IMG/VR virus record: IMGVR_UViG_3300033004_000001
Location: 1 to 64,000 of that record
Length of the DNA: 64,000 nt
Reading direction: 5' to 3' (one strand)
DNA from: a virus
Part shown: positions 1 through 64,000 of the stretch, piece by piece
How the letters are laid out: each line of letters begins with the position of its first letter
Numbering within the stretch: position 1 is the first letter of the stretch
The notes under the pieces: generated by a model
The model's database searches: none
What the model was told of the DNA's origin: nothing
The model's input: only the letters and a program-made list of their open reading frames with translations
Made by a program: the position numbers and the translations under genes

Positions 1-88
1 ACGTTACGAAGCATAATCCCTTGTAATAACGAAACGAAGAGATCTTACTTAAACCTGCGCTAGCAGGATTTACATTATTAGTTGCCAT
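1..88 (-). CDS. 5' part of a hypothetical protein running off the left edge (MATNNVNPASAGLSKISSFRYYKGLCFVT...)
   Basis: ATG at 88-86 on minus strand with an A-rich leader, open frame to window edge; translated by hand, not in ORF track. Confidence 0.6.
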   Translation of the reverse strand, partial: MATNNVNPASAGLSKISSFRYYKGLCFVT

Positions 89-200
89 AATCTTGAAATT
101 TTAGTGTAACATTTGAACCGGAGTACTACCTCCGCGGATGCGGATCGGGGTGGTTTGAATAGGGTACTTTGAGTTTATGTAAATATTTTATGAAAAAATT

Positions 201-231
201 TGTAACAAAAAAATTTTTATAACGTTGTATA
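201..231 (+). promoter_or_regulatory. Putative ECF-like promoter TGTAAC-N16-CGTTGT
   Basis: Same -35 hexamer and spacing as sites at 417, 821, 11337; upstream of ORF 247. Confidence 0.45.
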
Positions 232-246
232 TAGAAATTAACATTT

Positions 247-384
247 ATGAAAAGAAAATCAAAACATAGGAGGTGTGACAAAAAAAGAAGAGACATTCCT
301 TCTAAAGATGATAAAGAAGGTAATATACAATGGCATAGTAGAGGAGAAGCAATTAGACGAAAAGCTATAGTCTACACAGAATAA
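247..384 (+). CDS. Small basic hypothetical protein, 45 aa (MKRKSKHRRCDKKRRD...)
   Basis: Hand-translated ATG..TAA, A-rich leader, follows promoter-like motif; below ORF-track cutoff. Confidence 0.5.
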   Translation: MKRKSKHRRCDKKRRDIPSKDDKEGNIQWHSRGEAIRRKAIVYTE

Positions 385-416
385 ATTAAAGATAATTTAA
401 ATTTTTGTTACATTTA

Positions 417-445
417 TGTAACCTTTTTATAACCATTTCAGTATA
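417..445 (+). promoter_or_regulatory. Putative ECF-like promoter TGTAAC-N17-AGTATA
   Basis: Recurrent motif; predicted +1 (~451-453) coincides with 5' end of the structured element. Confidence 0.55.
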
Positions 446-449
446 GTAT

Positions 450-665
450 TTCGATGATCACTGGTAAATGTCAGTGAACCACCCACGAGGACAGACATGT
501 AAGTAGTGGGTCAGAAGTCGGATTATAATAATACAATATAGTATTATATGTTTTCTCCGATATCATCAAAAAGGATAGATATAAGATTTAGGCTCTATCA
601 CCGTTAAGGTAAATGTAGAAAGAATAGAGATACAGCTAAGCCGACTAAATTGAAAGTCTAATTCA
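450..665 (+). ncRNA. Candidate structured non-coding RNA (multi-stem)
   Basis: Nested complementary stems GATGA/TCATC, TCACTG/CAGTGA, ACCCAC/GTGGGT, TCGGA/TCCGA, ATAATAC/GTATTAT, ATTTAG/CTAAAT, CTCTAT/ATAGAG in an ORF-free, GC-elevated stretch. Confidence 0.55.
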
Positions 666-820
666 CAACAGTTAGAAAAATAAAGGGTGTATTATGTTTA
701 ATAGTTAAATATCAAATATATGATAGTCTTATTTTTATAAGCTAAGATTATATATACAAATATGTAGTCTTGGCTTTTATTATGTTTAGTAATATTTATT
801 ATGTAATTTATATAACTTTA

Positions 821-849
821 TGTAACCTTATTATTATTCATATCGTATA
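821..849 (+). promoter_or_regulatory. Putative ECF-like promoter TGTAAC-N17-CGTATA
   Basis: Recurrent motif upstream of ORF 956 operon. Confidence 0.6.
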
Positions 850-955
850 AGATTATAAGATTAAAGAGAGAAGGTGGATATGTCCAAAGTTTTTAAATGA
901 TGTATTTAAAGATGAACATAATTGGATAAGTTCTTATTATGATATATAAGATATT

Positions 956-1285
956 ATGTTAATAGAGTATATAAAAATAGATAATGCCTTTAAATTACCT
1001 AGTAAAAGTGGTTACGGAGGTTTTCCTACTACGTGTATGGAATGTGGAGCATATCTAAATAAAAATTCAGATTTAGATTATGGTAAAGATTGGACAGCAA
1101 CTTATACATGTGAAAAGTGTGAGTCTAAATTTGCTTATCAACCTAGTGATATGGGACAGTCTTTACCTTGGATTGTAAAGTATGATAATAAAAATGAAAT
1201 ATTTAATAAAGATCTTTGGGATAAACTTAGAAAGAATTTTTCTAAAGTTTATAAACATAAAGGAAATAAAGTAACATCAGAATGA
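956..1285 (+). CDS. Zinc-ribbon protein
   Basis: CMEC...CEKC pair of CxxC motifs. Confidence 0.7.
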   Translation: MLIEYIKIDNAFKLPSKSGYGGFPTTCMECGAYLNKNSDLDYGKDWTATYTCEKCESKFAYQPSDMGQSLPWIVKYDNKNEIFNKDLWDKLRKNFSKVYKHKGNKVTSE

Positions 1286-1458
1286 CTATAGATGAATATT
1301 ATTTAAGTATCAAGTATAATTATAGTATATTTGATATAGAAATGAAGATGTATGAATATATTACAGTTAATCTTAAGATAGATGATGATAAACAGATTAA
1401 TAAGATTATTGAAGATATAGTTACTAAATATGATAAGGATGATGACAGAGAAGAATAA
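1282..1458 (+). CDS. Small acidic hypothetical protein, 58 aa (MTIDEYYLSIK...)
   Basis: ATGA overlap with stop of upstream ORF, fills gap in operon; hand-translated. Confidence 0.6.
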   Translation: MTIDEYYLSIKYNYSIFDIEMKMYEYITVNLKIDDDKQINKIIEDIVTKYDKDDDREE

Positions 1459-1864
1459 AGAAAATGAAATTATTGAAGTCTCTGAAGATGTAGATAACAT
1501 ACAAGAGTTTATAGAACAGAATATGACAGATGATCCTATATTTGAAAAGATATTAATTGAAAGTGAAGTTAAACCTAAAGCTATGCCTAGTTGTTTAACT
1601 ATGGGTGAATTTATAGATAAAAAGATACTTGAAAGTTATGAAAATAATGATAGTAGAATATTTGAAATAGATCAATTAATAGATGAATTAACTCAAGAAA
1701 GAGATAGTATTCTCGAAAAATTTAGAATAGAATATGGAAAGAAGTATCTCCCTAATTATCGTAGAGAGTTAAGAAAATGGTATTTTAGAAATCATAAACA
1801 AGTTATAGGTAATGGATTAAGTAGAGAAGAAAGACCTGAAGGTTATGAAGAATATAGTGAATAA
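1430..1864 (+). CDS. Hypothetical protein (true start may be 1439/1442)
   Basis: ORF track, operon context. Confidence 0.7.
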   Translation: MIRMMTEKNKENEIIEVSEDVDNIQEFIEQNMTDDPIFEKILIESEVKPKAMPSCLTMGEFIDKKILESYENNDSRIFEIDQLIDELTQERDSILEKFRIEYGKKYLPNYRRELRKWYFRNHKQVIGNGLSREERPEGYEEYSE

Positions 1865-1881
1865 ACTTAAAATTAAAGAAG

Positions 1882-2064
1882 ATGTCAAGAATAATTAAGA
1901 TTAGAGATAATGGAGATATAGTTCATATAAGAGTTGAAAGAATTAAACCAGTATATAGAACTAGACATATATATGTTGAAAGTGAGAATATATGTGATGA
2001 ATGTGATCGTAGATATAATTGTCCATTTAAGAAATTAGTTGATAAATTAGATAATTGTTTTTAA
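1882..2064 (+). CDS. Small Cys-containing hypothetical protein
   Basis: ORF track; CDEC...CP motif. Confidence 0.6.
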   Translation: MSRIIKIRDNGDIVHIRVERIKPVYRTRHIYVESENICDECDRRYNCPFKKLVDKLDNCF

Positions 2065-2068
2065 GAAT

Positions 2069-2530
2069 ATGAGAGTAAAAGTAATTAAAGAGATTAAAGG
2101 ATTAGTTCCTGGAGATATATTGTATTATAATGATAAGACTGATATGTATGAGATTACTAAAACAGATTATGATGTTAGTGATAGCGGTCAATCAGTAAAA
2201 TCTGTTAAAGTTGTTATCAGTTCTTATGTAGCAGAAGGAAGTAAAGACTATTTTGTCTTTGTAGATGATGATAATAATGATATAGAAATTAATAAAATTT
2301 ATTGGGATGACATTCCACAATCTAAAAAATTGGAAACTCCAAAGAATGAACAAGTTAAATCAGAAGCTAAGGACACAGACTCTAAGGATTCTGAGATTAA
2401 TAAACTACAGGAACAAGTTAAGGAGTTGGAGGAGAAGTTGGAAGATATTAAAAGAAGTAAAAAGTCTATAGAATTTAATAGTCCATTTTGGGTTACTAAT
2501 TTTCCAACAAGTAGATATTGGTTATTTTAA
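2069..2530 (+). CDS. Hypothetical protein with C-terminal coiled coil
   Basis: ORF track; heptad-like C-terminus. Confidence 0.7.
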   Translation: MRVKVIKEIKGLVPGDILYYNDKTDMYEITKTDYDVSDSGQSVKSVKVVISSYVAEGSKDYFVFVDDDNNDIEINKIYWDDIPQSKKLETPKNEQVKSEAKDTDSKDSEINKLQEQVKELEEKLEDIKRSKKSIEFNSPFWVTNFPTSRYWLF

Positions 2531-2542
2531 TAATATAATATA

Positions 2543-2914
2543 ATGGAAGAATTAAAAGGACAAGGAGTTAGTGAAACTCCTCAAGATAAAGAACAAGATG
2601 TCAAACATTATGATTTTGGTCATCTGGTATTAAATTGTGGTAGATGTAATAGTAAGTATATTATAGAAGAAGATGTACCAGGTAATCAAGCTAGACAGAT
2701 AGTATTAGCTCCTACTAGTACTTCAGGAATAATGTTAGAATGTAAAGATTGTAAGAATAGAATGAGTTTATTTTTTATTGAATCTACTAAGAAAAAAGAT
2801 GAAACTACAGGACCAATTACAGATAATATTGAAAAACCTACTGAAGAAGTTAAAGAAGGAAGTAAAGATGAATCAGTTTCAGAAGAAGGTTCAGTTGAGG
2901 AATCAGCTGTATAG
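2543..2914 (+). CDS. Zinc-ribbon protein with acidic tail
   Basis: CGRC...CKDC motifs. Confidence 0.7.
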   Translation: MEELKGQGVSETPQDKEQDVKHYDFGHLVLNCGRCNSKYIIEEDVPGNQARQIVLAPTSTSGIMLECKDCKNRMSLFFIESTKKKDETTGPITDNIEKPTEEVKEGSKDESVSEEGSVEESAV

Positions 2915-3227
2915 TGAGTATAGTAAGTTATTAAAGAGTTTATTAGGATTAACGGATAAACAAGTTCTTGTATTGTCTAAGTTATTTGAACTATCTGATA
3001 CTACTCCACTTCTTACATCTCTATTATGTAAGAATAATAGACGAGAGATTATGGAATCATGTTCTATAAATGAATGTAATCTTTCTACTTATTTAACTTT
3101 ATTTAAAGATAAAGAGTTATTAGTTTGGGATGGTAGTAGATGGATTATCTTTGATAAGATTAAACCTTATATAGTTAATAATCGATTACAAGTTACTTTT
3201 AAAATTGGATTAGATGATAGTATATAA
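2868..3227 (+). CDS. Putative winged-helix DNA-binding protein
   Basis: ATG 2868 preferred over 2778; GLTDKQ..VL and RREIMESCSI..NLSTYL..FKDKELL resemble wHTH; position upstream of crAss packaging block. Confidence 0.55.
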   Translation: MNQFQKKVQLRNQLYSEYSKLLKSLLGLTDKQVLVLSKLFELSDTTPLLTSLLCKNNRREIMESCSINECNLSTYLTLFKDKELLVWDGSRWIIFDKIKPYIVNNRLQVTFKIGLDDSI

Positions 3228-3396
3228 AAGAATAATACTAGAGACAGTTAATATTAAAGATAAAGAACATAAGATTAGTGATGTTGATTATACTAAGAAG
3301 ATATGGTTGTTTGGATGGTTAGTGTATAGTCATACTTGTACTAGTAAGCAGAATGATGTAGAGAATAAGAATAAGATGGGATTTAAACATAAATAA
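3214..3396 (+). CDS. Small hypothetical protein
   Basis: ORF track, coupled to neighbours. Confidence 0.6.
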   Translation: MIVYKRIILETVNIKDKEHKISDVDYTKKIWLFGWLVYSHTCTSKQNDVENKNKMGFKHK

Positions 3397-3397
3397 T

Positions 3398-3637
3398 ATG
3401 GAGGAGATAATTAAAGAACTGTCTTTGAAATATAATAAAGATAAGAGGGTGATCAAACTAATATGTGAGCACCCTTTACTATTTACAGCACATCATATCA
3501 AAGATCCAAATGATAATAGACCTATTATGATTCCATACTTTGCTAAGTTTGTTTTTAAGTTTGGTAAGACTTTAGAAGGTAAAAAACTTAATGTAGAGAA
3601 ACTTTTATCTAAGAGATCCATAGCTAAGAAGCAGTAA
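3398..3637 (+). CDS. HU/IHF-like DNA-binding protein
   Basis: Two N-terminal helices followed by IMIPYFAKF strand motif; conserved location before terminase genes in crAss-like phages. Confidence 0.6.
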   Translation: MEEIIKELSLKYNKDKRVIKLICEHPLLFTAHHIKDPNDNRPIMIPYFAKFVFKFGKTLEGKKLNVEKLLSKRSIAKKQ

Positions 3638-3660
3638 CTTATTTAATAATATAACGTAAC
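3633..3660 (+). promoter_or_regulatory. Possible ECF-like promoter variant AGTAAC-N16-CGTAAC
   Basis: Near match to recurrent motif, immediately upstream of packaging genes. Confidence 0.35.
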
Positions 3661-3668
3661 GTTCATTT

Positions 3669-4241
3669 ATGAAACTATTTGATATACTTGATGGAAAAGT
3701 AATTCTTAATGCTGAGGAACTTGCTCTTCCATCATTTAAAAAAATATATGAATCTGATAAGTCAAAAGATAAACAGAATTCATTTAATAATATATCTTAT
3801 ATTATATTTATGTATAAATGGGATTCTCCATACGCATCATTTACAGATAAAGATATAAGAGATAAAGTTATTAAGCAGGATATATTTGGTGATGAAAATT
3901 ATCAATTAGATGATTTAACTAAACAAGCTGTTGAAAGATATCAAGATTTTCAACATACTTTTTCATTACAATTCTTAGAACAGAATATGGAGGGAGCTAA
4001 GAAGTTAATGGATTTTTACAAAAGAGTTAATTGGGATGATGTAGATAAATCTGGAAAACCTATCTATTCATCTAGAGATTTGGCAGCTAACTTAGAGAAG
4101 GCTGGAGGTATATTAAAGTCTTTACATTCTCTTAGAGAACAAGTTCGTAGAGAGGAATTAGAAGTCAATAGAGTTAAAGGTGGAACTCAAGTTGATTTAT
4201 ATGAAGATGCTCATTCATTTAAAACATTTGAACAGAATTAA
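3669..4241 (+). CDS. Conserved crAss protein, putative terminase small subunit
   Basis: Directly upstream of and coupled (TAATG) to TerL; size and helical character. Confidence 0.6.
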   Translation: MKLFDILDGKVILNAEELALPSFKKIYESDKSKDKQNSFNNISYIIFMYKWDSPYASFTDKDIRDKVIKQDIFGDENYQLDDLTKQAVERYQDFQHTFSLQFLEQNMEGAKKLMDFYKRVNWDDVDKSGKPIYSSRDLAANLEKAGGILKSLHSLREQVRREELEVNRVKGGTQVDLYEDAHSFKTFEQN

Positions 4242-6238
4242 TGATTAAGAATACAGATAAGTTTAGACAAGCCGCTTTACATTTTCAAAAATATGGATAC
4301 TATACATCATCTCCACGAGGAACGACAGGATATAAAGAGTACTGGGATGAAGAAACTAGGCGCTGTTTGTTTGGGTGGACTGCTGACGATAGTGATTTTA
4401 TTTCTGGCTACAATTACTTTTATCTTAACTTTTCCCCAATACTTATTGTTTCGGAAAGAGAGATTAAATTAGGTGATCAAGTTAAAAAGGTAGTAGATAG
4501 GAAAAGAGATTTTCCTAGATTCTATGATACTGATTATCATTATTTTAATTATATAGAAGAGGCTGAAAGAACTGGAAAGCATGCTGTAGTTATTAAAAGA
4601 AGACGTGCAGGATATTCATATAAGGCTGCCAGTATGTTATGTAGAAACTTCTATCTAATACCACAGTCTAAATCTTATGCAATTGCTTCTGAGAATGAAT
4701 ATCTTACTAAGGATGGATTATTAACTAAGGCTTGGGATTTAATGTCTTGGATAGATGCTAATACAGCATGGACTAAGAAGAGACAAAAGGTTGATACTAA
4801 GATGCATAAGAGAGCATCTTATGTAGTTAATAGTGAAGGTACTATGATAGAGACAGGGATTATGTCTGAGATCATAGGAGTTACTTTAAAGAATGATATT
4901 CAAAAAGCTAGAGGTAAAGCTGCAAAGTTAATCTTATGGGAGGAAGGTGGTAAGTTTCCAGGACTAAGAGAAGCTTGGCAGATAGCTAGACCATCAGTTG
5001 AACAAGGATCAAATGTGTTTGGATTGATGATAGCTTATGGTACTGGTGGTACTAATGAAGCTGACTATACTGGACTAAAAGATTTGTTCTATGAACCAGA
5101 TGGATATAATGTATTATCAGTAGAGAATATATGGGATGAAGGAGCCAGTAAAAGATGTGGATTCTTTGTTCCAGAGTATGCTAATATGGAAGGTTATGAT
5201 GATCAAGGTAGACCTTTCATGGATTCTGATGGTAATACTCTTAGTAAAATTGCTATAGAGTATGCATTAAAAGAACGTCAGAAGATTATAGATAATGCTA
5301 CTGATAGATCTGCAATTGATAGATATATAGCTGAACATCCATTTAATCCAATGGAAGCCACTCTTCAATTGAGTGGTAATATATTTCCTAAGAAAGATTT
5401 AATTAGACATCTAGCTTATATAAGAAATAATGATCATGTTAGAAATCTTAAGCAAGTTGGAGAATTATATTTTGATGAAGCTGGATTATTAAAATGGAGA
5501 CAATCTAAAGATCTTAAAGATTTAACTAAGTATAAATTAGAAAAGACAGAAAGTAGAGATGGAGCTATAGTTATATGGGAACATCCAATGGATAATCCTC
5601 CATATGGTTTATATATAGCAGCTTGTGATCCATATGATCATGATAAATCTGGAACTGACTCTTTAGGATCAGTATTTATATATAAAAGATTTCAAACATT
5701 TGAATATTCATATGATACTATAGTTGCTGAATATACTGGTAGACCAGATACTTCTGAGGAGTTTTATGAAATAGTTAGAAAGTTGTTATTATATTATCAT
5801 GCTACTGTTTTATATGAAAATCAGAATCCTGGATTAAGTGTATACTTTAAGAATAAACATCTTGAATATTTATTAGCTGATCAACCTGGAATTATATCAA
5901 AGATAATTAAAGATAGTAAAGTTGCTAGAGTTAAAGGAACTCATATGGTAACTGCTCTAAAAGATTGGGCAGAAGGAAGATATAGAGATTGGTTAGTAGA
6001 AGAGTATGAACCTGGCAAAAAGAACTTAACTAAGATATTTTCAGAACCATTACTAGAAGAAACTATTGCTTACAATGATAAAGGGAACTTTGATAGAGTG
6101 ATGGCAATGTTTGTATTAATGATATATAAAGAAGAATTACATGATTTACATGTAAAGAAAAAAGAAGAAGTAGAAAAAATTAATTTACTATTTGAATTCC
6201 CATTATTTGGTAAAGTGGAATTTGAAAGTTTTAAATAA
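4241..6238 (+). CDS. terL: Terminase large subunit
   Basis: crAss-type Walker A KRRRAGYS, Walker B ILWEEGG, GTGG coupling motif, nuclease AACDPY and C-terminal NFDRV. Confidence 0.95.
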   Translation: MIKNTDKFRQAALHFQKYGYYTSSPRGTTGYKEYWDEETRRCLFGWTADDSDFISGYNYFYLNFSPILIVSEREIKLGDQVKKVVDRKRDFPRFYDTDYHYFNYIEEAERTGKHAVVIKRRRAGYSYKAASMLCRNFYLIPQSKSYAIASENEYLTKDGLLTKAWDLMSWIDANTAWTKKRQKVDTKMHKRASYVVNSEGTMIETGIMSEIIGVTLKNDIQKARGKAAKLILWEEGGKFPGLREAWQIARPSVEQGSNVFGLMIAYGTGGTNEADYTGLKDLFYEPDGYNVLSVENIWDEGASKRCGFFVPEYANMEGYDDQGRPFMDSDGNTLSKIAIEYALKERQKIIDNATDRSAIDRYIAEHPFNPMEATLQLSGNIFPKKDLIRHLAYIRNNDHVRNLKQVGELYFDEAGLLKWRQSKDLKDLTKYKLEKTESRDGAIVIWEHPMDNPPYGLYIAACDPYDHDKSGTDSLGSVFIYKRFQTFEYSYDTIVAEYTGRPDTSEEFYEIVRKLLLYYHATVLYENQNPGLSVYFKNKHLEYLLADQPGIISKIIKDSKVARVKGTHMVTALKDWAEGRYRDWLVEEYEPGKKNLTKIFSEPLLEETIAYNDKGNFDRVMAMFVLMIYKEELHDLHVKKKEEVEKINLLFEFPLFGKVEFESFK

Positions 6239-6244
6239 AAAGGA

Positions 6245-8623
6245 ATGGATTTATATTATAAAAGGTCAGAGTTTCCGATACAGAAATTACCTCTAGTTAA
6301 GAAGACAGAACCTTGGAGAAAAGCATGTGTTGATGTTCTTATATCTAGAGAAGGAAGTTCATTTGTAAACGGTAGATCAAGAAAAGATGTATTAAAGATA
6401 GACTATGATTTATATAATAGTGTATTTAGTGAAGATGATTTTAAGTATGTAATTGATCCATTTAATGTTGGAGATTCATTTCCAGCTCATCCTCAAAACT
6501 TCAATATTATTAAACCTAAGATTGATCTTCTATTAGGAGAAGAAACTAAAAGACCATTTAACTTTAGAGTATTCTCTACTAATGATAATTCAGTATCTCA
6601 AATTCAAGATTATAAGAAACAACTACTAATAAAAGAATATCTTGGAGCATTAGTTGAAGGTAAAGATGATGCTGAAATAGATAAGAGATTAGCAGAGATT
6701 GATACTTATATAAAGAATAAGTATAATACAGTTGCTGAACAGACTGCTTATAATTCTTTGTTATATTTACGTGAACAACTTGATATAGATCATGAGTTTC
6801 TTAAAGGATGGAAAGATGCTTTAATAGCTGGGGAAGAATTATATTATACTGGAATAGTTAATGGAGAAGCTACTCTTGAAAGAGTAAATCCGTATCATTG
6901 TACTTATGATAATGATCCAGATCTAGATTATATAGAAGATGGGGATTGGTTTGTTAGACGATTCTTAATGTCTCCTGGAGCAATATATGATAGATTTCAA
7001 TCTGTAATGTCTGATGAAGATCTTGATCTTCTTCTTAAGATGATTGATGGAGGTCAATCAATGGTTAGTCGTCCTGGAGATGTTAACTATGATAGTATAA
7101 TGTATAGGGATAAAATTATATCTGATATACAACAAGATGAGTTTTTTAAAGGACAACTAGTTCCAGTATGGCATACATGTTGGAAGTCATTTAAGAAAGT
7201 AGGTACTCTTAAAACTAGAGATCTTCAAACTGGACAAGAGACTGAAGAAACTGTAGATGAAACTTATCAACTTACTGAAGAAGATAAAGCTAAGGGAATG
7301 TCTATTGATTGGGAATGGATGACTGAGATATGGGAGGGATATAGAATAGGTACTGATATACATTTGGATATGGGTCCTGTTCAGTATCAATATCAATCAT
7401 TAGAACATCCTAAGACTACTAAATTACCATATATTGGAGCTAAATATAATGATACTAATACTAGAAATAAGTCATTAGTTGATTTAATGAAACCATTACA
7501 ATATATGTATATTGTAGTATGGTATCGTCTAGAACTTTCTCTTGCAAGAGATAAAGGACGTATAATTAATATGGATATTACTCAAATTCCTAAATCAATG
7601 GGGATTGATATAAAGCAATGGATGCATTATCTATCAGCTTTAGGAGTAAATCTTATTAATCCTTATGAAGAAGGATGGGATATCCCTGGACGTGAAGGAG
7701 GTAGACCTGCAAGTTTTAATCAGATATCTACTCAAGATCTTACTATGACAGCTGTTATTGTTGATTATATTAAGCTCTTAGATAAGATAGAAGATATGGC
7801 TGGGGAGATATCTGGAGTGTCTAGGCAGCGTCAAGGGGAAATTCAGACTAGTGAATTAGTTGGAAATGTTCAAAGAGCTACTATTCAGTCTAGTCATATT
7901 ACTGAACCATTGTTTGAATTACATAATAATGTTAAGAAGAAAGTTTATACTTCTTTATTAAACGTAGCTAAATATGCATGGGCCGAGAGTGATAAAAAGA
8001 AATTAAGTTTTATTCTTGATGACTTTTCTAGAACATTTTTAGAATTAAATGATGATTTCTTATATTCAGATTATGATGTATTTGTATCTGATTCTACTAA
8101 AGAGAATGCTAATCTTGAAGCTTTAAGAAGTTTAATGCAACCTGCTATTCAGAATGGTGCTACATTATCAGATGCTATTACTCTTCTTACTAGTGATAGT
8201 ATATCTGAAATAAAGCGTAAGCTTAAAGAGATTGAAGAGAAGAAGAAACAATATGATCAAGAAATGCAGAAACAACAGGCACAATTACAACAGCAACAAC
8301 AGCAGGCTGAGTTACAAGATAAAGCTGAAGATCGTAGAATTAAAGAAGAAGATTCTATTAGGAAAGCTCAGACTTCAATTACAGTTGCTGAGATTCAAGC
8401 TGAGTCTAAAGAGAAGTCTAAGCCTAATGAGAAACCTGAAGATCATAGTGTTGAAGAAATGAAATTACAATTACAAAGGGATAAGATTTTATCAGATGAT
8501 AGATATAAACAAACTACTGCTTCTGAAACTATTCGAAAGAATAAAGCTCAAGAGGAGTTACAGAAACAGGAATTAGAAATTAAAAGGAAAGTAGCCAATA
8601 AACCGGCTAGTAAAACTAAATAA
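6245..8623 (+). CDS. Portal protein
   Basis: NIIKPKIDLLLGEE, ISGVSRQRQG motifs, C-terminal coiled coil, follows TerL. Confidence 0.92.
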   Translation: MDLYYKRSEFPIQKLPLVKKTEPWRKACVDVLISREGSSFVNGRSRKDVLKIDYDLYNSVFSEDDFKYVIDPFNVGDSFPAHPQNFNIIKPKIDLLLGEETKRPFNFRVFSTNDNSVSQIQDYKKQLLIKEYLGALVEGKDDAEIDKRLAEIDTYIKNKYNTVAEQTAYNSLLYLREQLDIDHEFLKGWKDALIAGEELYYTGIVNGEATLERVNPYHCTYDNDPDLDYIEDGDWFVRRFLMSPGAIYDRFQSVMSDEDLDLLLKMIDGGQSMVSRPGDVNYDSIMYRDKIISDIQQDEFFKGQLVPVWHTCWKSFKKVGTLKTRDLQTGQETEETVDETYQLTEEDKAKGMSIDWEWMTEIWEGYRIGTDIHLDMGPVQYQYQSLEHPKTTKLPYIGAKYNDTNTRNKSLVDLMKPLQYMYIVVWYRLELSLARDKGRIINMDITQIPKSMGIDIKQWMHYLSALGVNLINPYEEGWDIPGREGGRPASFNQISTQDLTMTAVIVDYIKLLDKIEDMAGEISGVSRQRQGEIQTSELVGNVQRATIQSSHITEPLFELHNNVKKKVYTSLLNVAKYAWAESDKKKLSFILDDFSRTFLELNDDFLYSDYDVFVSDSTKENANLEALRSLMQPAIQNGATLSDAITLLTSDSISEIKRKLKEIEEKKKQYDQEMQKQQAQLQQQQQQAELQDKAEDRRIKEEDSIRKAQTSITVAEIQAESKEKSKPNEKPEDHSVEEMKLQLQRDKILSDDRYKQTTASETIRKNKAQEELQKQELEIKRKVANKPASKTK

Positions 8624-8637
8624 TTAATAAATATAGT

Positions 8638-9828
8638 ATGGCAGATGAAGTAAAGAATAAGAATCTATTTGGAGGATTTGATGCAATTTTTGATCAATAT
8701 GTACCATCAAGTAATGAAGATAATGAATTACCTGAGGTTGATCCAGAAGAGATTAAAAAAACAATGGGGTCTCTTGATGATAAACAAGATGATGACTCTA
8801 AGAAAATTCCTGCTAAAGTTGGTAAGGAATCTACCGTTAAACCCAAAAAGGTAGAGAAGAAAATTGAAGAAGAACCTGAAGAAGAGTTAGAGGAAGAGGA
8901 TGAAGAAGAAATAGAAAAGCCTGCTACTTCTAAAAAAGAATCAGATGAAGAAAGTGATGAAGTAGATTTAGAAGAGAAAGAAATAGTTGAAGCTTTTTCT
9001 GATTTATTTGCAGATGAGTTAGGATGGAAGTATGAAGATGATGAGAAACCTAATAATATAAAGGATCTTGTTAAACATATACAAACTATTGTTGATGAGA
9101 ATTCACAACCTAAATATGCAAATGATGAAGTTAAAGAGATAGATGAATTTGTAAAGAATGGTGGAAGAGTTGAAGACTTTTATAGGAATGTATATCGTTC
9201 AGAATTAAAAGTTGATAATCTTGATCTTACAAAGGAAGATGATCAAAAAGCTGTAATTAGAGAAAATCTTCGAAATCGTGGCTACTCTGAATCAAGAATA
9301 GATAAGCTTATTAGTAGATATGAAGAAGCTGAATCTCTAGAAGAAGAATCCAAAGATTCTTTAGATGAAGTAAAAGAATTTAAAGAAAAAGTTAGGAAAG
9401 AGCTATTAGAGACACAGAAAAATCGTCAAGAAGCTGAATTGCGAGAGCAACTATCTTTCGTTCGGAACGTAGAGAAAATAGCAAAAGACATGGATAATGT
9501 TTTAGGTATTCCAATTTCAGATAAAGATAAGAGAGAAACACTTGAATATATATTTAAGCCTGAAAGAGATGGATCAACCAAGTATCAAAAAGAATACATG
9601 AGTGATCTTAAAAATCTTTTTGTATCTGCTTATCTTACAAAAAATAAGAATACTTTAGTAAATAATATCCAGAAGAAAGCGACTAGCGATGCTGTTAAAA
9701 ATCTAAAACTTAAACTTAAAAGTCAAGGAAAGAGTACAAAGAATACCCATTCTGAAGTAGATGAAAGTGTTAGTAAGAAAGTAGTACAGCTTTGGGATAT
9801 TGCTGGTGATGAGCTTAGATCTTTTTAA
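8638..9828 (+). CDS. Acidic scaffold-like protein (conserved between portal and MCP)
   Basis: Highly acidic N-half, coiled C-half; crAss synteny. Confidence 0.7.
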   Translation: MADEVKNKNLFGGFDAIFDQYVPSSNEDNELPEVDPEEIKKTMGSLDDKQDDDSKKIPAKVGKESTVKPKKVEKKIEEEPEEELEEEDEEEIEKPATSKKESDEESDEVDLEEKEIVEAFSDLFADELGWKYEDDEKPNNIKDLVKHIQTIVDENSQPKYANDEVKEIDEFVKNGGRVEDFYRNVYRSELKVDNLDLTKEDDQKAVIRENLRNRGYSESRIDKLISRYEEAESLEEESKDSLDEVKEFKEKVRKELLETQKNRQEAELREQLSFVRNVEKIAKDMDNVLGIPISDKDKRETLEYIFKPERDGSTKYQKEYMSDLKNLFVSAYLTKNKNTLVNNIQKKATSDAVKNLKLKLKSQGKSTKNTHSEVDESVSKKVVQLWDIAGDELRSF

Positions 9829-9851
9829 GTAAATTTAAATTATAAAATTAA

Positions 9852-11315
9852 ATGCAAGATAGTGTATTAAATGATCTTCAACTATTTAAGGCCAGATGGT
9901 TTTCTGACCTAGTAGATGAGAACATGCTTTCAAACGCGTTAATGACTGAACCTCACAAGGTGTCTACCGTATTGTCTTACATTTTTGGTCGTTATGAAAA
10001 CAGTTCAATTGACTTCTTAACAAGTGGTATGCAAAAAACTATTGTTACTGAGAATCGTCAATATGAATGGCCTGTAATGATTGAAAGTGATAAAGCAATC
10101 GTAATTAATCAAGCTAAGTGGCTAGGTGCTGCTATTACCTCTGATTTGACTCCTGGTATTAATGGAACCCCAATTCAATTGTGGTTATCCGAAAAATGGT
10201 TTGGTCCAGGTGCCATTCTCGAATTCGATGATAAAGAATTCCAAGCAAGAGTTATGGGCACTCCATATCAAGATGGTAACGATTTTGTTTACACGGTAGT
10301 TTGCGCTGACGGTCAGCCGTCTTCTTTTATTCCACCTTCTCTGTTAACAGCAGGAAGTCAAGTAAGTAGATTAGGTTCTGCATACGAGGAATACTCAGAA
10401 GAAGCAGATATCGTCAACTATCAAGCTCCGTTTAAACTTAGAAACCATCTAACAACTATGCGTCTCTCTTATGACATAACTGGCTCTGCTGTTGCTTCCG
10501 TAATGGTTATTGCAATGCGTGATCCTAAAACTAAGAAGACTTCATATTTGTGGTCTGATTATCAAGAATGGCTGGCATTACGTCAGTGGTATCAAACTCT
10601 TGATCGTCAATTAGTTTATTCTAAGTTTAATGCTAATAGTGATGGTACGACTGATTTAATTGGTACAAGTGGTCGTCCAGTATATATTGGAGCTGGTTTG
10701 TTACAACAGATTGCTCCATCCAATCGTAAGACTTATACTACTCTTACGGCTGATCTATTAGAAGATTTCTTATTTGATCTCTCCTATAACGTTCTTGGAA
10801 CTAACGATCGTAAGTTCGTAGCTCTAACCGGTGAAATGGGGATGAAAGAATTAGATAGAGTATTAAAATCTAAAGCAGCTGCTTATACGCTGGTTGACTC
10901 TAAATTTGTTACTGGCACAGGTCAGCAATTAACTTTAGGTGGTCAGTTTGTAACTTGGAAAATGTTAAATGGAGTTGAATTAACTCTGAAACATTTCCCG
11001 TTGTATGACAATATTGTTTACAATCGTAAGTTGCATCCAGTAACTGGTAAGCCTCTTGAATCTTATCGTTTTACATTCCTTGACTTTGGTAACCGTGATG
11101 GTGAATCCAATGTTATGAAGGTTGTTCGTAAAGGACGTGAAATGGTTCAGTGGTATACTGGTGGTTCAGTAGCTCCAGGACAAGGATTTTCTACGTCAAA
11201 GAATACTCTTCGTTCTAATGCAAAAGATGGATATTCAGTTCATTTCTTGTCAGAACAAGGTATTATGATTAAAGATCCGACTTCCTCGGGAGAATTAATT
11301 TGCGACGCAGCTTAA
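9852..11315 (+). CDS. Major capsid protein (HK97 fold, crAss type)
   Basis: 487 aa, EEYSE, HPVTGKPLESYR, DGYSVHFL motifs typical of crAss MCPs; high-expression codon usage. Confidence 0.93.
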   Translation: MQDSVLNDLQLFKARWFSDLVDENMLSNALMTEPHKVSTVLSYIFGRYENSSIDFLTSGMQKTIVTENRQYEWPVMIESDKAIVINQAKWLGAAITSDLTPGINGTPIQLWLSEKWFGPGAILEFDDKEFQARVMGTPYQDGNDFVYTVVCADGQPSSFIPPSLLTAGSQVSRLGSAYEEYSEEADIVNYQAPFKLRNHLTTMRLSYDITGSAVASVMVIAMRDPKTKKTSYLWSDYQEWLALRQWYQTLDRQLVYSKFNANSDGTTDLIGTSGRPVYIGAGLLQQIAPSNRKTYTTLTADLLEDFLFDLSYNVLGTNDRKFVALTGEMGMKELDRVLKSKAAAYTLVDSKFVTGTGQQLTLGGQFVTWKMLNGVELTLKHFPLYDNIVYNRKLHPVTGKPLESYRFTFLDFGNRDGESNVMKVVRKGREMVQWYTGGSVAPGQGFSTSKNTLRSNAKDGYSVHFLSEQGIMIKDPTSSGELICDAA

Positions 11316-11336
11316 CATAAAATATTTTAGTTAATT

Positions 11337-11364
11337 TGTAACTTTTATTAAGTGATCTCGTATA
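11337..11364 (+). promoter_or_regulatory. Putative ECF-like promoter TGTAAC-N16-CGTATA
   Basis: Recurrent motif in the intergenic gap ahead of the homing endonuclease. Confidence 0.55.
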
Positions 11365-11383
11365 ATATATAAAAATATATATT

Positions 11384-11965
11384 ATGAAAAGAGATAGAAT
11401 TTTAGAAGTTTACAAAATAACTAATAAAATAAATAGTAAAGTGTATGTGGGAATTACGATTCAAGGATATAAAGTTAGATGGATTAAACACTGTTCTGAT
11501 GCTATTCATGATTCTACATTCCCACTACACAATGCTATTAGAAAATATGGAATTGATAATTTCCAAATAGAAGTTATAGAAATTTGTAATTCAGTAGAAC
11601 AACTTAAAAATCAAGAAAAATATTGGATATCTAAACTACAATCCAGAACTGTTCAAAATGGATATAATTTAACAGATGGAGGAGATGGAACTTTTGGAAG
11701 AATATTTTCAGAAGAAACTAAAAAGAAATTAAGTATTGCAGCTAAAAATAGAAGAGCTAGTGAGACTACTAAAGAAATACTTAGAAAAGCATCTCCAAAC
11801 AATAAAGAAATAATGATGTTTAGTTTAGAAAATATTTATATAAAGAGTTTTAGAAGTTCTAGAGAAGCAGGAAGAGAAGTTAAAGTGTCTGCTACTAATA
11901 TTGCTAAATGTGCTAGAGGAATATATAAAACTTCAGGTGGTTATATTTGGAAATATAAAGAATAA
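11384..11965 (+). mobile_element. Free-standing GIY-YIG homing endonuclease with NUMOD3-like and NUMOD1/HTH DNA-binding modules
   Basis: VYKITNKINSKVYVG, R.IKH, E..WI, GYN.T.GG; FSEETKKKLS; F.S..EA..., GGYIWKY. Confidence 0.9.
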
Positions 11966-11992
11966 AATGTTTAACTCTTAATAATTAAATTA

Positions 11993-12754
11993 ATGGAAGT
12001 TATATTACGACCCCTACGTAAAGATAAGTGGGCAGGAGTATTTAAATATAGAAATTGTTCTGATTATTTAGGATCTTATTGGACTAGATCCGGATCTATT
12101 TATACAGGACTAACAGAAGAAGATGGAGTATCTAAAGAGACTGTTGAAAAACTTGAAAAAGCTGTAGGACAAAGTTTACATCCAGCTTCAGAATTTTGGA
12201 AGAATTTTACTATTAGAATTACTAATAAGGAAACATATTTTCATACAGAAGATCCTTGGGACGAACTTAGATATTTATTTCTAAAGAGTCATAAAAGGGT
12301 TGCTAATGGATTATCAGATCATAAACCTACTGCAAACTATGTATTGATAAATAAAGAAGTTGAGGCATTAGTATCTAATAAAGCTAGTCAAATTAAACGT
12401 AAAGCAATGAAAGAATTTGATAAACTTTCATTAGTAGATATGAGAAAAGTATTACGTTTATATGGACATAAGTCAGATAACTTAAGTGCTGAATTAGTTG
12501 AATCTACATTATTTGATATTGTAGAAAGAGATCCAGAGAAGTTTTTTGATAAGTGGGTTACTAATTCTACTAGAGAAACTGATTACTTAATTCATGAAGC
12601 AATAGCAAAGAATGTTATTAGAAAGAATAAATCAGAGTATAAATATGGTACTGATATAATTGGTCATACTCTTGAAGATGCTATAACATACTTAGATTCT
12701 CCTACAAATAGAGATTTAAAGGCAATTATTACAAATGAAGTTAACGGTAAATAA
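11993..12754 (+). CDS. Conserved crAss structural-block protein downstream of MCP
   Basis: Synteny; TGL..E and FWKNF motifs of this family. Confidence 0.7.
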   Translation: MEVILRPLRKDKWAGVFKYRNCSDYLGSYWTRSGSIYTGLTEEDGVSKETVEKLEKAVGQSLHPASEFWKNFTIRITNKETYFHTEDPWDELRYLFLKSHKRVANGLSDHKPTANYVLINKEVEALVSNKASQIKRKAMKEFDKLSLVDMRKVLRLYGHKSDNLSAELVESTLFDIVERDPEKFFDKWVTNSTRETDYLIHEAIAKNVIRKNKSEYKYGTDIIGHTLEDAITYLDSPTNRDLKAIITNEVNGK

Positions 12755-12757
12755 TAA

Positions 12758-13480
12758 ATGACTGTTAGTGAAATGCATACTGCGTTTAGGTTACACCTAG
12801 ACAAATCTTCTTCTTTGGTAGGAATTCCAGATTTCCTACCAGAGGAGATTGATTTTTGGCTTAATGAAGCTCAAGATAGATTTATCAAGCAGAGGATGTT
12901 TGGTGATAACTATATGAGAACTGGATTAGAACAGAATCAAAAAAGAATAGATGATCTTAGAAATTTAGTAATTCTTCTTCTTGATGGAGCACTAACTGCA
13001 AGTGATATAGCAGTTAATGTTAAAGAATATACTTTACCGATTAATGATGGAACTAGTCCTTATATGTTTTATATTAGTTCTACTGTATATAAATATACTA
13101 CTGGATCTGGACATAAATTTGCTGATGATAGTGAAACATTACAAGTTAAAGATATAATACAACATGAACGATTAAAGGATTATCTTAAAGATGGAATAAA
13201 TGATCCTTATATTCGTAGGCCATTAGTTACATTTTATGGAGATAAAATAGCATTTATATATGGAGATGAGTTTGTTCCAACTACTTGTGATATAACATAT
13301 CTTAAGAGACCTAAAAAATTAGTATTAAGTTCTCCAACAGGATATCAAACAACTACTTGTGAATTAGCAGTTCATACTCATCCTGAGATAGCTGTAATGG
13401 CTGCTGATTTAGTAATTGAGAATACGGAGTCTCCTAGAGTACAAACATTTGAACAACTTAATGCATCTAAAGTAGAATAA
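12758..13480 (+). CDS. Tail ring / head-tail connector protein
   Basis: EIDFWLNEAQ..FIK, KRIDDLRNL, YLKRP, CEL..H.EI pattern of crAss ring proteins. Confidence 0.75.
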   Translation: MTVSEMHTAFRLHLDKSSSLVGIPDFLPEEIDFWLNEAQDRFIKQRMFGDNYMRTGLEQNQKRIDDLRNLVILLLDGALTASDIAVNVKEYTLPINDGTSPYMFYISSTVYKYTTGSGHKFADDSETLQVKDIIQHERLKDYLKDGINDPYIRRPLVTFYGDKIAFIYGDEFVPTTCDITYLKRPKKLVLSSPTGYQTTTCELAVHTHPEIAVMAADLVIENTESPRVQTFEQLNASKVE

Positions 13481-13481
13481 T

Positions 13482-14213
13482 ATGACAGGTAGAGAAATGC
13501 AAATATCATTTATTACAGAGTTATCTCATAATGGTGATTTTATAATATACAGAACTGCTCATCGTAGTTCTGGAACTGCTTTGACTTCTGAAGTATCAGA
13601 TATGCCTGGTTCAGATATTATATTCTATTGGATTAACAGAGCTATAGAGAAGTTTGTAAAGACTAGATATAGTGGGATGAATGCTAAAAGAGAATCGTTT
13701 GAACAGACTCAGAAACGTATTAATGATCTTAGAACTCTAGTAACAGAATCAACTATTAGTACTTCTACTAGTACTATAAAACCTAATAGTTATCAGGCTA
13801 CTCTCCCTAATGACTATATGTTTACTGCATCAGAAGAAGTAGACATTATATATACAAATTTAAGTAATGTTTCTGTAACAGCAAGAATGGGAGTAAAACA
13901 AATTACATCGGATACATATAGACAAGAAATAAATGATCCTATGGGTGATCATATATTACAATATGGATGGACTGCACCATTAAGAATGTATCAAGATAAT
14001 ATTGTATTATTAATATCTGATGGACAATATACTATACCAACTTATTATTTAAGATATATCAAAAATCCAGAAACTGTAAGCTTAACAAATGATTGTGATC
14101 TAGCTAGTGAATCTCACTATGAAATCGTAAAGATGGCAGTGGGATTATATTTAGAGAATACAATGAATACTAGGTATAGTACTTATTCTAATGAATTACA
14201 AACAATGGAATAA
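13482..14213 (+). CDS. Tail ring protein, paralog of upstream gene
   Basis: Shares FEQTQKRINDLRTL, YIKNP, CDL..H.EIV with upstream ORF. Confidence 0.75.
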   Translation: MTGREMQISFITELSHNGDFIIYRTAHRSSGTALTSEVSDMPGSDIIFYWINRAIEKFVKTRYSGMNAKRESFEQTQKRINDLRTLVTESTISTSTSTIKPNSYQATLPNDYMFTASEEVDIIYTNLSNVSVTARMGVKQITSDTYRQEINDPMGDHILQYGWTAPLRMYQDNIVLLISDGQYTIPTYYLRYIKNPETVSLTNDCDLASESHYEIVKMAVGLYLENTMNTRYSTYSNELQTME

Positions 14214-14221
14214 GTTAAGAA

Positions 14222-14341
14222 ATACACATTTGGTTTGACGTAGAAACGCCATGAAGTAATTCATGATTAAAAGAGCGGAGTAGAAGAACCTGTACATTAA
14301 TACAATGTACACTTTCGACGAAGTTGACCGATTTAGTGTAT
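14222..14341 (+). ncRNA. Candidate structured RNA in the leader of the auxiliary capsid gene
   Basis: Closing stem ATACAC/GTGTAT, hairpins CATGAA-GTAA-TTCATG and TGTACATT/AATGTACA, CGC/GCG. Confidence 0.6.
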
Positions 14342-14369
14342 ACATGTATTAATAAATAAAATAAATAAT

Positions 14370-15407
14370 ATGATTAATAGAGTAAATAAAGTTTTAATAG
14401 GTAAGGATATTACCAGAACTGCTGCTCTTACATCAAATACTCTTTATGTTATTGGAAATGGAGCTGGTGCTCAATCTAATGGCCCGGCAGATGGAGAAAT
14501 TTTAGTTCTTGATAAGAACAAAAAACTTCTTGTTGCTGGTGCTACAGTAGCAGATAGCGATACTATTTATATAGCAGAATGTACTGGAGATACTTATAAT
14601 CTCGTTACTCCTGCTAATAGTTATGCTGTAACTACTATTAGAAAGTTTATCATCTCTGATCCAATAGTTGGTAGTGATGTAATTGGGTACAGTGGAAGGG
14701 CATATTCTGCAGCTGTTGCTCAAGTCGTTACTATTACTCCTACTCTCACTCCTGTAATAGGAACAGAGTATGTGTTACGTATCGTCTATACTGATACTAG
14801 AGAACATCCGGGTCAGGTAACAGCTACTTATAGACATGTAGCTACAAGTGCTACATTGGCTACGTTATTGACAGCTATTAATGCTAAAATTAATGCAGAT
14901 ACTCATAGACGTGTAAATGCAACTGGTGGAACTACTACAATTGTTCTTACTGGTCGTACATTACCTTATGATGTAACTGATAGTGTTGATGCACTTGATG
15001 CTTATCAACAAGTTAATTTTAAAGCATTTTTGCTTTCTAATAACTGGGGTACTGCTGCTACTCCAATAGTATACACTACTGCTCCTGTTCCAGGTACTGG
15101 TACATGGCAGAGAGTACGTGATGCTGAACAAGCTGCATTAGGATACAAAGGTGTTCATAGTAAGATAGTATTCCCTTATCAAGCTCCAGCAATGAGAGTT
15201 GTTAAGGATGAAACTTATGATTGTGTTGTTATTGAACACAATGTACCTTATCAGTCACCTGATAATCAATATGTTAAGAAAGCTCCGGTTACTACTGAAG
15301 TTTATATTCCTAATACTGCTACAGCTAATCAGATGACTGAAGTGTTAGCATGTTTGAATCCTTGGATGGCTTCTTGTCCAGGTGCATTTGGTGTCGTTGG
15401 TTTCTAA
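14370..15407 (+). CDS. Auxiliary capsid (decoration) protein
   Basis: Thr/Ala-rich 345 aa, high-expression codons, W..VRDAE..ALGY motif, crAss synteny. Confidence 0.7.
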   Translation: MINRVNKVLIGKDITRTAALTSNTLYVIGNGAGAQSNGPADGEILVLDKNKKLLVAGATVADSDTIYIAECTGDTYNLVTPANSYAVTTIRKFIISDPIVGSDVIGYSGRAYSAAVAQVVTITPTLTPVIGTEYVLRIVYTDTREHPGQVTATYRHVATSATLATLLTAINAKINADTHRRVNATGGTTTIVLTGRTLPYDVTDSVDALDAYQQVNFKAFLLSNNWGTAATPIVYTTAPVPGTGTWQRVRDAEQAALGYKGVHSKIVFPYQAPAMRVVKDETYDCVVIEHNVPYQSPDNQYVKKAPVTTEVYIPNTATANQMTEVLACLNPWMASCPGAFGVVGF

Positions 15408-15426
15408 TCTATAAATTATAAAGAAT

Positions 15427-15831
15427 ATGGCAAAAAATGTATTTCAAGCAAGTAGGACTGCTTTTGCAAATGTAACTTTTCCAACTTCTAACTCTACTAT
15501 AGTTAGTTCTGGATCAAATGTTTACATTCCAAAAGGTGCTATTATAACTGCTGTTAGAGTAATGGCAGGAGACGCTGTAACGTTATCAGATCTTGCTAAC
15601 TGTACTGCAGCCATCTATGTAGGTGGTCTCAGTGTTGCTAGTGGTATTGCTTCTGTTGCACAAACAGTTCCAAAGCAATATGTATTGGCTTCAACTGGTG
15701 GAGTATATGTCACAGCAGGTGGAGATATTATATTCTACTTAGGTAGTGCAACTTCTACTACTGGTGGTTTAGTAGGTGATATGGATGTTTATGTAGATTA
15801 TCTCTATTGTACTGATAGGGATGATGCATAA
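15427..15831 (+). CDS. Small beta-rich head decoration/fibre protein
   Basis: IPKGAII..V..YVDY pattern typical of capsid decoration proteins; co-transcribed with previous gene. Confidence 0.55.
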   Translation: MAKNVFQASRTAFANVTFPTSNSTIVSSGSNVYIPKGAIITAVRVMAGDAVTLSDLANCTAAIYVGGLSVASGIASVAQTVPKQYVLASTGGVYVTAGGDIIFYLGSATSTTGGLVGDMDVYVDYLYCTDRDDA

Positions 15832-15842
15832 TAGATAATATT

Positions 15843-15879
15843 AGAAGAGGGGAGTAAAATCCCCTTTTCTTTAATTTTT
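15843..15879 (+). terminator. Intrinsic terminator
   Basis: AGAAGAGGGGA-gtaaaa-TCCCCTTTTCT followed by T-rich tail. Confidence 0.85.
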
Positions 15880-15884
15880 ATAAA

Positions 15885-16616
15885 ATGATTTCTAGAATAG
15901 TAGGTGAAGAAGAAGTTTTGGGAGTTAACAACTCTAATCTGGACAAAGCAATAGAAAGAGTAGACAAATCTAATATGTATAAGGATTTATCTACTATTAT
16001 AATTTGTCCTACTAGAGGAATGTTTCCAACTAGAATTGTACAATCTTGGATGAAACTAATGCGTCCAATGAATCAGCGAGTTGCAGGACCCATATTTGCA
16101 GAAAGTATGAAGGTTGATGTCGCTTATAATACTTTAATTAAGTATATATTAGGAAATAAAATTTTAAACAATTATAAATATATTCTTACCTTAGAAGAGG
16201 ATAATATGCCTCCTCCAGATGGATTATTAAAACTATATGAAAGTATAGATGATTATGATGTTGTGGCAGGTTTATATTGGGGTAAAGGAGAAAATGGATT
16301 TCCAATGATGTTTGGTGATCCTGTTGATCCTGATGATTGTAAACCAGTTCTTCCTAAGAGAGATAGTATACAAAGAGTTAATGCTTTAGGTATGGGATTT
16401 AATTTATTCAAACTTGATATGTTTAGAACTATTCCAGAACCTTGGTTTAAGACAGTAGAGGATTATATTCCTGGAATATGTCCGGAAGGATCAGGAATAT
16501 CAATGACTCAAGACTTCTATTTTTATAGAATAGCTAGTCAATACGGATTTAAATTTTGTGTAGATACTAGAGTTTTAGTTGGGCATTTGGATGCAAAGGA
16601 GGATAAAGTATGGTAA
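15885..16616 (+). CDS. Glycosyltransferase family 2-like (GT-A fold)
   Basis: IIICPTRG, YILTLEEDN (DxD-equivalent), DVVAGLY, GMGFNLF, QDFYF, VDTRVLVGH. Confidence 0.8.
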   Translation: MISRIVGEEEVLGVNNSNLDKAIERVDKSNMYKDLSTIIICPTRGMFPTRIVQSWMKLMRPMNQRVAGPIFAESMKVDVAYNTLIKYILGNKILNNYKYILTLEEDNMPPPDGLLKLYESIDDYDVVAGLYWGKGENGFPMMFGDPVDPDDCKPVLPKRDSIQRVNALGMGFNLFKLDMFRTIPEPWFKTVEDYIPGICPEGSGISMTQDFYFYRIASQYGFKFCVDTRVLVGHLDAKEDKVW

Positions 16617-17191
16617 GTGATATATTAAAAAGTTATAAAGATAAATATAATAAAATTAAGTTAGATCTAGCATGTGGTGGTAGTGAAAAGAATGGAGAAG
16701 ATTATATTGGAGTTGATATATCAGATGAATTAGAGACAGATATAACATTAGATTTGAATCAATATCCTTGGCCATTTGAAAATGATAGTATAGATGAAAT
16801 ATTTTGTCGTAATTATATTGAACATATTCCTCATGATTTAAATAATGGAAATAAATTAGATGGATTAATTCAGTTTATGAATGAATTATATAGAATCTTA
16901 AAGCCGTCTGGAAAGGCAGTTATAATAGCTCCATATTGTACTTCAATAAGAGCATATGGAGATCCAACACATCTGAGATTTATATCTGATTGGACATTTT
17001 ATTATTATAATAAAAGTTGGAGAGAACTTAATAAGTTAGGACATATGGGAATCACAACTAACTTTGATATAATCTATTCATATAATATAAGTGAAGAAAT
17101 GTCATTAAGATCAGAAGTAGTTAGAAATAAAGCATTCCTTGAGAATTGGAATGCTATTGATGAAATAATAGTAGATTTAATTAAAAGATAA
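16610..17191 (+). CDS. Class I SAM-dependent methyltransferase
   Basis: LDLACG motif I, GVDI, WPFENDSID, EHI, ELYRILKPSG, DPTH. Confidence 0.88.
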   Translation: MVSDILKSYKDKYNKIKLDLACGGSEKNGEDYIGVDISDELETDITLDLNQYPWPFENDSIDEIFCRNYIEHIPHDLNNGNKLDGLIQFMNELYRILKPSGKAVIIAPYCTSIRAYGDPTHLRFISDWTFYYYNKSWRELNKLGHMGITTNFDIIYSYNISEEMSLRSEVVRNKAFLENWNAIDEIIVDLIKR

Positions 17192-17192
17192 T

Positions 17193-17816
17193 ATGGCATT
17201 AGTATTAGATTTGTCTGTTGAGGAACAGAATGATAGTAAAGTTATAACATTTACAGATACTTCAACTGGATGGGGTACACCTGCAGTTACAGATATTGCA
17301 GCTAGAACATCTTTAACTTATTCATTAATATTAGATATAACTGTTAATACTCCTACTGGAGCAACAGTATATGATACTATAGATTTATACGGTAAAGGAT
17401 TAGCTACTCCATTTGTTACTCAAGCTGATTTAGTATTTGCTTTAGATGCAAGTATGATATTTGATAATTCAGAAGTTCTTGGAACTGCAGATACTCTATT
17501 ACCAGATGGAATATGGGATTTAATTTATAGAGTTCAATATTATACTGGAGGAGCATGGACTACAGTTGCTACTAAAACTATGTCTATATTAGTATCTGGA
17601 CAAATAACAAAAGCAGTATATGATAAGTTAAGATTAGTTCCTCGATGGACTGATTCTGATGCCGGAAAGTATAGAGATATACAGGAGGCTGGATATTATT
17701 ATACTTATCTACAATCTATAGAGAAGAGTGCATTTATTGCACGAAAAGTTGAGTTATTAGATATGTTAGCAACGCTACAAAGATTATTAATAAATGGAAG
17801 TAATTATCCTTGGTAA
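17193..17816 (+). CDS. Putative tail hub/collar structural protein
   Basis: Beta-rich N-terminus, LPDGIW motif, helical C-terminus; precedes fibre gene. Confidence 0.5.
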   Translation: MALVLDLSVEEQNDSKVITFTDTSTGWGTPAVTDIAARTSLTYSLILDITVNTPTGATVYDTIDLYGKGLATPFVTQADLVFALDASMIFDNSEVLGTADTLLPDGIWDLIYRVQYYTGGAWTTVATKTMSILVSGQITKAVYDKLRLVPRWTDSDAGKYRDIQEAGYYYTYLQSIEKSAFIARKVELLDMLATLQRLLINGSNYPW

Positions 17817-20800
17817 TCCTTTTTTGGAGGATTCTGGAACAATAACACCAATTACTGTTCCTGCATACGAAGCTGAAGAAACGGTTATTCCATTAACAGA
17901 TGGATTTAATCCTTATATTATTGGATCTAGTTCTTCAGTAGATACATATTGGGTTAGATCTGGAACTAATTTATTGCGTCCTGTTTTAACTACTGATAAA
18001 GTAGTTATAGGAGGAGCTTCTTTTGTTGGAACTGAAACTCTTAGAGTTGTTGGAGTATTAAATATTAGTGGATTAGTTTTTGGATCAGAGTCTACTTATG
18101 TAACTAAATTATTAGATGAAGATGATTTAGCTTCTAATGATGAACATGCTTTAGCTACACAACAATCTATTAAAGCTTATGTAGATAGTGTTAGTGTTGG
18201 GATACAACCTGGAGATAATGTATCGTTATTAGTTAATGATGTACCATATTTAATAACTGAAACTGATCCAGTATTTTTAGCTAGTGATGCAGCTGCAGTT
18301 ACATCTACTTTAATATCAAACTGGAATACTGCATATGGTTGGGGTAATCATGCTAGTGCTGGGTATCTTACCGTAGAAGCAGATCCAGTGTTTGTAGCAT
18401 CAGATGTATATGGAGTAACAAATACTGATATTGCTAATTGGAATGATGCTTTTTCTAAGGAACATGTTCATTCTAATTTTTCACTATTAGAAAGTATTAT
18501 ATCAACTGGAGACGGAACTAGTGCTTTATTTAACGATGGAACTTATAAAACTGTTCCAACTTTAATTGGTGGATCTGATTCTTATGTACAATATAATGAT
18601 AGTGGAGTACTTGGAGGAGATAGTACTTTCTTCTTTAATGATATTACAAAATTATTAACAGTTCAAGAAGTATACGTTTCTGATCAGTTGGATTTAGCTA
18701 GTGATGCTAGTATTTATATAGACGTAGATGGTAGTAATAATTTACAATTTACAGATTCTATATCAGGATCAGTTACATTAGCAACTCTTTTAAGTGCTGC
18801 GACTAATTATTGGACTACTACAACTGGAGGTATTTATTATAGTACTGGAACTGATAAAGTTGGTATAGGAACTTCTACTTTAGGAACTGAAATATTAACA
18901 GTCAATGGAAATATTACAGCTACTGATTTTAATAGTTCTTATTTTAAATATACAATTGATAGTAATTTATTAATAGGTCCTAATGCTGGAGACTTGGAAA
19001 CTGGATCTAATTTATTGTATATAGCAAATAGTAATACTACTACTCCGTTAATATACGGTGACTTTATAGATCAAGAGCTTGTATTAAATGCAGATGTTTA
19101 TATTAATGTAATTAAGAGATTAGCTTTTGGTAGTTCTACTATATTTATTAGAGGTGATGCTTTTGGTAATTTAATATTTGGAGATCTTAATGCTAATAGT
19201 GGAAATCCTATATTTCTTAGTGATTTAATTATAGGTGACCCAGCAACTTTTGCAATGGTTGCTGACTTTGTTGATTATTCAGCTGCTAATTCTGTTTCAT
19301 CTGCTAATTTAGTAACTTGGAATAAAGCTTCTGTTATAATAACTACTGGAGCTGGAGATGCTTATTTGGCTAATGATGGAACTTATAAAATTATAGGATC
19401 AGCTGGAAATAATGTAATATTGTTTCTTCATGAAGAAGTATCAGATGTATCTGGATATGAGAAATTATTAACATCTCCAGCAAATGATCCTGAAAATATA
19501 GAAACTGTTGGAGTTACTTCTGGAACTAGTCCTATATTAATTGATTCTCATAATCATGTTACTGAACCTGGATATCCAGGACTTACTGAAATACCTGCTG
19601 GATTATGGATATTTAAAACTTGGTTAAGAGTTGATTCTGCAGCTGGAACTACTACTGCAACTATAAGAGTTTATAAAAGGACTGATCCTGGTGGAACTGA
19701 AACTGAATTATTTAATGTAACAACCGCTGAAATAAATAATACAACGGTTTCTCAATTTGTAATAGAAAGTGTTCAACCTGCTTTTTCATTAAATGCTACT
19801 GATAGAATTGTAGTTAAATATTATGCTAGTACTACCAGTGGTGGTACTATAAATGTATTTATGTACTATGAAGGATCGTTACATTATTCTTATATAATAG
19901 CTCCTATAGTATCTGAATCTATTTTGGTAAATGATTATACTTGGAAATGGGATTCTGCTAATTCTTATTATAGACCTTATACAACTAAAACTGAAGCTGG
20001 AGGAGTATTAAGCCCTGGTAAATTTTATAATGGAACTATAGCAACTAGTTCAACTACTAGATTAAATTATGATGGTAATTTTTATTCAACTAATTTAAAT
20101 GCTCAAACCCTTACTTCTAGTATTGCTATTGGAACGTCTCCATTGACTGTTACATCGAATACAGTAGTAACTAATTTAAATTCAGATTTATTAGATGGTG
20201 AGCATGGTGGTTATTATTCAGATTATGGAAATCTTTCAAGTATTCCAACTTATGATTATTTAAATAGTCCCAATGACGTAGGAGGCGTATTAATTGCTGA
20301 TCCTTTAAATAGTGGTCTTCCTGGTGATGATTTTAATTATTTTGCTTGGGATGTAACTAATCATTTTTTAGGAATTGGAACAAATGCTCCATTATCAGGA
20401 TTAGATGTAGAAGGAAGTACTGCTACATTTGGATATCCTAGTGGTAATGCTAGATTTTTACGAACTGCTGGAACACTTAGTTCTGGAGACTTACTAGTTA
20501 GTTATGTAGGAAGTAATATATTTAAAATTACAGATACTACTGGAGTACATGGACTGTCTATAAATACTACTACTGGATCTGTAGGAATCGGAACATTTGT
20601 CCCAAGTTATTCATTAGATGTTCAAGCTTATTCTGGATCTTCTTATCTACTTAAACTCCAAAATTCTGATTTTTCATCTTCTACTACAGGAAGCGGTTTA
20701 TTTATAGTTACAGGAGCAACTCTTGGAAATACATATACTTCAATACAGTCCTTTACAGCAGGGGCTTCAGCAGTTGGAAGTCTTGTTTTAAATAAAGATG

Positions 20801-21900
20801 GAGGTAGTATAGGAATTGGAATTGTTCCTTCAACTCGTAGATTAGAAGTCAACGCTGTGGCGAGTCAAGGCATTGCAGTAAATATTAATGATTCTGTTGC
20901 AGCTTTTATATGTAAGAATTTAGGAAGTTCTAATAAGGAATGGTCATTATATCCTGTTGGAAATGATTTTCGTGTAAATGAAGGAGGTGTCGGAGACGTC
21001 TTAACATTTAAAGCTGGAGGATATATAGGAATTGGAATAACAACTCCATCTGAAATATTGGATATTGAATCTAGTATTTCTGGAACTAATCTTACCATAA
21101 GAAATGCGTGTCTTGGTGCTAGAGGATCTTCTCAAATTAAATTAATTCGTGGAACTGATGGAAAAGACAATGCTGGAGTATTAATGTACACAGCTCCTTC
21201 TACATTTAATTGGTATGCTGGATTAGCTTACAATAGTGGAGGTACTACATCTCAATATATAATTAATCCTACTGATACTACTTTAACTAATTCTGTTTTT
21301 ACTATTACAAATACTGGAAATATAGGCATTGGAACTAGTACTGGCCTTACTAATTCTCATTTAACAATAGCAGCAGGAACAGGAAGTGTTGTACCTATTA
21401 AATTAGTAAATGGATCATTTTTACCGTCTCCAGTGGATGGAGCAATAGAATATTCTACAGTTTTAACTTTTACTGATAGCACTCTTACTAGAAGAACTTT
21501 TGCTTTTACAGATGCAGTTGGTATTACCAATACAGTAACATGTACTAATACTCCTCATTCTGCAATTGGACTTCTTGATTCATGGACTGGAGCTCTAGCT
21601 TCATGTACTGTTCCTACTACAGGTAATTATTTAATATCTTATGGATGTTCTGATCTTGGAGATAGTGGGGTTTATCATGAAGCAGGTATTCAAGTTAATG
21701 GTTATACTAGTCCTGATGCTAATTCAATTACAAGAGTATATTTTTATAATGTTTTAATCAGCGGTTCTGTTTCAATGCAGTACCCAAAATCTTTAACTGC
21801 TGGAGATGTTGTATATTTTTGTTATCGTAGACAACCAGGAATGGGAGCTGAGAATATAGATTTATATGGAATATATTTAACATTACTTAGAGTTTCTTAA
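17794..21900 (+). CDS. Long tail fibre / receptor-binding protein
   Basis: 1368 aa Ser/Thr/Gly-rich; ETDPVF repeats, two NDGTYK repeats, multiple (V/I)GIGT repeats, NLNSDLLDG motif. Confidence 0.85.
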   Translation: MEVIILGNPFLEDSGTITPITVPAYEAEETVIPLTDGFNPYIIGSSSSVDTYWVRSGTNLLRPVLTTDKVVIGGASFVGTETLRVVGVLNISGLVFGSESTYVTKLLDEDDLASNDEHALATQQSIKAYVDSVSVGIQPGDNVSLLVNDVPYLITETDPVFLASDAAAVTSTLISNWNTAYGWGNHASAGYLTVEADPVFVASDVYGVTNTDIANWNDAFSKEHVHSNFSLLESIISTGDGTSALFNDGTYKTVPTLIGGSDSYVQYNDSGVLGGDSTFFFNDITKLLTVQEVYVSDQLDLASDASIYIDVDGSNNLQFTDSISGSVTLATLLSAATNYWTTTTGGIYYSTGTDKVGIGTSTLGTEILTVNGNITATDFNSSYFKYTIDSNLLIGPNAGDLETGSNLLYIANSNTTTPLIYGDFIDQELVLNADVYINVIKRLAFGSSTIFIRGDAFGNLIFGDLNANSGNPIFLSDLIIGDPATFAMVADFVDYSAANSVSSANLVTWNKASVIITTGAGDAYLANDGTYKIIGSAGNNVILFLHEEVSDVSGYEKLLTSPANDPENIETVGVTSGTSPILIDSHNHVTEPGYPGLTEIPAGLWIFKTWLRVDSAAGTTTATIRVYKRTDPGGTETELFNVTTAEINNTTVSQFVIESVQPAFSLNATDRIVVKYYASTTSGGTINVFMYYEGSLHYSYIIAPIVSESILVNDYTWKWDSANSYYRPYTTKTEAGGVLSPGKFYNGTIATSSTTRLNYDGNFYSTNLNAQTLTSSIAIGTSPLTVTSNTVVTNLNSDLLDGEHGGYYSDYGNLSSIPTYDYLNSPNDVGGVLIADPLNSGLPGDDFNYFAWDVTNHFLGIGTNAPLSGLDVEGSTATFGYPSGNARFLRTAGTLSSGDLLVSYVGSNIFKITDTTGVHGLSINTTTGSVGIGTFVPSYSLDVQAYSGSSYLLKLQNSDFSSSTTGSGLFIVTGATLGNTYTSIQSFTAGASAVGSLVLNKDGGSIGIGIVPSTRRLEVNAVASQGIAVNINDSVAAFICKNLGSSNKEWSLYPVGNDFRVNEGGVGDVLTFKAGGYIGIGITTPSEILDIESSISGTNLTIRNACLGARGSSQIKLIRGTDGKDNAGVLMYTAPSTFNWYAGLAYNSGGTTSQYIINPTDTTLTNSVFTITNTGNIGIGTSTGLTNSHLTIAAGTGSVVPIKLVNGSFLPSPVDGAIEYSTVLTFTDSTLTRRTFAFTDAVGITNTVTCTNTPHSAIGLLDSWTGALASCTVPTTGNYLISYGCSDLGDSGVYHEAGIQVNGYTSPDANSITRVYFYNVLISGSVSMQYPKSLTAGDVVYFCYRRQPGMGAENIDLYGIYLTLLRVS

Positions 21901-21910
21901 TAATTATAAC

Positions 21911-22195
21911 ATGGCAGCAACACCTACAGAAATAAATGATTTTAAAGCCACTGTAATGTTTAAACAAGTGGAGATAGCTAATATAATAACTAATGTATTA
22001 GCAATAGGAGGAAGATCTGATAATGAAGTTTATTTGATTAAGTTACAAGCTATTAATGAATATTGTAATATTATTATAGATTATTTTAGCGAGGATGATT
22101 ATGAAAATGATAACTTCTTTACAGTAGATGAGATATTAGAAATAATAGATCATTTTAATGATTTATGTAATAGTGATTATAGTATTAATATTTAA
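21911..22195 (+). CDS. Small helical structural protein (possible tail hub component)
   Basis: ORF track; tail module context. Confidence 0.5.
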   Translation: MAATPTEINDFKATVMFKQVEIANIITNVLAIGGRSDNEVYLIKLQAINEYCNIIIDYFSEDDYENDNFFTVDEILEIIDHFNDLCNSDYSINI

Positions 22196-22207
22196 AAATT
22201 AAAGATT

Positions 22208-22333
22208 ATGCCAGTAGATCCAATTGGAGAACCTAAACCACCTGCACCAAAAGGTGTAGTGATAGAAGATCCGAGTAAATATAATTTGCTAGTCAGAGTA
22301 TTAGTGTGGATGTTAAGAAAGTTGATATATTAG
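22208..22333 (+). CDS. Small Pro-rich peptide with hydrophobic C-terminus, 41 aa (MPVDPIGEPKPPAPK...)
   Basis: Hand-translated ATG..TAG with A-rich leader; fills intergenic gap. Confidence 0.55.
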   Translation: MPVDPIGEPKPPAPKGVVIEDPSKYNLLVRVLVWMLRKLIY

Positions 22334-22815
22334 AATTTTTTGCAATTATTCTATGTTTACTATTTGTAGTTGTTATCAGTCTATATCATTTATCTTATAA
22401 TGGATATAAAGGATTAAGTTCTGATCAATGGAATGTTGTATGGGCAATTGCAGAGAATTTTCTAAGTCTAGTTATGTCTATATTACTTAGTATATTTGGT
22501 AGTAAGACTATACGTTTAATGTTTTTTTCGTTATTTATTCCTTATTTTATAATAAAATTAATCTATCAATTTAGTGTTTTTAGTCAAGTATATATAGTTT
22601 CTAGAGAGTTATGGGAGTATATTTGGAGTTTTGTTTGTGTATTTGTATTGGGTATCGGATTGTTTTATTGTTCAAATATAGTAGTAAGGAGTATAAGAAA
22701 TGTGGGAGAAAAAATTAGAAAATTTTTTAGAGTCAGAATGGGTAGACAGATTATTTACAGCTGTATTGACAATACTAATAGTTCTAGTAACTCAGAGATT
22801 AACAATGACAACTGA
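22306..22815 (+). CDS. Multi-pass membrane protein
   Basis: About four hydrophobic segments. Confidence 0.6.
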   Translation: MDVKKVDILEFFAIILCLLFVVVISLYHLSYNGYKGLSSDQWNVVWAIAENFLSLVMSILLSIFGSKTIRLMFFSLFIPYFIIKLIYQFSVFSQVYIVSRELWEYIWSFVCVFVLGIGLFYCSNIVVRSIRNVGEKIRKFFRVRMGRQIIYSCIDNTNSSSNSEINNDN

Positions 22816-23032
22816 AAATGAAATAAGAGGAAGTAACATTATAGAAAGAAACAGAATTAATTCTGAACTTATGCAGAAAGCCTCTATCACATATGTAGAT
22901 GATACATATGTTAAACTAAAGCTTGAAATATCTCAATTAAGAGAGGAATTAAAAAATTATACAGATAAGACAATGGTTGAAACAAAAAATGATATACATA
23001 GTATAAGAAAGTACATAGAATCAAAAAAGTAA
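22700..23032 (+). CDS. Single-pass membrane protein with coiled coil
   Basis: N-terminal TM (LFTAVLTILIVLV), coiled C-terminus. Confidence 0.65.
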   Translation: MWEKKLENFLESEWVDRLFTAVLTILIVLVTQRLTMTTENEIRGSNIIERNRINSELMQKASITYVDDTYVKLKLEISQLREELKNYTDKTMVETKNDIHSIRKYIESKK

Positions 23033-23035
23033 ATT

Positions 23036-23395
23036 ATGACAGAGGAATTAGATACGAAAGATTATATTAATGAAGATTTACTAGAAGAACTAATACATAA
23101 AATACTATCTAGAAATAAATACACTAGAACCGGATATATACATATTCCAATATGGCTAATTGGATTAGCACTTCCATTATTAACAGCGATGATAATAAGT
23201 TACGGAACTATTACTTCTAATCAATCAGAAGTAAGAACTGAATTAGCTAGAGGTACTAAAGATATTGAAAATCTTTATAAAATTAAAACTAGTAATGATA
23301 AGTCTGATTTAATAATAAAAAGACTAGATGATATCAATGCTAATTTAATAAGAATTGAAAATAAAATAGATAATCACGTGAGTAAAAATAAATAA
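23036..23395 (+). CDS. Single-pass membrane protein with coiled coil (holin/antiholin-like)
   Basis: Central TM, RIENKID C-terminus. Confidence 0.6.
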   Translation: MTEELDTKDYINEDLLEELIHKILSRNKYTRTGYIHIPIWLIGLALPLLTAMIISYGTITSNQSEVRTELARGTKDIENLYKIKTSNDKSDLIIKRLDDINANLIRIENKIDNHVSKNK

Positions 23396-23407
23396 AATAA
23401 ATAAATT

Positions 23408-24286
23408 ATGTATACATTTTTTAAAAGAGTCGCTAATAATAATCTGTATGGTAGTGATAAGGTTGAACTAATATTTGAAGATACTAAAGAGAATATAGCT
23501 TCAATAACTTATGATAATACCAATGGATTTCAATTTAATGACTCAGTAATAAACAACGATACTATTCAGATGGCATCAGCAGTAACTACCGGAGTTGCTA
23601 TAACTGGAGCTACTACTAATGGAGTTTATATAACTGGTAGTTCAACTACTGCGTTTAAGACTGCAACTGGAACATTTACTACTGGTATTAATCTTGGTGG
23701 TACTTTAACTACTGGAATTAGTATTGGAACGGCTACAACTGGTATTACGTTAACTGGTACTTATACAACTGGTATAAGCGTAGTTGGTGCAACCCATTCT
23801 GGTATAACTGTAACATGTGCGTTATTAGCTGCTGGAGATGCTTATTCTGGAGTACGTAGTGTTGTATCTACACTTAATTCTGATAACTCATATGGAGCTG
23901 CTGGTTATTTTGAAACAAATACAACTGGAACACAAGCTACTAATTTTGTCTATGGATTAGGATCATGGATAAATATGATCAGTGGAGCAGGGAAAGCAAA
24001 TGGTTATATTTGTGCTCAAGACAATGGAGTATATTATGATGCTGGTACTTTAACTGGAGCTAGAGTAATATTTGGTTTAAGAATGGAAGTTCCTGTAAGT
24101 ATGGCTGCTGCAAATAGAGTATGTCCATTTAGTGTAAATACAAACAATGTGGCTATAACGGCTTTGATTGATTGTAATAATTTTGGAGATCTTGGTGCTG
24201 CTGTTAGTAAAAATACTACTTCAACATATATGCCTATATTAGTAGATAATGCTGGAGCAATTAGATATGTATTACTATATTCATAA
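23408..24286 (+). CDS. Tail spike/fibre protein with TTGI beta-repeats
   Basis: Tandem ~10-aa TTG(I/V) repeats, Gly/Thr-rich. Confidence 0.7.
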   Translation: MYTFFKRVANNNLYGSDKVELIFEDTKENIASITYDNTNGFQFNDSVINNDTIQMASAVTTGVAITGATTNGVYITGSSTTAFKTATGTFTTGINLGGTLTTGISIGTATTGITLTGTYTTGISVVGATHSGITVTCALLAAGDAYSGVRSVVSTLNSDNSYGAAGYFETNTTGTQATNFVYGLGSWINMISGAGKANGYICAQDNGVYYDAGTLTGARVIFGLRMEVPVSMAAANRVCPFSVNTNNVAITALIDCNNFGDLGAAVSKNTTSTYMPILVDNAGAIRYVLLYS

Positions 24287-24291
24287 TAAAT

Positions 24292-24597
24292 ATGAAATTA
24301 AATCTTCTAGAACGCATAGTTCTATTGAATATACTACCTCAAGAGAGTAATTTTATCACTTTAAAGATTGTAAATGATCTTAAAAATTCATTGTCTTTTA
24401 CAGAAGAAGAATATAAGTACTATAATGTAAAGCAAGAAGGTGATAGAATTAATTGGGACTTGACTGGGAATGAGGAAAAAGAAATATCAATTGGTGAAAA
24501 AGCAACTGATATTATAGTTGATCAACTTAAAAAGTTAGATGAACAAAAGAAATTAACAATGGACATGTATAGTATATATTCTAAATTTATAGGATAA
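24292..24597 (+). CDS. Putative tail-fibre chaperone
   Basis: Small acidic helical protein directly after a fibre gene. Confidence 0.45.
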   Translation: MKLNLLERIVLLNILPQESNFITLKIVNDLKNSLSFTEEEYKYYNVKQEGDRINWDLTGNEEKEISIGEKATDIIVDQLKKLDEQKKLTMDMYSIYSKFIG

Positions 24598-25022
24598 TGA
24601 AACTATTACTTAAAAGAGTCTGTCTACCAACATATACTATAGGACATTTATATATAGATGATGTATATTTTTGTGATACTCTTGAAGATCCAAATAGGGA
24701 TTTAAATAAAGATGGTGTATTTGATAATGGAGAAGTAAAGATTCCTGAAAATACTGCTATACCTTATGGAACATATATTGTAACTATAACGTATAGTGAT
24801 AAGTTCAAGAGAGATATGCCTCTCTTATTAAATGTACCAAATTTTGAAGGAATTAGAATACATTCAGGAAATACTACTGAAGACACATGGGGATGTATAT
24901 TAGTTGGAGAGAATAAAGTTAAAGGTAAGGTTATTAATAGCAAAGTTACTTTTGATAAGTTATATCCAATACTAAAAGATGCATTTGATAAAGGAGAGGA
25001 AATAACAATTGAAATAGTATAA
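24597..25022 (+). CDS. DUF5675-family peptidoglycan peptidase (L,D-transpeptidase-like fold), probable endolysin
   Basis: TIG.L..CDTLE, AIPYGTY, GIRIHSGNT..DT.GCILVG His/Cys motif. Confidence 0.85.
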   Translation: MKLLLKRVCLPTYTIGHLYIDDVYFCDTLEDPNRDLNKDGVFDNGEVKIPENTAIPYGTYIVTITYSDKFKRDMPLLLNVPNFEGIRIHSGNTTEDTWGCILVGENKVKGKVINSKVTFDKLYPILKDAFDKGEEITIEIV

Positions 25023-25023
25023 T

Positions 25024-26889
25024 ATGTCAGGATTAGATAGTATAGTTCAACAATTAAAAGATATTAATTTTCTTCAAGGAGAGATATCAGATTTTTTGTT
25101 AATTTTATATTTTGCTTTAGTTGTATATAATAGAAATCCAGAATCAGATTTTGCTTATTCTGGAAATACTAAATTTATATATGCTTATTCTTTATTAGAT
25201 GAAGACATATATCAAGTATCTACTAATGATTTAACTAATTGGTATAACACTGTTTCATTTGAATTTCTATCTAATAGTAATCAGTTGTTAATGGATTTAA
25301 ATCTTACTGCACAGACTATTAGTGGAACTGATTATTTTGTAGATTATAGTGGAAATGGATATAATGCATTGGCTCTTACTACTACAACATCTCATGATTC
25401 AATTGCTTTAAGTACTAATATTAATATTCAGAATGCTTGTAATAGTGCTGGATGTTTTGAACAGTTTTATAATGGGGTTAGTCCAAATGTTAGTAATACT
25501 GCTAAGACTGTTTTATTAGTCAATATATCTCAATTATATTTAGATAATTATATATTTAGTAATGTAGATAATAATGTATTTTTAATATATAATACAGAAC
25601 AAATTAATAATAATTTAAGTTTAATTCTAGATAGAATTAAGGTCAGAGTTAAAAAACTAACTAGTTGGGGAACTGAAGTAGGTGCTCTTGTCACATTAAA
25701 ATATGGAGAAGATCATATAATAACTGTACCAAATGTTGCAGAATACATGATTGATTATAATATAAGGAGTAATATAGCAAATACTTATGGAACTTTAACT
25801 ACAACAAGTGGTACTAAATTTAATTATGGAACGTTAGTTAATGATCATTTAATTTGTTTTCCTTATAATTATACTAAACTTATAGATGTTGATTTAGCTA
25901 ATAAATCTATAGATGAGTATGGAGATTTTTCGTCTCTTGCTGTAGGAAGATTTAATTCAGGATCATTAGTATCTCAAATATTGCTTGATGATGGTAAAGT
26001 AATAGGAATACCAAGAAGTTCAACTTATATAGCTACATATGATCCAATAACTAATGATATAGATACTTTTGGGACTATTAGTTCAAGTGCTGGTAGTAAT
26101 AAATTTATAGGATACTATAAACAGAGTGATAATTTAATTACTTTAATTCCGTCAGATTACAATACAATTATAAATTTTGATGCAGTAAATCAAACAGTAG
26201 ATACATATGGAAGTTTACAAACTATTGTTAGTAAATATTATAGTTATCAAATAGTTAATTCTGATTTAATTGTATGTATTCCTAGAAATGCAAATGCAGT
26301 CTTAAATATTCATCCTATTAGTAAAACTATAGATACTTATGGAACATTTACTGGAACAAACTTATATTATAAATCTATTTTATTATCTTCTGGTAATATC
26401 TTAGCAGTTCCTCATTCTGCAACACAACTTTTATTAATTGATCCAGTTGCAAAAACAGCTACTCCTTTTGGAACTTCTTTTGGAGCAACTACATTTAAAT
26501 ATATGACTAATCTTATAGAACTGGATAATGGTCATGTAATTGCTTTTCCTGGATCATCTAATTATATAATAGATATAGATCCTGTGAATCTTACTTATGA
26601 TTCAGTAATTGATTTAGGAAATACAACTTTTAAATTTTATGAATCAGTAAATTATAATGATTTTGTGTATAGAATCTCTAATAGTCAAATTTTAGCATAT
26701 CCATATGGAGGATATCAAGTTTTAGATTTTGATCCAGTAGATAGAAAATTATACAAATTTGGGTATTTTTATAAAGCATCTCCTTCAGGATTAAAGTTTG
26801 TTCGTACTATGATTAACGATGGAACTAAACGAATGATATATGTTAATTCTACTGATTATACTAAAGTTTTGGACTTGGAATTAAGATAA
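25024..26889 (+). CDS. Beta-propeller repeat protein
   Basis: About 8 repeats of ~44 aa (G.I..IP.....I..IDP.......FG); DYSGNG motif in N-terminal part. Confidence 0.7.
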   Translation: MSGLDSIVQQLKDINFLQGEISDFLLILYFALVVYNRNPESDFAYSGNTKFIYAYSLLDEDIYQVSTNDLTNWYNTVSFEFLSNSNQLLMDLNLTAQTISGTDYFVDYSGNGYNALALTTTTSHDSIALSTNINIQNACNSAGCFEQFYNGVSPNVSNTAKTVLLVNISQLYLDNYIFSNVDNNVFLIYNTEQINNNLSLILDRIKVRVKKLTSWGTEVGALVTLKYGEDHIITVPNVAEYMIDYNIRSNIANTYGTLTTTSGTKFNYGTLVNDHLICFPYNYTKLIDVDLANKSIDEYGDFSSLAVGRFNSGSLVSQILLDDGKVIGIPRSSTYIATYDPITNDIDTFGTISSSAGSNKFIGYYKQSDNLITLIPSDYNTIINFDAVNQTVDTYGSLQTIVSKYYSYQIVNSDLIVCIPRNANAVLNIHPISKTIDTYGTFTGTNLYYKSILLSSGNILAVPHSATQLLLIDPVAKTATPFGTSFGATTFKYMTNLIELDNGHVIAFPGSSNYIIDIDPVNLTYDSVIDLGNTTFKFYESVNYNDFVYRISNSQILAYPYGGYQVLDFDPVDRKLYKFGYFYKASPSGLKFVRTMINDGTKRMIYVNSTDYTKVLDLELR

Positions 26890-26899
26890 ATTTAAATAT

Positions 26900-27166
26900 A
26901 TGAAATTAAAATTAAGTAATTACAATAAACCATCTCATCCTTTATTTAAAAGGATTGGAGATATATGTTTAGTTGCTATTCCACTATATAGTTCAATATT
27001 AACTACTTTACCGATTAATGATAATAGTAAATTATGGATACTTGCAGGATTATCATCTGCATTAGCAACAGTAAAGATAATAACTAAATTTACATTAGAT
27101 CCTAATTATAAAGAAAATGTGGTGGAAAATACTACTGAAGTGGTTAAAGACCCTTCTAAACAGTAA
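26900..27166 (+). CDS. Putative holin
   Basis: 88 aa, two TM segments, charged C-terminus, adjacent to spanin-like gene. Confidence 0.65.
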   Translation: MKLKLSNYNKPSHPLFKRIGDICLVAIPLYSSILTTLPINDNSKLWILAGLSSALATVKIITKFTLDPNYKENVVENTTEVVKDPSKQ

Positions 27167-27731
27167 GATATTCTTATATGCAGTAATTGCTGGATGTATA
27201 TATTTATGGATGATAGATAGGAAAAACTTATCTGCTAATGTAGATAGATTAAAACAGAATCAAGATGCATTGTTAGCTAATCAAAGTGAGCAGATAGATT
27301 TGACTAAAAGAGAATTTCAGAAGTACTATCATTATGAAGATTCTATAGCTCAAAAGATAGGTATTAAACCTAATCAAGTTCAAAACGTAATAGTTAATAA
27401 CTATCATTATAAAGATACTAGTATAGTTCAATTTCCAATGACTCATAGTGGAGATACTATGAAATTTATTAAACCAGTAGGGTGTTGGAAAGTAGAAGGA
27501 TATGTACTTAAAGATAGTATAACATTTACTAAAAGAAAGTTTGATGATGTGTTTCATACTTTCTTGTATAATAAGAAAAGAGATATAAAGGTATCATTTA
27601 AAAAGAATATTAATTTCGATCATAGTTTTCTATTTATCAAATGGAATAATCTAACAGTTGATGCTAAAACATATTCTGAATGTAAAAATGATACTATACA
27701 AGTAGAAAAAAATTTAAAAATAGATAATTAA
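27117..27731 (+). CDS. Putative spanin-like protein
   Basis: N-terminal TM anchor, coiled coil (RLKQNQ), two Cys in periplasmic part; overlaps holin. Confidence 0.6.
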   Translation: MWWKILLKWLKTLLNSKIFLYAVIAGCIYLWMIDRKNLSANVDRLKQNQDALLANQSEQIDLTKREFQKYYHYEDSIAQKIGIKPNQVQNVIVNNYHYKDTSIVQFPMTHSGDTMKFIKPVGCWKVEGYVLKDSITFTKRKFDDVFHTFLYNKKRDIKVSFKKNINFDHSFLFIKWNNLTVDAKTYSECKNDTIQVEKNLKIDN

Positions 27732-28058
27732 ATGGCTCAATTAATAATAAATGAAGGTATTTATCCTTTATTCAATGGACAGAGACCTGTAAATCCAGAT
27801 CCTACTTCTAATAATACATGGGATAGAATTAATCATAATTTTAATGAATTGTATGTAATAAAGTCTCAATCTACAGGATCTCTCACAGATAGTACTCCTA
27901 CAAAGGCTGAGATTACAGCAGTTATTGGTTTAACTCCTATTACAGCAGGAGCTGGTTATCAGTGTACTATTATAGATAATACTGGATCAGATTTGCTATA
28001 CAGAGTTGAAAGTGATGGAACAGACTGGTGGTATACTGTAATGACAAAAGCAACTTAA
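27732..28058 (+). CDS. Small tail/fibre-attachment protein
   Basis: WDRINHNFNELY resembles the N-terminal fibre-attachment motif (KINxNFxELY) of phage fibre/baseplate proteins. Confidence 0.55.
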   Translation: MAQLIINEGIYPLFNGQRPVNPDPTSNNTWDRINHNFNELYVIKSQSTGSLTDSTPTKAEITAVIGLTPITAGAGYQCTIIDNTGSDLLYRVESDGTDWWYTVMTKAT

Positions 28059-28071
28059 TAATTAATAGATA

Positions 28072-28773
28072 ATGGCAATAGAATTTGTATCAATAGATAC
28101 TATAGTACACGATTTATTATATATAATCAGAAGTGGTAAAGTATCTCAAAGTGAAACTATTTCAGATAATCAAGTAGAAGCTTGGTTACATCAGTATAGG
28201 GCTTTATTAATCAAACAAGATCTTGATAAGAATAAAGTTGTTAATCCAGATTATGTTCAAGAGATACAATGTGCTAAACTTATAGTTGTAGATAAAGCTG
28301 ATGATTCAACTATATCTACTGGACGATCTTTATTGAGAACTGAACTAGCTATTCCTAAAACTATTGATTTAAATTTTAGATCTGGCTTTACGTATATAGG
28401 GACTTTAGATGGAAAGGAAATAGATTTTGTTCCTCAATCTAGAGTTAGATGGCAGAAAGAGAAGTACTATACATCAAAATCTCCATTAGCATATTTAAAG
28501 AATAGGCATATATATGTTGATAATGATCATGTTATAGAATGGTTATGTATAAGAGGTATATTTGAACAACCTCAAGAAGTAGCTAATTTTGTTAATCCTT
28601 ATACTAATCTTCCAGAATTTGGATTAGATAGTAAGTATCCTATTCCTATTAATATGCTTCCAACACTAAAAGAAATGATATTGAAGAAAGAGTTAGGAAT
28701 AATGGTTAATGCTCCTTCTGATAGTAAAAATGATGCTTCTAGTACTACTACACCAAATGAGAGGAAAGAATAA
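28072..28773 (+). CDS. Tail ring protein
   Basis: W.HQYRALLIKQ, RGIFE.P, YPIP motifs; crAss synteny. Confidence 0.75.
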   Translation: MAIEFVSIDTIVHDLLYIIRSGKVSQSETISDNQVEAWLHQYRALLIKQDLDKNKVVNPDYVQEIQCAKLIVVDKADDSTISTGRSLLRTELAIPKTIDLNFRSGFTYIGTLDGKEIDFVPQSRVRWQKEKYYTSKSPLAYLKNRHIYVDNDHVIEWLCIRGIFEQPQEVANFVNPYTNLPEFGLDSKYPIPINMLPTLKEMILKKELGIMVNAPSDSKNDASSTTTPNERKE

Positions 28774-29245
28774 AGTTACAGGATGTTATACTCTTAGACA
28801 GATATATAATGAGTATATACAGGATAAAATTCCTGGAGATCCGTATTATGTATCATTTAAAGAGTATTATAATATATGTGCAGATTATCATAAATGGATT
28901 ATTAGTCAAATAATAGATAAATCAAAGATTATCACATTACCATATAGATTAGGTAAACTATATGTAGGTAAGAAGAAACCAGCTATACTTAAAGGATCTC
29001 AAAATATTCAACGTAAATATCCATTACATAGTACTAGTATAGATTGGAAAGAAAGTAAAAGACTTGGTAAGTGGATACATCATATAAATGATCATACTGG
29101 AGGATATAAGTATAGATTCATTTGGTCAAAAATAGATTGTAGAGTAGCTAATAGAGAATTTTATAGATTAGTGTTTACTAGAAGTAATAAAAGATATTTA
29201 GCTAAAGTAATTAAAAGTGGAGAACATGATTACTTGGAGATTTAA
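28757..29245 (+). CDS. IHF/HU-like protein of the crAss tail block
   Basis: LPYRLGKL, IDWKES, N.HT.GY.YRF.W, R.NKR.LA; ATG 28757 preferred over 28709. Confidence 0.75.
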   Translation: MRGKNKVTGCYTLRQIYNEYIQDKIPGDPYYVSFKEYYNICADYHKWIISQIIDKSKIITLPYRLGKLYVGKKKPAILKGSQNIQRKYPLHSTSIDWKESKRLGKWIHHINDHTGGYKYRFIWSKIDCRVANREFYRLVFTRSNKRYLAKVIKSGEHDYLEI

Positions 29246-29259
29246 AATAATAAAATAGT

Positions 29260-30087
29260 ATGATATATAATTTAGTTTCGGTTAAAAAAGTTATAGCAAA
29301 AGTATTTGCAGACCTTGACTTAGATGAACAACCTCATAGAATTAGTGATATGATAGAATGGGCTGGAGAAGCTTTTAAGAAAATAGGAGCATTTCCTGCA
29401 CTGATAACTAGAGTTACTGGAAAAGAGGATCTTCCTTTATTGCTTTTGAGTAATTATCAAGCTAAGCTTCCTGCTGATCTTAATACTATTAATCAAGTAG
29501 CTTATTCTGTTAAACAATTAGGTCCATTTTATCCTATGAGATATGCTACTGGAAGTTATTCTTCTAATCATGTTGTTAAAGGAACAGCAGCAGTAACTAC
29601 TCAGAATACTCCAGATAGTGAAAAAGATACTATGTTTTCTTTAGACTATTCATATATTATAGTTGGTGGATATATAAAGACTAATATTAAAGATGGATAT
29701 TTACTTATATCATATCAAGCTGTTCCTACAGATGCTGATAAATATCCATTAATTCCAGATGATGAATCATTCTTTGAAGCTATATATTGGTATATTAATA
29801 TGAAATTAACTTATCCAGAATGGAAGGCTGGACGTATTAGAGATGCTGTATATTATGATGCTAAATCATCTTGGAATTATTATCGTAAACAAGCATATGC
29901 TAATGCGATGATGCCTAATCCAGATCAACTTGAATCTATTAAGAATACTTGGCTTAGACTTATTCCTGAAATTAATGCACATGATACATTCTATTCTACA
30001 TTAGGAGAACAAGAAACTGTATATAATAATGATATGACTCCTACTGTTTTATTCCCATTTACTGAAACTAGTATTAATCCATCATAA
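29260..30087 (+). CDS. Tail tubular/ring protein (P22 gp4-like)
   Basis: EWAGEA, YPLIPD...EAIYWYI, W..Y..QA motifs; precedes muzzle. Confidence 0.8.
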   Translation: MIYNLVSVKKVIAKVFADLDLDEQPHRISDMIEWAGEAFKKIGAFPALITRVTGKEDLPLLLLSNYQAKLPADLNTINQVAYSVKQLGPFYPMRYATGSYSSNHVVKGTAAVTTQNTPDSEKDTMFSLDYSYIIVGGYIKTNIKDGYLLISYQAVPTDADKYPLIPDDESFFEAIYWYINMKLTYPEWKAGRIRDAVYYDAKSSWNYYRKQAYANAMMPNPDQLESIKNTWLRLIPEINAHDTFYSTLGEQETVYNNDMTPTVLFPFTETSINPS

Positions 30088-33000
30088 TGGCAAATAATAG
30101 ATATCAAGCTACAAATACTTTCTCTGGAGGTATGAATTCTGATGCTGATAAATCATTAGTAGGAAAGAACCAATATCTATATGCAGAGAATTTTAGATTA
30201 TTTGGTGATTCTGCAAACTCTATAGGATCACTAGAAAATGTTATTGGAAATACTGAACTAACTACATTAAATTCTTATATTCCATCTGGATACTATATTT
30301 GTGGAAGTGGTAATATTAGAGATGATTTATATTTATGTGTTACACAGAATACCTCTGCAGGACAAACTGGATATAGTAAAGTATTAAAAGTAGTATTTAA
30401 TTCTACTGGAACTGCTGTATCTTCTGTAACTACTGTATATAATGATCAATTTTCAATTGATGGTTCTAGACTAAAATGGAATAATCTTCCAGCTTATAGA
30501 GTTAAAATAGTAGGAAGATATGAATCAGCAACTATACAAAAATTATATTTTGTTGATGGATATAATCCAGTTAGAAGTATGAATGTAGTTAGTGTATCTT
30601 CTACTTCTCCAGTGAATAAATTTGATCTAATTCCTAATTTTAACATTAGTGCTCCAGCATTTTCATCATTTGGAACTGGAGTATTAACTTCTGGAAGGAT
30701 TCAATATGCTTATCAAATGTATGATTTAAATGGAGCAGAAACATTATTTTCTCCTACATCTAGTCTTATATCTATAAGTACTTTTTCTGGACAAACTGGA
30801 AGTAATAAAACATTTAAAGGATCTGATGTAGATATAAATACAAATAAAGGAATTAGAATATCTATATTACCTCCATCTGGATTTAGTAGAATAAGAGTAG
30901 TATCAATTAAATATAGATCTCTTAATTCAGTTCCAGTTATAAGTATAATAGCAGATCAAAATATTAGTACTACTCCTTCAACTACATATTTTTATGATAC
31001 TGGAGTATCAAATCTTGGATCATATACATATGAAGAATTTGCAGTAGTTGGTAGAGGAGTATTTATTGGTAGTGAAATAGAAGAAAAGAATAACTATTTA
31101 TTTGTTGGAAATACAGTAGATGAGAGTTGGGATGTAGATTTCGATGCTAGAGCATATAGATTTGTTAGTTCTACTGCTACCGGAACTCTAACTTCTGGAC
31201 ATGCTGCTATATTTGATAGTGGAACTTGGGGAGCAAATAACTGGTATAATATATATAATAACTATAAAATAGGTGGAACTACAGAAGTTCCTGATACATA
31301 TGACTGTCTTAATCCTTATAATGATATTAGTCTAGATACTCAACAAAGAAGAGATAATTCTCCAGGATATGTACATTTATATAATTTTAAGTATAAAGTA
31401 GATGGTACTACTTTAGGAGGTTCTGGTAAGTATGTAAGTTATACATTTAGACAAGATCATGAGATTCCTATAAGTGATACTGGTACTAATTATGGAGAAG
31501 ACTTCTGTTATAATACTGATTATAGTAATGCTACTGTAGAAGTTACGTATACTGGATATCAAAGAGATGAAATATATAGATTTGGATTAATATTCTATGA
31601 TGAAAAAGGACGTCAATCTACTGTTAAATGGATTGGTGATATAAGAATGCCATATTATGGGGATGCTTATTCCCCAGATGAAGAATATGAAATAGGTCCT
31701 TCTAACTGGGCTCCAAGTTTTGTATCTGGTACTACAATCTATGCTAGACCATTAGGAATAATATTTACTGTAGATACTACAACTGCTTATTCTCAAGGTG
31801 CCAGATATTTTAAAATAGTTAGAGCAGAAAGAAAAGTTGGAGATAGAAATATATTAGCTCAAGGATTAACTCCTACTACTATATTATATAATGATGGTAG
31901 TGGATTAAGTTATAGAGGATTTGTTATACCATATACTGGAACTACTACAGTTGGAGGAATAACTAAACAACCTACAGTATTAGAATTTATATCTCCTGAG
32001 ATTAATTTTAATAAGAATCTAGAAGTTAATACTAGTAGTGATACTATAGAATATATAGGATATGGTACTAATCAATATCAATATGATAACTTTTCTAAAT
32101 CTAGTGTGACTGTAGGAACGTTACCATCTGGTACTAATTATTCTCATACTATGAAGTATGGAGGTCTTACAACTGCAGTTTCTTCAGCGAGATACACTAA
32201 GATAACTCCTTTAACTTCTGGATTGATATTTGGAGTACCAACAAAAACTGTAAATTATACATATTTAGATGGAGTTAATTTAACTGGAGTAACTTATAAG
32301 GTACTAAATGGAGTAGAAACTACAATGACTGGTAGTGGAAGTAGTAGTCATTTTGCTATAGGAGGTACTAAACTAATACTTAAAACTACTAATTCTATAT
32401 CTAATTTTTCAACATCTAGTTATGCATCTTTCTATTGTAACTATAAAAGAAGTGTATTCAATAGTCAGTATGGAGGTAATACATATGCAGCTAGGCAATT
32501 TACTCCATATATAGATTGTGGATTAGTACAAACATGCTATCATCCTGGAACTTTATATCCGTATACATATGTTTTCAATGTATATGGAGGAGATACTTAT
32601 ATAGATATGTTTGATTATTTGAGGAATATAGTAACTGGAGATGTTCCAACTACTAGAAGAACTCAAGTAATTATGTATTTTCCAGTAGAAACTTCTATTA
32701 ATTTAAGATATAGGGAGGATGATTGTTTTAGTAAAACTGTAGATACTACTAATCATGATAAAGTATTATTACAAGAAATAGCTGGTTCGTATGTATCTAT
32801 ATTAGTTCCTGGAACTAATATAAGTTATACTCAATTAACTGATCTATATAAATATAATTCTGTATATTCTCAACCTAATAATACTCTATCGTATTTTCCA
32901 AAATCTAGTTTAATTACAACTGGAGATGTAATACATGATAATAGAGTTATGGTATCAGATCTAAAGATTAATGGAGAAGCTGTTGATAGTTGGACTATAT

Positions 33001-34058
33001 TTAAATTAGATAACTTTCTAGATGTAGATTCAAGATATGGTAAGATAACTACTCTATTACATAAGGATAATTATCTTTATTTCTGGCAACCTAAAGCTTT
33101 TGGGGTACTATCAGTAGCTCAGAGATCATTAGTACAAGATAATAATCAAGGACAATTAGTTATAGGTACTGGAGGAATATTAGATAGATATGATTATATA
33201 TCAACTAGTGAAGGATGTAGTACTAGATTTTCAGTTGTACAAGGATTAAGAGGACTATATTGGTTTGATAATAACAATAGTGGATTCTACAGATATGGAG
33301 GAAATGGAGTACAATCATTATCTATAACAAAAGGAATTAATAATCTTACTAAAAAATCTATAACATTAGAAAGAGAGAGTATATCAGGATTTGATAAACT
33401 ATATAATGAAGTATTATTTAGTCTTCCTACTGCTGAAACTACCCTTGTATTTAATGAAATATTTGATTCATTTAATGCTGTATATACTTTTGATGCTAAT
33501 TTGTTTATAAAAGCTAATGGAAGTATAAATATATTATCTACTAATAGAGATAGTAAAGATTATTTATATATGCATAATACTGGAGCTAGAACTAATTTCT
33601 ACGGAAGTGATTATCAACCATTGATTAGATTTATAGTTAATGATCATTATGATAAAACAAAGGTATTTGATGGATTACAATTCCAATCTGTTTCTATAGA
33701 TTCATCTAATATAAATCAAATTTATGATACATTTGGAGTAATAAGAGTTTATAATGATTGGCAAAACTCAGATACTCAAAACATTTATACGTCTGGTCCG
33801 TATAAGAATATTAATAGACCAGAGAGAGAATTCATTTTAAACATTCCTAGAAATATAGTTGATGTAGATCCTACAAGTAATCCTGATATCTTTTCTGTTA
33901 TTAATTTAGATAGTTCAAAACTATTTAAAGAACGTATGAGAGATAAATATATTATTGTAGAATTATATTATACTACTTCTTCAGAAGATAATTATTCTTT
34001 TAGTGTTCCTTATATAACTACTAATTATAGGATATCTAGAAGCCAACAACAAATATAA
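30087..34058 (+). CDS. Tail stabilisation / muzzle protein (P22 gp10-like)
   Basis: NTFSGGMNSD start, Y.RDEIYRFG, GGDTYI, DSW..F, VDSRYGKI, RMRDKY. Confidence 0.88.
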   Translation: MANNRYQATNTFSGGMNSDADKSLVGKNQYLYAENFRLFGDSANSIGSLENVIGNTELTTLNSYIPSGYYICGSGNIRDDLYLCVTQNTSAGQTGYSKVLKVVFNSTGTAVSSVTTVYNDQFSIDGSRLKWNNLPAYRVKIVGRYESATIQKLYFVDGYNPVRSMNVVSVSSTSPVNKFDLIPNFNISAPAFSSFGTGVLTSGRIQYAYQMYDLNGAETLFSPTSSLISISTFSGQTGSNKTFKGSDVDINTNKGIRISILPPSGFSRIRVVSIKYRSLNSVPVISIIADQNISTTPSTTYFYDTGVSNLGSYTYEEFAVVGRGVFIGSEIEEKNNYLFVGNTVDESWDVDFDARAYRFVSSTATGTLTSGHAAIFDSGTWGANNWYNIYNNYKIGGTTEVPDTYDCLNPYNDISLDTQQRRDNSPGYVHLYNFKYKVDGTTLGGSGKYVSYTFRQDHEIPISDTGTNYGEDFCYNTDYSNATVEVTYTGYQRDEIYRFGLIFYDEKGRQSTVKWIGDIRMPYYGDAYSPDEEYEIGPSNWAPSFVSGTTIYARPLGIIFTVDTTTAYSQGARYFKIVRAERKVGDRNILAQGLTPTTILYNDGSGLSYRGFVIPYTGTTTVGGITKQPTVLEFISPEINFNKNLEVNTSSDTIEYIGYGTNQYQYDNFSKSSVTVGTLPSGTNYSHTMKYGGLTTAVSSARYTKITPLTSGLIFGVPTKTVNYTYLDGVNLTGVTYKVLNGVETTMTGSGSSSHFAIGGTKLILKTTNSISNFSTSSYASFYCNYKRSVFNSQYGGNTYAARQFTPYIDCGLVQTCYHPGTLYPYTYVFNVYGGDTYIDMFDYLRNIVTGDVPTTRRTQVIMYFPVETSINLRYREDDCFSKTVDTTNHDKVLLQEIAGSYVSILVPGTNISYTQLTDLYKYNSVYSQPNNTLSYFPKSSLITTGDVIHDNRVMVSDLKINGEAVDSWTIFKLDNFLDVDSRYGKITTLLHKDNYLYFWQPKAFGVLSVAQRSLVQDNNQGQLVIGTGGILDRYDYISTSEGCSTRFSVVQGLRGLYWFDNNNSGFYRYGGNGVQSLSITKGINNLTKKSITLERESISGFDKLYNEVLFSLPTAETTLVFNEIFDSFNAVYTFDANLFIKANGSINILSTNRDSKDYLYMHNTGARTNFYGSDYQPLIRFIVNDHYDKTKVFDGLQFQSVSIDSSNINQIYDTFGVIRVYNDWQNSDTQNIYTSGPYKNINRPEREFILNIPRNIVDVDPTSNPDIFSVINLDSSKLFKERMRDKYIIVELYYTTSSEDNYSFSVPYITTNYRISRSQQQI

Positions 34059-36829
34059 TGAAAAAAAGAATAAGAGTAAAGAGATATCAAACTGGAGGTA
34101 ATCTCAACTATTTAAATAGTGATCCTCAGTTTACTAATCAGATTCAACCTTTGATACAACAACAGCAACAGGCTGGACAGTATGGAACTCAACCTGGTCA
34201 ATTTAATCAGTATATGAATAAAGCTGGTAAATTTGGTGGAGCTTTAGGAACTGGATACTATGCTAGTCAGCAACCTAGTAATCTACCAAGTGCTCAGGGA
34301 GAACAAGGATATAATACTGCTATGGCAGGAGTATCTCAAGCTGGACCTATTGGAGGGGTTATTGGAGGAGTTAGTGCTATAGGAGATGCTATAGGAAAAC
34401 CTATTAGAGCTCATGCAGAACGTACAGATGAAAATACTGGAGGTTATGCTAATATAGGACAAGCTAGACGTACAGCAGTTGTTGGAGCTATGTTTAATCC
34501 TTTTAAAGCTTTGATGGAACATCCTAACTATAAGAAGTTAGATCAGAAAATGAAGTATAATAAGCAAGTTGGTGATTGGAGTAATTCATTAAATACTAGA
34601 GGATCTCAACCTCAGTATAATTATAATCCTACATTTGCTGCAGGAGGAGATTATCCTGGAGTACCAATGAGGATGTATCAAGCTGGAGGAGAATTAGTTG
34701 CTCCTAGAGATGAGATGAGGACAGCAGGAAGTTATGGTAGAGTAGCTCGTTATATAAATAGTATTGGTAATATTAATGATCCTAGATTGTATCAGTCTCC
34801 AGATAGTATAGGACAATATATGACAGTATTACTTAGACCTAAATTAGAAGATAGAGATAAAGATAAAGGATATGTAAATACTTTATCTCAAGCTTATGTT
34901 AATAATTGGAATAAAAAGTTTGGTAAACAATTAGGATATTTTCATGATCCTAATAGACCATCAGTAGGAATAGGATTTGAAAAGGATTCTCCTGAATATA
35001 AGAAGTTATTAATTCAGTATGAAAATGAAAATAAGAAACTAAAACCATCTGGGGTTAGAGCTATTGGAGATAGTGCTTCTGCAGGAATTGGAACTAGTCA
35101 ATATCCATATGGAGGATACCATACTAATTATGGTGGTAATGCTGAATTAGAAGATGATGAAATCTTTCGTACACCTGATGGAGATATGGAAAAAGTAAAT
35201 GGTAGATCTCACGCTCAAGGTGGAGAGAACTATAATCTTCCACAAAATACTGAAATTCTTGGTAAGAACAAAGCTCCTAATGGAAAGTCTTATAAAGAGA
35301 ATGGAGATAGATTAATGAGGCAGTTCAATAAGTATACTAAGATATTAGAAGATAAACCTACAGCATTAGCTAAGAATACTGCTAACTTAATGTTAAAGAA
35401 AGTTCATGAAAATTATACTGATTTAATGAATCAACAAGAGATGGAAAAATATTATATGACTCCAGAAGAGGAAATGGAATATGCTTGTGGAGGAATTGTA
35501 CCTCAATTTAAAGGAGGTGGATGGATAAAGAAAGCTGCTGCTTCTATTAAACGTAGAGGTACTAAAGGTAAATGTACTCCTATTACTAAACCTGGATGTA
35601 CCGGACGTGCCAAGGCACTAGCTAAGACATTTAAGAAAATAGCTAGAAATAGGAAAAAGCATGATGATGGTGGATTAATAAACGAAACTGGATATCTACA
35701 AGGCTATCCTTCAGATAATAATCCTATGAATATTATTCCATCTAACTATATTACTACTAATGGGATGTCTAGACCTATATCTGCAATGAGCGATACTGGA
35801 GACTATCAAAACTTATATCCTAATACTGGTAATTATGCATTTGGTGGAAACTATGTTATGGAGAAACCATTGATGGCTCAAGGAGGATATACAGATTATG
35901 AATATAGACCTTTAGTATATCAAGATGGAGGTGATGTATATCTTAATAAACAACCTAAATATAGAGGATTTATATCTCAACAAGATGCTAATACTGCTAA
36001 GGATTTCTTTGGTAATGATGTTAATGATATAATGGAAACTAGACAGGGTACTCCAGGAATGTTACAACCTAGAGGAATTGGACCATCTGGAATGCCTAAT
36101 CCTATACAAGGTACTATTGGAAAGTATCAATTATCTGGAAGTCAACAGCCTCAATATGGACCAGGACAAGAACATACTAGATTTATAGATCAAGCTCCAG
36201 ATAAATGGTATAATCAAGCTATTGATACTGCTGGACAATATGCTCCTATTGCTTATAATATGTATCAAGGATTATTTGGTAAACCTGAACATATGAATCC
36301 TCAGGATTATTATAATCCTTATGAGAATCAAGTTATGAGTTTAATGAGGAGTAGAAGATATAATGTTGAACCAGAATTAGAAGCTAATAGATTAGCTGCT
36401 GCTGATTATTATCAGAATCTTAGACAAGGAGCTCCATCACAAGGACGTTATTTAGCTGGATTACAAGCTGGACAAACTGGTAGACAGAGAGCTGATGCTG
36501 AAGCTTATGCTAGAAAGCAGAATATAGATAATCAGTATATTGGAGAAGAAGCTTCTACATTAGGTGGATTTGGTTCACAAAGAGCAGGAATGAATTTTCA
36601 AGTTGCAGATATTAATGCTGCTAATAGAGCTGCTCAAAGAAGGTATTTACCAACTGCATTATCTCAATTACAGCAACAAACTCAGATGAACAAGATAATG
36701 AGAGAGAAGAAGAGATTAGCAATGAATCAAGCTTTAACAGATGAGGAACGTCAGAGACTTTATATGGAAGCTTTCAAAGGATATAACTTTGCTAAACGAA
36801 TTAATCCTATAACTGGAGAGGAGATTTAA
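34058..36829 (+). CDS. Virion cargo (ejection) protein 1
   Basis: Gln/Gly-rich, repeated [YF]xxGG motifs, AELEDDE...GRSHAQGG, hydrophobic Gly-rich segment; follows muzzle. Confidence 0.75.
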   Translation: MKKRIRVKRYQTGGNLNYLNSDPQFTNQIQPLIQQQQQAGQYGTQPGQFNQYMNKAGKFGGALGTGYYASQQPSNLPSAQGEQGYNTAMAGVSQAGPIGGVIGGVSAIGDAIGKPIRAHAERTDENTGGYANIGQARRTAVVGAMFNPFKALMEHPNYKKLDQKMKYNKQVGDWSNSLNTRGSQPQYNYNPTFAAGGDYPGVPMRMYQAGGELVAPRDEMRTAGSYGRVARYINSIGNINDPRLYQSPDSIGQYMTVLLRPKLEDRDKDKGYVNTLSQAYVNNWNKKFGKQLGYFHDPNRPSVGIGFEKDSPEYKKLLIQYENENKKLKPSGVRAIGDSASAGIGTSQYPYGGYHTNYGGNAELEDDEIFRTPDGDMEKVNGRSHAQGGENYNLPQNTEILGKNKAPNGKSYKENGDRLMRQFNKYTKILEDKPTALAKNTANLMLKKVHENYTDLMNQQEMEKYYMTPEEEMEYACGGIVPQFKGGGWIKKAAASIKRRGTKGKCTPITKPGCTGRAKALAKTFKKIARNRKKHDDGGLINETGYLQGYPSDNNPMNIIPSNYITTNGMSRPISAMSDTGDYQNLYPNTGNYAFGGNYVMEKPLMAQGGYTDYEYRPLVYQDGGDVYLNKQPKYRGFISQQDANTAKDFFGNDVNDIMETRQGTPGMLQPRGIGPSGMPNPIQGTIGKYQLSGSQQPQYGPGQEHTRFIDQAPDKWYNQAIDTAGQYAPIAYNMYQGLFGKPEHMNPQDYYNPYENQVMSLMRSRRYNVEPELEANRLAAADYYQNLRQGAPSQGRYLAGLQAGQTGRQRADAEAYARKQNIDNQYIGEEASTLGGFGSQRAGMNFQVADINAANRAAQRRYLPTALSQLQQQTQMNKIMREKKRLAMNQALTDEERQRLYMEAFKGYNFAKRINPITGEEI

Positions 36830-36831
36830 TA

Positions 36832-38673
36832 ATGGCTATTTCAAGATATGACCAACCTGCTCAATCTAATGCTTTAGATACTTTTGTTAATACTTACGTT
36901 CCAATTCCTTTTGAAGAAATGATGAAAGTTGGGATGATGAAGAAACAACAAGAGGATCAAGGATTTGAGAATCTAGCTAAAACTTACGAAGATACTCATA
37001 ATCTTAAATATATATCTGGATCTGAGGATGAAAAATATATCAAACAACATGTATTACCAACTTCAGAAGATATATTTAATAGATATGCTAATCAAGATTT
37101 GAGTGATCCTGTTGTTCAACGTAAGATGAGAATGGAATTTAATTCTAAGATTGATAGAAATAGAATTAGAGATATTCAAAGTTCTTATGAAGGATGGCAA
37201 AACTATTTAAAAGATAATGCTAAATTAAAGATGGAGGGTAAGGCATCTCCATTTGAAGAAGATCCATCTAGAGGATGGGATAGTAGTAAGCATGGAGTAT
37301 TTACTAAATCACCTGAAGCTTATAATGATCCTATCAAAGAGATAAGAGAAAATCTATTTGCTCCAGTACATGATAGTACTTTAAAGAGTATTAATCTTGG
37401 AGAAGGTAATATAGAAGTAATGAGTGGAGTTAATCAAAAAATGATTGATGATATTACTGTAAAGAATTTACCTAACTACTTACGTAATAATACTGGAAGG
37501 AATGCTATCAAAGAGTTTAGAGCTAGTACAGGATTAACTGAAGATCAAGCTAGTGATGCTAAGATATTAGCAATGGCATTTAGAGCTGCTGGAGAACCCT
37601 ATCTAAGACAGAATCAAAAGATTGAACATATGCAGAGACCTAGACCTGATAAGAATAAAGGTACTAAACCAATGTTTTCTAATGCATCTAATACTCAATC
37701 ATTAAAGAATACAGATAGAGTTACGATAGGTAAAGAATATATAGGAGTTAATCTTAATGAAGCTGATGATCCAGTTAAGATGATGAAATCTGGACATTAT
37801 AATGAGAAAGGAAATCTTAAGATTAATGTTCCTAGTACTACTGGTGAAAGTATTAAAGATATTTGGGAGGATATAAAAAAGTCTATTAGTACTGGAAAAA
37901 TGGATACAGGAACAGAACAAGTAGGTTATGCTGATATATCAAAATTAGCACAAAATTATAATAATCAAAGAACTATAATTAATAGTATTAAAGAATCAAA
38001 TCCAGAATTAGCAAATTCTTCAGATATCGAAGTAATGGGTGCTTATGCTAAAGCTTATAAAAATGCTGAGAATGTAGATTATAATGTATATTTATATCCT
38101 AATGATTCTAAGAATAATGTAGCAAAAGATATGACTGACTTAATAACTAAAGATTTAGGAGGTAGATTGTTATATAGTGCTCAAACTGGAAAACATGCAG
38201 GAGAACCAATTAATACTATAGATGATATATTTAAGAAACTAAATGTACCAAAAGCAGATAGAAAAAGATCAAATATATCTGTTAGTGGAGCAGTACCTGC
38301 AAAGAATGCTTATAAGGCTAGTATAGCAGCTAGTGATGGTCCACATGATTTCTTAGTATCTACTAATCAAAGAGAACAACACGCTTTCAAACTTGTAGAA
38401 GATGCTAATAGATTAGCTAATAATGGAATTCTTGGAGATAAACCATTGGTTTATAAAGATGAAAATGGTAATATTACAGATAAATATACAATTAGAACTC
38501 ATATAGATATGAATGGTCCTAGGGGTCCAGAATTTGTTTCAGATATAGTTATGGGTAATAAAGCAATGTCGTTGAATGAATTAGAATATAGATCTGCACA
38601 TTCATTAGAAGTACCAGATAACTCACCAGATAATACACAACCTGAAAATATAACTTATTCAGATGCCGAATAA
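36832..38673 (+). CDS. Virion cargo (ejection) protein 2
   Basis: SRYD...NTYVPIPF N-terminus typical of this crAss gene; synteny. Confidence 0.7.
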   Translation: MAISRYDQPAQSNALDTFVNTYVPIPFEEMMKVGMMKKQQEDQGFENLAKTYEDTHNLKYISGSEDEKYIKQHVLPTSEDIFNRYANQDLSDPVVQRKMRMEFNSKIDRNRIRDIQSSYEGWQNYLKDNAKLKMEGKASPFEEDPSRGWDSSKHGVFTKSPEAYNDPIKEIRENLFAPVHDSTLKSINLGEGNIEVMSGVNQKMIDDITVKNLPNYLRNNTGRNAIKEFRASTGLTEDQASDAKILAMAFRAAGEPYLRQNQKIEHMQRPRPDKNKGTKPMFSNASNTQSLKNTDRVTIGKEYIGVNLNEADDPVKMMKSGHYNEKGNLKINVPSTTGESIKDIWEDIKKSISTGKMDTGTEQVGYADISKLAQNYNNQRTIINSIKESNPELANSSDIEVMGAYAKAYKNAENVDYNVYLYPNDSKNNVAKDMTDLITKDLGGRLLYSAQTGKHAGEPINTIDDIFKKLNVPKADRKRSNISVSGAVPAKNAYKASIAASDGPHDFLVSTNQREQHAFKLVEDANRLANNGILGDKPLVYKDENGNITDKYTIRTHIDMNGPRGPEFVSDIVMGNKAMSLNELEYRSAHSLEVPDNSPDNTQPENITYSDAE

Positions 38674-41600
38674 TAAACAACAGGCTCAACAGGAACCTAC
38701 TCCATCTTGGGCATTACAACGAAATAGACCAACTTATAATACTGTAACAGGAGAATTCTCTCCTGTTAGTTCTTTATTGGATAAAGATGAACATGAAAGA
38801 ATAAAGAAGATTCCATTTACTGGAGGTAATGCTGCAACTTATTTAGGTGATGCTGGAGAATCTGTTTATGACAAAAATTTAAGTAGACAGAATATAGATC
38901 TTAAAGATGAGTTTAGAGGACAGAATCAACCTGCTATGGCGAAGCTTGGTGCTGGATTAGCTAAAGCATTGATTACTACTGGGACTACTGCAGCTGATGG
39001 AATAATTGGTACAGCTGTAGGATTAGGTAATATGGCTGTTGAACAGAAAGGATCTGCATTTTGGGATAATCCATTTACTAATTGGATGAATGATATTAAC
39101 AATAGTGCAGAAAAATGGTTTCCAAGTTATTATACAGAACAAGAAAAGAATGCTTCATTCATAGGACAATTAGGTTATGCTAACTTTTGGGGTGATAAAT
39201 TTCTAAAGAATTTAGGATTTGTTGCTGGTATGGTTCTAGATGGAGTTATTACTGGTGGTGCTTCAATGGAAGCTTTAGGTGGTAAAGCTATTGCAGCTAA
39301 GTTACCAGAGGCTATAGCAAATGCTGCTTTAAAAGGATCTGAAGCTTTAGCTACTGCTAGTAAAGCTGGTGATATGATAGGATTAACTTCAGAGATAATA
39401 AATAATGCTAAACAATTAAATAGAATTAACAAGATATCTCAAGGAGTTAGTAGCATATTATCTGCTCAAGGTATGTCTAGATTTATGGCTTTAGATGATG
39501 CTAATAGATTCTATACTGAAAATTATCAGAAGTTACAACAGCAAATGCAAGATGGTAAGATAGGATTAGAAGATTATAATCTTAAAATGGCATCATTAAA
39601 GAAAGCTTCTGAAGGATATGGTAATGCTGACTTCTTAGCTAATGTAGTTGTATTAGGATTATCTAGTGGAATACAGTTTAAGAATTTATTTACTAAAGGA
39701 TTTACTCCATCAGAAACTATTGCTAAAGGAATTGTTGGATCTGTAGAAGCTGGATATACTTATGAACGTCCAGTTATTCAACATGCTGCTAAAATTGCTA
39801 AGAATATATTAGCAGAGTCTGGAATGTTTCAAGAACAATATGCTGCTTCAGTAGCTACTAGTGATTTTTATCAAAAGAAATTTGATGGAAAGAAACAAGA
39901 TAAGATTGATGATATTTATCATTCTATTTATAAAGGGTTAGTTGATGCTTATGGAAGTAGAGAAGGATGGAATCAAGGACTACTTGGATCAGTTATAGGA
40001 TTAATTGGCGTACCTACTATTTCTAGTAAAGGATTAGATTGGGGTGGAGGTATTAGAGGAGATATTAAAGAGGTTAGAGAACAAAACGCAGCTAATCAAG
40101 AAGCTGCTAGACGTCTTAATGAAGTTCTTAAATCTGATGATTTTAAGAATAATTATCAATCATTAATTAGAAATTTATCATTAGAAGATGAAAAGAATGA
40201 AGCTGCAGCTAAGGGAGATAAGTTTGAAGTTCTTAATAAACAACATGATCAATTTATAAATGATGCTTTACAATTCATTAGGGCTGGAAGATATGAAGAC
40301 TTTCAAAATAATATTAAATTTATAAGAAATTCTAATGCTGAAGAAGTTAAACAGTTATTTAAAACTAAGACAAATGAAGATGTTACTAGAGAACTGTATG
40401 GATTAAAACCTAAAGCTTTAGAAGGACATGTGTTTGAGAAATATACAGCAGATGAGATAACTGATAAACTTAATGAGAATGCTAATAAGATGCTTTCAAA
40501 TGCTAAGACTATAAAAGATTTATATGACGCATATTCTGTAAAGTATCCTGGAATATCTGAAGATGCTAAAGAGTTATTAATATATACTGCATCTAAGCTA
40601 GAAGATATAAATGAACGTCTTAATGATATTAATAAAGAATCTATTAATAAATTTGGATTAGATATTAACAATTATATCAAACTTAAGAAAGACGGAAATA
40701 TAGATTTATCTTCTGTAGCAGAAGGTATGGAAGAGTATCAAAAGCATTATGATCAAGTAATAAAAGAACAAGAATTATCTGGTAGGTTTAATCCTGTAGA
40801 TGTTGAAAACTTTGAAAGAAATTTTCAAGACTTTCCAAAATTAATTATTACTAAAGCAGATTTTATAGATTTATATAGACAGAATATAACTGCTAAAGGG
40901 CCAGAGAAAGTACAAGAGACTATTAACAAAGCAGATGAAGAAAGAAAGACTGTAGAAGGAACTGCTGTAATTGAACCTATGCCTGATGATTTAGTCACTT
41001 ATACTAATACTGATGGAGAAACTAATGTATATAAAATTAATCAAATTGATGAGAATGATAATGTAACTTTAACTCCTACTGATACTGAAGGTGTACCAAC
41101 TGGTGAGGCAGATATAATAGTTACTAAGAATGATATCAAATTATATCAAAAAGAAGGAAAAGGTAAAGAAGAATTAAGTAAAACTGAACCTGTAAATGAA
41201 AGTGAAACTACAACGGTTCCAAATAAAGAATTCTATCCTGAACATGGTAGAGGTCTTAGAGATGCATCTGTATCTATATCACATTCTCATTGGGATGGAA
41301 AGTTAGGTAAGACAGTAATTAGAAATGAAGATTTTGATAAGTATATATCTTCACCAAAGAATGATATAACTAAAGATAAAGTTCAGTTTCGTATTGATAC
41401 TGGTACTGAAGATGAATATAAAAGTAGTTTATGGAGACTTCATAAGAAGATTAAAGCTAAGTTAGACAAAGGAGAAACGTTTACTGAGAAGGAAATTAGT
41501 GATATAGTTAATTCTAGAAGAACTACTGAAGATAGAGATGAATATAATTCTATAGTTGATACATTACCAATTAAAATAGATTATATTACTAAAGATGGTG

Positions 41601-44600
41601 AAGTATTTGATAAAGGATTGTATTATCATGATAGTAATTTTATTCATCAGAATAAAGCTGGTGAATGGAATATCAGAATTCCTAGAGAGTATAAAACTCC
41701 AGAAGCAATTAAAGACTATGTACAATCAGAAAGAGAAAAAGTAAGACAGAATAGAAAAGTTTTACTAACTGCAATCTTATCTGGAAAAGATGTTATTCTT
41801 CATAATATTAAAAGAATAAGTTCTATTCCAAACAATACTGGAAAGAATAGAAATATTGATGAGGTATTAAGAGAAATAGATCCTGATATAAATACTAATA
41901 CTATTGGATTAGGAATAGCTATTGGTAAAGGAAAAGAGAAAGGTATAATATGGACTGGGCATGGTAAAGATAATTTAAAAGGTACTGGAAGCCCTGGTCA
42001 TGTATTCTTTCAAACTAATTTAACTAGTGATGGAGAACCAGAAACTATTAAAGCTAATATATCTAAGTTATCTCAAGAACATGCTAATATATTATGGGAT
42101 GCTATAGTTACTAGATCTCGTAAAGGTAGTGGAGGTAATCAAGCTATACTACCAAATGAAGATGTACAAGGTCTTACAGTAGGAAATGTAATAAACTTAT
42201 TAACTGCTTTTGGTAGAGGTACTGATATTAATCATCCAGATAATGTTGGAAAGAGTCATCTTAAAGATAAACAATTATTTATAGATAATAAACTTAATTT
42301 ACATTATGGAGATAATATAGTAGATCTACATGATGTACTTAAAGGAACTATAGATAGAAATAAGGCTAGAGATAAGTTTGTTAATTGGGCTGTTAATAAT
42401 AAGAATTATAATGTTGCTAAAGAAATTCCAGAGTTAGGAATAGAACTTAATGAACCTATGACTAGAAAATTTAAGTTAGGCTCATGGGTTAGTGATGGAA
42501 CAGATACATATTCTGGTAGTCTAATTAAGAATGGATTTGTTCAAACTGATGTAGCTGAATTTGAAAAGTCTGGGTCGTTATTCCATGCTCCAGTTACTAT
42601 GGTTGATTTAAATGAATCAGGATTAGAAATTAAACCTACTCAACCAATTGTAAATAAAGCTAAGAGAGATGCTAAATTAGTTGACACTCAAGCTACTAAA
42701 CCATCTAATAAACCTAAGAATACTGGAACTAAAAAGATTGAAGCTTCAGAGAAACTTGATATTAAACCTAATGATTTAGAAAAGATTAGATCTTTACCAG
42801 TTGGAACTGATATATATATTACTATACAAGGAACTGCTGGGGAAGGATCAGAAGTTAGAAAAACAGAAGTTCCAAAGTTATTTGTATCGGTAGTAGATAA
42901 TAAAGGTAAAAAAGGATTTCAAATTCAGAATCCTAGAGCTAGAACTTATTTTGATATCTCTACGGCTGAATATATGGATGATCCAAATAAGATATTAGAA
43001 GTTGGAGATGAATCAGTTAAACAATTATCTTCATTAATATCTCAATATAGTAAAGAGGGATTTGATGTTAATATAGATACTTCAAAAGCTATTAAGAAAC
43101 CTATAGCTAAAGTTGAATCTAAAGTTGAAGAAGCTTATGAAGAAGCTAAAGAAAAATATGGAGAAGTATTAACTAAATTAGCAGAAGAAACTCCTCCTAC
43201 TGAAGAAGAACCAATTGATATTAAATTTACTGGAGATCCATTAAATGATGTAGAAACTGATCCTGAAGGAGCTCCATTTAAAATGGTTTATGATGAATCT
43301 CGTAAATATAAACCAGCTGAAATAGAAAAAGAAGTTAAATGGTTTCACGATAAGCTTGGTAAAGATATTCCAATTGAATTAAGAGAAGGATTAATTGATG
43401 TAGCTAAAGTTGGAGGTAAGAAAGCATTTGGACAATTAACTAGAGATGGAATTACTTTATCCAAAATAGCAGAAGAAGGGACTGTATATCATGAAGCATT
43501 TCATAGAGTATCCTTACTATATTTAGATCCTATTCAACGTGAAGAGATTTATAAAGAAGCTAGAAGTAAATATCCTGAACTTAGTAAATCTTCTACTGAT
43601 AGAAGAGTAGAAGAAAACTTAGCTGAGAAGTTTAAAGATTATATTCAAGATAAAGAGAAGAATCCTGATCATACTTTATTAGGTAAGATTGGAGAATTCT
43701 TTCAAAATTTATGGAATTTAGTTAAACAAATATTTACTGGACCAACTAGATTAACTAGTTTAGATATAGATAAACTATTTAGTTCTATTCAATCTGGTAA
43801 ATTTAAATCTTATAAACCGTTACAAGAGAACTTAGATAGATTAGGATTTGGTACATATGAATTAGAATATAAAGATAGACAGCTAGATAATGTTATCAAC
43901 TTTAAAATGATGAAGTCCTTAATTAGAGGATTATCTAGTATGATAATGGAGCCTGTTAGTTATAAACTATTTAAAGATGAAGCTAGAACTAAGTATTCTA
44001 GTATTGATGTAAAAGATTCTTTATCAGCTATTAACTTTGGTGATCTAAGGAAGAAGATTGAGAAATTAAGAGATGATTATGATAAACATAATAATAGAAA
44101 CAAGCAGGTAATAGACATAATTGAGAAAGGGCAACTAACCCCTGAATTAAGCTCACAGTTGAAAGCAGAGTATGGAGTGGACAATACTACCAGAGTTGCT
44201 ACAAATGCTCACCTTGGGCTTGAAAAGGGCCTTAGACTGGCTTCTTTATATCAGGAGGTACTAGACAACTATGACACTATCTTTAAAGATGAAATTCAGA
44301 ATTATATCTATAACGAACTAGGAGTTAAAAGAATTGATAATGGTGATGAAGACGAAAGAGTAACTAATGCTGAGACAGCAGCACATGATACAGAGGCATA
44401 TGAAAGGTCTGCTAAGGACAGTATTTCTAATGCTATTAAGTTTATGTTGCATGGGTTACATGCATCTGGAGATAAGAATCCTGATACTGGATTATGGGAG
44501 TTTGTACCATTTGATGAAATATGGAGTAGATTATCTAATGATTTACATAATAAGACTACCATAGAAGATATGATTAAGAAGCTTGATTCTTCAAATTATT

Positions 44601-47600
44601 TTCCATATGAACAATTAGCTAAGAAACTAAAAGCTGGTAGTGAGTTATTAAGAACTCAATTCTATACATCTCTTAGAGGACATAGATATAATTTTATTAA
44701 TGCTATGTTTAAAGAAGCTGCTGGTAGAAAGAAGGGAGAGTTACCAAACTTTTCAATGTATTTTACAGATGCAGATATTGAAAATTCTGCTAAGAATGCA
44801 GTTAGACTTTGGGGTGATGTATTTGCTATATCTGATTTAGTATCAGAAGGAGCAGTTAATACTAAGAAATTAGAGAAGATAATTAAAGACTTTGATAATA
44901 TTATTGAAGATTATAGAGAGGCTACTAATACTAAAGCTTTAATAAATACTGAAGATTATAAAGATAGATTAGTATCTATTCTTAAAGATATTCATATAGA
45001 TGTAGATAATAAGACTATTGATAATCTATTAGGTGATATTATAGATAGTGGTAAAGCTGGTACTGAAGAATTGGCATTAGGACAATTAATAGAAGATAGA
45101 TTATTTAATGGGTTATTTTCTACTAATAGTACTCTTTATAAATATGCTACTGGAGCTGATGTTAAATCTAGAGTTACATTAGAACCTAAGACATTATTTA
45201 GAAATGAGTCTATAGTTACTGATTTATCTAGAGCATTTGCTAAAACTAACTATGAAAATATTTCAGATAATATTTCTGGAGCAGATGGAGGTAATAAACA
45301 TGTATTTTCTAAGAATAGTTTAACTACAGATGTAATTCATTATTTAAAAACTGATGATGAATATTTAGATAAACTATTATCAGATGTATCTTCTAAATAT
45401 TCACATTATCTTAATCAAATAAAAAATAATCCTAGAGTTAGAAATAGACTTAAAGTTGGAACATTTAATGCTTTGATTAAAGATAATAGTTCTGATTCTG
45501 GTAGAGATTATCTAGATATATCTCCTACTGAAGATTTCTTATATAAACTCAATGCTACTAGATTTGGAACTGGGAATATGATTCTTCCAACAATTGCTGG
45601 TAGAAAAACTTATTATACTTTAAATGGATTTGATAGAATAGAACTTAAGTATCAGAAATTACCTTCTGGAGAACTTGTTATTCCAGATGATATAATTGAT
45701 ATATTTTATAAGTATGCTCAAGGAGAAGCTAATAAGATAGAGAAAGCTTGGCAGACTCTTAAGAAGTATAGTAAACTAGATGAAAAAGGTAACGTTATAA
45801 AAGGTACTACAGATTTTAAAAATCTTGTTGATAACTATCATTATGTTAAAGAAGGGAAGGTTAATAATATAGATAAAGGACAGGCATATAAGTATCAACA
45901 TATGTTTGAATCTTTTAATGAAAAAGGATTTGATATAAAGAATGAAGCAGATGTAAGAGATAGAATTAGAAAGATATTACAGAGTGATATAGATGCTACC
46001 ATTGAATATGCTAAAGATAATGATATAATAACTTCTACAACTAAAGATAAAAAGGAATTATTAGCTCCTAAGCTTCTTGATAGAGATATGGTATCTGAAT
46101 TAGCTAATAAGAGTTATGGAGGAGATATAGATGCAGCTACCAGGTCAATATTAGCTGATTATACTGTTAATACTAAGATATCATCTATTGAGACTATGAT
46201 GATGTTTATGGGTGATATATCTTTCTATTTTGATAAAAAGACTGAAGATCCAGCAGTTGATTATGCAAAACGTTTAGCTGTATTAATTTCTACTGGAACT
46301 AATTATAGAGAGACTATACCAGTTGATTTTGAAAATCCTACATATGGAGTTATTACATTAACTGAACAAAAATTAAATAGTAAATATCTAGATCTTATCA
46401 CAGATAAGTATAGGGAAATGTTACTTAAAAAGTATAATAAAGAACAAGCAGAAGAAATATTATCAAAACATCTTAAAGCATATGAAGATATTCAACCAAC
46501 TGATGCTATGGTACTTATTTCTCCTAATATGTATAAAGGAGAATCGCTTCGTTTAGGTGAATGGGGTGATAAAGAAGAAGCTGCTTTTAATATACTTAAT
46601 TCTGATAAAGAATTGTCTCCAGAAGAAGAAGCTATAGCATTAGGAATATCTGAGAAACCATTAAAAGATGTATATTTTGAGAGAGTTAGTTATGATATAG
46701 ATAATGATAATAAACTTCTAATTCCTACTTTTGATAAGATGGCTAAATTTACATTAAATAGACGTCTTGTAAAAGGAACTTATTTTGAAGACTTATTAGA
46801 TAGAATGGAAGCTGTTGGTAAGTACGAAGGTCTTGAGAAAGTATGTGAAGCTAAATTTACTACTGCAGTTAAAGTTGGAAATAGACAATCAACTGAATAC
46901 TTTAAGAATCCTAATACTAATGAACAATCAGTTACTGATTTAACAAATGTTCCAATACGTCAACAAAGTTTTAAATTCTTACGTCGTCAGGTTAATACGG
47001 ATCCTCATGAAGAACAAAAAGTTCTCTATGGAACTCAAGCTAAGAAGGTTACACTGCTTAATATATCAAATGATAATGATTATAATTTAGGTGGTAAATC
47101 TACAAAAGGGTTAGACATAAAGAGAAATATTACAAAATCTTTAACTACATTATCAGATAAAGAAACTAATAGACTTCTCGATAAACTTGGTGCAGATTTG
47201 AAGACTGGTAAGATGGATTCTGATCTATTCTACAATACATTATTAGCTGATGCTAAGACAGCTGGTATGTCATATCCAGTTCAAGAAGCATTACGTAGAC
47301 ATATTCCAATAGATTTACTTCCTGAAAAGAAATGGATATTGCAGAGATTTAGCGCAATGGCTAATAAACATGGAATAGATGTCCATTTTCCTGGACAACA
47401 GTTAATATTAATGTCTGGATATGGATTAGGATTAAAATCAATTCCTGATGAAACTAATAATTTAAGATTCTTATTTGATGAGAAAGGTAAACTTTCAGGA
47501 TCTGAAGTAAAATTACCAGTTCATGTATTTAAAGATGTTATTCCTAACTATGAGAATATGAGTTGGGAACAAAAAGTTGAATGGTTAAAAAAGAATCCTA

Positions 47601-50600
47601 ATATGTTGGAAGGAATTGTATCTTATATTCCTAACCAAGGACAGAACCATAATATGGTTGTTAAGGTAAAAGAGTTTCTACCTGAACAAATGGCAGATGT
47701 TATTATATTCCCTAATGAACTTACAACTTTAACTGGAAAAGACTTTGACGTAGATAAAGGATTCTTTGCTAGATACAATTATAAAACTAACAAAGATGGT
47801 AAAGTATCTAAAGTTCCATTTATGACAGATGATAATTCTACTCCTGATCAAAGATACGATAAGTTATTGAATGAAGAATTCTATAATAATAGGTACATAT
47901 TTACTAAGGAATTCTATAGAGATTTACAAGAAGCTAGAGATAACTTATATGGATCATTAGATTATAAGAATAAACTCTTAGGAGATGATAAAGTTAAGTT
48001 AGAAACTTTATTTGACTTAAGAAAGGAATTGTCTAAGAGATTTGATGAAGCATCTGAAAATGAAAAAGCATTCTATCATAAACAACTTTTAACTCTTGAT
48101 AGTAGAATTGATGATGTACTATACTATAATGATCTTATTAAAGAAAATGATGGATTACTAAAAGATTATAAGAGTGTTATAGAAGAAGCTTTAGTTAAGA
48201 ATAATATATTACCTTCTAGAGATGAATTTAAGAAACAACATGCTGAAGGAAAATTAGATTACTTTAAACAGAATACTAAACAAGCTATTCAAAATTATTA
48301 TTTAGATAATGTTAAATCTGTATTACTTAATGATAATCATTTCTTATCTACTAGCGCTCCTCTCGGAGCTGTTACAGGACGACTAAAGAAGTTAGAAGAG
48401 AAAGTAACTAAAGCAGAAGAAGCTGGTAAAAAGAGATCTAGAGATTTTACTGGACCAGTTGCTCAAGCAAATTTAAAATATCAATTTGGTAGTGGTGGAC
48501 AAGGAAAAGCTGTTTTCTCTTTAAGTAATTCTCATCATGCTATGACTCAATATGCTGATGTATCTTTTAGAAAGGATATAGGAGTTGGAGTTAAAAATGA
48601 TGATGGAACGTATAAGAATAGTTTACATGAACAATATGGTAATGTTGAAAGAGACGGAGAAAGAGTATTAATATCTGACTGGGGATCAGCTTTAATTGAT
48701 GCTCACGTTGATATAGAAAAAGATCCATTTATCATTAAACTTAATGTAGTTAAGCCTACTTATAATGTAACTTCATTATTAATTAGAACTGGAGTTGGAG
48801 AGAAGACATTTGAATTCTTATCTCAACCAATTCTTAAAGATTTCTCTAAAGCGTCTATTAATGATGATAGTGAAATTACTACAGAACAAGATAAACCTAT
48901 AGCTGTAGTTAGAAATAAATGGAATGATTTATATGAAAAATCTCTTAAATCTGAATTTAAAGATGTACAAGAGTCTCGTAGAGAAGATGTTAAGATTAGA
49001 ACTGAACTTGCTGAATACAAACCATTAGATGAAGATTTATTAAAGTTATTACAAACTCCTGTTAGAGATTCTAGATGGTATTTTAAACAAATTAAAATAT
49101 TAGATTTATTTAATACTTTAGATAAAGGACCAGCTAAAGAACTAAATAGATTAGTAATGGCTTCTAGAGTTGATACTAAGAAGTATGGTAATAATATGAC
49201 TGAAATAAAGATGTATTTAGATGCTGTCAGAGACTTACATAAAGAAAATATCTTTACTAATCTTGATAAGTTATTACCATATGATTCAGATACAAATACT
49301 GCTAAGGATGTAGAAGATGGAACATTCAACTCTGCATACTTACGTAATGGTCCTCTTCTTGTAAGTAAGTTAATGTCAGATAGAACTATAACTGCTACTC
49401 CTACATTCAATAGTATTATAGATAGACTTGTAACTCTTACTAAAAGTAAATACGCTAGGAATAAAGAAGGATTATTAAATCATATGGCAGATGAAGTTAG
49501 TGCTGCATATATGTCTAGGTTCTTTACTGATAAGAATTTATTAAACTTAAATAGTAAGAAAGTTGGTTCTATAATGGATAGAGTTACTAAGTTCTTAGAA
49601 ACTGTTAACACTAATCCTAATTATAAAGATAAATTAAAAGATAACATTTTAATACAATCTCTTATTAAAGGTAGAGATAGTATGGATGGAATGACATTCT
49701 TTGGAATTCCAACTATAAAATCAAATGATAATTTTACTAAAGATGATTTAATGTTTGCTTGGCAAGACTTATTACAAAGTGATGATGTAACTTTAAGAAA
49801 CTTTGGTAAAGAGTTATTCGTATATTCATTTTATACATCAGGATTAAAGAGAGGATTATTTTCAATATTTCATTATGTTCCACCAGCATTATTAGATGAA
49901 TTAGATATTAATTACGTTGATCCAGAAACTAATGAAAAGAAATCCACTATATTAAGTTATTCAGATTATACTGATGGATTACTAGCACAGGATGTAATGA
50001 GTAATACTATATATGAAGGAATAGATAAAGAAGTATTTAAAAATAATTGGCATAATCCTAAATATGTACCTCAATTAAATCCAATTGATGTTCAGAATAT
50101 AATTCCTAGAAAATCTGGAGATCCTGCTGTTGTTACAATATATGGTAGATATACTATTCCTAAGTTACGAATAGGTAATAATATATATGATCAACCTATT
50201 TTTAAGCCTTATATTAATTATATAGTTGACGAAAAGACTTCACATTTAATGGAATATATTGGATATCATGATATTGATAAAACTCCAGTATATAAAGTTG
50301 TTGGTAAGATGGGATATTATAATAAAGGGAGAGTTATTAAGGAATATGGATTAGAAGAATCAACTCTTGAAAGAAATAGAATTAAAGAAATTCCAGATGA
50401 AACAATGCTTCCTTTTATAGAGAAAGCTAAGATGTATGAATCATTTATCTATATACCACCAGAAAATAGAGATATAGCTGAGAATAAAAGATCTGAAGAA
50501 GAAGTTGAGAATAATGATGCTAAAGATAAAGTTACTCCTACTACTGGAGAAGGAACTACTGTTGAAACAGTAAAACTTAAAATGATCACTCCTGATAAGG

Positions 50601-50806
50601 AGAAAGAAGATTTGAAAAGAGAGATATCTGAATCTGAGATTTATTCAGATAAACAGAAAGATGAATTACATAAACTAATAGATGACAAAGATGTTAAATC
50701 TCCAGAGGATATTAATGATTTGATAAAAATAATTTGTGATAAATATGGATCTCCAAGAGTTAAAATTACTCCAGGAGCTAAGAATAGATTTTCAATTAAT
50801 GATTAA
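38663..50806 (+). CDS. Giant virion-associated RNA polymerase polyprotein (double-psi beta-barrel) with zincin-like domain
   Basis: 4047 aa; DFDVDK at 47741-47758, AVKVG, GTQ..K, HVD..KDP; HEAFH at 43490; N-terminal Gly/Ala-rich membrane-like segments. Confidence 0.9.
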   Translation: MPNNKQQAQQEPTPSWALQRNRPTYNTVTGEFSPVSSLLDKDEHERIKKIPFTGGNAATYLGDAGESVYDKNLSRQNIDLKDEFRGQNQPAMAKLGAGLAKALITTGTTAADGIIGTAVGLGNMAVEQKGSAFWDNPFTNWMNDINNSAEKWFPSYYTEQEKNASFIGQLGYANFWGDKFLKNLGFVAGMVLDGVITGGASMEALGGKAIAAKLPEAIANAALKGSEALATASKAGDMIGLTSEIINNAKQLNRINKISQGVSSILSAQGMSRFMALDDANRFYTENYQKLQQQMQDGKIGLEDYNLKMASLKKASEGYGNADFLANVVVLGLSSGIQFKNLFTKGFTPSETIAKGIVGSVEAGYTYERPVIQHAAKIAKNILAESGMFQEQYAASVATSDFYQKKFDGKKQDKIDDIYHSIYKGLVDAYGSREGWNQGLLGSVIGLIGVPTISSKGLDWGGGIRGDIKEVREQNAANQEAARRLNEVLKSDDFKNNYQSLIRNLSLEDEKNEAAAKGDKFEVLNKQHDQFINDALQFIRAGRYEDFQNNIKFIRNSNAEEVKQLFKTKTNEDVTRELYGLKPKALEGHVFEKYTADEITDKLNENANKMLSNAKTIKDLYDAYSVKYPGISEDAKELLIYTASKLEDINERLNDINKESINKFGLDINNYIKLKKDGNIDLSSVAEGMEEYQKHYDQVIKEQELSGRFNPVDVENFERNFQDFPKLIITKADFIDLYRQNITAKGPEKVQETINKADEERKTVEGTAVIEPMPDDLVTYTNTDGETNVYKINQIDENDNVTLTPTDTEGVPTGEADIIVTKNDIKLYQKEGKGKEELSKTEPVNESETTTVPNKEFYPEHGRGLRDASVSISHSHWDGKLGKTVIRNEDFDKYISSPKNDITKDKVQFRIDTGTEDEYKSSLWRLHKKIKAKLDKGETFTEKEISDIVNSRRTTEDRDEYNSIVDTLPIKIDYITKDGEVFDKGLYYHDSNFIHQNKAGEWNIRIPREYKTPEAIKDYVQSEREKVRQNRKVLLTAILSGKDVILHNIKRISSIPNNTGKNRNIDEVLREIDPDINTNTIGLGIAIGKGKEKGIIWTGHGKDNLKGTGSPGHVFFQTNLTSDGEPETIKANISKLSQEHANILWDAIVTRSRKGSGGNQAILPNEDVQGLTVGNVINLLTAFGRGTDINHPDNVGKSHLKDKQLFIDNKLNLHYGDNIVDLHDVLKGTIDRNKARDKFVNWAVNNKNYNVAKEIPELGIELNEPMTRKFKLGSWVSDGTDTYSGSLIKNGFVQTDVAEFEKSGSLFHAPVTMVDLNESGLEIKPTQPIVNKAKRDAKLVDTQATKPSNKPKNTGTKKIEASEKLDIKPNDLEKIRSLPVGTDIYITIQGTAGEGSEVRKTEVPKLFVSVVDNKGKKGFQIQNPRARTYFDISTAEYMDDPNKILEVGDESVKQLSSLISQYSKEGFDVNIDTSKAIKKPIAKVESKVEEAYEEAKEKYGEVLTKLAEETPPTEEEPIDIKFTGDPLNDVETDPEGAPFKMVYDESRKYKPAEIEKEVKWFHDKLGKDIPIELREGLIDVAKVGGKKAFGQLTRDGITLSKIAEEGTVYHEAFHRVSLLYLDPIQREEIYKEARSKYPELSKSSTDRRVEENLAEKFKDYIQDKEKNPDHTLLGKIGEFFQNLWNLVKQIFTGPTRLTSLDIDKLFSSIQSGKFKSYKPLQENLDRLGFGTYELEYKDRQLDNVINFKMMKSLIRGLSSMIMEPVSYKLFKDEARTKYSSIDVKDSLSAINFGDLRKKIEKLRDDYDKHNNRNKQVIDIIEKGQLTPELSSQLKAEYGVDNTTRVATNAHLGLEKGLRLASLYQEVLDNYDTIFKDEIQNYIYNELGVKRIDNGDEDERVTNAETAAHDTEAYERSAKDSISNAIKFMLHGLHASGDKNPDTGLWEFVPFDEIWSRLSNDLHNKTTIEDMIKKLDSSNYFPYEQLAKKLKAGSELLRTQFYTSLRGHRYNFINAMFKEAAGRKKGELPNFSMYFTDADIENSAKNAVRLWGDVFAISDLVSEGAVNTKKLEKIIKDFDNIIEDYREATNTKALINTEDYKDRLVSILKDIHIDVDNKTIDNLLGDIIDSGKAGTEELALGQLIEDRLFNGLFSTNSTLYKYATGADVKSRVTLEPKTLFRNESIVTDLSRAFAKTNYENISDNISGADGGNKHVFSKNSLTTDVIHYLKTDDEYLDKLLSDVSSKYSHYLNQIKNNPRVRNRLKVGTFNALIKDNSSDSGRDYLDISPTEDFLYKLNATRFGTGNMILPTIAGRKTYYTLNGFDRIELKYQKLPSGELVIPDDIIDIFYKYAQGEANKIEKAWQTLKKYSKLDEKGNVIKGTTDFKNLVDNYHYVKEGKVNNIDKGQAYKYQHMFESFNEKGFDIKNEADVRDRIRKILQSDIDATIEYAKDNDIITSTTKDKKELLAPKLLDRDMVSELANKSYGGDIDAATRSILADYTVNTKISSIETMMMFMGDISFYFDKKTEDPAVDYAKRLAVLISTGTNYRETIPVDFENPTYGVITLTEQKLNSKYLDLITDKYREMLLKKYNKEQAEEILSKHLKAYEDIQPTDAMVLISPNMYKGESLRLGEWGDKEEAAFNILNSDKELSPEEEAIALGISEKPLKDVYFERVSYDIDNDNKLLIPTFDKMAKFTLNRRLVKGTYFEDLLDRMEAVGKYEGLEKVCEAKFTTAVKVGNRQSTEYFKNPNTNEQSVTDLTNVPIRQQSFKFLRRQVNTDPHEEQKVLYGTQAKKVTLLNISNDNDYNLGGKSTKGLDIKRNITKSLTTLSDKETNRLLDKLGADLKTGKMDSDLFYNTLLADAKTAGMSYPVQEALRRHIPIDLLPEKKWILQRFSAMANKHGIDVHFPGQQLILMSGYGLGLKSIPDETNNLRFLFDEKGKLSGSEVKLPVHVFKDVIPNYENMSWEQKVEWLKKNPNMLEGIVSYIPNQGQNHNMVVKVKEFLPEQMADVIIFPNELTTLTGKDFDVDKGFFARYNYKTNKDGKVSKVPFMTDDNSTPDQRYDKLLNEEFYNNRYIFTKEFYRDLQEARDNLYGSLDYKNKLLGDDKVKLETLFDLRKELSKRFDEASENEKAFYHKQLLTLDSRIDDVLYYNDLIKENDGLLKDYKSVIEEALVKNNILPSRDEFKKQHAEGKLDYFKQNTKQAIQNYYLDNVKSVLLNDNHFLSTSAPLGAVTGRLKKLEEKVTKAEEAGKKRSRDFTGPVAQANLKYQFGSGGQGKAVFSLSNSHHAMTQYADVSFRKDIGVGVKNDDGTYKNSLHEQYGNVERDGERVLISDWGSALIDAHVDIEKDPFIIKLNVVKPTYNVTSLLIRTGVGEKTFEFLSQPILKDFSKASINDDSEITTEQDKPIAVVRNKWNDLYEKSLKSEFKDVQESRREDVKIRTELAEYKPLDEDLLKLLQTPVRDSRWYFKQIKILDLFNTLDKGPAKELNRLVMASRVDTKKYGNNMTEIKMYLDAVRDLHKENIFTNLDKLLPYDSDTNTAKDVEDGTFNSAYLRNGPLLVSKLMSDRTITATPTFNSIIDRLVTLTKSKYARNKEGLLNHMADEVSAAYMSRFFTDKNLLNLNSKKVGSIMDRVTKFLETVNTNPNYKDKLKDNILIQSLIKGRDSMDGMTFFGIPTIKSNDNFTKDDLMFAWQDLLQSDDVTLRNFGKELFVYSFYTSGLKRGLFSIFHYVPPALLDELDINYVDPETNEKKSTILSYSDYTDGLLAQDVMSNTIYEGIDKEVFKNNWHNPKYVPQLNPIDVQNIIPRKSGDPAVVTIYGRYTIPKLRIGNNIYDQPIFKPYINYIVDEKTSHLMEYIGYHDIDKTPVYKVVGKMGYYNKGRVIKEYGLEESTLERNRIKEIPDETMLPFIEKAKMYESFIYIPPENRDIAENKRSEEEVENNDAKDKVTPTTGEGTTVETVKLKMITPDKEKEDLKREISESEIYSDKQKDELHKLIDDKDVKSPEDINDLIKIICDKYGSPRVKITPGAKNRFSIND

Positions 50807-50820
50807 TTATATGTACTAAG

Positions 50821-51192
50821 ATGAAAGATAATAAGAATTACGGAATGGAAATAATAGTAGATCTTCATGATTGTAATATTAAGAGATTTACTAGAAAAAG
50901 TCTAGATGAGTTTTTCTTAAAGATATGTGAATTAAGCGATATGACTGCAGTGGGTAAGCCCAAATACTGGCACGAGTTATCTAATATACCACACCTTAAG
51001 GGTTACTCAGGAATACAGTTTATAAAGACAAGTAATATACTAATACATACATTAGATATTACAAGAGATGCTTATATAAATTTTTTTAGTTGTAAAGAGT
51101 TTGATGTTGATCAAATTCTCAGCTTTATTACAGAACATTTTCAAGCAGGACGAGTATATCATAAACTAATATATAGAGGAGAAAATAGATAA
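50821..51192 (+). CDS. Pyruvoyl-dependent decarboxylase proenzyme, AdoMetDC/SpeD class 1b fold, divergent
   Basis: G..IIVDL..C, GYS63, T70-S71, IH76T, FSC91K: spacing of processing residues conserved. Confidence 0.85.
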   Translation: MKDNKNYGMEIIVDLHDCNIKRFTRKSLDEFFLKICELSDMTAVGKPKYWHELSNIPHLKGYSGIQFIKTSNILIHTLDITRDAYINFFSCKEFDVDQILSFITEHFQAGRVYHKLIYRGENR

Positions 51193-51581
51193 TGTATAAG
51201 ATAGAATCTGGAGTATCTAAAGATAAAATGAGATACTTTATAGAACAAGGAGTGTCGACATGGGGTGATTATTTTATAAAAGATGGAGTTCTAAATTTTC
51301 AAATAGTTGAACATAAAAATGATATATATTCAAGACTTACTTTAATACACGAATTAATTGAACAAATGTTATTAGAAGCTAAAGGAGTTAATATAGATGA
51401 TATTGATAAATTTGACTTTGAATTTGAAAAAGATCCAGAAAGAACATCTAAATATTTTGAATCTGGAGATGATCCTAATTGTCCTTATAAAGCAGAACAT
51501 GATTATGCAGACTCTGTATTAAAAGAAATGTGTACTAAAATGAATATTAATTTTGAAGATTATATAAATGACGAATTATAA
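51192..51581 (+). CDS. Hypothetical metal-binding protein (HExxE...H)
   Basis: GDY, LIHELIE, D.FD, GDDP.CPY..EH..A; coupled to both neighbours. Confidence 0.6.
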   Translation: MYKIESGVSKDKMRYFIEQGVSTWGDYFIKDGVLNFQIVEHKNDIYSRLTLIHELIEQMLLEAKGVNIDDIDKFDFEFEKDPERTSKYFESGDDPNCPYKAEHDYADSVLKEMCTKMNINFEDYINDEL

Positions 51582-52830
51582 GACTAAAGCAGTTATGGTA
51601 TATGACTACGGAACATTTGTAGGATTATCAGAAAGACTTGCTAGAGATTTCGGAAAAGTATATTATTACTCTCCTTGGAAATCTTCATTTCCTCAAACTA
51701 AGAATTCGTATTTAGGACTAGGGTTAAAGAATGTTGAAAGAGTTAATGAATTTTTTGATTATATTCAAGATGTTGATTTAATAGTATTTCCTGATGTAAT
51801 GGATGGAGATTTACAATTACATCTTGAATCATTAGGATGTTCTGTATTTGGATGTAGAAAAGGAGAAGAACTAGAATTGAATAGATTAGCTACTAAAAGA
51901 TTACTAAAGAAGTTAGGATTACCAGTTGGAGAATATGAAGTAGTTAAAGGATTAACTAATCTTAGAAAGTATTTAAAAGAACATAAAAATATATGGGTTA
52001 AAGTAGATATATTTAGAGGAGATTTTGAAACTTTCAAGTCAGTTAATTATGATTTTATAGAACCTAGATTATATGAAATTGAGGTTAATTTAGGACCAAT
52101 TAAAGAATTAGTTAATTTTATATGTGAAGAAGATCTTCCAGATAAAGTAGAATTAGGATTTGATGGATACTGTATTGATGGTAAATATCCTACTAAAACA
52201 TTATCAGGAATTGAAGTTAAAGATTTAGGGTATATAGGGATATTTAAAGACTATAATAAATTACCTGATCCCATACTAGAGGTTAATGAAAAGCTTTCCC
52301 CTATACTAAAAAATTATGGATATAGAGGATTATTTAGTACTGAAGTTAGAATTGGTAAAGATCATAAAGGATACTTGATAGATCCTTGTATGAGAGCTGG
52401 CTCACCACCTAATGAAGTGTATCAAGAGATGTATACTAATTTATCAGAGATTATGTATGAAGGTGCTAGAGGCAATATAGTAGATCCAATTGTTGAACAT
52501 AAATTTGCAGTTGAAGTATTAATACATTCTACTTATGCTGAAACTCATTGGTTATCTGTTCAAGTTCCAGAGAAGTATTACAATAATGTTAAGTTTAGAA
52601 ATTGTACTAGACTTGATAAAGTACATTACATAATTCCACAGTATATAGGATTACCAGAAATAGGTGCTGTTACAGTTGTAGGAGATAGTATAGAAGCATG
52701 TACTGAACAAATTGATAAAATAGCAGATGAAGTTAAAGGATTTTATATTGATATTCCATCTCATGCATTAGATAAAGCTAATGAAGAAATAGATAAGTTG
52801 AAAGAATTAGGATATGATTTATTTAAATAA
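51568..52830 (+). CDS. ATP-grasp ligase, PurD (GAR synthetase)-like but divergent
   Basis: VFG....ELE.NR...K..L.K.GLP..EY...L..YL....WVK, EE.L..VE.G, C-terminal IDPCMRAGSPP (cf. EFNxRFGDP). Confidence 0.82.
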   Translation: MTNYKTKAVMVYDYGTFVGLSERLARDFGKVYYYSPWKSSFPQTKNSYLGLGLKNVERVNEFFDYIQDVDLIVFPDVMDGDLQLHLESLGCSVFGCRKGEELELNRLATKRLLKKLGLPVGEYEVVKGLTNLRKYLKEHKNIWVKVDIFRGDFETFKSVNYDFIEPRLYEIEVNLGPIKELVNFICEEDLPDKVELGFDGYCIDGKYPTKTLSGIEVKDLGYIGIFKDYNKLPDPILEVNEKLSPILKNYGYRGLFSTEVRIGKDHKGYLIDPCMRAGSPPNEVYQEMYTNLSEIMYEGARGNIVDPIVEHKFAVEVLIHSTYAETHWLSVQVPEKYYNNVKFRNCTRLDKVHYIIPQYIGLPEIGAVTVVGDSIEACTEQIDKIADEVKGFYIDIPSHALDKANEEIDKLKELGYDLFK

Positions 52831-52832
52831 TT

Positions 52833-55800
52833 ATGATTAATTGTCCGAATAAGAATACAGATGCATGGAGGTCATTAAACTCTTTAGTTCCAGATTTATC
52901 TAATCATATCTGGCATAAATTAGAGGGACAAATCTCTGATAATGGACATCCTATGGAGGATGTAGATAGATTTAATAAGTTATTAGAAGATAATGATAAT
53001 GATTATAAACAAACTTATTTACAATTTCTTGGAGTAGAAGATGCCAAAATAGATTATCAATTTAGATCTGTTAATAATATAATAAAGAATATTATTAAGA
53101 TTGATAATTGGTCTAAACAAATTAAGAATCAAAATCAATTATTTGATAAGATACAGAAGGATCTTGGTATACCTAAAGAACAGATTGAACTTATTAAACA
53201 ATCTGAAGGAAAGGATATTAATGAAAAGTTATTAGATTTCATTAGTAAATATAGTTATACTATTGAAGTTAATACTGCTACAGATAATAAAAAATCTTCA
53301 GATGAATTTATCTTTAATGGAGATAACTATGGTTATGAAATAGTTGGTGATGATTATGGCACAGGAGCAGAAGAAACAGTTCCCACAAGAAATGGAATAG
53401 AGATTTCTCAGCAAGAATTTGATAAAGCTAAAGCAGAATATAGAAGAGATACCAATACTCCTTCTCAATACTATTCAAATCTAACAGTTCCAGGAGGTAC
53501 TAACTATACAGAAAATGAAATACGTACACCTGATATTACACCCAGTATTAAAGGACATGCTCAGTTTAGTACAGATCAAGGTATAGGTTGGTTTAGAAGC
53601 GATGATAAAAAGAGAGATTTAACTGAAGAACAGATTAAAGAAGAATGGCCTTTAATTGAAGGGAGAAGAGTTTATATAGGTAAAAAATATAAGGATAGTA
53701 AAACTCGTCGTATATTAGAAATACAATCTGATTTATTTCAGAAAGGTAGAGATGAAGAGGATTTAACTGAATATAAATATACTCGTTCCGATGAAGGAGA
53801 AATTAATTTTGGAGATGAAGATATTTATAGAGCAGAAAGAATGTTTTATGCTGGAAATGAAGAATATGAGAAAGGATTATCAACAAGATTTAGAGAAAAA
53901 GATGTAAAGAAAAATCAATTCTTACAGCTTCTAAACAAAGATAACAATTGGGTTACATTCTTTATTAAATCTATTATTCAAGATAGTGCTAAGAAAGGAT
54001 ATGAGAAAGTATTATTTCCTAAAGGTGAAACTGCTGCTAAGGTTGAAGGACATGAAACTTTAGCAAATGAACTTACTAAAATAAATAATGAATTAGAACA
54101 ACTTCAAAAAATAGATTTATCCGAAAAAGGTATAGTAGAAGGAACTGGAATTAAGAATAAAATTGCTAACTTAGAACAACGTAAATCTGAACTTAAATCT
54201 CAAGGTATAGAAAAACTTAAACCTATTGAAGCATTTTATGAAATTAAAGTACAGAATATATTAAAGAAGATAGACCCTAATATTAAAACTATTACAGATG
54301 AATTTGGTAATCAATGGTTAGAGTACCAATTAACAGATAAAGATTTAAATAATATAGAATTTCAGAAAGCAAATGGAGAATCTTATATATTTAATAAGAA
54401 ATTAAACGATCAAATTAAACAGATATTACAAAAATTATATCCAGAAGTTAAATTAAATTATACAACTAATTTAGAAGGAATTAGAGGACAATATCAAGCT
54501 GGAAAAATATTAATAAACTCATTATCACAAAATACAGATACTCTTCCTCATGAATATGCTCATCATTATATTAAGATGTTTATTAAAAGTGATATTGTTA
54601 AACAAGGAATTAAATTATTTGGATCAGAGGAGAAACTAGTTCAATCTATTGGAGAACAATCCATTAGAGCATTAAAATGGTATCAGAAATTATATGATTG
54701 GTTAAAAGGATTATTTAGTTCTAAACAATCATTATTAAATAACTTAACAAATAGTTTCTTAGAATATAATAGATTATTAGATAAATCTGCTATTTCTACC
54801 GAAAGAATGTATCAAAAAATTACTAAAGAAGATGTTACTGGAGATACTAAGAAACCATTAAATGATGTATTATCATTACCAGAAGTACCTCTTGAATCTA
54901 AATTTACTAAGTTAGATAAGATGTCTGAAATTAAAGAGAAAGCTATAAAACGATTAGAATTTAAGAGAGAACTAAATATAAAAAGAAAAAAACCTAGTTT
55001 TGATCCTGAAGCAGAAAAAGTATTTATTGAAGAAATAAAAAAATTAGAAGCATCTCAAGCTATGCTTAGATTTACTAGAAGAGCATCAAAAACTGTAGAT
55101 GGTATATATTCTCAATGGTTAAAGATAAAAGAAAAAATTAAATTAATAGATGAAGGTAAGCTAAATATAGATAAAAGTGTAGTATTAAATCCTCAAATAT
55201 TATCTCAATGGGCTGACTATTTATCAGCTTTTGATTCACTTGAAGAATTTAGAAATGCCCTTGTAGCAGATGGGTCATTATATAAGGATGAAGTTCTAAA
55301 GAAGATGTTAAATGATACTATTGAAAAAAAGAATGCAATTGAGAAATTATACGATGTAGAGGGATATGATATGATGGCTGGGTTTCTTGAACCTCATAAT
55401 GATCAGATACGTAAAGATTTTGAAATTCTAGCTAGTAAGAGTTATAAGAAATTAACACCTGAACAGAAATCTCAAATATCAGAAGAAAGATACATTCAAG
55501 TTCAAAAAGAACTTAAAGAAACCAAACTTAATGAACAAACTTTTTTAATGTTACGTAATGAATTACAGAAAGCTACAAGTGATATAGGATTAGCTAGACG
55601 TTGGGTTGGAAATATTTTGAATTCTTCTAATCCAGTTATTGCAGCAGTTGGACAGATAATATCCTTTGCTGAAATGAAAGTTCATGGTAGGAAGATAGAA
55701 ATTAGGAATAGAATGATGCCTATTTTAGAGAAACTAGAAAAGTTAAAAAAAGGATATAAAGATATTAGAGATATATATGATCAAATTTTAGAACCTAAAA

Positions 55801-58025
55801 CTAATCGTTTAATAAGTAAATGGGGTAGTGAATTCTTAGATGCTTATGATAAAGTTAAAAATGATGCTAAGCAAAATGATAAGTTAACTGATGATGAAAG
55901 AGGTAATATCATTAAGAAATGGCTTGGAGAAAATACTGATTTTGATGGACTTCAATTTCGTAAAGATAAATGGAGTTATATAGATTCTCTTGAAAAGAAT
56001 GGAGAAATATCTTCTGAAGATGTAAGAGCTTTAGAAGTAAATGAAGCTGATAAATATTGGTCTAAGTCTCCTCATGCATTATTTGAAGATGGAAGAATAT
56101 CAGAAAATACAGCTAATTTAATAGCAGGATGGCAATCTGAGCATTCATGGGATTATAGAACACTTAAAGATGAGTGGCTTAAGAAAAATCCTCAATGGGA
56201 TAAATTTCAAGCTTTACGTAAATCTAATCCGAACGATCCCATAGTTGAATTTTATGACTTTATCAAAGAATATGAAGATGAATTTAATTCATATCTTCCA
56301 GCTAGTATGAGATTAAGAAATGGACAATTACCAGGAGTAATGAAAACTTCTGATGAAAGATTAAAAGCTGGAGAATCATTTCTTAATATAACTAAAGCTA
56401 AATTACAAAGAACTTTTGATTTCGTAGCTACTGATGATATAACTAGAGGTAATGAACCGTTAATCGATGAAAGAGGAAATAAAAGATATTTTATTCCAAT
56501 GTATTATACTAGCAAGTTGGATGCTAAAGATCAATCATTTGATTTAGCTACAGCATACTTTAAATGGTTTTCAACAGCCGCTGATTATGAATCTAAAAAT
56601 TCTATCTATCCAGAAATGGAAATGATTAGACATTTTATAGAGACTAGAAAACCAGATATTCAAACTAAAGGAAAAAAAGAATTAAAATTTTATAATAGAT
56701 TATCAGAACAGTTTAATGATTGGTTTGAAATGGTATTCTATGGAGTTAAACAAAAAGATGAAGGCAAATTTAAAATATTTGGATTAACTATTGATACAGC
56801 TAAATTTTTAGATTTTATTAGTAAATCTACTGCTTATAATATTTTATCATTAAACTTCAGAGCTGGTATATCAAATCCTTTAATTGGAGAAGTTTTAAAT
56901 ACTGGTGAGGCAATAGCTAAGCAACACATGGATCTTAAATCTTTTCATAAAGCTCATGCTTATTATTTTAAAAATCTTCCTGGAATGTTAGGAGATGTTG
57001 GTAAAAGAAAGCCATCAAATATAGTTAATTTGTTAAGTGAAAAGTTCAAAGTAGATCCTGATCAGATGAACAATAGATTCAGAGATGACACAAGATTGAA
57101 AGAATTAGCAAAGAGTAGTAGTTTGTTTTTTATGATGACATCTGGAGATACTTATTTAAATAATACTTTATTTCTAGGAATGTTAGATCATAAGATAGCT
57201 TATGATAAAGATGGGAATAAATTAGGATCTATGTTAGATCAATATTCTAAAGATAAACAAGGTAATTTAGTTCTTAATAAAGAAGTTAGTTTAGATAAAT
57301 CTAATTGGAATGAAACTGATCAACTTAAATTTGGTAATAAAGTACAATATGTAATCGAAGGAGTTCAAGGTAACTATACACAACTTGGTAAGACTGCTGT
57401 ACAACGATTTGCGTTAGGTAGAATGGCTATAATGTTTAGAAAGTTTGTAGTTCCTGGGATAGAGAAAAGATATGATAAAAAACAATTTACTCAAAGATTA
57501 GGTGACTATACTGAAGGATATTATAGAACTACTGGAAGATTTTTAGCTAATTTATATAAAGAATTTAAAACATATCAATTTCATGTATTAGGATTAGAAT
57601 GGGATAAATTAGATCATATAGAAAAAGCCAATATTGTTAGAACTATATCAGAATTAGGATTTATGCTTACAGCTTTAGTTATAGGTGGAGCAATGACTAG
57701 AAAAGATAGAGATGATAGTGATGATTCATGGTTCTATAATTTCTCTGCATATCAATTATTGAGACTAAAGACAGAATTATTATTCTATACTAATCCTGCA
57801 GAAGCAATGCAGATATTAAGATCTCCAATGGCTACTATGTCTTTATTTGAAACTACTATGAAGATATTTCACCAAATGTTACATCCTACAGATAGATATA
57901 CTGCTGGAGTTCCTGAATGGAAAGGACATCTTAAAATGGAAAAATTACTATATGATTTACTTCCAGTATTTAGAGCTAATTATCAACTTAGAGATATTAA
58001 AACTCAAGTTAGTTTTATGAAATAA
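52833..58025 (+). CDS. Large virion cargo / polyvalent protein with zincin-like protease domain
   Basis: N-terminal CPN.N, EIQSD domain, LPHEYAHH at ~54549, C-terminal GNY...G....FRK..EGYY region of crAss post-RNAP proteins. Confidence 0.78.
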   Translation: MINCPNKNTDAWRSLNSLVPDLSNHIWHKLEGQISDNGHPMEDVDRFNKLLEDNDNDYKQTYLQFLGVEDAKIDYQFRSVNNIIKNIIKIDNWSKQIKNQNQLFDKIQKDLGIPKEQIELIKQSEGKDINEKLLDFISKYSYTIEVNTATDNKKSSDEFIFNGDNYGYEIVGDDYGTGAEETVPTRNGIEISQQEFDKAKAEYRRDTNTPSQYYSNLTVPGGTNYTENEIRTPDITPSIKGHAQFSTDQGIGWFRSDDKKRDLTEEQIKEEWPLIEGRRVYIGKKYKDSKTRRILEIQSDLFQKGRDEEDLTEYKYTRSDEGEINFGDEDIYRAERMFYAGNEEYEKGLSTRFREKDVKKNQFLQLLNKDNNWVTFFIKSIIQDSAKKGYEKVLFPKGETAAKVEGHETLANELTKINNELEQLQKIDLSEKGIVEGTGIKNKIANLEQRKSELKSQGIEKLKPIEAFYEIKVQNILKKIDPNIKTITDEFGNQWLEYQLTDKDLNNIEFQKANGESYIFNKKLNDQIKQILQKLYPEVKLNYTTNLEGIRGQYQAGKILINSLSQNTDTLPHEYAHHYIKMFIKSDIVKQGIKLFGSEEKLVQSIGEQSIRALKWYQKLYDWLKGLFSSKQSLLNNLTNSFLEYNRLLDKSAISTERMYQKITKEDVTGDTKKPLNDVLSLPEVPLESKFTKLDKMSEIKEKAIKRLEFKRELNIKRKKPSFDPEAEKVFIEEIKKLEASQAMLRFTRRASKTVDGIYSQWLKIKEKIKLIDEGKLNIDKSVVLNPQILSQWADYLSAFDSLEEFRNALVADGSLYKDEVLKKMLNDTIEKKNAIEKLYDVEGYDMMAGFLEPHNDQIRKDFEILASKSYKKLTPEQKSQISEERYIQVQKELKETKLNEQTFLMLRNELQKATSDIGLARRWVGNILNSSNPVIAAVGQIISFAEMKVHGRKIEIRNRMMPILEKLEKLKKGYKDIRDIYDQILEPKTNRLISKWGSEFLDAYDKVKNDAKQNDKLTDDERGNIIKKWLGENTDFDGLQFRKDKWSYIDSLEKNGEISSEDVRALEVNEADKYWSKSPHALFEDGRISENTANLIAGWQSEHSWDYRTLKDEWLKKNPQWDKFQALRKSNPNDPIVEFYDFIKEYEDEFNSYLPASMRLRNGQLPGVMKTSDERLKAGESFLNITKAKLQRTFDFVATDDITRGNEPLIDERGNKRYFIPMYYTSKLDAKDQSFDLATAYFKWFSTAADYESKNSIYPEMEMIRHFIETRKPDIQTKGKKELKFYNRLSEQFNDWFEMVFYGVKQKDEGKFKIFGLTIDTAKFLDFISKSTAYNILSLNFRAGISNPLIGEVLNTGEAIAKQHMDLKSFHKAHAYYFKNLPGMLGDVGKRKPSNIVNLLSEKFKVDPDQMNNRFRDDTRLKELAKSSSLFFMMTSGDTYLNNTLFLGMLDHKIAYDKDGNKLGSMLDQYSKDKQGNLVLNKEVSLDKSNWNETDQLKFGNKVQYVIEGVQGNYTQLGKTAVQRFALGRMAIMFRKFVVPGIEKRYDKKQFTQRLGDYTEGYYRTTGRFLANLYKEFKTYQFHVLGLEWDKLDHIEKANIVRTISELGFMLTALVIGGAMTRKDRDDSDDSWFYNFSAYQLLRLKTELLFYTNPAEAMQILRSPMATMSLFETTMKIFHQMLHPTDRYTAGVPEWKGHLKMEKLLYDLLPVFRANYQLRDIKTQVSFMK

Positions 58026-58040
58026 TATATAATATATCTT

Positions 58041-58090
58041 AAAATAGATAAGGGCTTACCTCAGTAATGAGATAGGCCCTTTCTATTTTT
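58041..58090. terminator. Bidirectional terminator at convergent strand switch
   Basis: AAAATAGA-AAGGGCTTA...TAGGCCCTT-TCTATTTT inverted repeat between converging genes. Confidence 0.85.
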
Positions 58091-58112
58091 ATCAACCTCT
58101 TAAATTGATATA

Positions 58113-59093
58113 TTAATTTTTACATATTTCAGCAAGTTGTTCAAAATTATCTATTTTCTTGGGTTTATTATCAGTTACACAAATTTCAACTAATTCTTTA
58201 GAATTATCTTTGTTAAATCCAGATACTACTGGTCTAGATATCTTGCTATCATCTTTATTAATAATGACTTTTCTAGTTATACCTTTCTCTTCTTTATCAA
58301 TTACAGATGCTATAACATCTCTAAGAATATGTTTAATTCTATCAATAGATGTATTTTTATGTTTCTTAATCTTAGCTACTAAATTAACAAGATCTATTTT
58401 AGATTCATATCCAGTAGGAATTAAACCGGTAATAATACTCTTTAAAATATTATCATCATTGAATGTAAATTCGAATATCTTTTCAAATCTACTAGGTCTA
58501 TCTTTAATAAAACTTGGTAATCTATCAGTATCATTAACAGTAGCAATAATAATTAAATTATCTCTTTCTTTAGCACCACTTAAGAATGATAACATATTAG
58601 TATCATATCTATCAAATGTCTTTTCAAACTCATCAATAATAAGAATAATAGTTCTGTCTTTATCATCTTGTCTAATTCTATCTATTAATCCTGAATAATC
58701 AACTGCTTGAGTAACTAGTATTCCAATTGCATCATACTTATCACATACTTCATCTGCAATCTGTCCAGCTAGAAATGTCTTTCCAGTTCCTGGATCACCA
58801 TTAAACATTACACCAAGCTTATTTCTCATATTTAGTAGAGATCTAGCTTTAGCTAATGACTCATCAAAAAACTCATTAAAGAAATTTCTACATTCTTTAA
58901 ATATTCCAGTATTTAACCTAACGCCTTTTTTATAATCATTATTAATAGCAAATGAAATAACTGGTGGAGCAAATGGGCCATCAGTATTTCTTATTATTAA
59001 GTTGTACATTCCTTTTTCTAATCTATTAGTTATGTTTTCAGGATTAGCACCAACTAATTTAAATTCATTATTTTTAGTATCTATTTCAAACAT
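58113..59093 (-). CDS. AAA+ ATPase
   Basis: Walker A GDPGTGKT, Walker B IIDEFE, sensor ATVN, arginine finger RPSRF. Confidence 0.9.
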   Translation of the reverse strand: MFEIDTKNNEFKLVGANPENITNRLEKGMYNLIIRNTDGPFAPPVISFAINNDYKKGVRLNTGIFKECRNFFNEFFDESLAKARSLLNMRNKLGVMFNGDPGTGKTFLAGQIADEVCDKYDAIGILVTQAVDYSGLIDRIRQDDKDRTIILIIDEFEKTFDRYDTNMLSFLSGAKERDNLIIIATVNDTDRLPSFIKDRPSRFEKIFEFTFNDDNILKSIITGLIPTGYESKIDLVNLVAKIKKHKNTSIDRIKHILRDVIASVIDKEEKGITRKVIINKDDSKISRPVVSGFNKDNSKELVEICVTDNKPKKIDNFEQLAEICKN

Positions 59094-59146
59094 TTTGTTT
59101 ATTTGTTAAATTTGGAATATTATTAAAATAAAGCCCTAGGACGAAT

Positions 59147-59184
59147 AAAAAACCCCAAGTGATACTCTAGTACCACTCAGGGGG
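59147..59184 (-). terminator. Intrinsic terminator
   Basis: Minus strand CCCCCTGAGTGGTAC-taga-GTATCACTTGGGG-TTTTTT. Confidence 0.8.
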
Positions 59185-59228
59185 AGATCGTTTAACTACG
59201 AGCTTAGAAATGGTCTTTAAATAGGTTT

Positions 59229-59975
59229 TTAAAACCAACTTACTATTTGACTCATTAAACCTAGACCAGAATTACCATTACACTTAATCTTATCTATTTC
59301 TTTTTCCTTTTCTAGTATCTCTTTTTGAGCTATAACTCTAGCATTCCTATCAAGAACACCACTCCAGATACGTTTGAAGATATTAGTAGAAGTTAAGTTT
59401 TTAACTGTCTTTTCAAGATCTTTAATACGGAGTTTTAAATCAATAATCTCTTTCTCACGTTTTTCAGCTTCTTGTTCATCAGTCTTATCTTCTTTAACTT
59501 TTTTAAGTTCTTCTTTTAAATTAGCTAACTTTTCAGTTATATCTCTGTTTTTCTTTTCATATTCTAACTTAACATCAAGACGATATTGTTCATACTTATC
59601 TTCTATACTTTTATTAACTCTTTTGTATTCAGAAGTAATAGAATCTACTTTATTAGTTAATTCTTTAATAGAATTATCTTTTTCATCAATTACTTTCTTA
59701 TACTTCTTACCAACTAATTCTTCAACATCACCAAGATTACGAGTTTCAATAGATTCTACTATAAATTCTTTACTTGCATCACAATATCCACGATCTCTAT
59801 TTCTACCAGTTACAACTTTAACTTCTTTTTGTCCTTCTTCAATCTTCTTTTCAAGATTCTTTTTATCAGCTTCTAATCCTCCAACTTGTTGTAAGAGAAT
59901 TGCATTCTGTTTTTCTAAAGAAATTAATCTATCAACTGAAATCTCATTATTAGTGTTAACTACTTTTGTTTCCAT
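59229..59975 (-). CDS. Coiled-coil protein
   Basis: Long K/E heptads. Confidence 0.75.
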   Translation of the reverse strand: METKVVNTNNEISVDRLISLEKQNAILLQQVGGLEADKKNLEKKIEEGQKEVKVVTGRNRDRGYCDASKEFIVESIETRNLGDVEELVGKKYKKVIDEKDNSIKELTNKVDSITSEYKRVNKSIEDKYEQYRLDVKLEYEKKNRDITEKLANLKEELKKVKEDKTDEQEAEKREKEIIDLKLRIKDLEKTVKNLTSTNIFKRIWSGVLDRNARVIAQKEILEKEKEIDKIKCNGNSGLGLMSQIVSWF

Positions 59976-60006
59976 TTGCTATATTTGTTAAATTTGTAAT
60001 TAATAA

Positions 60007-60468
60007 TTAATCATATAAATCATAATCTTCATCATCTTCATCTACTGGAATAGTTACTTCTTCTTTATATAAATGTTTATCAACATCTATATGTTCAGAT
60101 ATATTTTTAATAATAGTTTCAAAATCCGTAGGAACTATTAATTGTAAACGACTTTTAAGATCATCTATAATTCTATTTTTTATGACATATATTTCTCTAA
60201 TTTTCAAAGATTCAAGAGTTTTTTTGTCTAATAATTCTTTTTCTACTGAAAGATTACAATAATTATCTACTCCCATCTTTTTCAGATCTTTACATATATC
60301 AATACACTTTGAAGAAAAATCTTCAATAGTAGTATAATTATCTTTATATTTATCAGATTCTCTTATAGCTTTAAGTTTATTATTAATTTGTGGTAAAATA
60401 TAATCTCTTTCGAGAATAGTTACTAATCCATTTATTTGGTCTTTTGTCAAAAATTGTATTGTTTCCAT
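60007..60468 (-). CDS. Hypothetical protein with acidic tail
   Basis: ORF track, operon context. Confidence 0.7.
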   Translation of the reverse strand: METIQFLTKDQINGLVTILERDYILPQINNKLKAIRESDKYKDNYTTIEDFSSKCIDICKDLKKMGVDNYCNLSVEKELLDKKTLESLKIREIYVIKNRIIDDLKSRLQLIVPTDFETIIKNISEHIDVDKHLYKEEVTIPVDEDDEDYDLYD

Positions 60469-60493
60469 CTTTTGGTAATTTAGTTTAACGTTA

Positions 60494-61453
60494 TTATAAT
60501 TTTTCTATTCCATTATTTTCATAGTAAGATCTAGTATGATTCCATTGATTAGTTTCGTAATGCCAACTAATCTCTGGTAATATAGATTCTATTTCATCTA
60601 ATCCTTTAGATAACCATGATTCTTCTATATTAAATACTTTACATTCAGGAATATCTCCTTTTTGTAATCCTATTATATAAGTTTCATGTTTATATTCTCT
60701 AAACTCTGGATATTGATAATATATTGCTAACCAATAGAAAGCTAATTGTCTATAATATTTTAACTCTTCAAATGAATCATTAAATTTTCCAAGATTAACT
60801 GTAGTCTTAATATCTATTAATTTGATAATTTTGTTATTATAATCAACTATCATTCTATCTATCATAGACTTACAATCTATTCCTAAAAAATTAAAGAATA
60901 TAACTTTTTCATTATATTCTTCTATATTATTCATTCTATCTTCATCTGTTAAATAGATTAATCTATTAGCAGCAATATGATCTTTAACACATTGTTCTAG
61001 ATCATTTATTAACTTATGATCAGAGTATGTTAGTATATCTTTATATTCAGATCTTTTTTTTAAGTAGCTAATGTACTTGCTAAGTTGTTGTTTAAGCTCT
61101 CTTGCTTTTTCAATGATCTTTTCTTTAGGAAGTTTATCTGCTGTATAGTTGTTTTTATAAGCATAGATAAGTTTGTCTTCCATTTTTTTAGATCTGTAAG
61201 TAATATAGTCTTCACAGAACTTACGTTGGTTCTCGGATTTAGGTGTACTATAATCCAAGAATATATAGTTTTTATTAAATTCTTCATTTTCAAGTAGTTT
61301 CATATGTACCTTCTTACCAATTTCTAACCATCTCATTGGTAATTGTTCTATCTCTTTATCTAACATTTTCTTAAAATATAAAGGAGATATTTCAAACCAT
61401 TTTAAAGATGATGAAGATACTCGTTTCTCATTAAAATATTCTTTCTCTGTCAT
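60494..61453 (-). CDS. PD-(D/E)XK exonuclease (RecB/ExoVIII-like)
   Basis: SSSSLK, G...H, NE, KSMIDR, IDIKTT, Y.RQLAFY. Confidence 0.85.
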   Translation of the reverse strand: MTEKEYFNEKRVSSSSLKWFEISPLYFKKMLDKEIEQLPMRWLEIGKKVHMKLLENEEFNKNYIFLDYSTPKSENQRKFCEDYITYRSKKMEDKLIYAYKNNYTADKLPKEKIIEKARELKQQLSKYISYLKKRSEYKDILTYSDHKLINDLEQCVKDHIAANRLIYLTDEDRMNNIEEYNEKVIFFNFLGIDCKSMIDRMIVDYNNKIIKLIDIKTTVNLGKFNDSFEELKYYRQLAFYWLAIYYQYPEFREYKHETYIIGLQKGDIPECKVFNIEESWLSKGLDEIESILPEISWHYETNQWNHTRSYYENNGIEKL

Positions 61454-61950
61454 TATATCTTAGACTGTATTAATTCTATACATTGATCTATCTGTTTTTG
61501 GTTCTTTGGTAAATATAGATCAAATTTGATATTATTATCAGTTAGATATTTTTTAAATAATTTCCATCTTAGTGGAAATTGATCATTAGGTCTACCTTTT
61601 GTTTCTATAATCCATTCATTACCTACAAAATCTGGAGTATAGGATATATATTTTATTTTATTTGTTCTTTTTGATAATAAATCTCCTCTTCTTTTATTAG
61701 GTTCATATGATAGATTATCAAAAGTAAATGGATTTACAATTATATATTTTCTTTTAGTATATTCAAATTGTAATCCTGATTCTACTAATTTCTTATAGCA
61801 GTATATTTCTAGTTTACTATCAAACAATATTCCATTATATTCTACTTTAGCAGAGTTAACCTTTTTAACTTTTTTCTTAGTTCTAGATTTAGAACTAACA
61901 CCTTGTAATACTTTAACAACTTTTTGTAGGTGTTTCTCTTTCTTTGTCAT
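61453..61950 (-). CDS. PD-(D/E)XK endonuclease (T7 endonuclease I/DUF1064-like)
   Basis: FDSKLE, YTPDF, IIETKG. Confidence 0.85.
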   Translation of the reverse strand: MTKKEKHLQKVVKVLQGVSSKSRTKKKVKKVNSAKVEYNGILFDSKLEIYCYKKLVESGLQFEYTKRKYIIVNPFTFDNLSYEPNKRRGDLLSKRTNKIKYISYTPDFVGNEWIIETKGRPNDQFPLRWKLFKKYLTDNNIKFDLYLPKNQKQIDQCIELIQSKI

Positions 61951-62914
61951 TTAACAACTCTTTCATTAACTTCTTTCCTTCATCTAATCCAAATTGTTTG
62001 ACATAATCTGATATATCTTTATAATTAGTATAAGGAATAAAGATAGTAGGAATAGTATATTTATTACTTAATTTATTACTACCTATCTTACCACCTTCAT
62101 CGTTGTCATAGAATATAACTATTTTATTATATCTTTTCTTAATATTGTCTATAATACATTTAGGAATTAAATGATTTTCTCCATGTGGAGCAATTGCATT
62201 ATATCCTATCTTATGTAGAACCATTACATCTTTTAATGACTTAGTAATAATTAATAGTTCACCTTGATATTCTAATTGTTCATAACCTTGAATATCGTAT
62301 GAACTACAATTACTAATCCATTTATCTTTTTTAGCTGCTAATGGTTTATATATTTTATATTTGTTATATATCTGATAAGCATACCCTGGATTTACTCTAT
62401 TATAGGCCCAAGGTTGAACGATCTCGTTAATCCAATACAATTCTATTGGAAACACATTAAAGTGTCTTAAATCGCTTCTTTCTAGACAATACTGATTCCA
62501 GTAGTTATCATCTATTTTACAGAAGTTTCTTCTACAAACTGATATAATAGTTGATATAGATTCATATTCTTCTTTAATAGATATTCCTTCTACGGAGTTA
62601 ACTAGATTATTGTTTGTTAAATCATTAAGTATTTTTACTAATGATTCTCTGTATGATATATTAAATAATTCTTGTACAAACTGAACACAATTACCAGTTT
62701 TTCCAGTTGATAGATCTTTGTATAATAACGATCCGTATTTAGAACTTTTAAATATTCCAAATGATGGGTGATTATCTTCTCTAAATGGAGATTTCATTAT
62801 TCGACCAATTCTGAAAGAATTGCTGATATAATATTTATATATATCATATTCTGTAATCTTTTCTAGTATACTATCTATAGATAGTTCTTCATCTGTTAAT
62901 CTTGTATCATACAT
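61913..62914 (-). CDS. dnaG: DNA primase (crAss-type DnaG, Toprim)
   Basis: SPFREDNHPSF, GNCVQFV, LIITKSLKDVM, FYDND, KDISD. Confidence 0.88.
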   Translation of the reverse strand: MYDTRLTDEELSIDSILEKITEYDIYKYYISNSFRIGRIMKSPFREDNHPSFGIFKSSKYGSLLYKDLSTGKTGNCVQFVQELFNISYRESLVKILNDLTNNNLVNSVEGISIKEEYESISTIISVCRRNFCKIDDNYWNQYCLERSDLRHFNVFPIELYWINEIVQPWAYNRVNPGYAYQIYNKYKIYKPLAAKKDKWISNCSSYDIQGYEQLEYQGELLIITKSLKDVMVLHKIGYNAIAPHGENHLIPKCIIDNIKKRYNKIVIFYDNDEGGKIGSNKLSNKYTIPTIFIPYTNYKDISDYVKQFGLDEGKKLMKELLNDKERETPTKSC

Positions 62915-63249
62915 TCTTCATTTGTTAATACAGATATTATTCTCTTGTTTTGTATATCTCTTTTCTTATATTCTTCTAACTCTTTAGTTAGTTTCTCTAC
63001 CTTTTTCTTTAGATTACGAGATTCCCCAGTTACAGTAGCTACTGTGCCTTGCATTTTTTTAAGTGTACTTTCATGTTCATTCTTTAGTTTCATTAATTCA
63101 TTTTTACGTATTGATGAAACATGCCAAGTCAAACATTTTGTACATAAATATGCTTCTATTGGAATTACTCTCCTTTTAGATGTATTCTTAAGTTTTTCTA
63201 TAAAATCTAAAGCGTATTGTTCGTTTATAAATGACGTCTTCTTGCACAT
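62896..63249 (-). CDS. Zn-finger plus coiled-coil protein
   Basis: N-terminal C, Y.CTKC..WH. Confidence 0.65.
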   Translation of the reverse strand: MCKKTSFINEQYALDFIEKLKNTSKRRVIPIEAYLCTKCLTWHVSSIRKNELMKLKNEHESTLKKMQGTVATVTGESRNLKKKVEKLTKELEEYKKRDIQNKRIISVLTNEECMIQD

Positions 63250-63255
63250 AATCTG

Positions 63256-63282
63256 AAAAATAAAGGGCTATATTTCAAGCCC
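63256..63282 (-). terminator. Intrinsic terminator
   Basis: Minus strand GGGCT-tgaaatat-AGCCC-TTTATTTTT. Confidence 0.7.
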
Positions 63283-63294
63283 CGGAAGTATATG

Positions 63295-63789
63295 TTAATT
63301 AAATTTAGGATCTCTAATTAATAATTTATCTTCTATAACTTCATCAAATTTTATATTAGAAGATACATATTCTTGTTCTTTTTCATTTATATAATATTTA
63401 GATCCTTTAGGAATATAGAATCTAACTAGTACTCTATTTTCAGAATCATTAATATCAATATAACAAATCATACTAAGTAATCCTCTTGAACTAGTAAGAT
63501 TAGAATATGCTTTATTTATATTAGTATAAGAATGATATCCTTCTTCTATAGTTCCTGTTATAGTAGACTTTTTTTCGTTATTAATCCATGTACTACCAAG
63601 TTTTATTTCCAAATTAATTTCTGGTTGAGTAGTGGTTGTGTTATATTCATAGTCTCTACTATTACTAATTATTTTACCTTTACTATTTTTTCTTACTATT
63701 TTATAACATACTATATCTTCTTCTGCTATCAAGGGTTTAGGTAAATTAAATTTAACTTCTACTGGAATATCTGTAATATTAAAACACAT
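63295..63789 (-). CDS. Hypothetical protein of a family common in Bacteroidota phages
   Basis: IVCYK, EEGYHSY, IPKGSKYY, YVS motifs. Confidence 0.7.
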   Translation of the reverse strand: MCFNITDIPVEVKFNLPKPLIAEEDIVCYKIVRKNSKGKIISNSRDYEYNTTTTQPEINLEIKLGSTWINNEKKSTITGTIEEGYHSYTNINKAYSNLTSSRGLLSMICYIDINDSENRVLVRFYIPKGSKYYINEKEQEYVSSNIKFDEVIEDKLLIRDPKFN

Positions 63790-63807
63790 AACTTAAATTT
63801 TTAAGAT

Positions 63808-63841
63808 TATAAAGATTCCCCTCCTTTCAGAGGGGAAATCT
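63808..63841 (-). terminator. Intrinsic terminator after SSB
   Basis: AGATT(T)CCCCTC / GAGGGGAATCT inverted repeat followed by T-rich run on minus strand. Confidence 0.75.
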
Positions 63842-63863
63842 GAAGATATATATTGTTCTAATT

Positions 63864-64000
63864 TTAGAACGGACTTTCATTTGTTAATACTGGAGCTGTA
63901 AATCCTGCTTCAGCAAAAGGATTTGTTACAGATGGAATTGGATCTGAAACTGGTCTAGTCATCTTATCTATTGATAAGATCTTTATCTTAGATTTCTTAA
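63864..64000 (-). CDS. C-terminal end of probable single-stranded DNA-binding protein
   Basis: ...SKIKILSIDKMTR...NESPF-stop; disordered tail ending in PF, upstream of primase. Confidence 0.6.
   Translation of the reverse strand, partial: KKSKIKILSIDKMTRPVSDPIPSVTNPFAEAGFTAPVLTNESPF

What the first reader, a model, noticed from the sequence alone, without database searches (positions are those of the whole stretch)
47600..47770. Virion RNAP active site looks remodelled: RxP arginine replaced by Tyr, Lys placed before DFDVD
Seen: LEGIVSY2988IPNQGQNH...TGK3026D3027FDVDKGF. Established: two-barrel polymerases carry an Arg in an RxP motif ~35-40 residues before DxDxD (E. coli beta' R425 in NRAP), which senses the NTP 2'-OH. 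From recollection, crAss-like RNAPs read GYRIPxQ...GSDFDIDK. Here the Arg position is Tyr and the small residue before the first Asp is Lys, while all three Asp are kept. Other motifs also appear off-consensus from memory (TDAM, PGQQLILMS, LIDAHVDIEKDP). Inference: either the Lys compensates for the lost Arg, or sugar/substrate specificity is altered, or the enzyme is decaying or repurposed.
Basis: partly seen in the sequence, partly recalled or inferred. Interest (0 to 1): 0.78.

Follow-up and report, generated by a model that had tools for sequence, protein, structure and literature searches.

The report
Phage RNA polymerase with relocated active-site charge
The RNA polymerase that this crAss-like phage injects has lost an arginine kept by nearly all polymerases of its type and gained a lysine beside the catalytic aspartates, and an unrelated marine lineage made the same swap, which suggests a working alternative active-site design.

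Summary
The 4047-aa ORF (38663-50806) is a crAss-like virion RNA polymerase (PDB 6VR4, E 1.8e-42). Y2988 aligns with gp66 R1322, the Arg of the R-x-P "Pro-gate" loop (E. coli beta' R425, QDE-1 R962). K3026 replaces the Ser before DFDVD.

It is not an artefact or decay:
- An 83%-identical relative from two other assemblies shares both residues; its Lys codon is AAG, against AAA here.
- dN/dS is 0.21-0.26.
- The Asp triad, barrel lysines and trigger-loop motif are kept.
- The 92.6-kb genome is complete and has one polymerase gene.

Among 374 family representatives, 366 have the Arg and none of these has K/R at -1. All 8 without the Arg have K/R there. These 8 form two separate clades: this one (Tyr+Lys) and a marine Tara clade (Gly+Lys or Gly+Arg). 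The AU test rejects joining them (p = 0.0003). In an unbiased scan, only these two columns shift in both clades.

Best reading: a basic residue at -1 takes over nucleotide binding from the lost Arg, as in archaeal PolD, which has the same arrangement. Sugar selectivity may be relaxed. This is untested, and I could not measure the geometry. The other "off-consensus" motifs are mostly ordinary.

Variant of a known enzyme; apparently undescribed.

The parts
38663..50806 (+). Gene for the 4047-aa virion RNA polymerase (P0001). The polymerase core lies at about residues 2420-3470.
   Evidence: ORF list and translation. 6vr4_A by sequence, E 1.8e-42. AF2 model of residues 2560-3460: pLDDT 81, pTM 0.83. 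Foldseek top hit 6vr4_A, E 3.6e-33, followed by QDE-1.
46736..46873 (+). K2692 (46736-46738) and K2737 (46871-46873): family-invariant lysines upstream of the aspartate barrel. I infer they are the basic-motif lysines of the other barrel.
   Evidence: 116/116 conserved and kept here and in the marine Arg-less clade. The assignment to the b-motif is inference.
47408..47410 (+). L2916 (TTA), where the family has Gln (gp66 Q1240 in FIQLS).
   Evidence: Gln in 225 of 253 others. Leu is shared by P0001 and P0002. The change is not tightly coupled to Arg loss: P0043 has Leu with Arg/Ser, and in the marine clade the Gln appears shifted by one residue.
47621..47632 (+). Pro-gate loop S2987-Y2988-I2989-P2990, in place of the family's Y/F-R-I-P. 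The Arg that senses the ribose is replaced by Tyr.
   Evidence: Alignment to gp66 R1322. Arg in 366 of 374 relatives, Tyr only here and in P0002/L034, Gly in 6 marine ones. Role of the R-x-P loop in QDE-1, Pol II and E. coli: PMC9508822 and PMC7862312.
47693..47695 (+). A3011, where the family has Gly (the GD of LPE..GD). A clade-specific change.
   Evidence: Gly in 231 of 253 others; Ala in P0001 and P0002.
47738..47740 (+). K3026 (AAA), directly before the first catalytic Asp. The family has Ser, or rarely Ala/Phe.
   Evidence: K/R at this column in all 8 Arg-less enzymes and in none of 366 others. The codon is AAG in L034, a synonymous difference.
47741..47755 (+). Catalytic metal-binding loop D3027-F-D3029-V-D3031.
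   Evidence: Invariant in all relatives. Each Asp is essential in gp66 (bioRxiv 10.1101/2020.03.07.982082).
47756..47761 (+). K3032-G3033. The Gly replaces an aliphatic residue (Leu in 209 of 253 others).
   Evidence: Column 3033 also changes in the marine Arg-less clade, but to Phe/Tyr. That the volumes are complementary to Tyr versus Gly at the Pro-gate position is my inference.
48692..48727 (+). LIDAHVDIEKDP, the trigger-loop motif. D3350 aligns with gp66 D1612.
   Evidence: Fits the family consensus; V3349 and D3350 are over 90% conserved. It aligns inside gp66 residues 1598-1636, which the gp66 paper calls the trigger loop.

Best explanation
This is a working virion RNA polymerase of a crAss-like phage with a rebuilt nucleotide-binding pocket. 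The Arg of the R-x-P Pro-gate loop normally hydrogen-bonds the 2'-OH of the incoming NTP and of the RNA 3' end. Here it has been given up (Tyr in this clade, Gly in a marine clade). A basic side chain (Lys or Arg) now sits on the residue directly before the Asp triad, and from there it can reach the incoming nucleotide. The new residue restores the binding energy or positive charge that the Arg supplied, so the enzyme still makes RNA. Shown: the two changes, their strict co-occurrence, their two independent origins, and purifying selection. Inferred: that the Lys contacts the nucleotide (triphosphate or ribose), and that RNA synthesis is retained.
For: Identity as a gp66-type polymerase. Phage context (crAss-type terminase, portal and head protein; complete 92.6-kb record with terminal repeats; single polymerase copy). 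Covariation: Arg at the Pro-gate position in 366 of 374 cluster representatives drawn from three neighbourhoods of the family; K/R at -1 in 8 of 8 Arg-less and 0 of 366 Arg-bearing enzymes. Independence of the two clades: the tree, built without the trait columns, nests this clade among Arg-bearing P0003-P0006/P0013 and nests the marine clade among Arg-bearing P0167-P0178, each with support 99-100. Two changes are needed, and the AU test rejects a single clade (p = 0.0003, lnL difference 814). Unbiased scan: of 659 comparable columns, only 2988 and 3026 shift in both clades against uniform sister groups, and 3026 is the only column that is basic in both clades and in no other sequence. Rough chance that the only two gains of a basic residue fall on exactly those two stem branches: 3e-5. 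No intermediate (Arg+Lys, or no Arg with Ser/Ala) was seen. Selection: dN/dS is 0.26 over 3143 codons and 0.21 in the core against L034, and the Lys codon differs synonymously. The clade keeps 33-34 of the 39 columns that are at least 90% conserved, including the Asp triad, K2692, K2737, P2990, K3032, N3211 and D3350. The marine clade is common in Tara Oceans samples; one cluster has 38 members. Plausibility of the contact: in PolD, which lacks the Arg, R960/R961 directly before the acidic motif are needed for full activity and are modelled on the incoming nucleotide (PMC7708050). In QDE-1, the backbone of the residue at -2 holds a cation that touches the NTP beta-phosphate (PMC9508822). In E. 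coli, R425K raises the KD for GTP from 3.1 to 140 uM, so losing the Arg costs binding energy that needs replacing (PMC7862312).
Against: There is no activity or expression data for this enzyme. The geometry was not measured, because the tools gave no coordinates for the AF2 model, so I cannot say the Lys reaches the ribose rather than the phosphates, or the nucleotide at all. There are only two evolutionary events, so a sign test over independent pairs has no power. The strength lies in site specificity. Overlap of shifted columns alone is weak: 44 and 6 shifted columns give an expected overlap of 0.4. Only the best 150 of 891, 120 of 230 and 120 of 477 hits were seen, so untested lineages could break the rule. 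This clade carries further changes near the site (V2986, S2987, L2916, A3011, G3033) whose roles are unknown. Replacing binding energy would not by itself restore discrimination against dNTPs.
Confidence: 0.62

Rival explanations
1. The remodelling changes what the enzyme accepts. Without the Arg that both favours NTPs and deforms dNTPs, and with a PolD-like basic residue before the acidic motif, the polymerase has relaxed or altered sugar selectivity. It might accept dNTPs or 2'-modified nucleotides, or use a different initiating nucleotide or a DNA 3' end. This overlaps with the best explanation: affinity could be rescued while selectivity is lost.
For: In E. coli, R425K lowers selectivity 17-fold at binding and 25-fold at incorporation. 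[quoted passage not shown] PolD, the DNA polymerase of the superfamily, lacks the Arg and carries R960/R961 at -2/-1. In QDE-1 the Arg binds the 2'-OH of both initiating nucleotides.
Against: No steric gate is present. PolD's gate is a His after the Pro, whereas here that residue is Asn, as in Arg-bearing sisters. The Tyr is not shared by the marine clade, which has Gly. The trigger-loop motif with its invariant Asp is kept. The genome has one polymerase of this kind, and in phi14:2 this enzyme transcribes the early genes. A primase and a DnaB-type helicase are encoded separately.
Confidence: 0.22
2. The two substitutions are functionally unlinked. They drifted or hitch-hiked in a fast-evolving protein, and their co-occurrence in two clades is coincidence.
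For: crAss-like RNAPs evolve very fast (PMC7886860). This clade has 44 fixed differences from its sisters in the core, so some overlap with the marine clade's 6 is not rare (expected 0.4).
Against: Both columns are otherwise almost frozen: Arg in 366 of 366, and no K/R at -1 in 366. Both changes need at least 2 base changes. The same chemical class appears at -1 in both clades, and within the marine clade it varies only between Lys and Arg.
Confidence: 0.08
3. The polymerase is catalytically dead or decaying and survives only as an ejected structural or cargo protein.
For: A residue described as universally conserved and catalytic is missing. Several neighbouring conserved positions are also changed.
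Against: dN/dS is 0.21 in the core. The Asp triad and the other invariant residues are kept in both Arg-less clades. The catalytic block is not less conserved than the rest: identity to P0002 is 89% for residues 3001-3100, against 83% overall.
Confidence: 0.04
4. Sequencing or assembly artefact at 47618-47626 and 47738-47740.
For: None found. Reads could not be inspected.
Against: The same residues occur in P0002 (ENA) and in L034 (a JGI contig of 93,055 bp), which are 83% identical to the window protein. The Lys codon is synonymous but different, and the reading frame is intact over 12 kb.
Confidence: 0.01

Closest known systems
Virion RNA polymerase gp66 of Cellulophaga phage phi14:2 (PDB 6VR4) and its Crassvirales orthologues
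   Same: Homologous over the whole core (E 1.8e-42 by sequence, 3.6e-33 by fold). DFD[IV]D loop with Val/Ile in fourth place, single-chain two-barrel design, and the same trigger-loop motif. Giant virion-protein gene in a crAss-type genome.
   Different: gp66 R1322 is Tyr here, S1360 is Lys, and Q1240 is Leu. The protein is about twice as long (4047 against 2180 aa). Identity in the core is about 21-33%.
Pro-gate (R-x-P) loop of QDE-1 (R962), Pol II Rpb1 (R446) and E. coli beta' (R425)
   Same: Same loop, the same Pro, and a similar distance before the Asp triad (39 residues here, 35 in E. coli, 45 in QDE-1).
   Different: The Arg is missing. In those enzymes it hydrogen-bonds the 2'-OH and is the main determinant of sugar selection.
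Archaeal family D DNA polymerase, DP2 subunit (s-motif GLAPHT; a-motif R960-R961-NxDGD)
   Same: A two-barrel polymerase that lacks the Pro-gate Arg and has basic residues directly before the acidic motif, which act on the incoming nucleotide.
   Different: PolD has a His steric gate after the Pro, Asn instead of the first Asp, Gly in fourth place, and is a DNA polymerase. None of these features is present here. The resemblance is convergent, not membership.
Tyr639 of T7 RNA polymerase (single-subunit RNAPs)
   Same: A Tyr is the sugar-discriminating residue in single-subunit RNAPs (abstract of PMC7862312). The specific residue T7 Y639 is from my own knowledge. A Tyr at a ribose-facing position is therefore compatible with RNA synthesis.
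   Different: Unrelated fold. The marine Arg-less clade has Gly, so the Tyr cannot be the general solution.

Membership tests
crAss-like virion RNA polymerase (gp66 family) | Sequence and fold homology to gp66 across both barrels, the bridge helix and the trigger loop | tested here: met
   phmmer E 1.8e-42 over about 950 residues. Foldseek E 3.6e-33, TM 0.67 normalised to the query. The trigger-loop motif aligns.
crAss-like virion RNA polymerase (gp66 family) | DFDxD metal loop with Ile/Val in fourth place | tested here: met
   DFDVD at residues 3027-3031.
crAss-like virion RNA polymerase (gp66 family) | Encoded in the block of giant virion proteins of a crAss-type genome | tested here: met
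   PHROG terminase, portal and head protein hits, with virion structural proteins upstream. Complete 92.6-kb record.
crAss-like virion RNA polymerase (gp66 family) | Strictly conserved Arg of the Y/F-R-I-P loop | tested here: not met
   Tyr at position 2988. Arg in 366 of 374 relatives.
crAss-like virion RNA polymerase (gp66 family) | Packaged in the virion, injected, and transcribes the early genes | not testable with these tools
   Shown only for phi14:2.
Two-barrel RNA polymerase superfamily | Asp triad plus the conserved Arg of RxP, described as one of seven conserved catalytic residues | tested here: not met
   The triad is present but the Arg is absent.
Family D DNA polymerase-like active site | PHT selectivity motif with a His steric gate after the Pro | tested here: not met
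   The sequence is Y-I-P-N-Q. The residue after the Pro is Asn, as in Arg-bearing sisters.
Family D DNA polymerase-like active site | Basic residue(s) directly before the acidic motif, and no Pro-gate Arg | tested here: met
   K3026 at -1 and Tyr at the Arg position. This is an analogy only.

The most novel reading that the evidence does not exclude
The Arg-less enzymes with a basic residue at -1 are natural two-barrel polymerases with relaxed or shifted sugar selectivity. They would be able to incorporate dNTPs or 2'-modified nucleotides, or to start from a DNA end. On this reading two phage lineages independently took the first steps of the RNAP-to-PolD type of active-site change.
Probability: 0.15. 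Interest if true: 0.9.

Novelty: new variant of a known kind. Interest (0 to 1): 0.72.

Why it matters
The Pro-gate Arg is described as universally conserved in two-barrel RNA polymerases and as the main device that selects NTPs over dNTPs. Here nature offers two independent, evidently successful lineages that do without it. Both solved the problem the same way, by placing Lys or Arg beside the catalytic aspartates. This is also the arrangement in the only DNA polymerase of the superfamily.

This gives a ready-made, testable pair of sites for asking how nucleotide binding and sugar selection are divided within this active site, and how an RNA polymerase core could drift towards DNA synthesis. 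The gp66 in-vitro system already exists for swapping the residues.

For phage biology, it shows that even the "strictly conserved" core of the crAss-like injected polymerase is evolvable.

Tried and rejected
- **DNA of the relatives:** I obtained DNA of a P0002-type phage through a metagenome pattern scan instead (L034).
- **Testing whether K3026 fills the Arg's space:** the AF2 model was made, but no coordinates reach the script box, so no distances were measured.
- **More Arg-less variants in IMG/VR:** three pattern scans (Y-[IV]-P-N-Q-G-Q-N, G-K-D-F-D-x-D-K, G-R-D-F-D-I-D) found only unrelated proteins. A protein-based scan gave one Arg-bearing relative at 39% identity.
- **Q2916L as a third coupled site:** rejected as a general rule. 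P0043 has Leu with Arg/Ser, and in the marine clade and its Arg-bearing sisters the Gln seems displaced by one residue.
- **Minor-groove DNA modification (2-aminoadenine) as the cause:** the genome has no PurZ-type gene.
- **Link to the neighbouring enzyme cassette at 50821-52830:** the marine Arg-less locus L022 has no gene between the polymerase and the next giant gene. The ATP-grasp gene has no crAss-like homologues in the phage collection. The records behind L022 and L034 are not held, so they could not be searched further.
- **Literature:** no paper in the library links crAss-like polymerases with loss of the Pro-gate Arg. Extended Data Table 1 of the gp66 paper is an image, and the journal version is not held.
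Full report
**What is there.** The window is the left two-thirds of a complete 92,612-bp virus record with direct terminal repeats. It is 29% G+C. It carries crAss-type terminase, portal and major head genes, followed by a run of giant virion-protein genes. The largest of these, 38663-50806 on the + strand, encodes 4047 residues (P0001).

Residues of about 2420-3470 match the virion RNA polymerase gp66 of Cellulophaga phage phi14:2 (PDB 6VR4) at E 1.8e-42. An AlphaFold model of residues 2560-3460, built on 31 relatives, has pLDDT 81 and pTM 0.83. Its best structural match is 6VR4 (E 3.6e-33), followed by the RNAi polymerase QDE-1. The genome holds only this one copy.

**The observation.**
- Y2988 is TAT at 47624-47626.
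- K3026 is AAA at 47738-47740.
- D3027-F-D-V-D3031 lies at 47741-47755.

HMMER aligns SYIPNQGQ...TGKDFDVDK without gaps to gp66 YRIPNQGQ...TGSDFDIDK. So Tyr stands where gp66 has R1322, and Lys where it has S1360. The distance to the first Asp is 39 residues in both.

The R-x-P element is the "Pro-gate loop" of two-barrel polymerases.
- In QDE-1, R962 hydrogen-bonds the 2'-OH of the incoming NTP and of the 3'-terminal nucleotide (PMC9508822).
- In E. coli, beta' R425 is the main determinant of NTP over dNTP choice. R425K raises the KD for GTP from 3.1 to 140 uM and speeds up dGMP incorporation (PMC7862312).

**Not an artefact, not decay.** The nearest relative, P0002 (83% identical over 4011 aligned residues), has the same Tyr and Lys. 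So does a separate JGI contig of 93 kb, L034, which is 99.4% identical to P0002.
- Against L034, dN/dS is 0.26 over 3143 codons and 0.21 in the polymerase core.
- The Tyr codon is TAT in both, but the Lys codon is AAA here and AAG there.
- A Tyr codon is at least two base changes from any Arg codon.
- Of 39 core columns that are at least 90% conserved in 116 other representatives, this clade keeps 33-34. These include the three Asp, K2692, K2737, P2990, K3032, N3211 and D3350.
- D3350 lies in LIDAHVDIEKDP. This motif fits the family consensus and aligns inside the stretch the gp66 authors call the trigger loop.

PGQQLILMS contains a real deviation, L2916, where 225 of 253 others have Gln.

**How unusual.** I collected cluster representatives from three neighbourhoods of the family:
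- the exhaustive HMMER search of 1.84 billion representatives (891 hits, best 150 seen);
- two word-indexed searches around the window protein and a marine relative;
- one search around a gp66-like protein.

Of 374 sequences with a readable catalytic block, 366 have Arg at the Pro-gate position. Their residue at -1 is Ser, Ala, Phe or, rarely, something else, but never Lys or Arg. The other 8 lack the Arg, and all 8 have Lys or Arg at -1. No intermediate was seen.

**A second, independent origin.** A metagenome scan for G-K-D-F-D-x-D-K turned up a Tara Oceans contig, L022. Its polymerase reads GFGMPTEG...TGKDFDIDK.
- Its relatives P0162-P0164 have Gly plus Lys.
- P0165, P0166 and P0168 have Gly plus Arg. 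In these the Lys after the triad is also changed to Glu.
- The next relatives, P0167-P0178, have the usual Arg, with Ala at -1.
- This clade is common in Tara samples.

A maximum-likelihood tree of 63 cores was built with the trait columns removed. It nests the window's clade among Arg-bearing P0003-P0006/P0013, and nests the marine clade among Arg-bearing P0167-P0178 on the other side of the main split, with supports of 99-100. Two changes are required. The AU test rejects a tree that joins the two clades (p = 0.0003).

In an unbiased scan of 659 comparable columns, only 2988 and 3026 shift in both clades relative to uniform sister groups. Column 3026 is the only one that is basic in both clades and in no other sequence. 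A rough calculation from branch lengths puts the chance that the only two gains of a basic residue fall on exactly the two stems where the Arg was lost at 3e-5.

There is a caveat. With only two events, formal tests of correlated evolution have no power. The overlap of shifted columns alone is also weak, with an expected value of 0.4.

**How it probably works.** The common denominator of the two clades is the new Lys/Arg at -1. It is not the Tyr, because the marine clade has Gly. Two published observations place that position next to the incoming nucleotide.
- In QDE-1, the backbone carbonyl of the residue at -2 holds a third cation that touches the NTP beta-phosphate.
- In archaeal PolD, the DNA polymerase of this superfamily, the Pro-gate Arg is absent (GLAPHT instead of RxPxLH). 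Two arginines directly before the acidic motif, R960 and R961, are modelled on the incoming nucleotide and are needed for full activity (PMC7708050).

I therefore read the change as a relocation of the nucleotide-binding positive charge from the Pro-gate loop to the metal loop. This would restore the binding energy lost with the Arg. That is an inference, and the geometry could not be measured because no coordinates were available.

One further pattern fits a shared pocket. The residue two after the last Asp is aliphatic in nearly all relatives. It is Gly where the Pro-gate residue is Tyr, and Phe/Tyr where the Pro-gate residue is Gly. This is as if one aromatic ring fills the vacated space in either case. 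That too is inference.

**What stays open.** Replacing binding energy would not by itself restore discrimination against dNTPs, so relaxed sugar selectivity is a live possibility.

Three points argue against a real switch to DNA synthesis:
- There is no steric-gate-like residue after the Pro. It is Asn, as in the Arg-bearing sisters.
- The trigger-loop motif is kept.
- This is the phage's only polymerase of the kind that transcribes early genes in phi14:2.

A minor-groove DNA modification as the driver is not supported, because the genome has no PurZ-type gene. A link to the neighbouring enzyme cassette at 50821-52830, which another note of this scan proposes, is not needed for the Arg-less state. 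The marine locus has no gene between the polymerase and the next giant gene.

**Novelty.** The enzyme is a member of a known family by homology, but it fails that family's, and the superfamily's, "invariant Arg" criterion. I class it as a new variant of a known kind.

Noticed in passing
window 47759-47761 (G3033); P0162-P0168: The residue two after the last catalytic Asp is aliphatic in about 245 of 247 other relatives. It is Gly in the Tyr-bearing clade and Phe/Tyr in the Gly-bearing marine clade. This suggests that one aromatic ring fills the space left by the lost Arg in both.
   Followed up: partly
P0165, P0166, P0168 (marine relatives): Where the residue at -1 is Arg rather than Lys, the otherwise 98-99% conserved Lys after the triad (DFDIDK) is Glu (DFDIDE). 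This may be a further charge adjustment.
   Followed up: no
window 50821-52830: Three small genes lie between the polymerase and the next giant gene; other notes of this scan describe them as an amine-synthesis/ligation cassette. The 420-aa ATP-grasp protein has no PHROG family. Its only matches in the phage collection are in three Aquificae/Thermocrinis hot-spring viruses, at 24-31% identity.
   Followed up: partly
window 43490-43504 (residues 1610-1614 of the polymerase protein): An HEAFH zincin-like motif lies in the N-terminal half. It is conserved across relatives: the consensus of alignment A1 reads GT.YHEAFHRVSL. Pfam finds nothing in the whole 4047-aa protein.
   Followed up: no
genome 68159-69424 (L003:10159-11424, minus strand) and 80795-82279 (L004:5795-7279, minus strand): The replication module encodes a 421-aa formyltransferase (Fmt-like, both Pfam domains, with an extra N-terminal stretch of about 150 residues) and an AMP-binding (adenylate-forming) enzyme. 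Beside them are a primase, a DnaB-type helicase, a PDDEXK nuclease and an AAA ATPase.
   Followed up: no
P0162-P0178 and P0180, P0202: In the marine clade and its Arg-bearing sisters, the family-invariant Gln at the start of the aspartate barrel (G....VQ) appears one residue later (G....VLQ). A simple column count therefore wrongly scores it as lost.
   Followed up: partly
window 38663-50806: The 4047-residue protein contains only two cysteines. Earlier notes of this scan remarked on sparse cysteines in other injected polymerases.
   Followed up: no

Follow-up and report, generated by a model that had tools for sequence, protein, structure and literature searches.

Among the closest described relatives of the phage locus reported here are the class 1b SpeD enzymes, proteins of about 120 aa in Pfam family PF02675 that decarboxylate S-adenosylmethionine (AdoMetDC), arginine (SpeDA) or ornithine (SpeDC). 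Two reports describe phage SpeD homologues shown to act as arginine or ornithine decarboxylases (PMC9992855, PMC10407285). The second gives Ser63, His68 and Cys83 (T. maritima numbering) as the processing and catalytic residues and one Pro as fully conserved in true AdoMetDCs (PMC10407285); coupling to a ligase is not mentioned in either report. A non-NRPS pathway in which a dedicated decarboxylase and an ATP-grasp enzyme together lead to agmatine and putrescine amides is encoded by the fungal E-64 cluster, where Arg, Orn or Lys is converted into an amine that caps an ATP-activated acid (PMC12568646). Agmatine is accepted by ATP-grasp ligases (PMC13725569).

Here we analysed a 64,000-nucleotide stretch of viral DNA (the window; positions 1 to 64,000 of IMG/VR record IMGVR_UViG_3300033004_000001) from a phage genome that is complete, with direct terminal repeats and a length of 92,612 bp. 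It carries an AdoMetDC-like gene coupled to the gene of a PurD-like ligase. We found that the two belong to a module that recurs in many phages and propose that it makes an amine and ligates it to a carboxylate.

Results

Three coupled ORFs lie on the + strand of the window between two giant genes. The first, DC (50821..51192, 123 aa), encodes a putative pyruvoyl proenzyme of the AdoMetDC fold (class 1b SpeD-like), the second, HE (51192..51581, 129 aa), a small predicted metalloprotein and the third, GRASP (51568..52830, 420 aa), a predicted carboxylate-amine ligase of the PurD-type ATP-grasp fold. The stop codon of DC is joined to the start of HE in the sequence TAATG (51190-51194), HE and GRASP overlap by 14 nt (51568-51581), and gaps of 14 nt and 2 nt separate the trio from the upstream and downstream ORFs, exactly as an earlier note on this DNA had stated. 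The upstream ORF (38663..50806, + strand, 4047 aa) encodes a crAss-type virion RNA polymerase polyprotein. It was not recognized by PHROGs, but in a PDB sequence search its residues 2179-3073 matched the phi14:2 gp66 RNA polymerase of a crAss-like phage (PDB 6vr4, E 5.3e-40), which bears out the identity that the earlier note had given it. It is 60% identical to the ORF upstream of the cassette in L005, one of the closest IMG/VR relatives. The downstream ORF (52833..58025, + strand, 1730 aa) had no match in PHROG and PDB searches; it presumably encodes a virion or ejected protein, and its gene forms the right border of an exchangeable cassette. No terminator-like sites were found on the + strand within 50000-53500. 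Transcription would continue from the virion RNA polymerase gene into the cassette, which would thus be expressed with the late virion genes. Its GC content (25-28.5%, versus 29.4% for the window) reveals no compositional anomaly.

The AF2 model of GRASP (pLDDT 93.9) was compared to known structures with Foldseek. The best ten PDB matches were all PurD/GAR synthetases (E 1.5e-19 to 3e-17, TM 0.65-0.74), led by 2yw2 (E 1.5e-19, TM 0.74), and a GRASP profile searched against PDB likewise matched PurD only. The PurD-like ATP-grasp assignment previously made for the third gene is therefore correct. GRASP shares the full-length four-domain N-A-B-C fold with PurD (2yw2, 1vkz, 1gso), together with the ATP-grasp Lys/Glu/Arg residues; K145, R150, E154, E195, D199, K218, E259, R261 and R276 are among its invariant positions, and D272 is kept in 31/32 sequences. 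A D-x-C-x-R-x-G-S-P-P-x-E stretch of GRASP aligns to E-x-N-x-R-x-G-D-P-E of PurD. In hhalign, at a probability of only 28.6%, D272-x-C274-x-R276 falls on PurD E-x-N-x-R with D and R conserved, and Cys takes the place of the PurD Mg-site Asn in 27/32 GRASP sequences.

Given that fold and sequence matches are best to PurD, and that some sources name GRASP homologues phosphoribosylamine-glycine ligase, the third gene might encode an ordinary PurD for increased purine synthesis and the first an ordinary AdoMetDC. However, GRASP is only 12-17% identical to PurD and did not match Pfam GARS_N, GARS_A or GARS_C even at E 1; some divergent relatives reach GARS_A or GARS_C. It also lacks the GGREHA motif that E. 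coli PurD has at residue 9 and shows Y-D-Y-G-T-F there. In the PurD N domain, GGREHA has a role in binding the ribose-phosphate substrate. The GRASP family is furthermore almost wholly viral, and its genes lie in virion gene blocks with decarboxylase partners. As for an ordinary AdoMetDC, the complete phage genome lacks spermidine synthase (PF01564), which the same search did detect in control genomes. We therefore rejected an ordinary PurD, an explanation to which we give next to no credence; judged by its sequence, GRASP is not PurD. Invariant Asp residues in its N domain (D70 and D76, with D13 in 30/32 sequences), combined with the loss of GGREHA, would suit a cationic substrate. GRASP has more than 713 homologues, most of them unnamed and the few named ones called hypothetical, PurD or HicB-like. 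The long N-terminal extensions of some relatives had no Pfam match, and a pattern scan with the single GRASP protein found nothing. A search of the Atlas gave a lead to Pfam PF26092 (T4_Y16D).

DC matched Pfam AdoMet_dc (PF02675) with E 5e-15 and 56.2 bits (cut-off 25) and was also assigned to PHROG 3125, in line with the pyruvoyl decarboxylase family proposed earlier for the first gene. Among ligase-linked members of the DC family, 24/34 match PF02675 at E <= 1e-3. S71, H76 and C91 of DC align to S63, H68 and C83 of T. maritima AdoMetDC (1tlu/1vr7), and S71, within the motif K-T-S71-N, is the predicted self-cleavage serine; S71 and C91 are invariant in 34/34 sequences of the family alignment. 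DC differs from the SpeD enzymes in its constant coupling to a PurD-like ligase and in its motifs: K-T-S-N and H-T-L-D stand where T. maritima has S-E-S-H and H-T-W-P-E. That is, Thr and not Glu precedes the serine, and the Pro of HTWPE, which may not be the diagnostic Pro of PMC10407285, is missing. The window's DC keeps H76, and most family members carry Asp at the His68 position. Self-cleavage of DC is an assumption because of these three deviations (the Thr, the lost Pro and the family's Asp). The DC alignment was too variable for pattern scans.

HE carries the motif H53-E54-x-x-E57, followed by D75, E90-x-G92, P98-Y99 and H103. Among 147 family representatives, conservation is 100% for H53, E57, D75 and H103 and 97% for E54, which upholds the earlier HExxE...H reading of the second gene. 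The family comprises 1828 clusters at 50% identity; HE itself had no match in Pfam and PHROG searches. Structural matches of the AF2 model (pLDDT 92.5) were weak: YbeY came first (Z 5.3), followed by PprI, selecase, SPRTN, Wss1 and CapP (Z 4.1-4.7), with zincins among further matches at Z 3.2-4.8. Foldseek gave nothing below E 0.38, and structure matches in the Atlas were Peptidase_M78/SprT-like clusters with TM 0.48-0.53. Minimal zincins (YbeY, selecase/minigluzincins, SprT/SPRTN, Wss1, IrrE/PprI) likewise combine a three-strand sheet with an H-E-x-x- helix and have helices with further ligands after this active-site helix. In contrast to them, HE has HExxE instead of the HExxH zincin motif, with the invariant D75 and H103, reaches a Z of only 4-5 and matches no sequence family. 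The model thus weakly suggests a minimal zincin-like fold for HE. We found no protein in which HE is fused to DC or GRASP; among the long matches of HE, P0125 is a tandem of two HE units and P0232 carries an N-terminal region that is unrelated. A 17-sequence HE alignment was too variable for pattern scans.

We then looked at 64 related ligase loci with enough flanking sequence. DC lies immediately upstream of GRASP in 39 of them, usually with an overlap of 1-17 nt, and HE stands beside the module in 16, in varying order. Both DC and HE are present in 9 of the 64 loci and neither in 18, so that the ligase may there use a host-derived amine or have another role. The trio occurs in four orders (HE-DC-GRASP, DC-HE-GRASP, DC-GRASP-HE and GRASP-HE-DC), HE is absent from the closest IMG/VR relatives (L004 and L005), and the ligase is not nearby in about 40% of the loci that were seeded with HExxE proteins. 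HE is thus an optional accessory, the ligase is the core gene, and the trio represents one form of a module that is found across phages. The earlier note had proposed co-occurrence elsewhere as the test of its three-gene pathway. Since many other phages have the pair of decarboxylase and ligase, and the complete trio is found repeatedly as well, that refutation fails; the idea of a dedicated pathway gains from this recurrence and from the tight coupling, but a fixed series of three steps does not fit an HE that is mostly absent and takes any position.

Cassettes are also not specific to Crassvirales or to an operon of virion RNA polymerase and cargo genes, in which the note had correctly placed this one. 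Podophages of 40-60 kb carry the module in the interval from the large terminase to a P22-type portal, Aquificae viruses in the interval from portal to terminase. Among the phages with the module are some that were binned with MAGs from seven or more bacterial groups. In an annotated phage collection, the ligase was found only in three Aquificae viruses and HE in none, and the neighbours of the Aquificae virus ligases had no BLAST similarity to DC or HE. A megablast search with the region found nothing.

A sister phage (L114/L161) provided the most direct comparison. Its flanks are close to those of the window, with 89.6% nucleotide identity at the RNA polymerase end and 87-88% amino acid identity in the next gene, but a different cassette occupies the same site. 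This cassette contains, in order, HE, a GRASP only 41% identical to that of the window, an aminoacyl-tRNA-transferase-like protein (LPG_synthase_C/DUF2156, 59.8 bits) and a pyruvoyl-dependent arginine decarboxylase of the PvlArgDC type (PF01862, 98 bits, SS cleavage motif); it has no AdoMetDC-like gene. In a further group (L017/L167/L168) GRASP is also paired with PvlArgDC (153.7 bits); of the clade to which this ligase belongs (support 0.96), 8/10 members have an AdoMetDC-like partner. PvlArgDC partners were found in two lineages only, and the window itself has none. PvlArgDC and DC are cofactor-free pyruvoyl enzymes of unrelated fold, and either can stand beside the same ligase family. Pyruvoyl decarboxylases of two unrelated folds are therefore partners of the same ligase, and what both have in common is, going by their families, amino-acid decarboxylation only. 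To our knowledge, arginine is the only substrate of characterized PvlArgDC-fold enzymes. The presence of an unrelated arginine decarboxylase at the same site in a sister phage thus points to agmatine as the amine. Being interchangeable with this enzyme, DC is probably not an AdoMetDC.

Could the decarboxylase simply serve polyamine metabolism? In that case, DC would decarboxylate arginine, ornithine or AdoMet and simply increase the polyamine supply of the host for replication or DNA packaging, and the ligase would be functionally separate or make a storage conjugate similar to glutathionylspermidine. AdoMetDC, ADC and ODC activities of phage SpeD homologues are well documented (PMC9992855), the nearest annotated phage matches of DC are SpeD genes, including that of phiN3, a proven AdoMetDC (PMC9992855), and the cassette adjoins packaging genes in many phages. 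However, the adjacency of DC and ligase and the swap of the decarboxylase fold with the ligase kept argue for one pathway. The SpeD homologues matched in the annotated collection are not beside such a ligase, because this collection has the ligase only in the Aquificae viruses. Moreover, the complete 92,612-bp genome encodes neither arginase/agmatinase nor agmatine deiminase, that is, no enzyme leading from agmatine to putrescine. Together with the missing spermidine synthase, this led us to reject an ordinary spermidine pathway; a host spermidine synthase could serve the product of DC. Plain polyamine metabolism is in our view improbable, and ordinary purine or spermidine synthesis does not explain the cassette, as had been argued before.

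The surroundings of the ligase might suggest another type of substrate. About 30 of 80 loci have very acidic ORFs of 31-80 aa at a distance of 0-2.4 kb on the upstream side of the ligase, and many of these ORFs carry a PDEWRDY motif; Pfam matches were not found. Fifteen are immediately adjacent to DC or GRASP (Poisson P 1.7e-10). ATP-grasp enzymes such as RimK, LysX and TTL act on acidic protein tails, and small, very acidic ORFs that abut the ligase recall the LysW/LysX- and RimK-type systems. Since such ORFs flank so many ligases, a peptide substrate fits better than a free acid in this respect. GRASP might accordingly attach the amine from DC to small acidic peptides, or to proteins of the virion or proteins that are ejected, at carboxylates of side chains or C-termini. 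This would turn acidic into cationic groups, for example for DNA condensation or ejection, with HE as a processing peptidase. The invariable position of the module among morphogenesis genes (next to giant internal proteins, or in the interval of terminase and portal) and the weak peptidase-like structural matches of HE are consistent with such protein modification. On the other hand, this phage has no acidic micro-ORF near the cassette, the flanking proteins do not end in strongly acidic tails, the ligase is PurD-like rather than RimK/LysX-like, its four-domain fold is one used for small substrates, and the aminoacyl-tRNA-transferase-like enzyme of the sister cassette is typical of small-molecule or lipid chemistry. 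Hence, we regard modification of peptides or proteins as unlikely, while keeping it as the main alternative for the acid partner.

Nucleic acids were considered as well. A modified nucleotide had, like the amidation of ejected proteins, been among the products suggested in the earlier note. An amine of the agmatine type could be joined to a carboxylated base, or in some other way to DNA or tRNA, for instance as an anti-restriction hypermodification at packaging. Agmatine is used for base modification in archaeal tRNA (agmatidine). Late expression by read-through and the adjacent packaging genes would suit this, and other phage PvlArgDC genes (L162, L164, L165, L166) stand beside a PP-loop-type protein of 390-410 aa with an SGGKDS motif, recognized by eye. 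However, an unsystematic look revealed no genes for base carboxylation, 5-hydroxymethyl-pyrimidines or 7-deazaguanine, the PurD fold comes without a nucleic-acid binding domain, and we know of no ATP-grasp enzymes in DNA hypermodification pathways. Nucleic-acid modification thus appears very improbable.

Discussion

The reading we prefer is an amine-capping module that combines amino-acid decarboxylation, ATP-dependent amide ligation and an optional HE hydrolase, and we put its probability at roughly 0.45. In the first step, the proenzyme would cut itself at S71 to form the pyruvoyl cofactor, as suggested by its family and residues. Most likely it would then convert L-arginine to agmatine; ornithine to putrescine comes second and S-adenosylmethionine is an unlikely substrate. 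GRASP, to judge from its fold and conserved ATP-grasp residues, would activate a carboxylate with ATP as an acyl phosphate, which the new amine would attack to yield an amide. As the acid we would guess a free amino acid or another small acid, so that the product would be a pseudopeptide of the aminoacyl-agmatine type; a peptide or protein carboxylate is the main alternative. Most speculatively, HE might act as a metal-dependent hydrolase, either to liberate the acid or to trim or release the product.

Such a module would follow the same logic as the fungal E-64 cluster, and it is in this logic that we see the likeness. The E-64 pathway uses a PLP-dependent decarboxylase, its ATP-grasp enzyme links the acid to an amino acid, and the amine is added by a separate adenylating enzyme (PMC12568646); its hosts are fungi, not phages. 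In the searchable literature we found no description of the phage module, in agreement with the novelty that the earlier note had claimed for the system. The module is widespread but undescribed, and the different cassette at the same site in a sister phage is a new observation.

More tentatively, and with doubts that outweigh our belief, we suggest that many uncultured phages make an agmatine- or putrescine-capped amide during virion assembly, independently of ribosomes and NRPS. The product might be a free pseudopeptide with, for example, an inhibitory or signalling role, or else a new modification of the polyamine type, placed on acidic micro-peptides or on proteins that are part of the virion or ejected. 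A recombination hot spot flanked by conserved virion genes would allow the exchange of cassettes with different sets of decarboxylase, hydrolase and extra transferase; in crAss-like phages this is the site that separates the virion RNA polymerase gene from the giant gene after it.

Database names such as 'phosphoribosylamine-glycine ligase', 'phosphoribosylaminoimidazole carboxylase' and 'AdoMet decarboxylase' call for caution, as genes of this module can be misread as auxiliary metabolism for purines or spermidine. The swap of two unrelated pyruvoyl decarboxylases offers a concrete hypothesis instead, namely the conversion of arginine to agmatine followed by ATP-dependent ligation. If true, a large share of uncultured tailed phages, crAss-like phages included, would carry a small, cofactor-free enzyme set for amine-amide chemistry late in infection, a chemistry outside any described phage function.

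Organisation of the cassette

The three open reading frames called in the earlier note were reproduced at exactly its coordinates, all on the plus strand: gene 1 (P0001, 50821-51192, 123 aa), an AdoMetDC-fold pyruvoyl proenzyme (DC); gene 2 (P0002, 51192-51581, 129 aa), an HExxE protein (HE); and gene 3 (P0003, 51568-52830, 420 aa), a PurD-fold ATP-grasp protein (the ligase). The tight packing it described was equally evident, with genes 1 and 2 coupled via TAATG at 51190-51194, a 14-nt overlap between genes 2 and 3, and gaps of 14 nt upstream and 2 nt downstream to the flanking giant ORFs. Within 50000-53500, no terminator-like sites were found on the plus strand and promoter-like matches were rarer than in shuffled sequence. 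Upstream, the 4047-aa ORF encodes a virion RNA polymerase of the crAss type (match to PDB 6vr4, E 5e-40); farther upstream lie the terminase, the portal, the major head protein and virion structural proteins. The source genome is a complete virus record of 92,612 bp with direct terminal repeats. We infer the functions of all three genes: DC would make agmatine, which the ligase would join to a carboxylate.

Exchange of the decarboxylase

A sister phage, represented by locus L114 and in fuller view by L161, carries a different cassette at the same site. The same RNA polymerase precedes it, ending in the first 50 nt of L114 (89.6% nucleotide identity to the window), and the gene after the cassette encodes a protein with 87-88% identity to that of the 1730-aa ORF of the window. 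The genes between them encode, in this order, HE, a ligase with only 41% identity to P0003, a 300-aa protein of the LPG_synthase_C/DUF2156 type (L114:1667-2566, 59.8 bits, cut-off 27.5) and a pyruvoyl arginine decarboxylase of the PvlArgDC family (98 bits, cut-off 22.7) with the cleavage motif Y-S-S-I-L-P; an AdoMetDC-like gene is absent from this cassette. In a second lineage (L017, L167, L168), another PvlArgDC overlaps the ligase stop (153.7 bits). In a FastTree phylogeny of 103 ligases, the ligase of this lineage falls into a clade of ten (FastTree local support 0.96), eight of which have an AdoMetDC-like partner. Thus, two unrelated folds of amino-acid decarboxylases with a pyruvoyl cofactor have been exchanged beside the same ligase, once at the window locus itself. 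The exchange is the strongest available indication of the function of gene 1. To our knowledge, the PvlArgDC-fold enzymes characterised so far decarboxylate arginine.

Arginine or ornithine decarboxylase activity has repeatedly been shown for phage SpeD homologues (PMC9992855, PMC10407285); a ligase partner is not mentioned in either study. P0001 itself matches Pfam AdoMet_dc with 56.2 bits (cut-off 25) as well as PHROG 3125, and its matches in the annotated phage collection are SpeD genes only. Its residues S71, H76 and C91 align on S63, H68 and C83 of the Thermotoga maritima enzyme, all three of which are essential for self-processing and catalysis (PMC10407285). The cleavage site reads K-T-S-N in P0001 versus S-E-S-H in the T. 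maritima enzyme, and H-T-L-D stands where the latter has H-T-W-P-E. All 34 ligase-linked DC homologues examined keep the Ser and the Cys, and in most of them Asp takes the place of the His; 24 of the 34 match PF02675 at E <= 1e-3.

The LPG_synthase_C/DUF2156-type domain is the aminoacyl-tRNA transferase domain of MprF and occurs in a cassette in this contig only. The 1730-aa protein downstream of the window cassette (52833-58025) has 1145 aa in the sister phage (L161:3076-6513); the 87-88% identity covers residues 1-68 and 636-1730 and roughly residues 69-635 are missing in L161, so a large internal domain was gained or lost. A neighbour of PvlArgDC in other phages is a protein of 390-410 aa that bears the PP-loop motif SGGKDS (L162:2839-4005, L164:2839-4005, L165:5223-6461, L166:4545-5780), which by eye looks PAPS-reductase/IbrA-like; the pair may be another agmatine-using system.

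The ligase and its neighbourhoods

P0003 has no Pfam match, and most of its more than 713 homologues are nameless, the few named ones being hypothetical, PurD or HicB-like. The top PDB structure matches of its AF2 model (pLDDT 93.9) are PurD entries (2yw2, E 1.5e-19, TM 0.74), followed by biotin carboxylases, and PurD was the sole match in a PDB sequence profile search with the family. The invariant set includes K145, R150, E154, E195, D199, K218, E259, R261 and R276, together with D70 and D76, while D272 is kept in 31 of 32 sequences. D272-x-C-x-R276-x-G-S-P-P-x-E aligns, at low hhalign probability, with E-x-N-x-R-x-G-D-P-E of PurD. GGREHA of the E. coli PurD N domain is replaced by a conserved D-x-G-x-F. 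Since the PurD fold and the ATP-grasp residues are kept and GGREHA is lost, P0003 is, on sequence and model, best described as a PurD-derived ATP-grasp ligase with a predicted change in the amine-side pocket.

Two ORFs (5968-6282 and 6304-7260) make up the ligase in L085 (5968-7260; a crAss-like 163-kb contig in a Bacteroides MAG); a frameshift, gene breakage or recoding of a stop codon could account for the split. Among viral clusters in the ESM Atlas is one of ligase homologues of 516 aa, with TM 0.97 to the Atlas model of P0003; 48% of its members are annotated with PF26092 T4_Y16D, which points to a possible additional domain in common with a protein of phage T4.

IMG/VR, scanned by alignment, yielded 233 ligase loci, and 80 of these were fetched; 64 of the 80 had enough flank for analysis with our own naive ORF calls and iterated HMMs. 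DC alone accompanies the ligase in 30 of these, DC and HE in nine, HE alone in seven and neither in 18. Where present, DC always lies directly upstream of the ligase on the same strand, mostly overlapping its start by 1-17 nt; HE can take any position relative to the two. In crAss-sized contigs the ligase sits between giant ORFs, and in contigs of 40-60 kb between the large terminase and a P22-type portal. L004 and L005, the nearest IMG/VR relatives of the window phage (ligase 66%, RNA polymerase 60% identical), carry DC and ligase without HE. The annotated phage collection holds the ligase in three Aquificae hot-spring viruses only, between portal and terminase and annotated as a purine enzyme; 185,579 species genomes hold just ten ligase loci, all in MAGs of varied groups. 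The Aquificae names, 'phosphoribosylaminoimidazole carboxylase' and 'phosphoribosylamine-glycine ligase' (L001 and L002; BK013347.1 10023-11213, BK013345.1 3581-4804), probably over-interpret the fold.

In a podophage group with 40-60 kb contigs, a roughly 400-aa protein lies between terminase and DC-ligase pair (L069:526-1710 and eight similar loci, cluster c9), with a weak, sub-threshold match to Wzy_C (O-antigen ligase).

The HExxE protein

Pfam and PHROG searches gave no family match for P0002. A profile of 17 homologues led to 1828 HE clusters at 50% identity, whose members, with few exceptions, stand alone and are 120-135 aa long. All 147 cluster representatives compared keep H53, E57, D75 and H103, 97% keep E54, and conservation of the E-P-G and P-Y motifs is 85-99%. 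In the AF2 model (pLDDT 92.5), the helix with H-E-x-x-E comes after a sheet of three strands. Foldseek returned no significant match for the model and an exhaustive aligner weak ones only, led by YbeY (Z 5.3); those at Z 4.1-4.7 are mostly zincin-like (PprI, selecase, SPRTN, Wss1, CapP), with a few unrelated folds among them. Atlas lists for P0002 contain Peptidase_M78/SprT-like clusters at TM about 0.5. Because these structural matches are weak, we grade a zincin-like fold of the model as probable. P0125 (257 aa) is a tandem HE-HE protein, and P0232 (602 aa) bears HE at the C-terminus behind an unrelated, Cys-rich N-terminal part.

Seeding with HE recovered the ligase in 35 of 66 loci, abutting HE in nearly all. 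In at least four further loci, a nearby relative is more like PurD and matches Pfam GARS_A or GARS_C, which links HE to a broader superfamily of PurD-like ligases in phages; the remainder have neither. Such ATP-grasp proteins next to or near HE include L109:1013-2344, L132:3602-4927 and L158:3786-5087, with GARS_A and/or GARS_C matches, some above cut-off. Ligase-less HE adjoins a large ORF of portal size (671-732 aa; judged by size only) in L100 and L101, and unrelated genes elsewhere.

The proposed acid partner

Agmatine might be joined to a free small acid or to a peptide or protein. The PurD fold of the ligase and the aminoacyl-tRNA-transferase-like enzyme of the sister cassette favour a small acid, as do known pathways in which a dedicated decarboxylase works together with ATP-grasp or amide-bond ligases: agmatine and putrescine amides such as E-64 are made in this way (PMC12568646), and ATP-grasp ligases accept agmatine (PMC13725569). 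There are only hints of a partner in DNA or tRNA modification. The constant placement of the cassette among virion genes argues for a peptide or protein, as do the tiny, extremely acidic ORFs that about 30 of the 80 loci carry beside DC or the ligase, although the window phage lacks such an ORF. Their enrichment close to the ligase is about tenfold (Poisson P 1.7e-10), and those farther away share the PDEWRDY family with the near ones.

Examples near the ligase are L009:5892-6005, L017:5883-6014, L020:5529-5648, L042:7235-7360, L063:5886-5999, L083:5640-5768, L057:4953-5129 and L051:1482-1694, with about 20 more loci. The products of the acidic ORFs, 31-80 aa long, are rich in Asp and Glu (30-50% together) and nearly devoid of Lys and Arg, and many have the PDEWRDY motif. 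The ORFs precede the ligase by 0-2.4 kb, except for one that closely follows it. They have no Pfam match, and may be substrate or carrier peptides.
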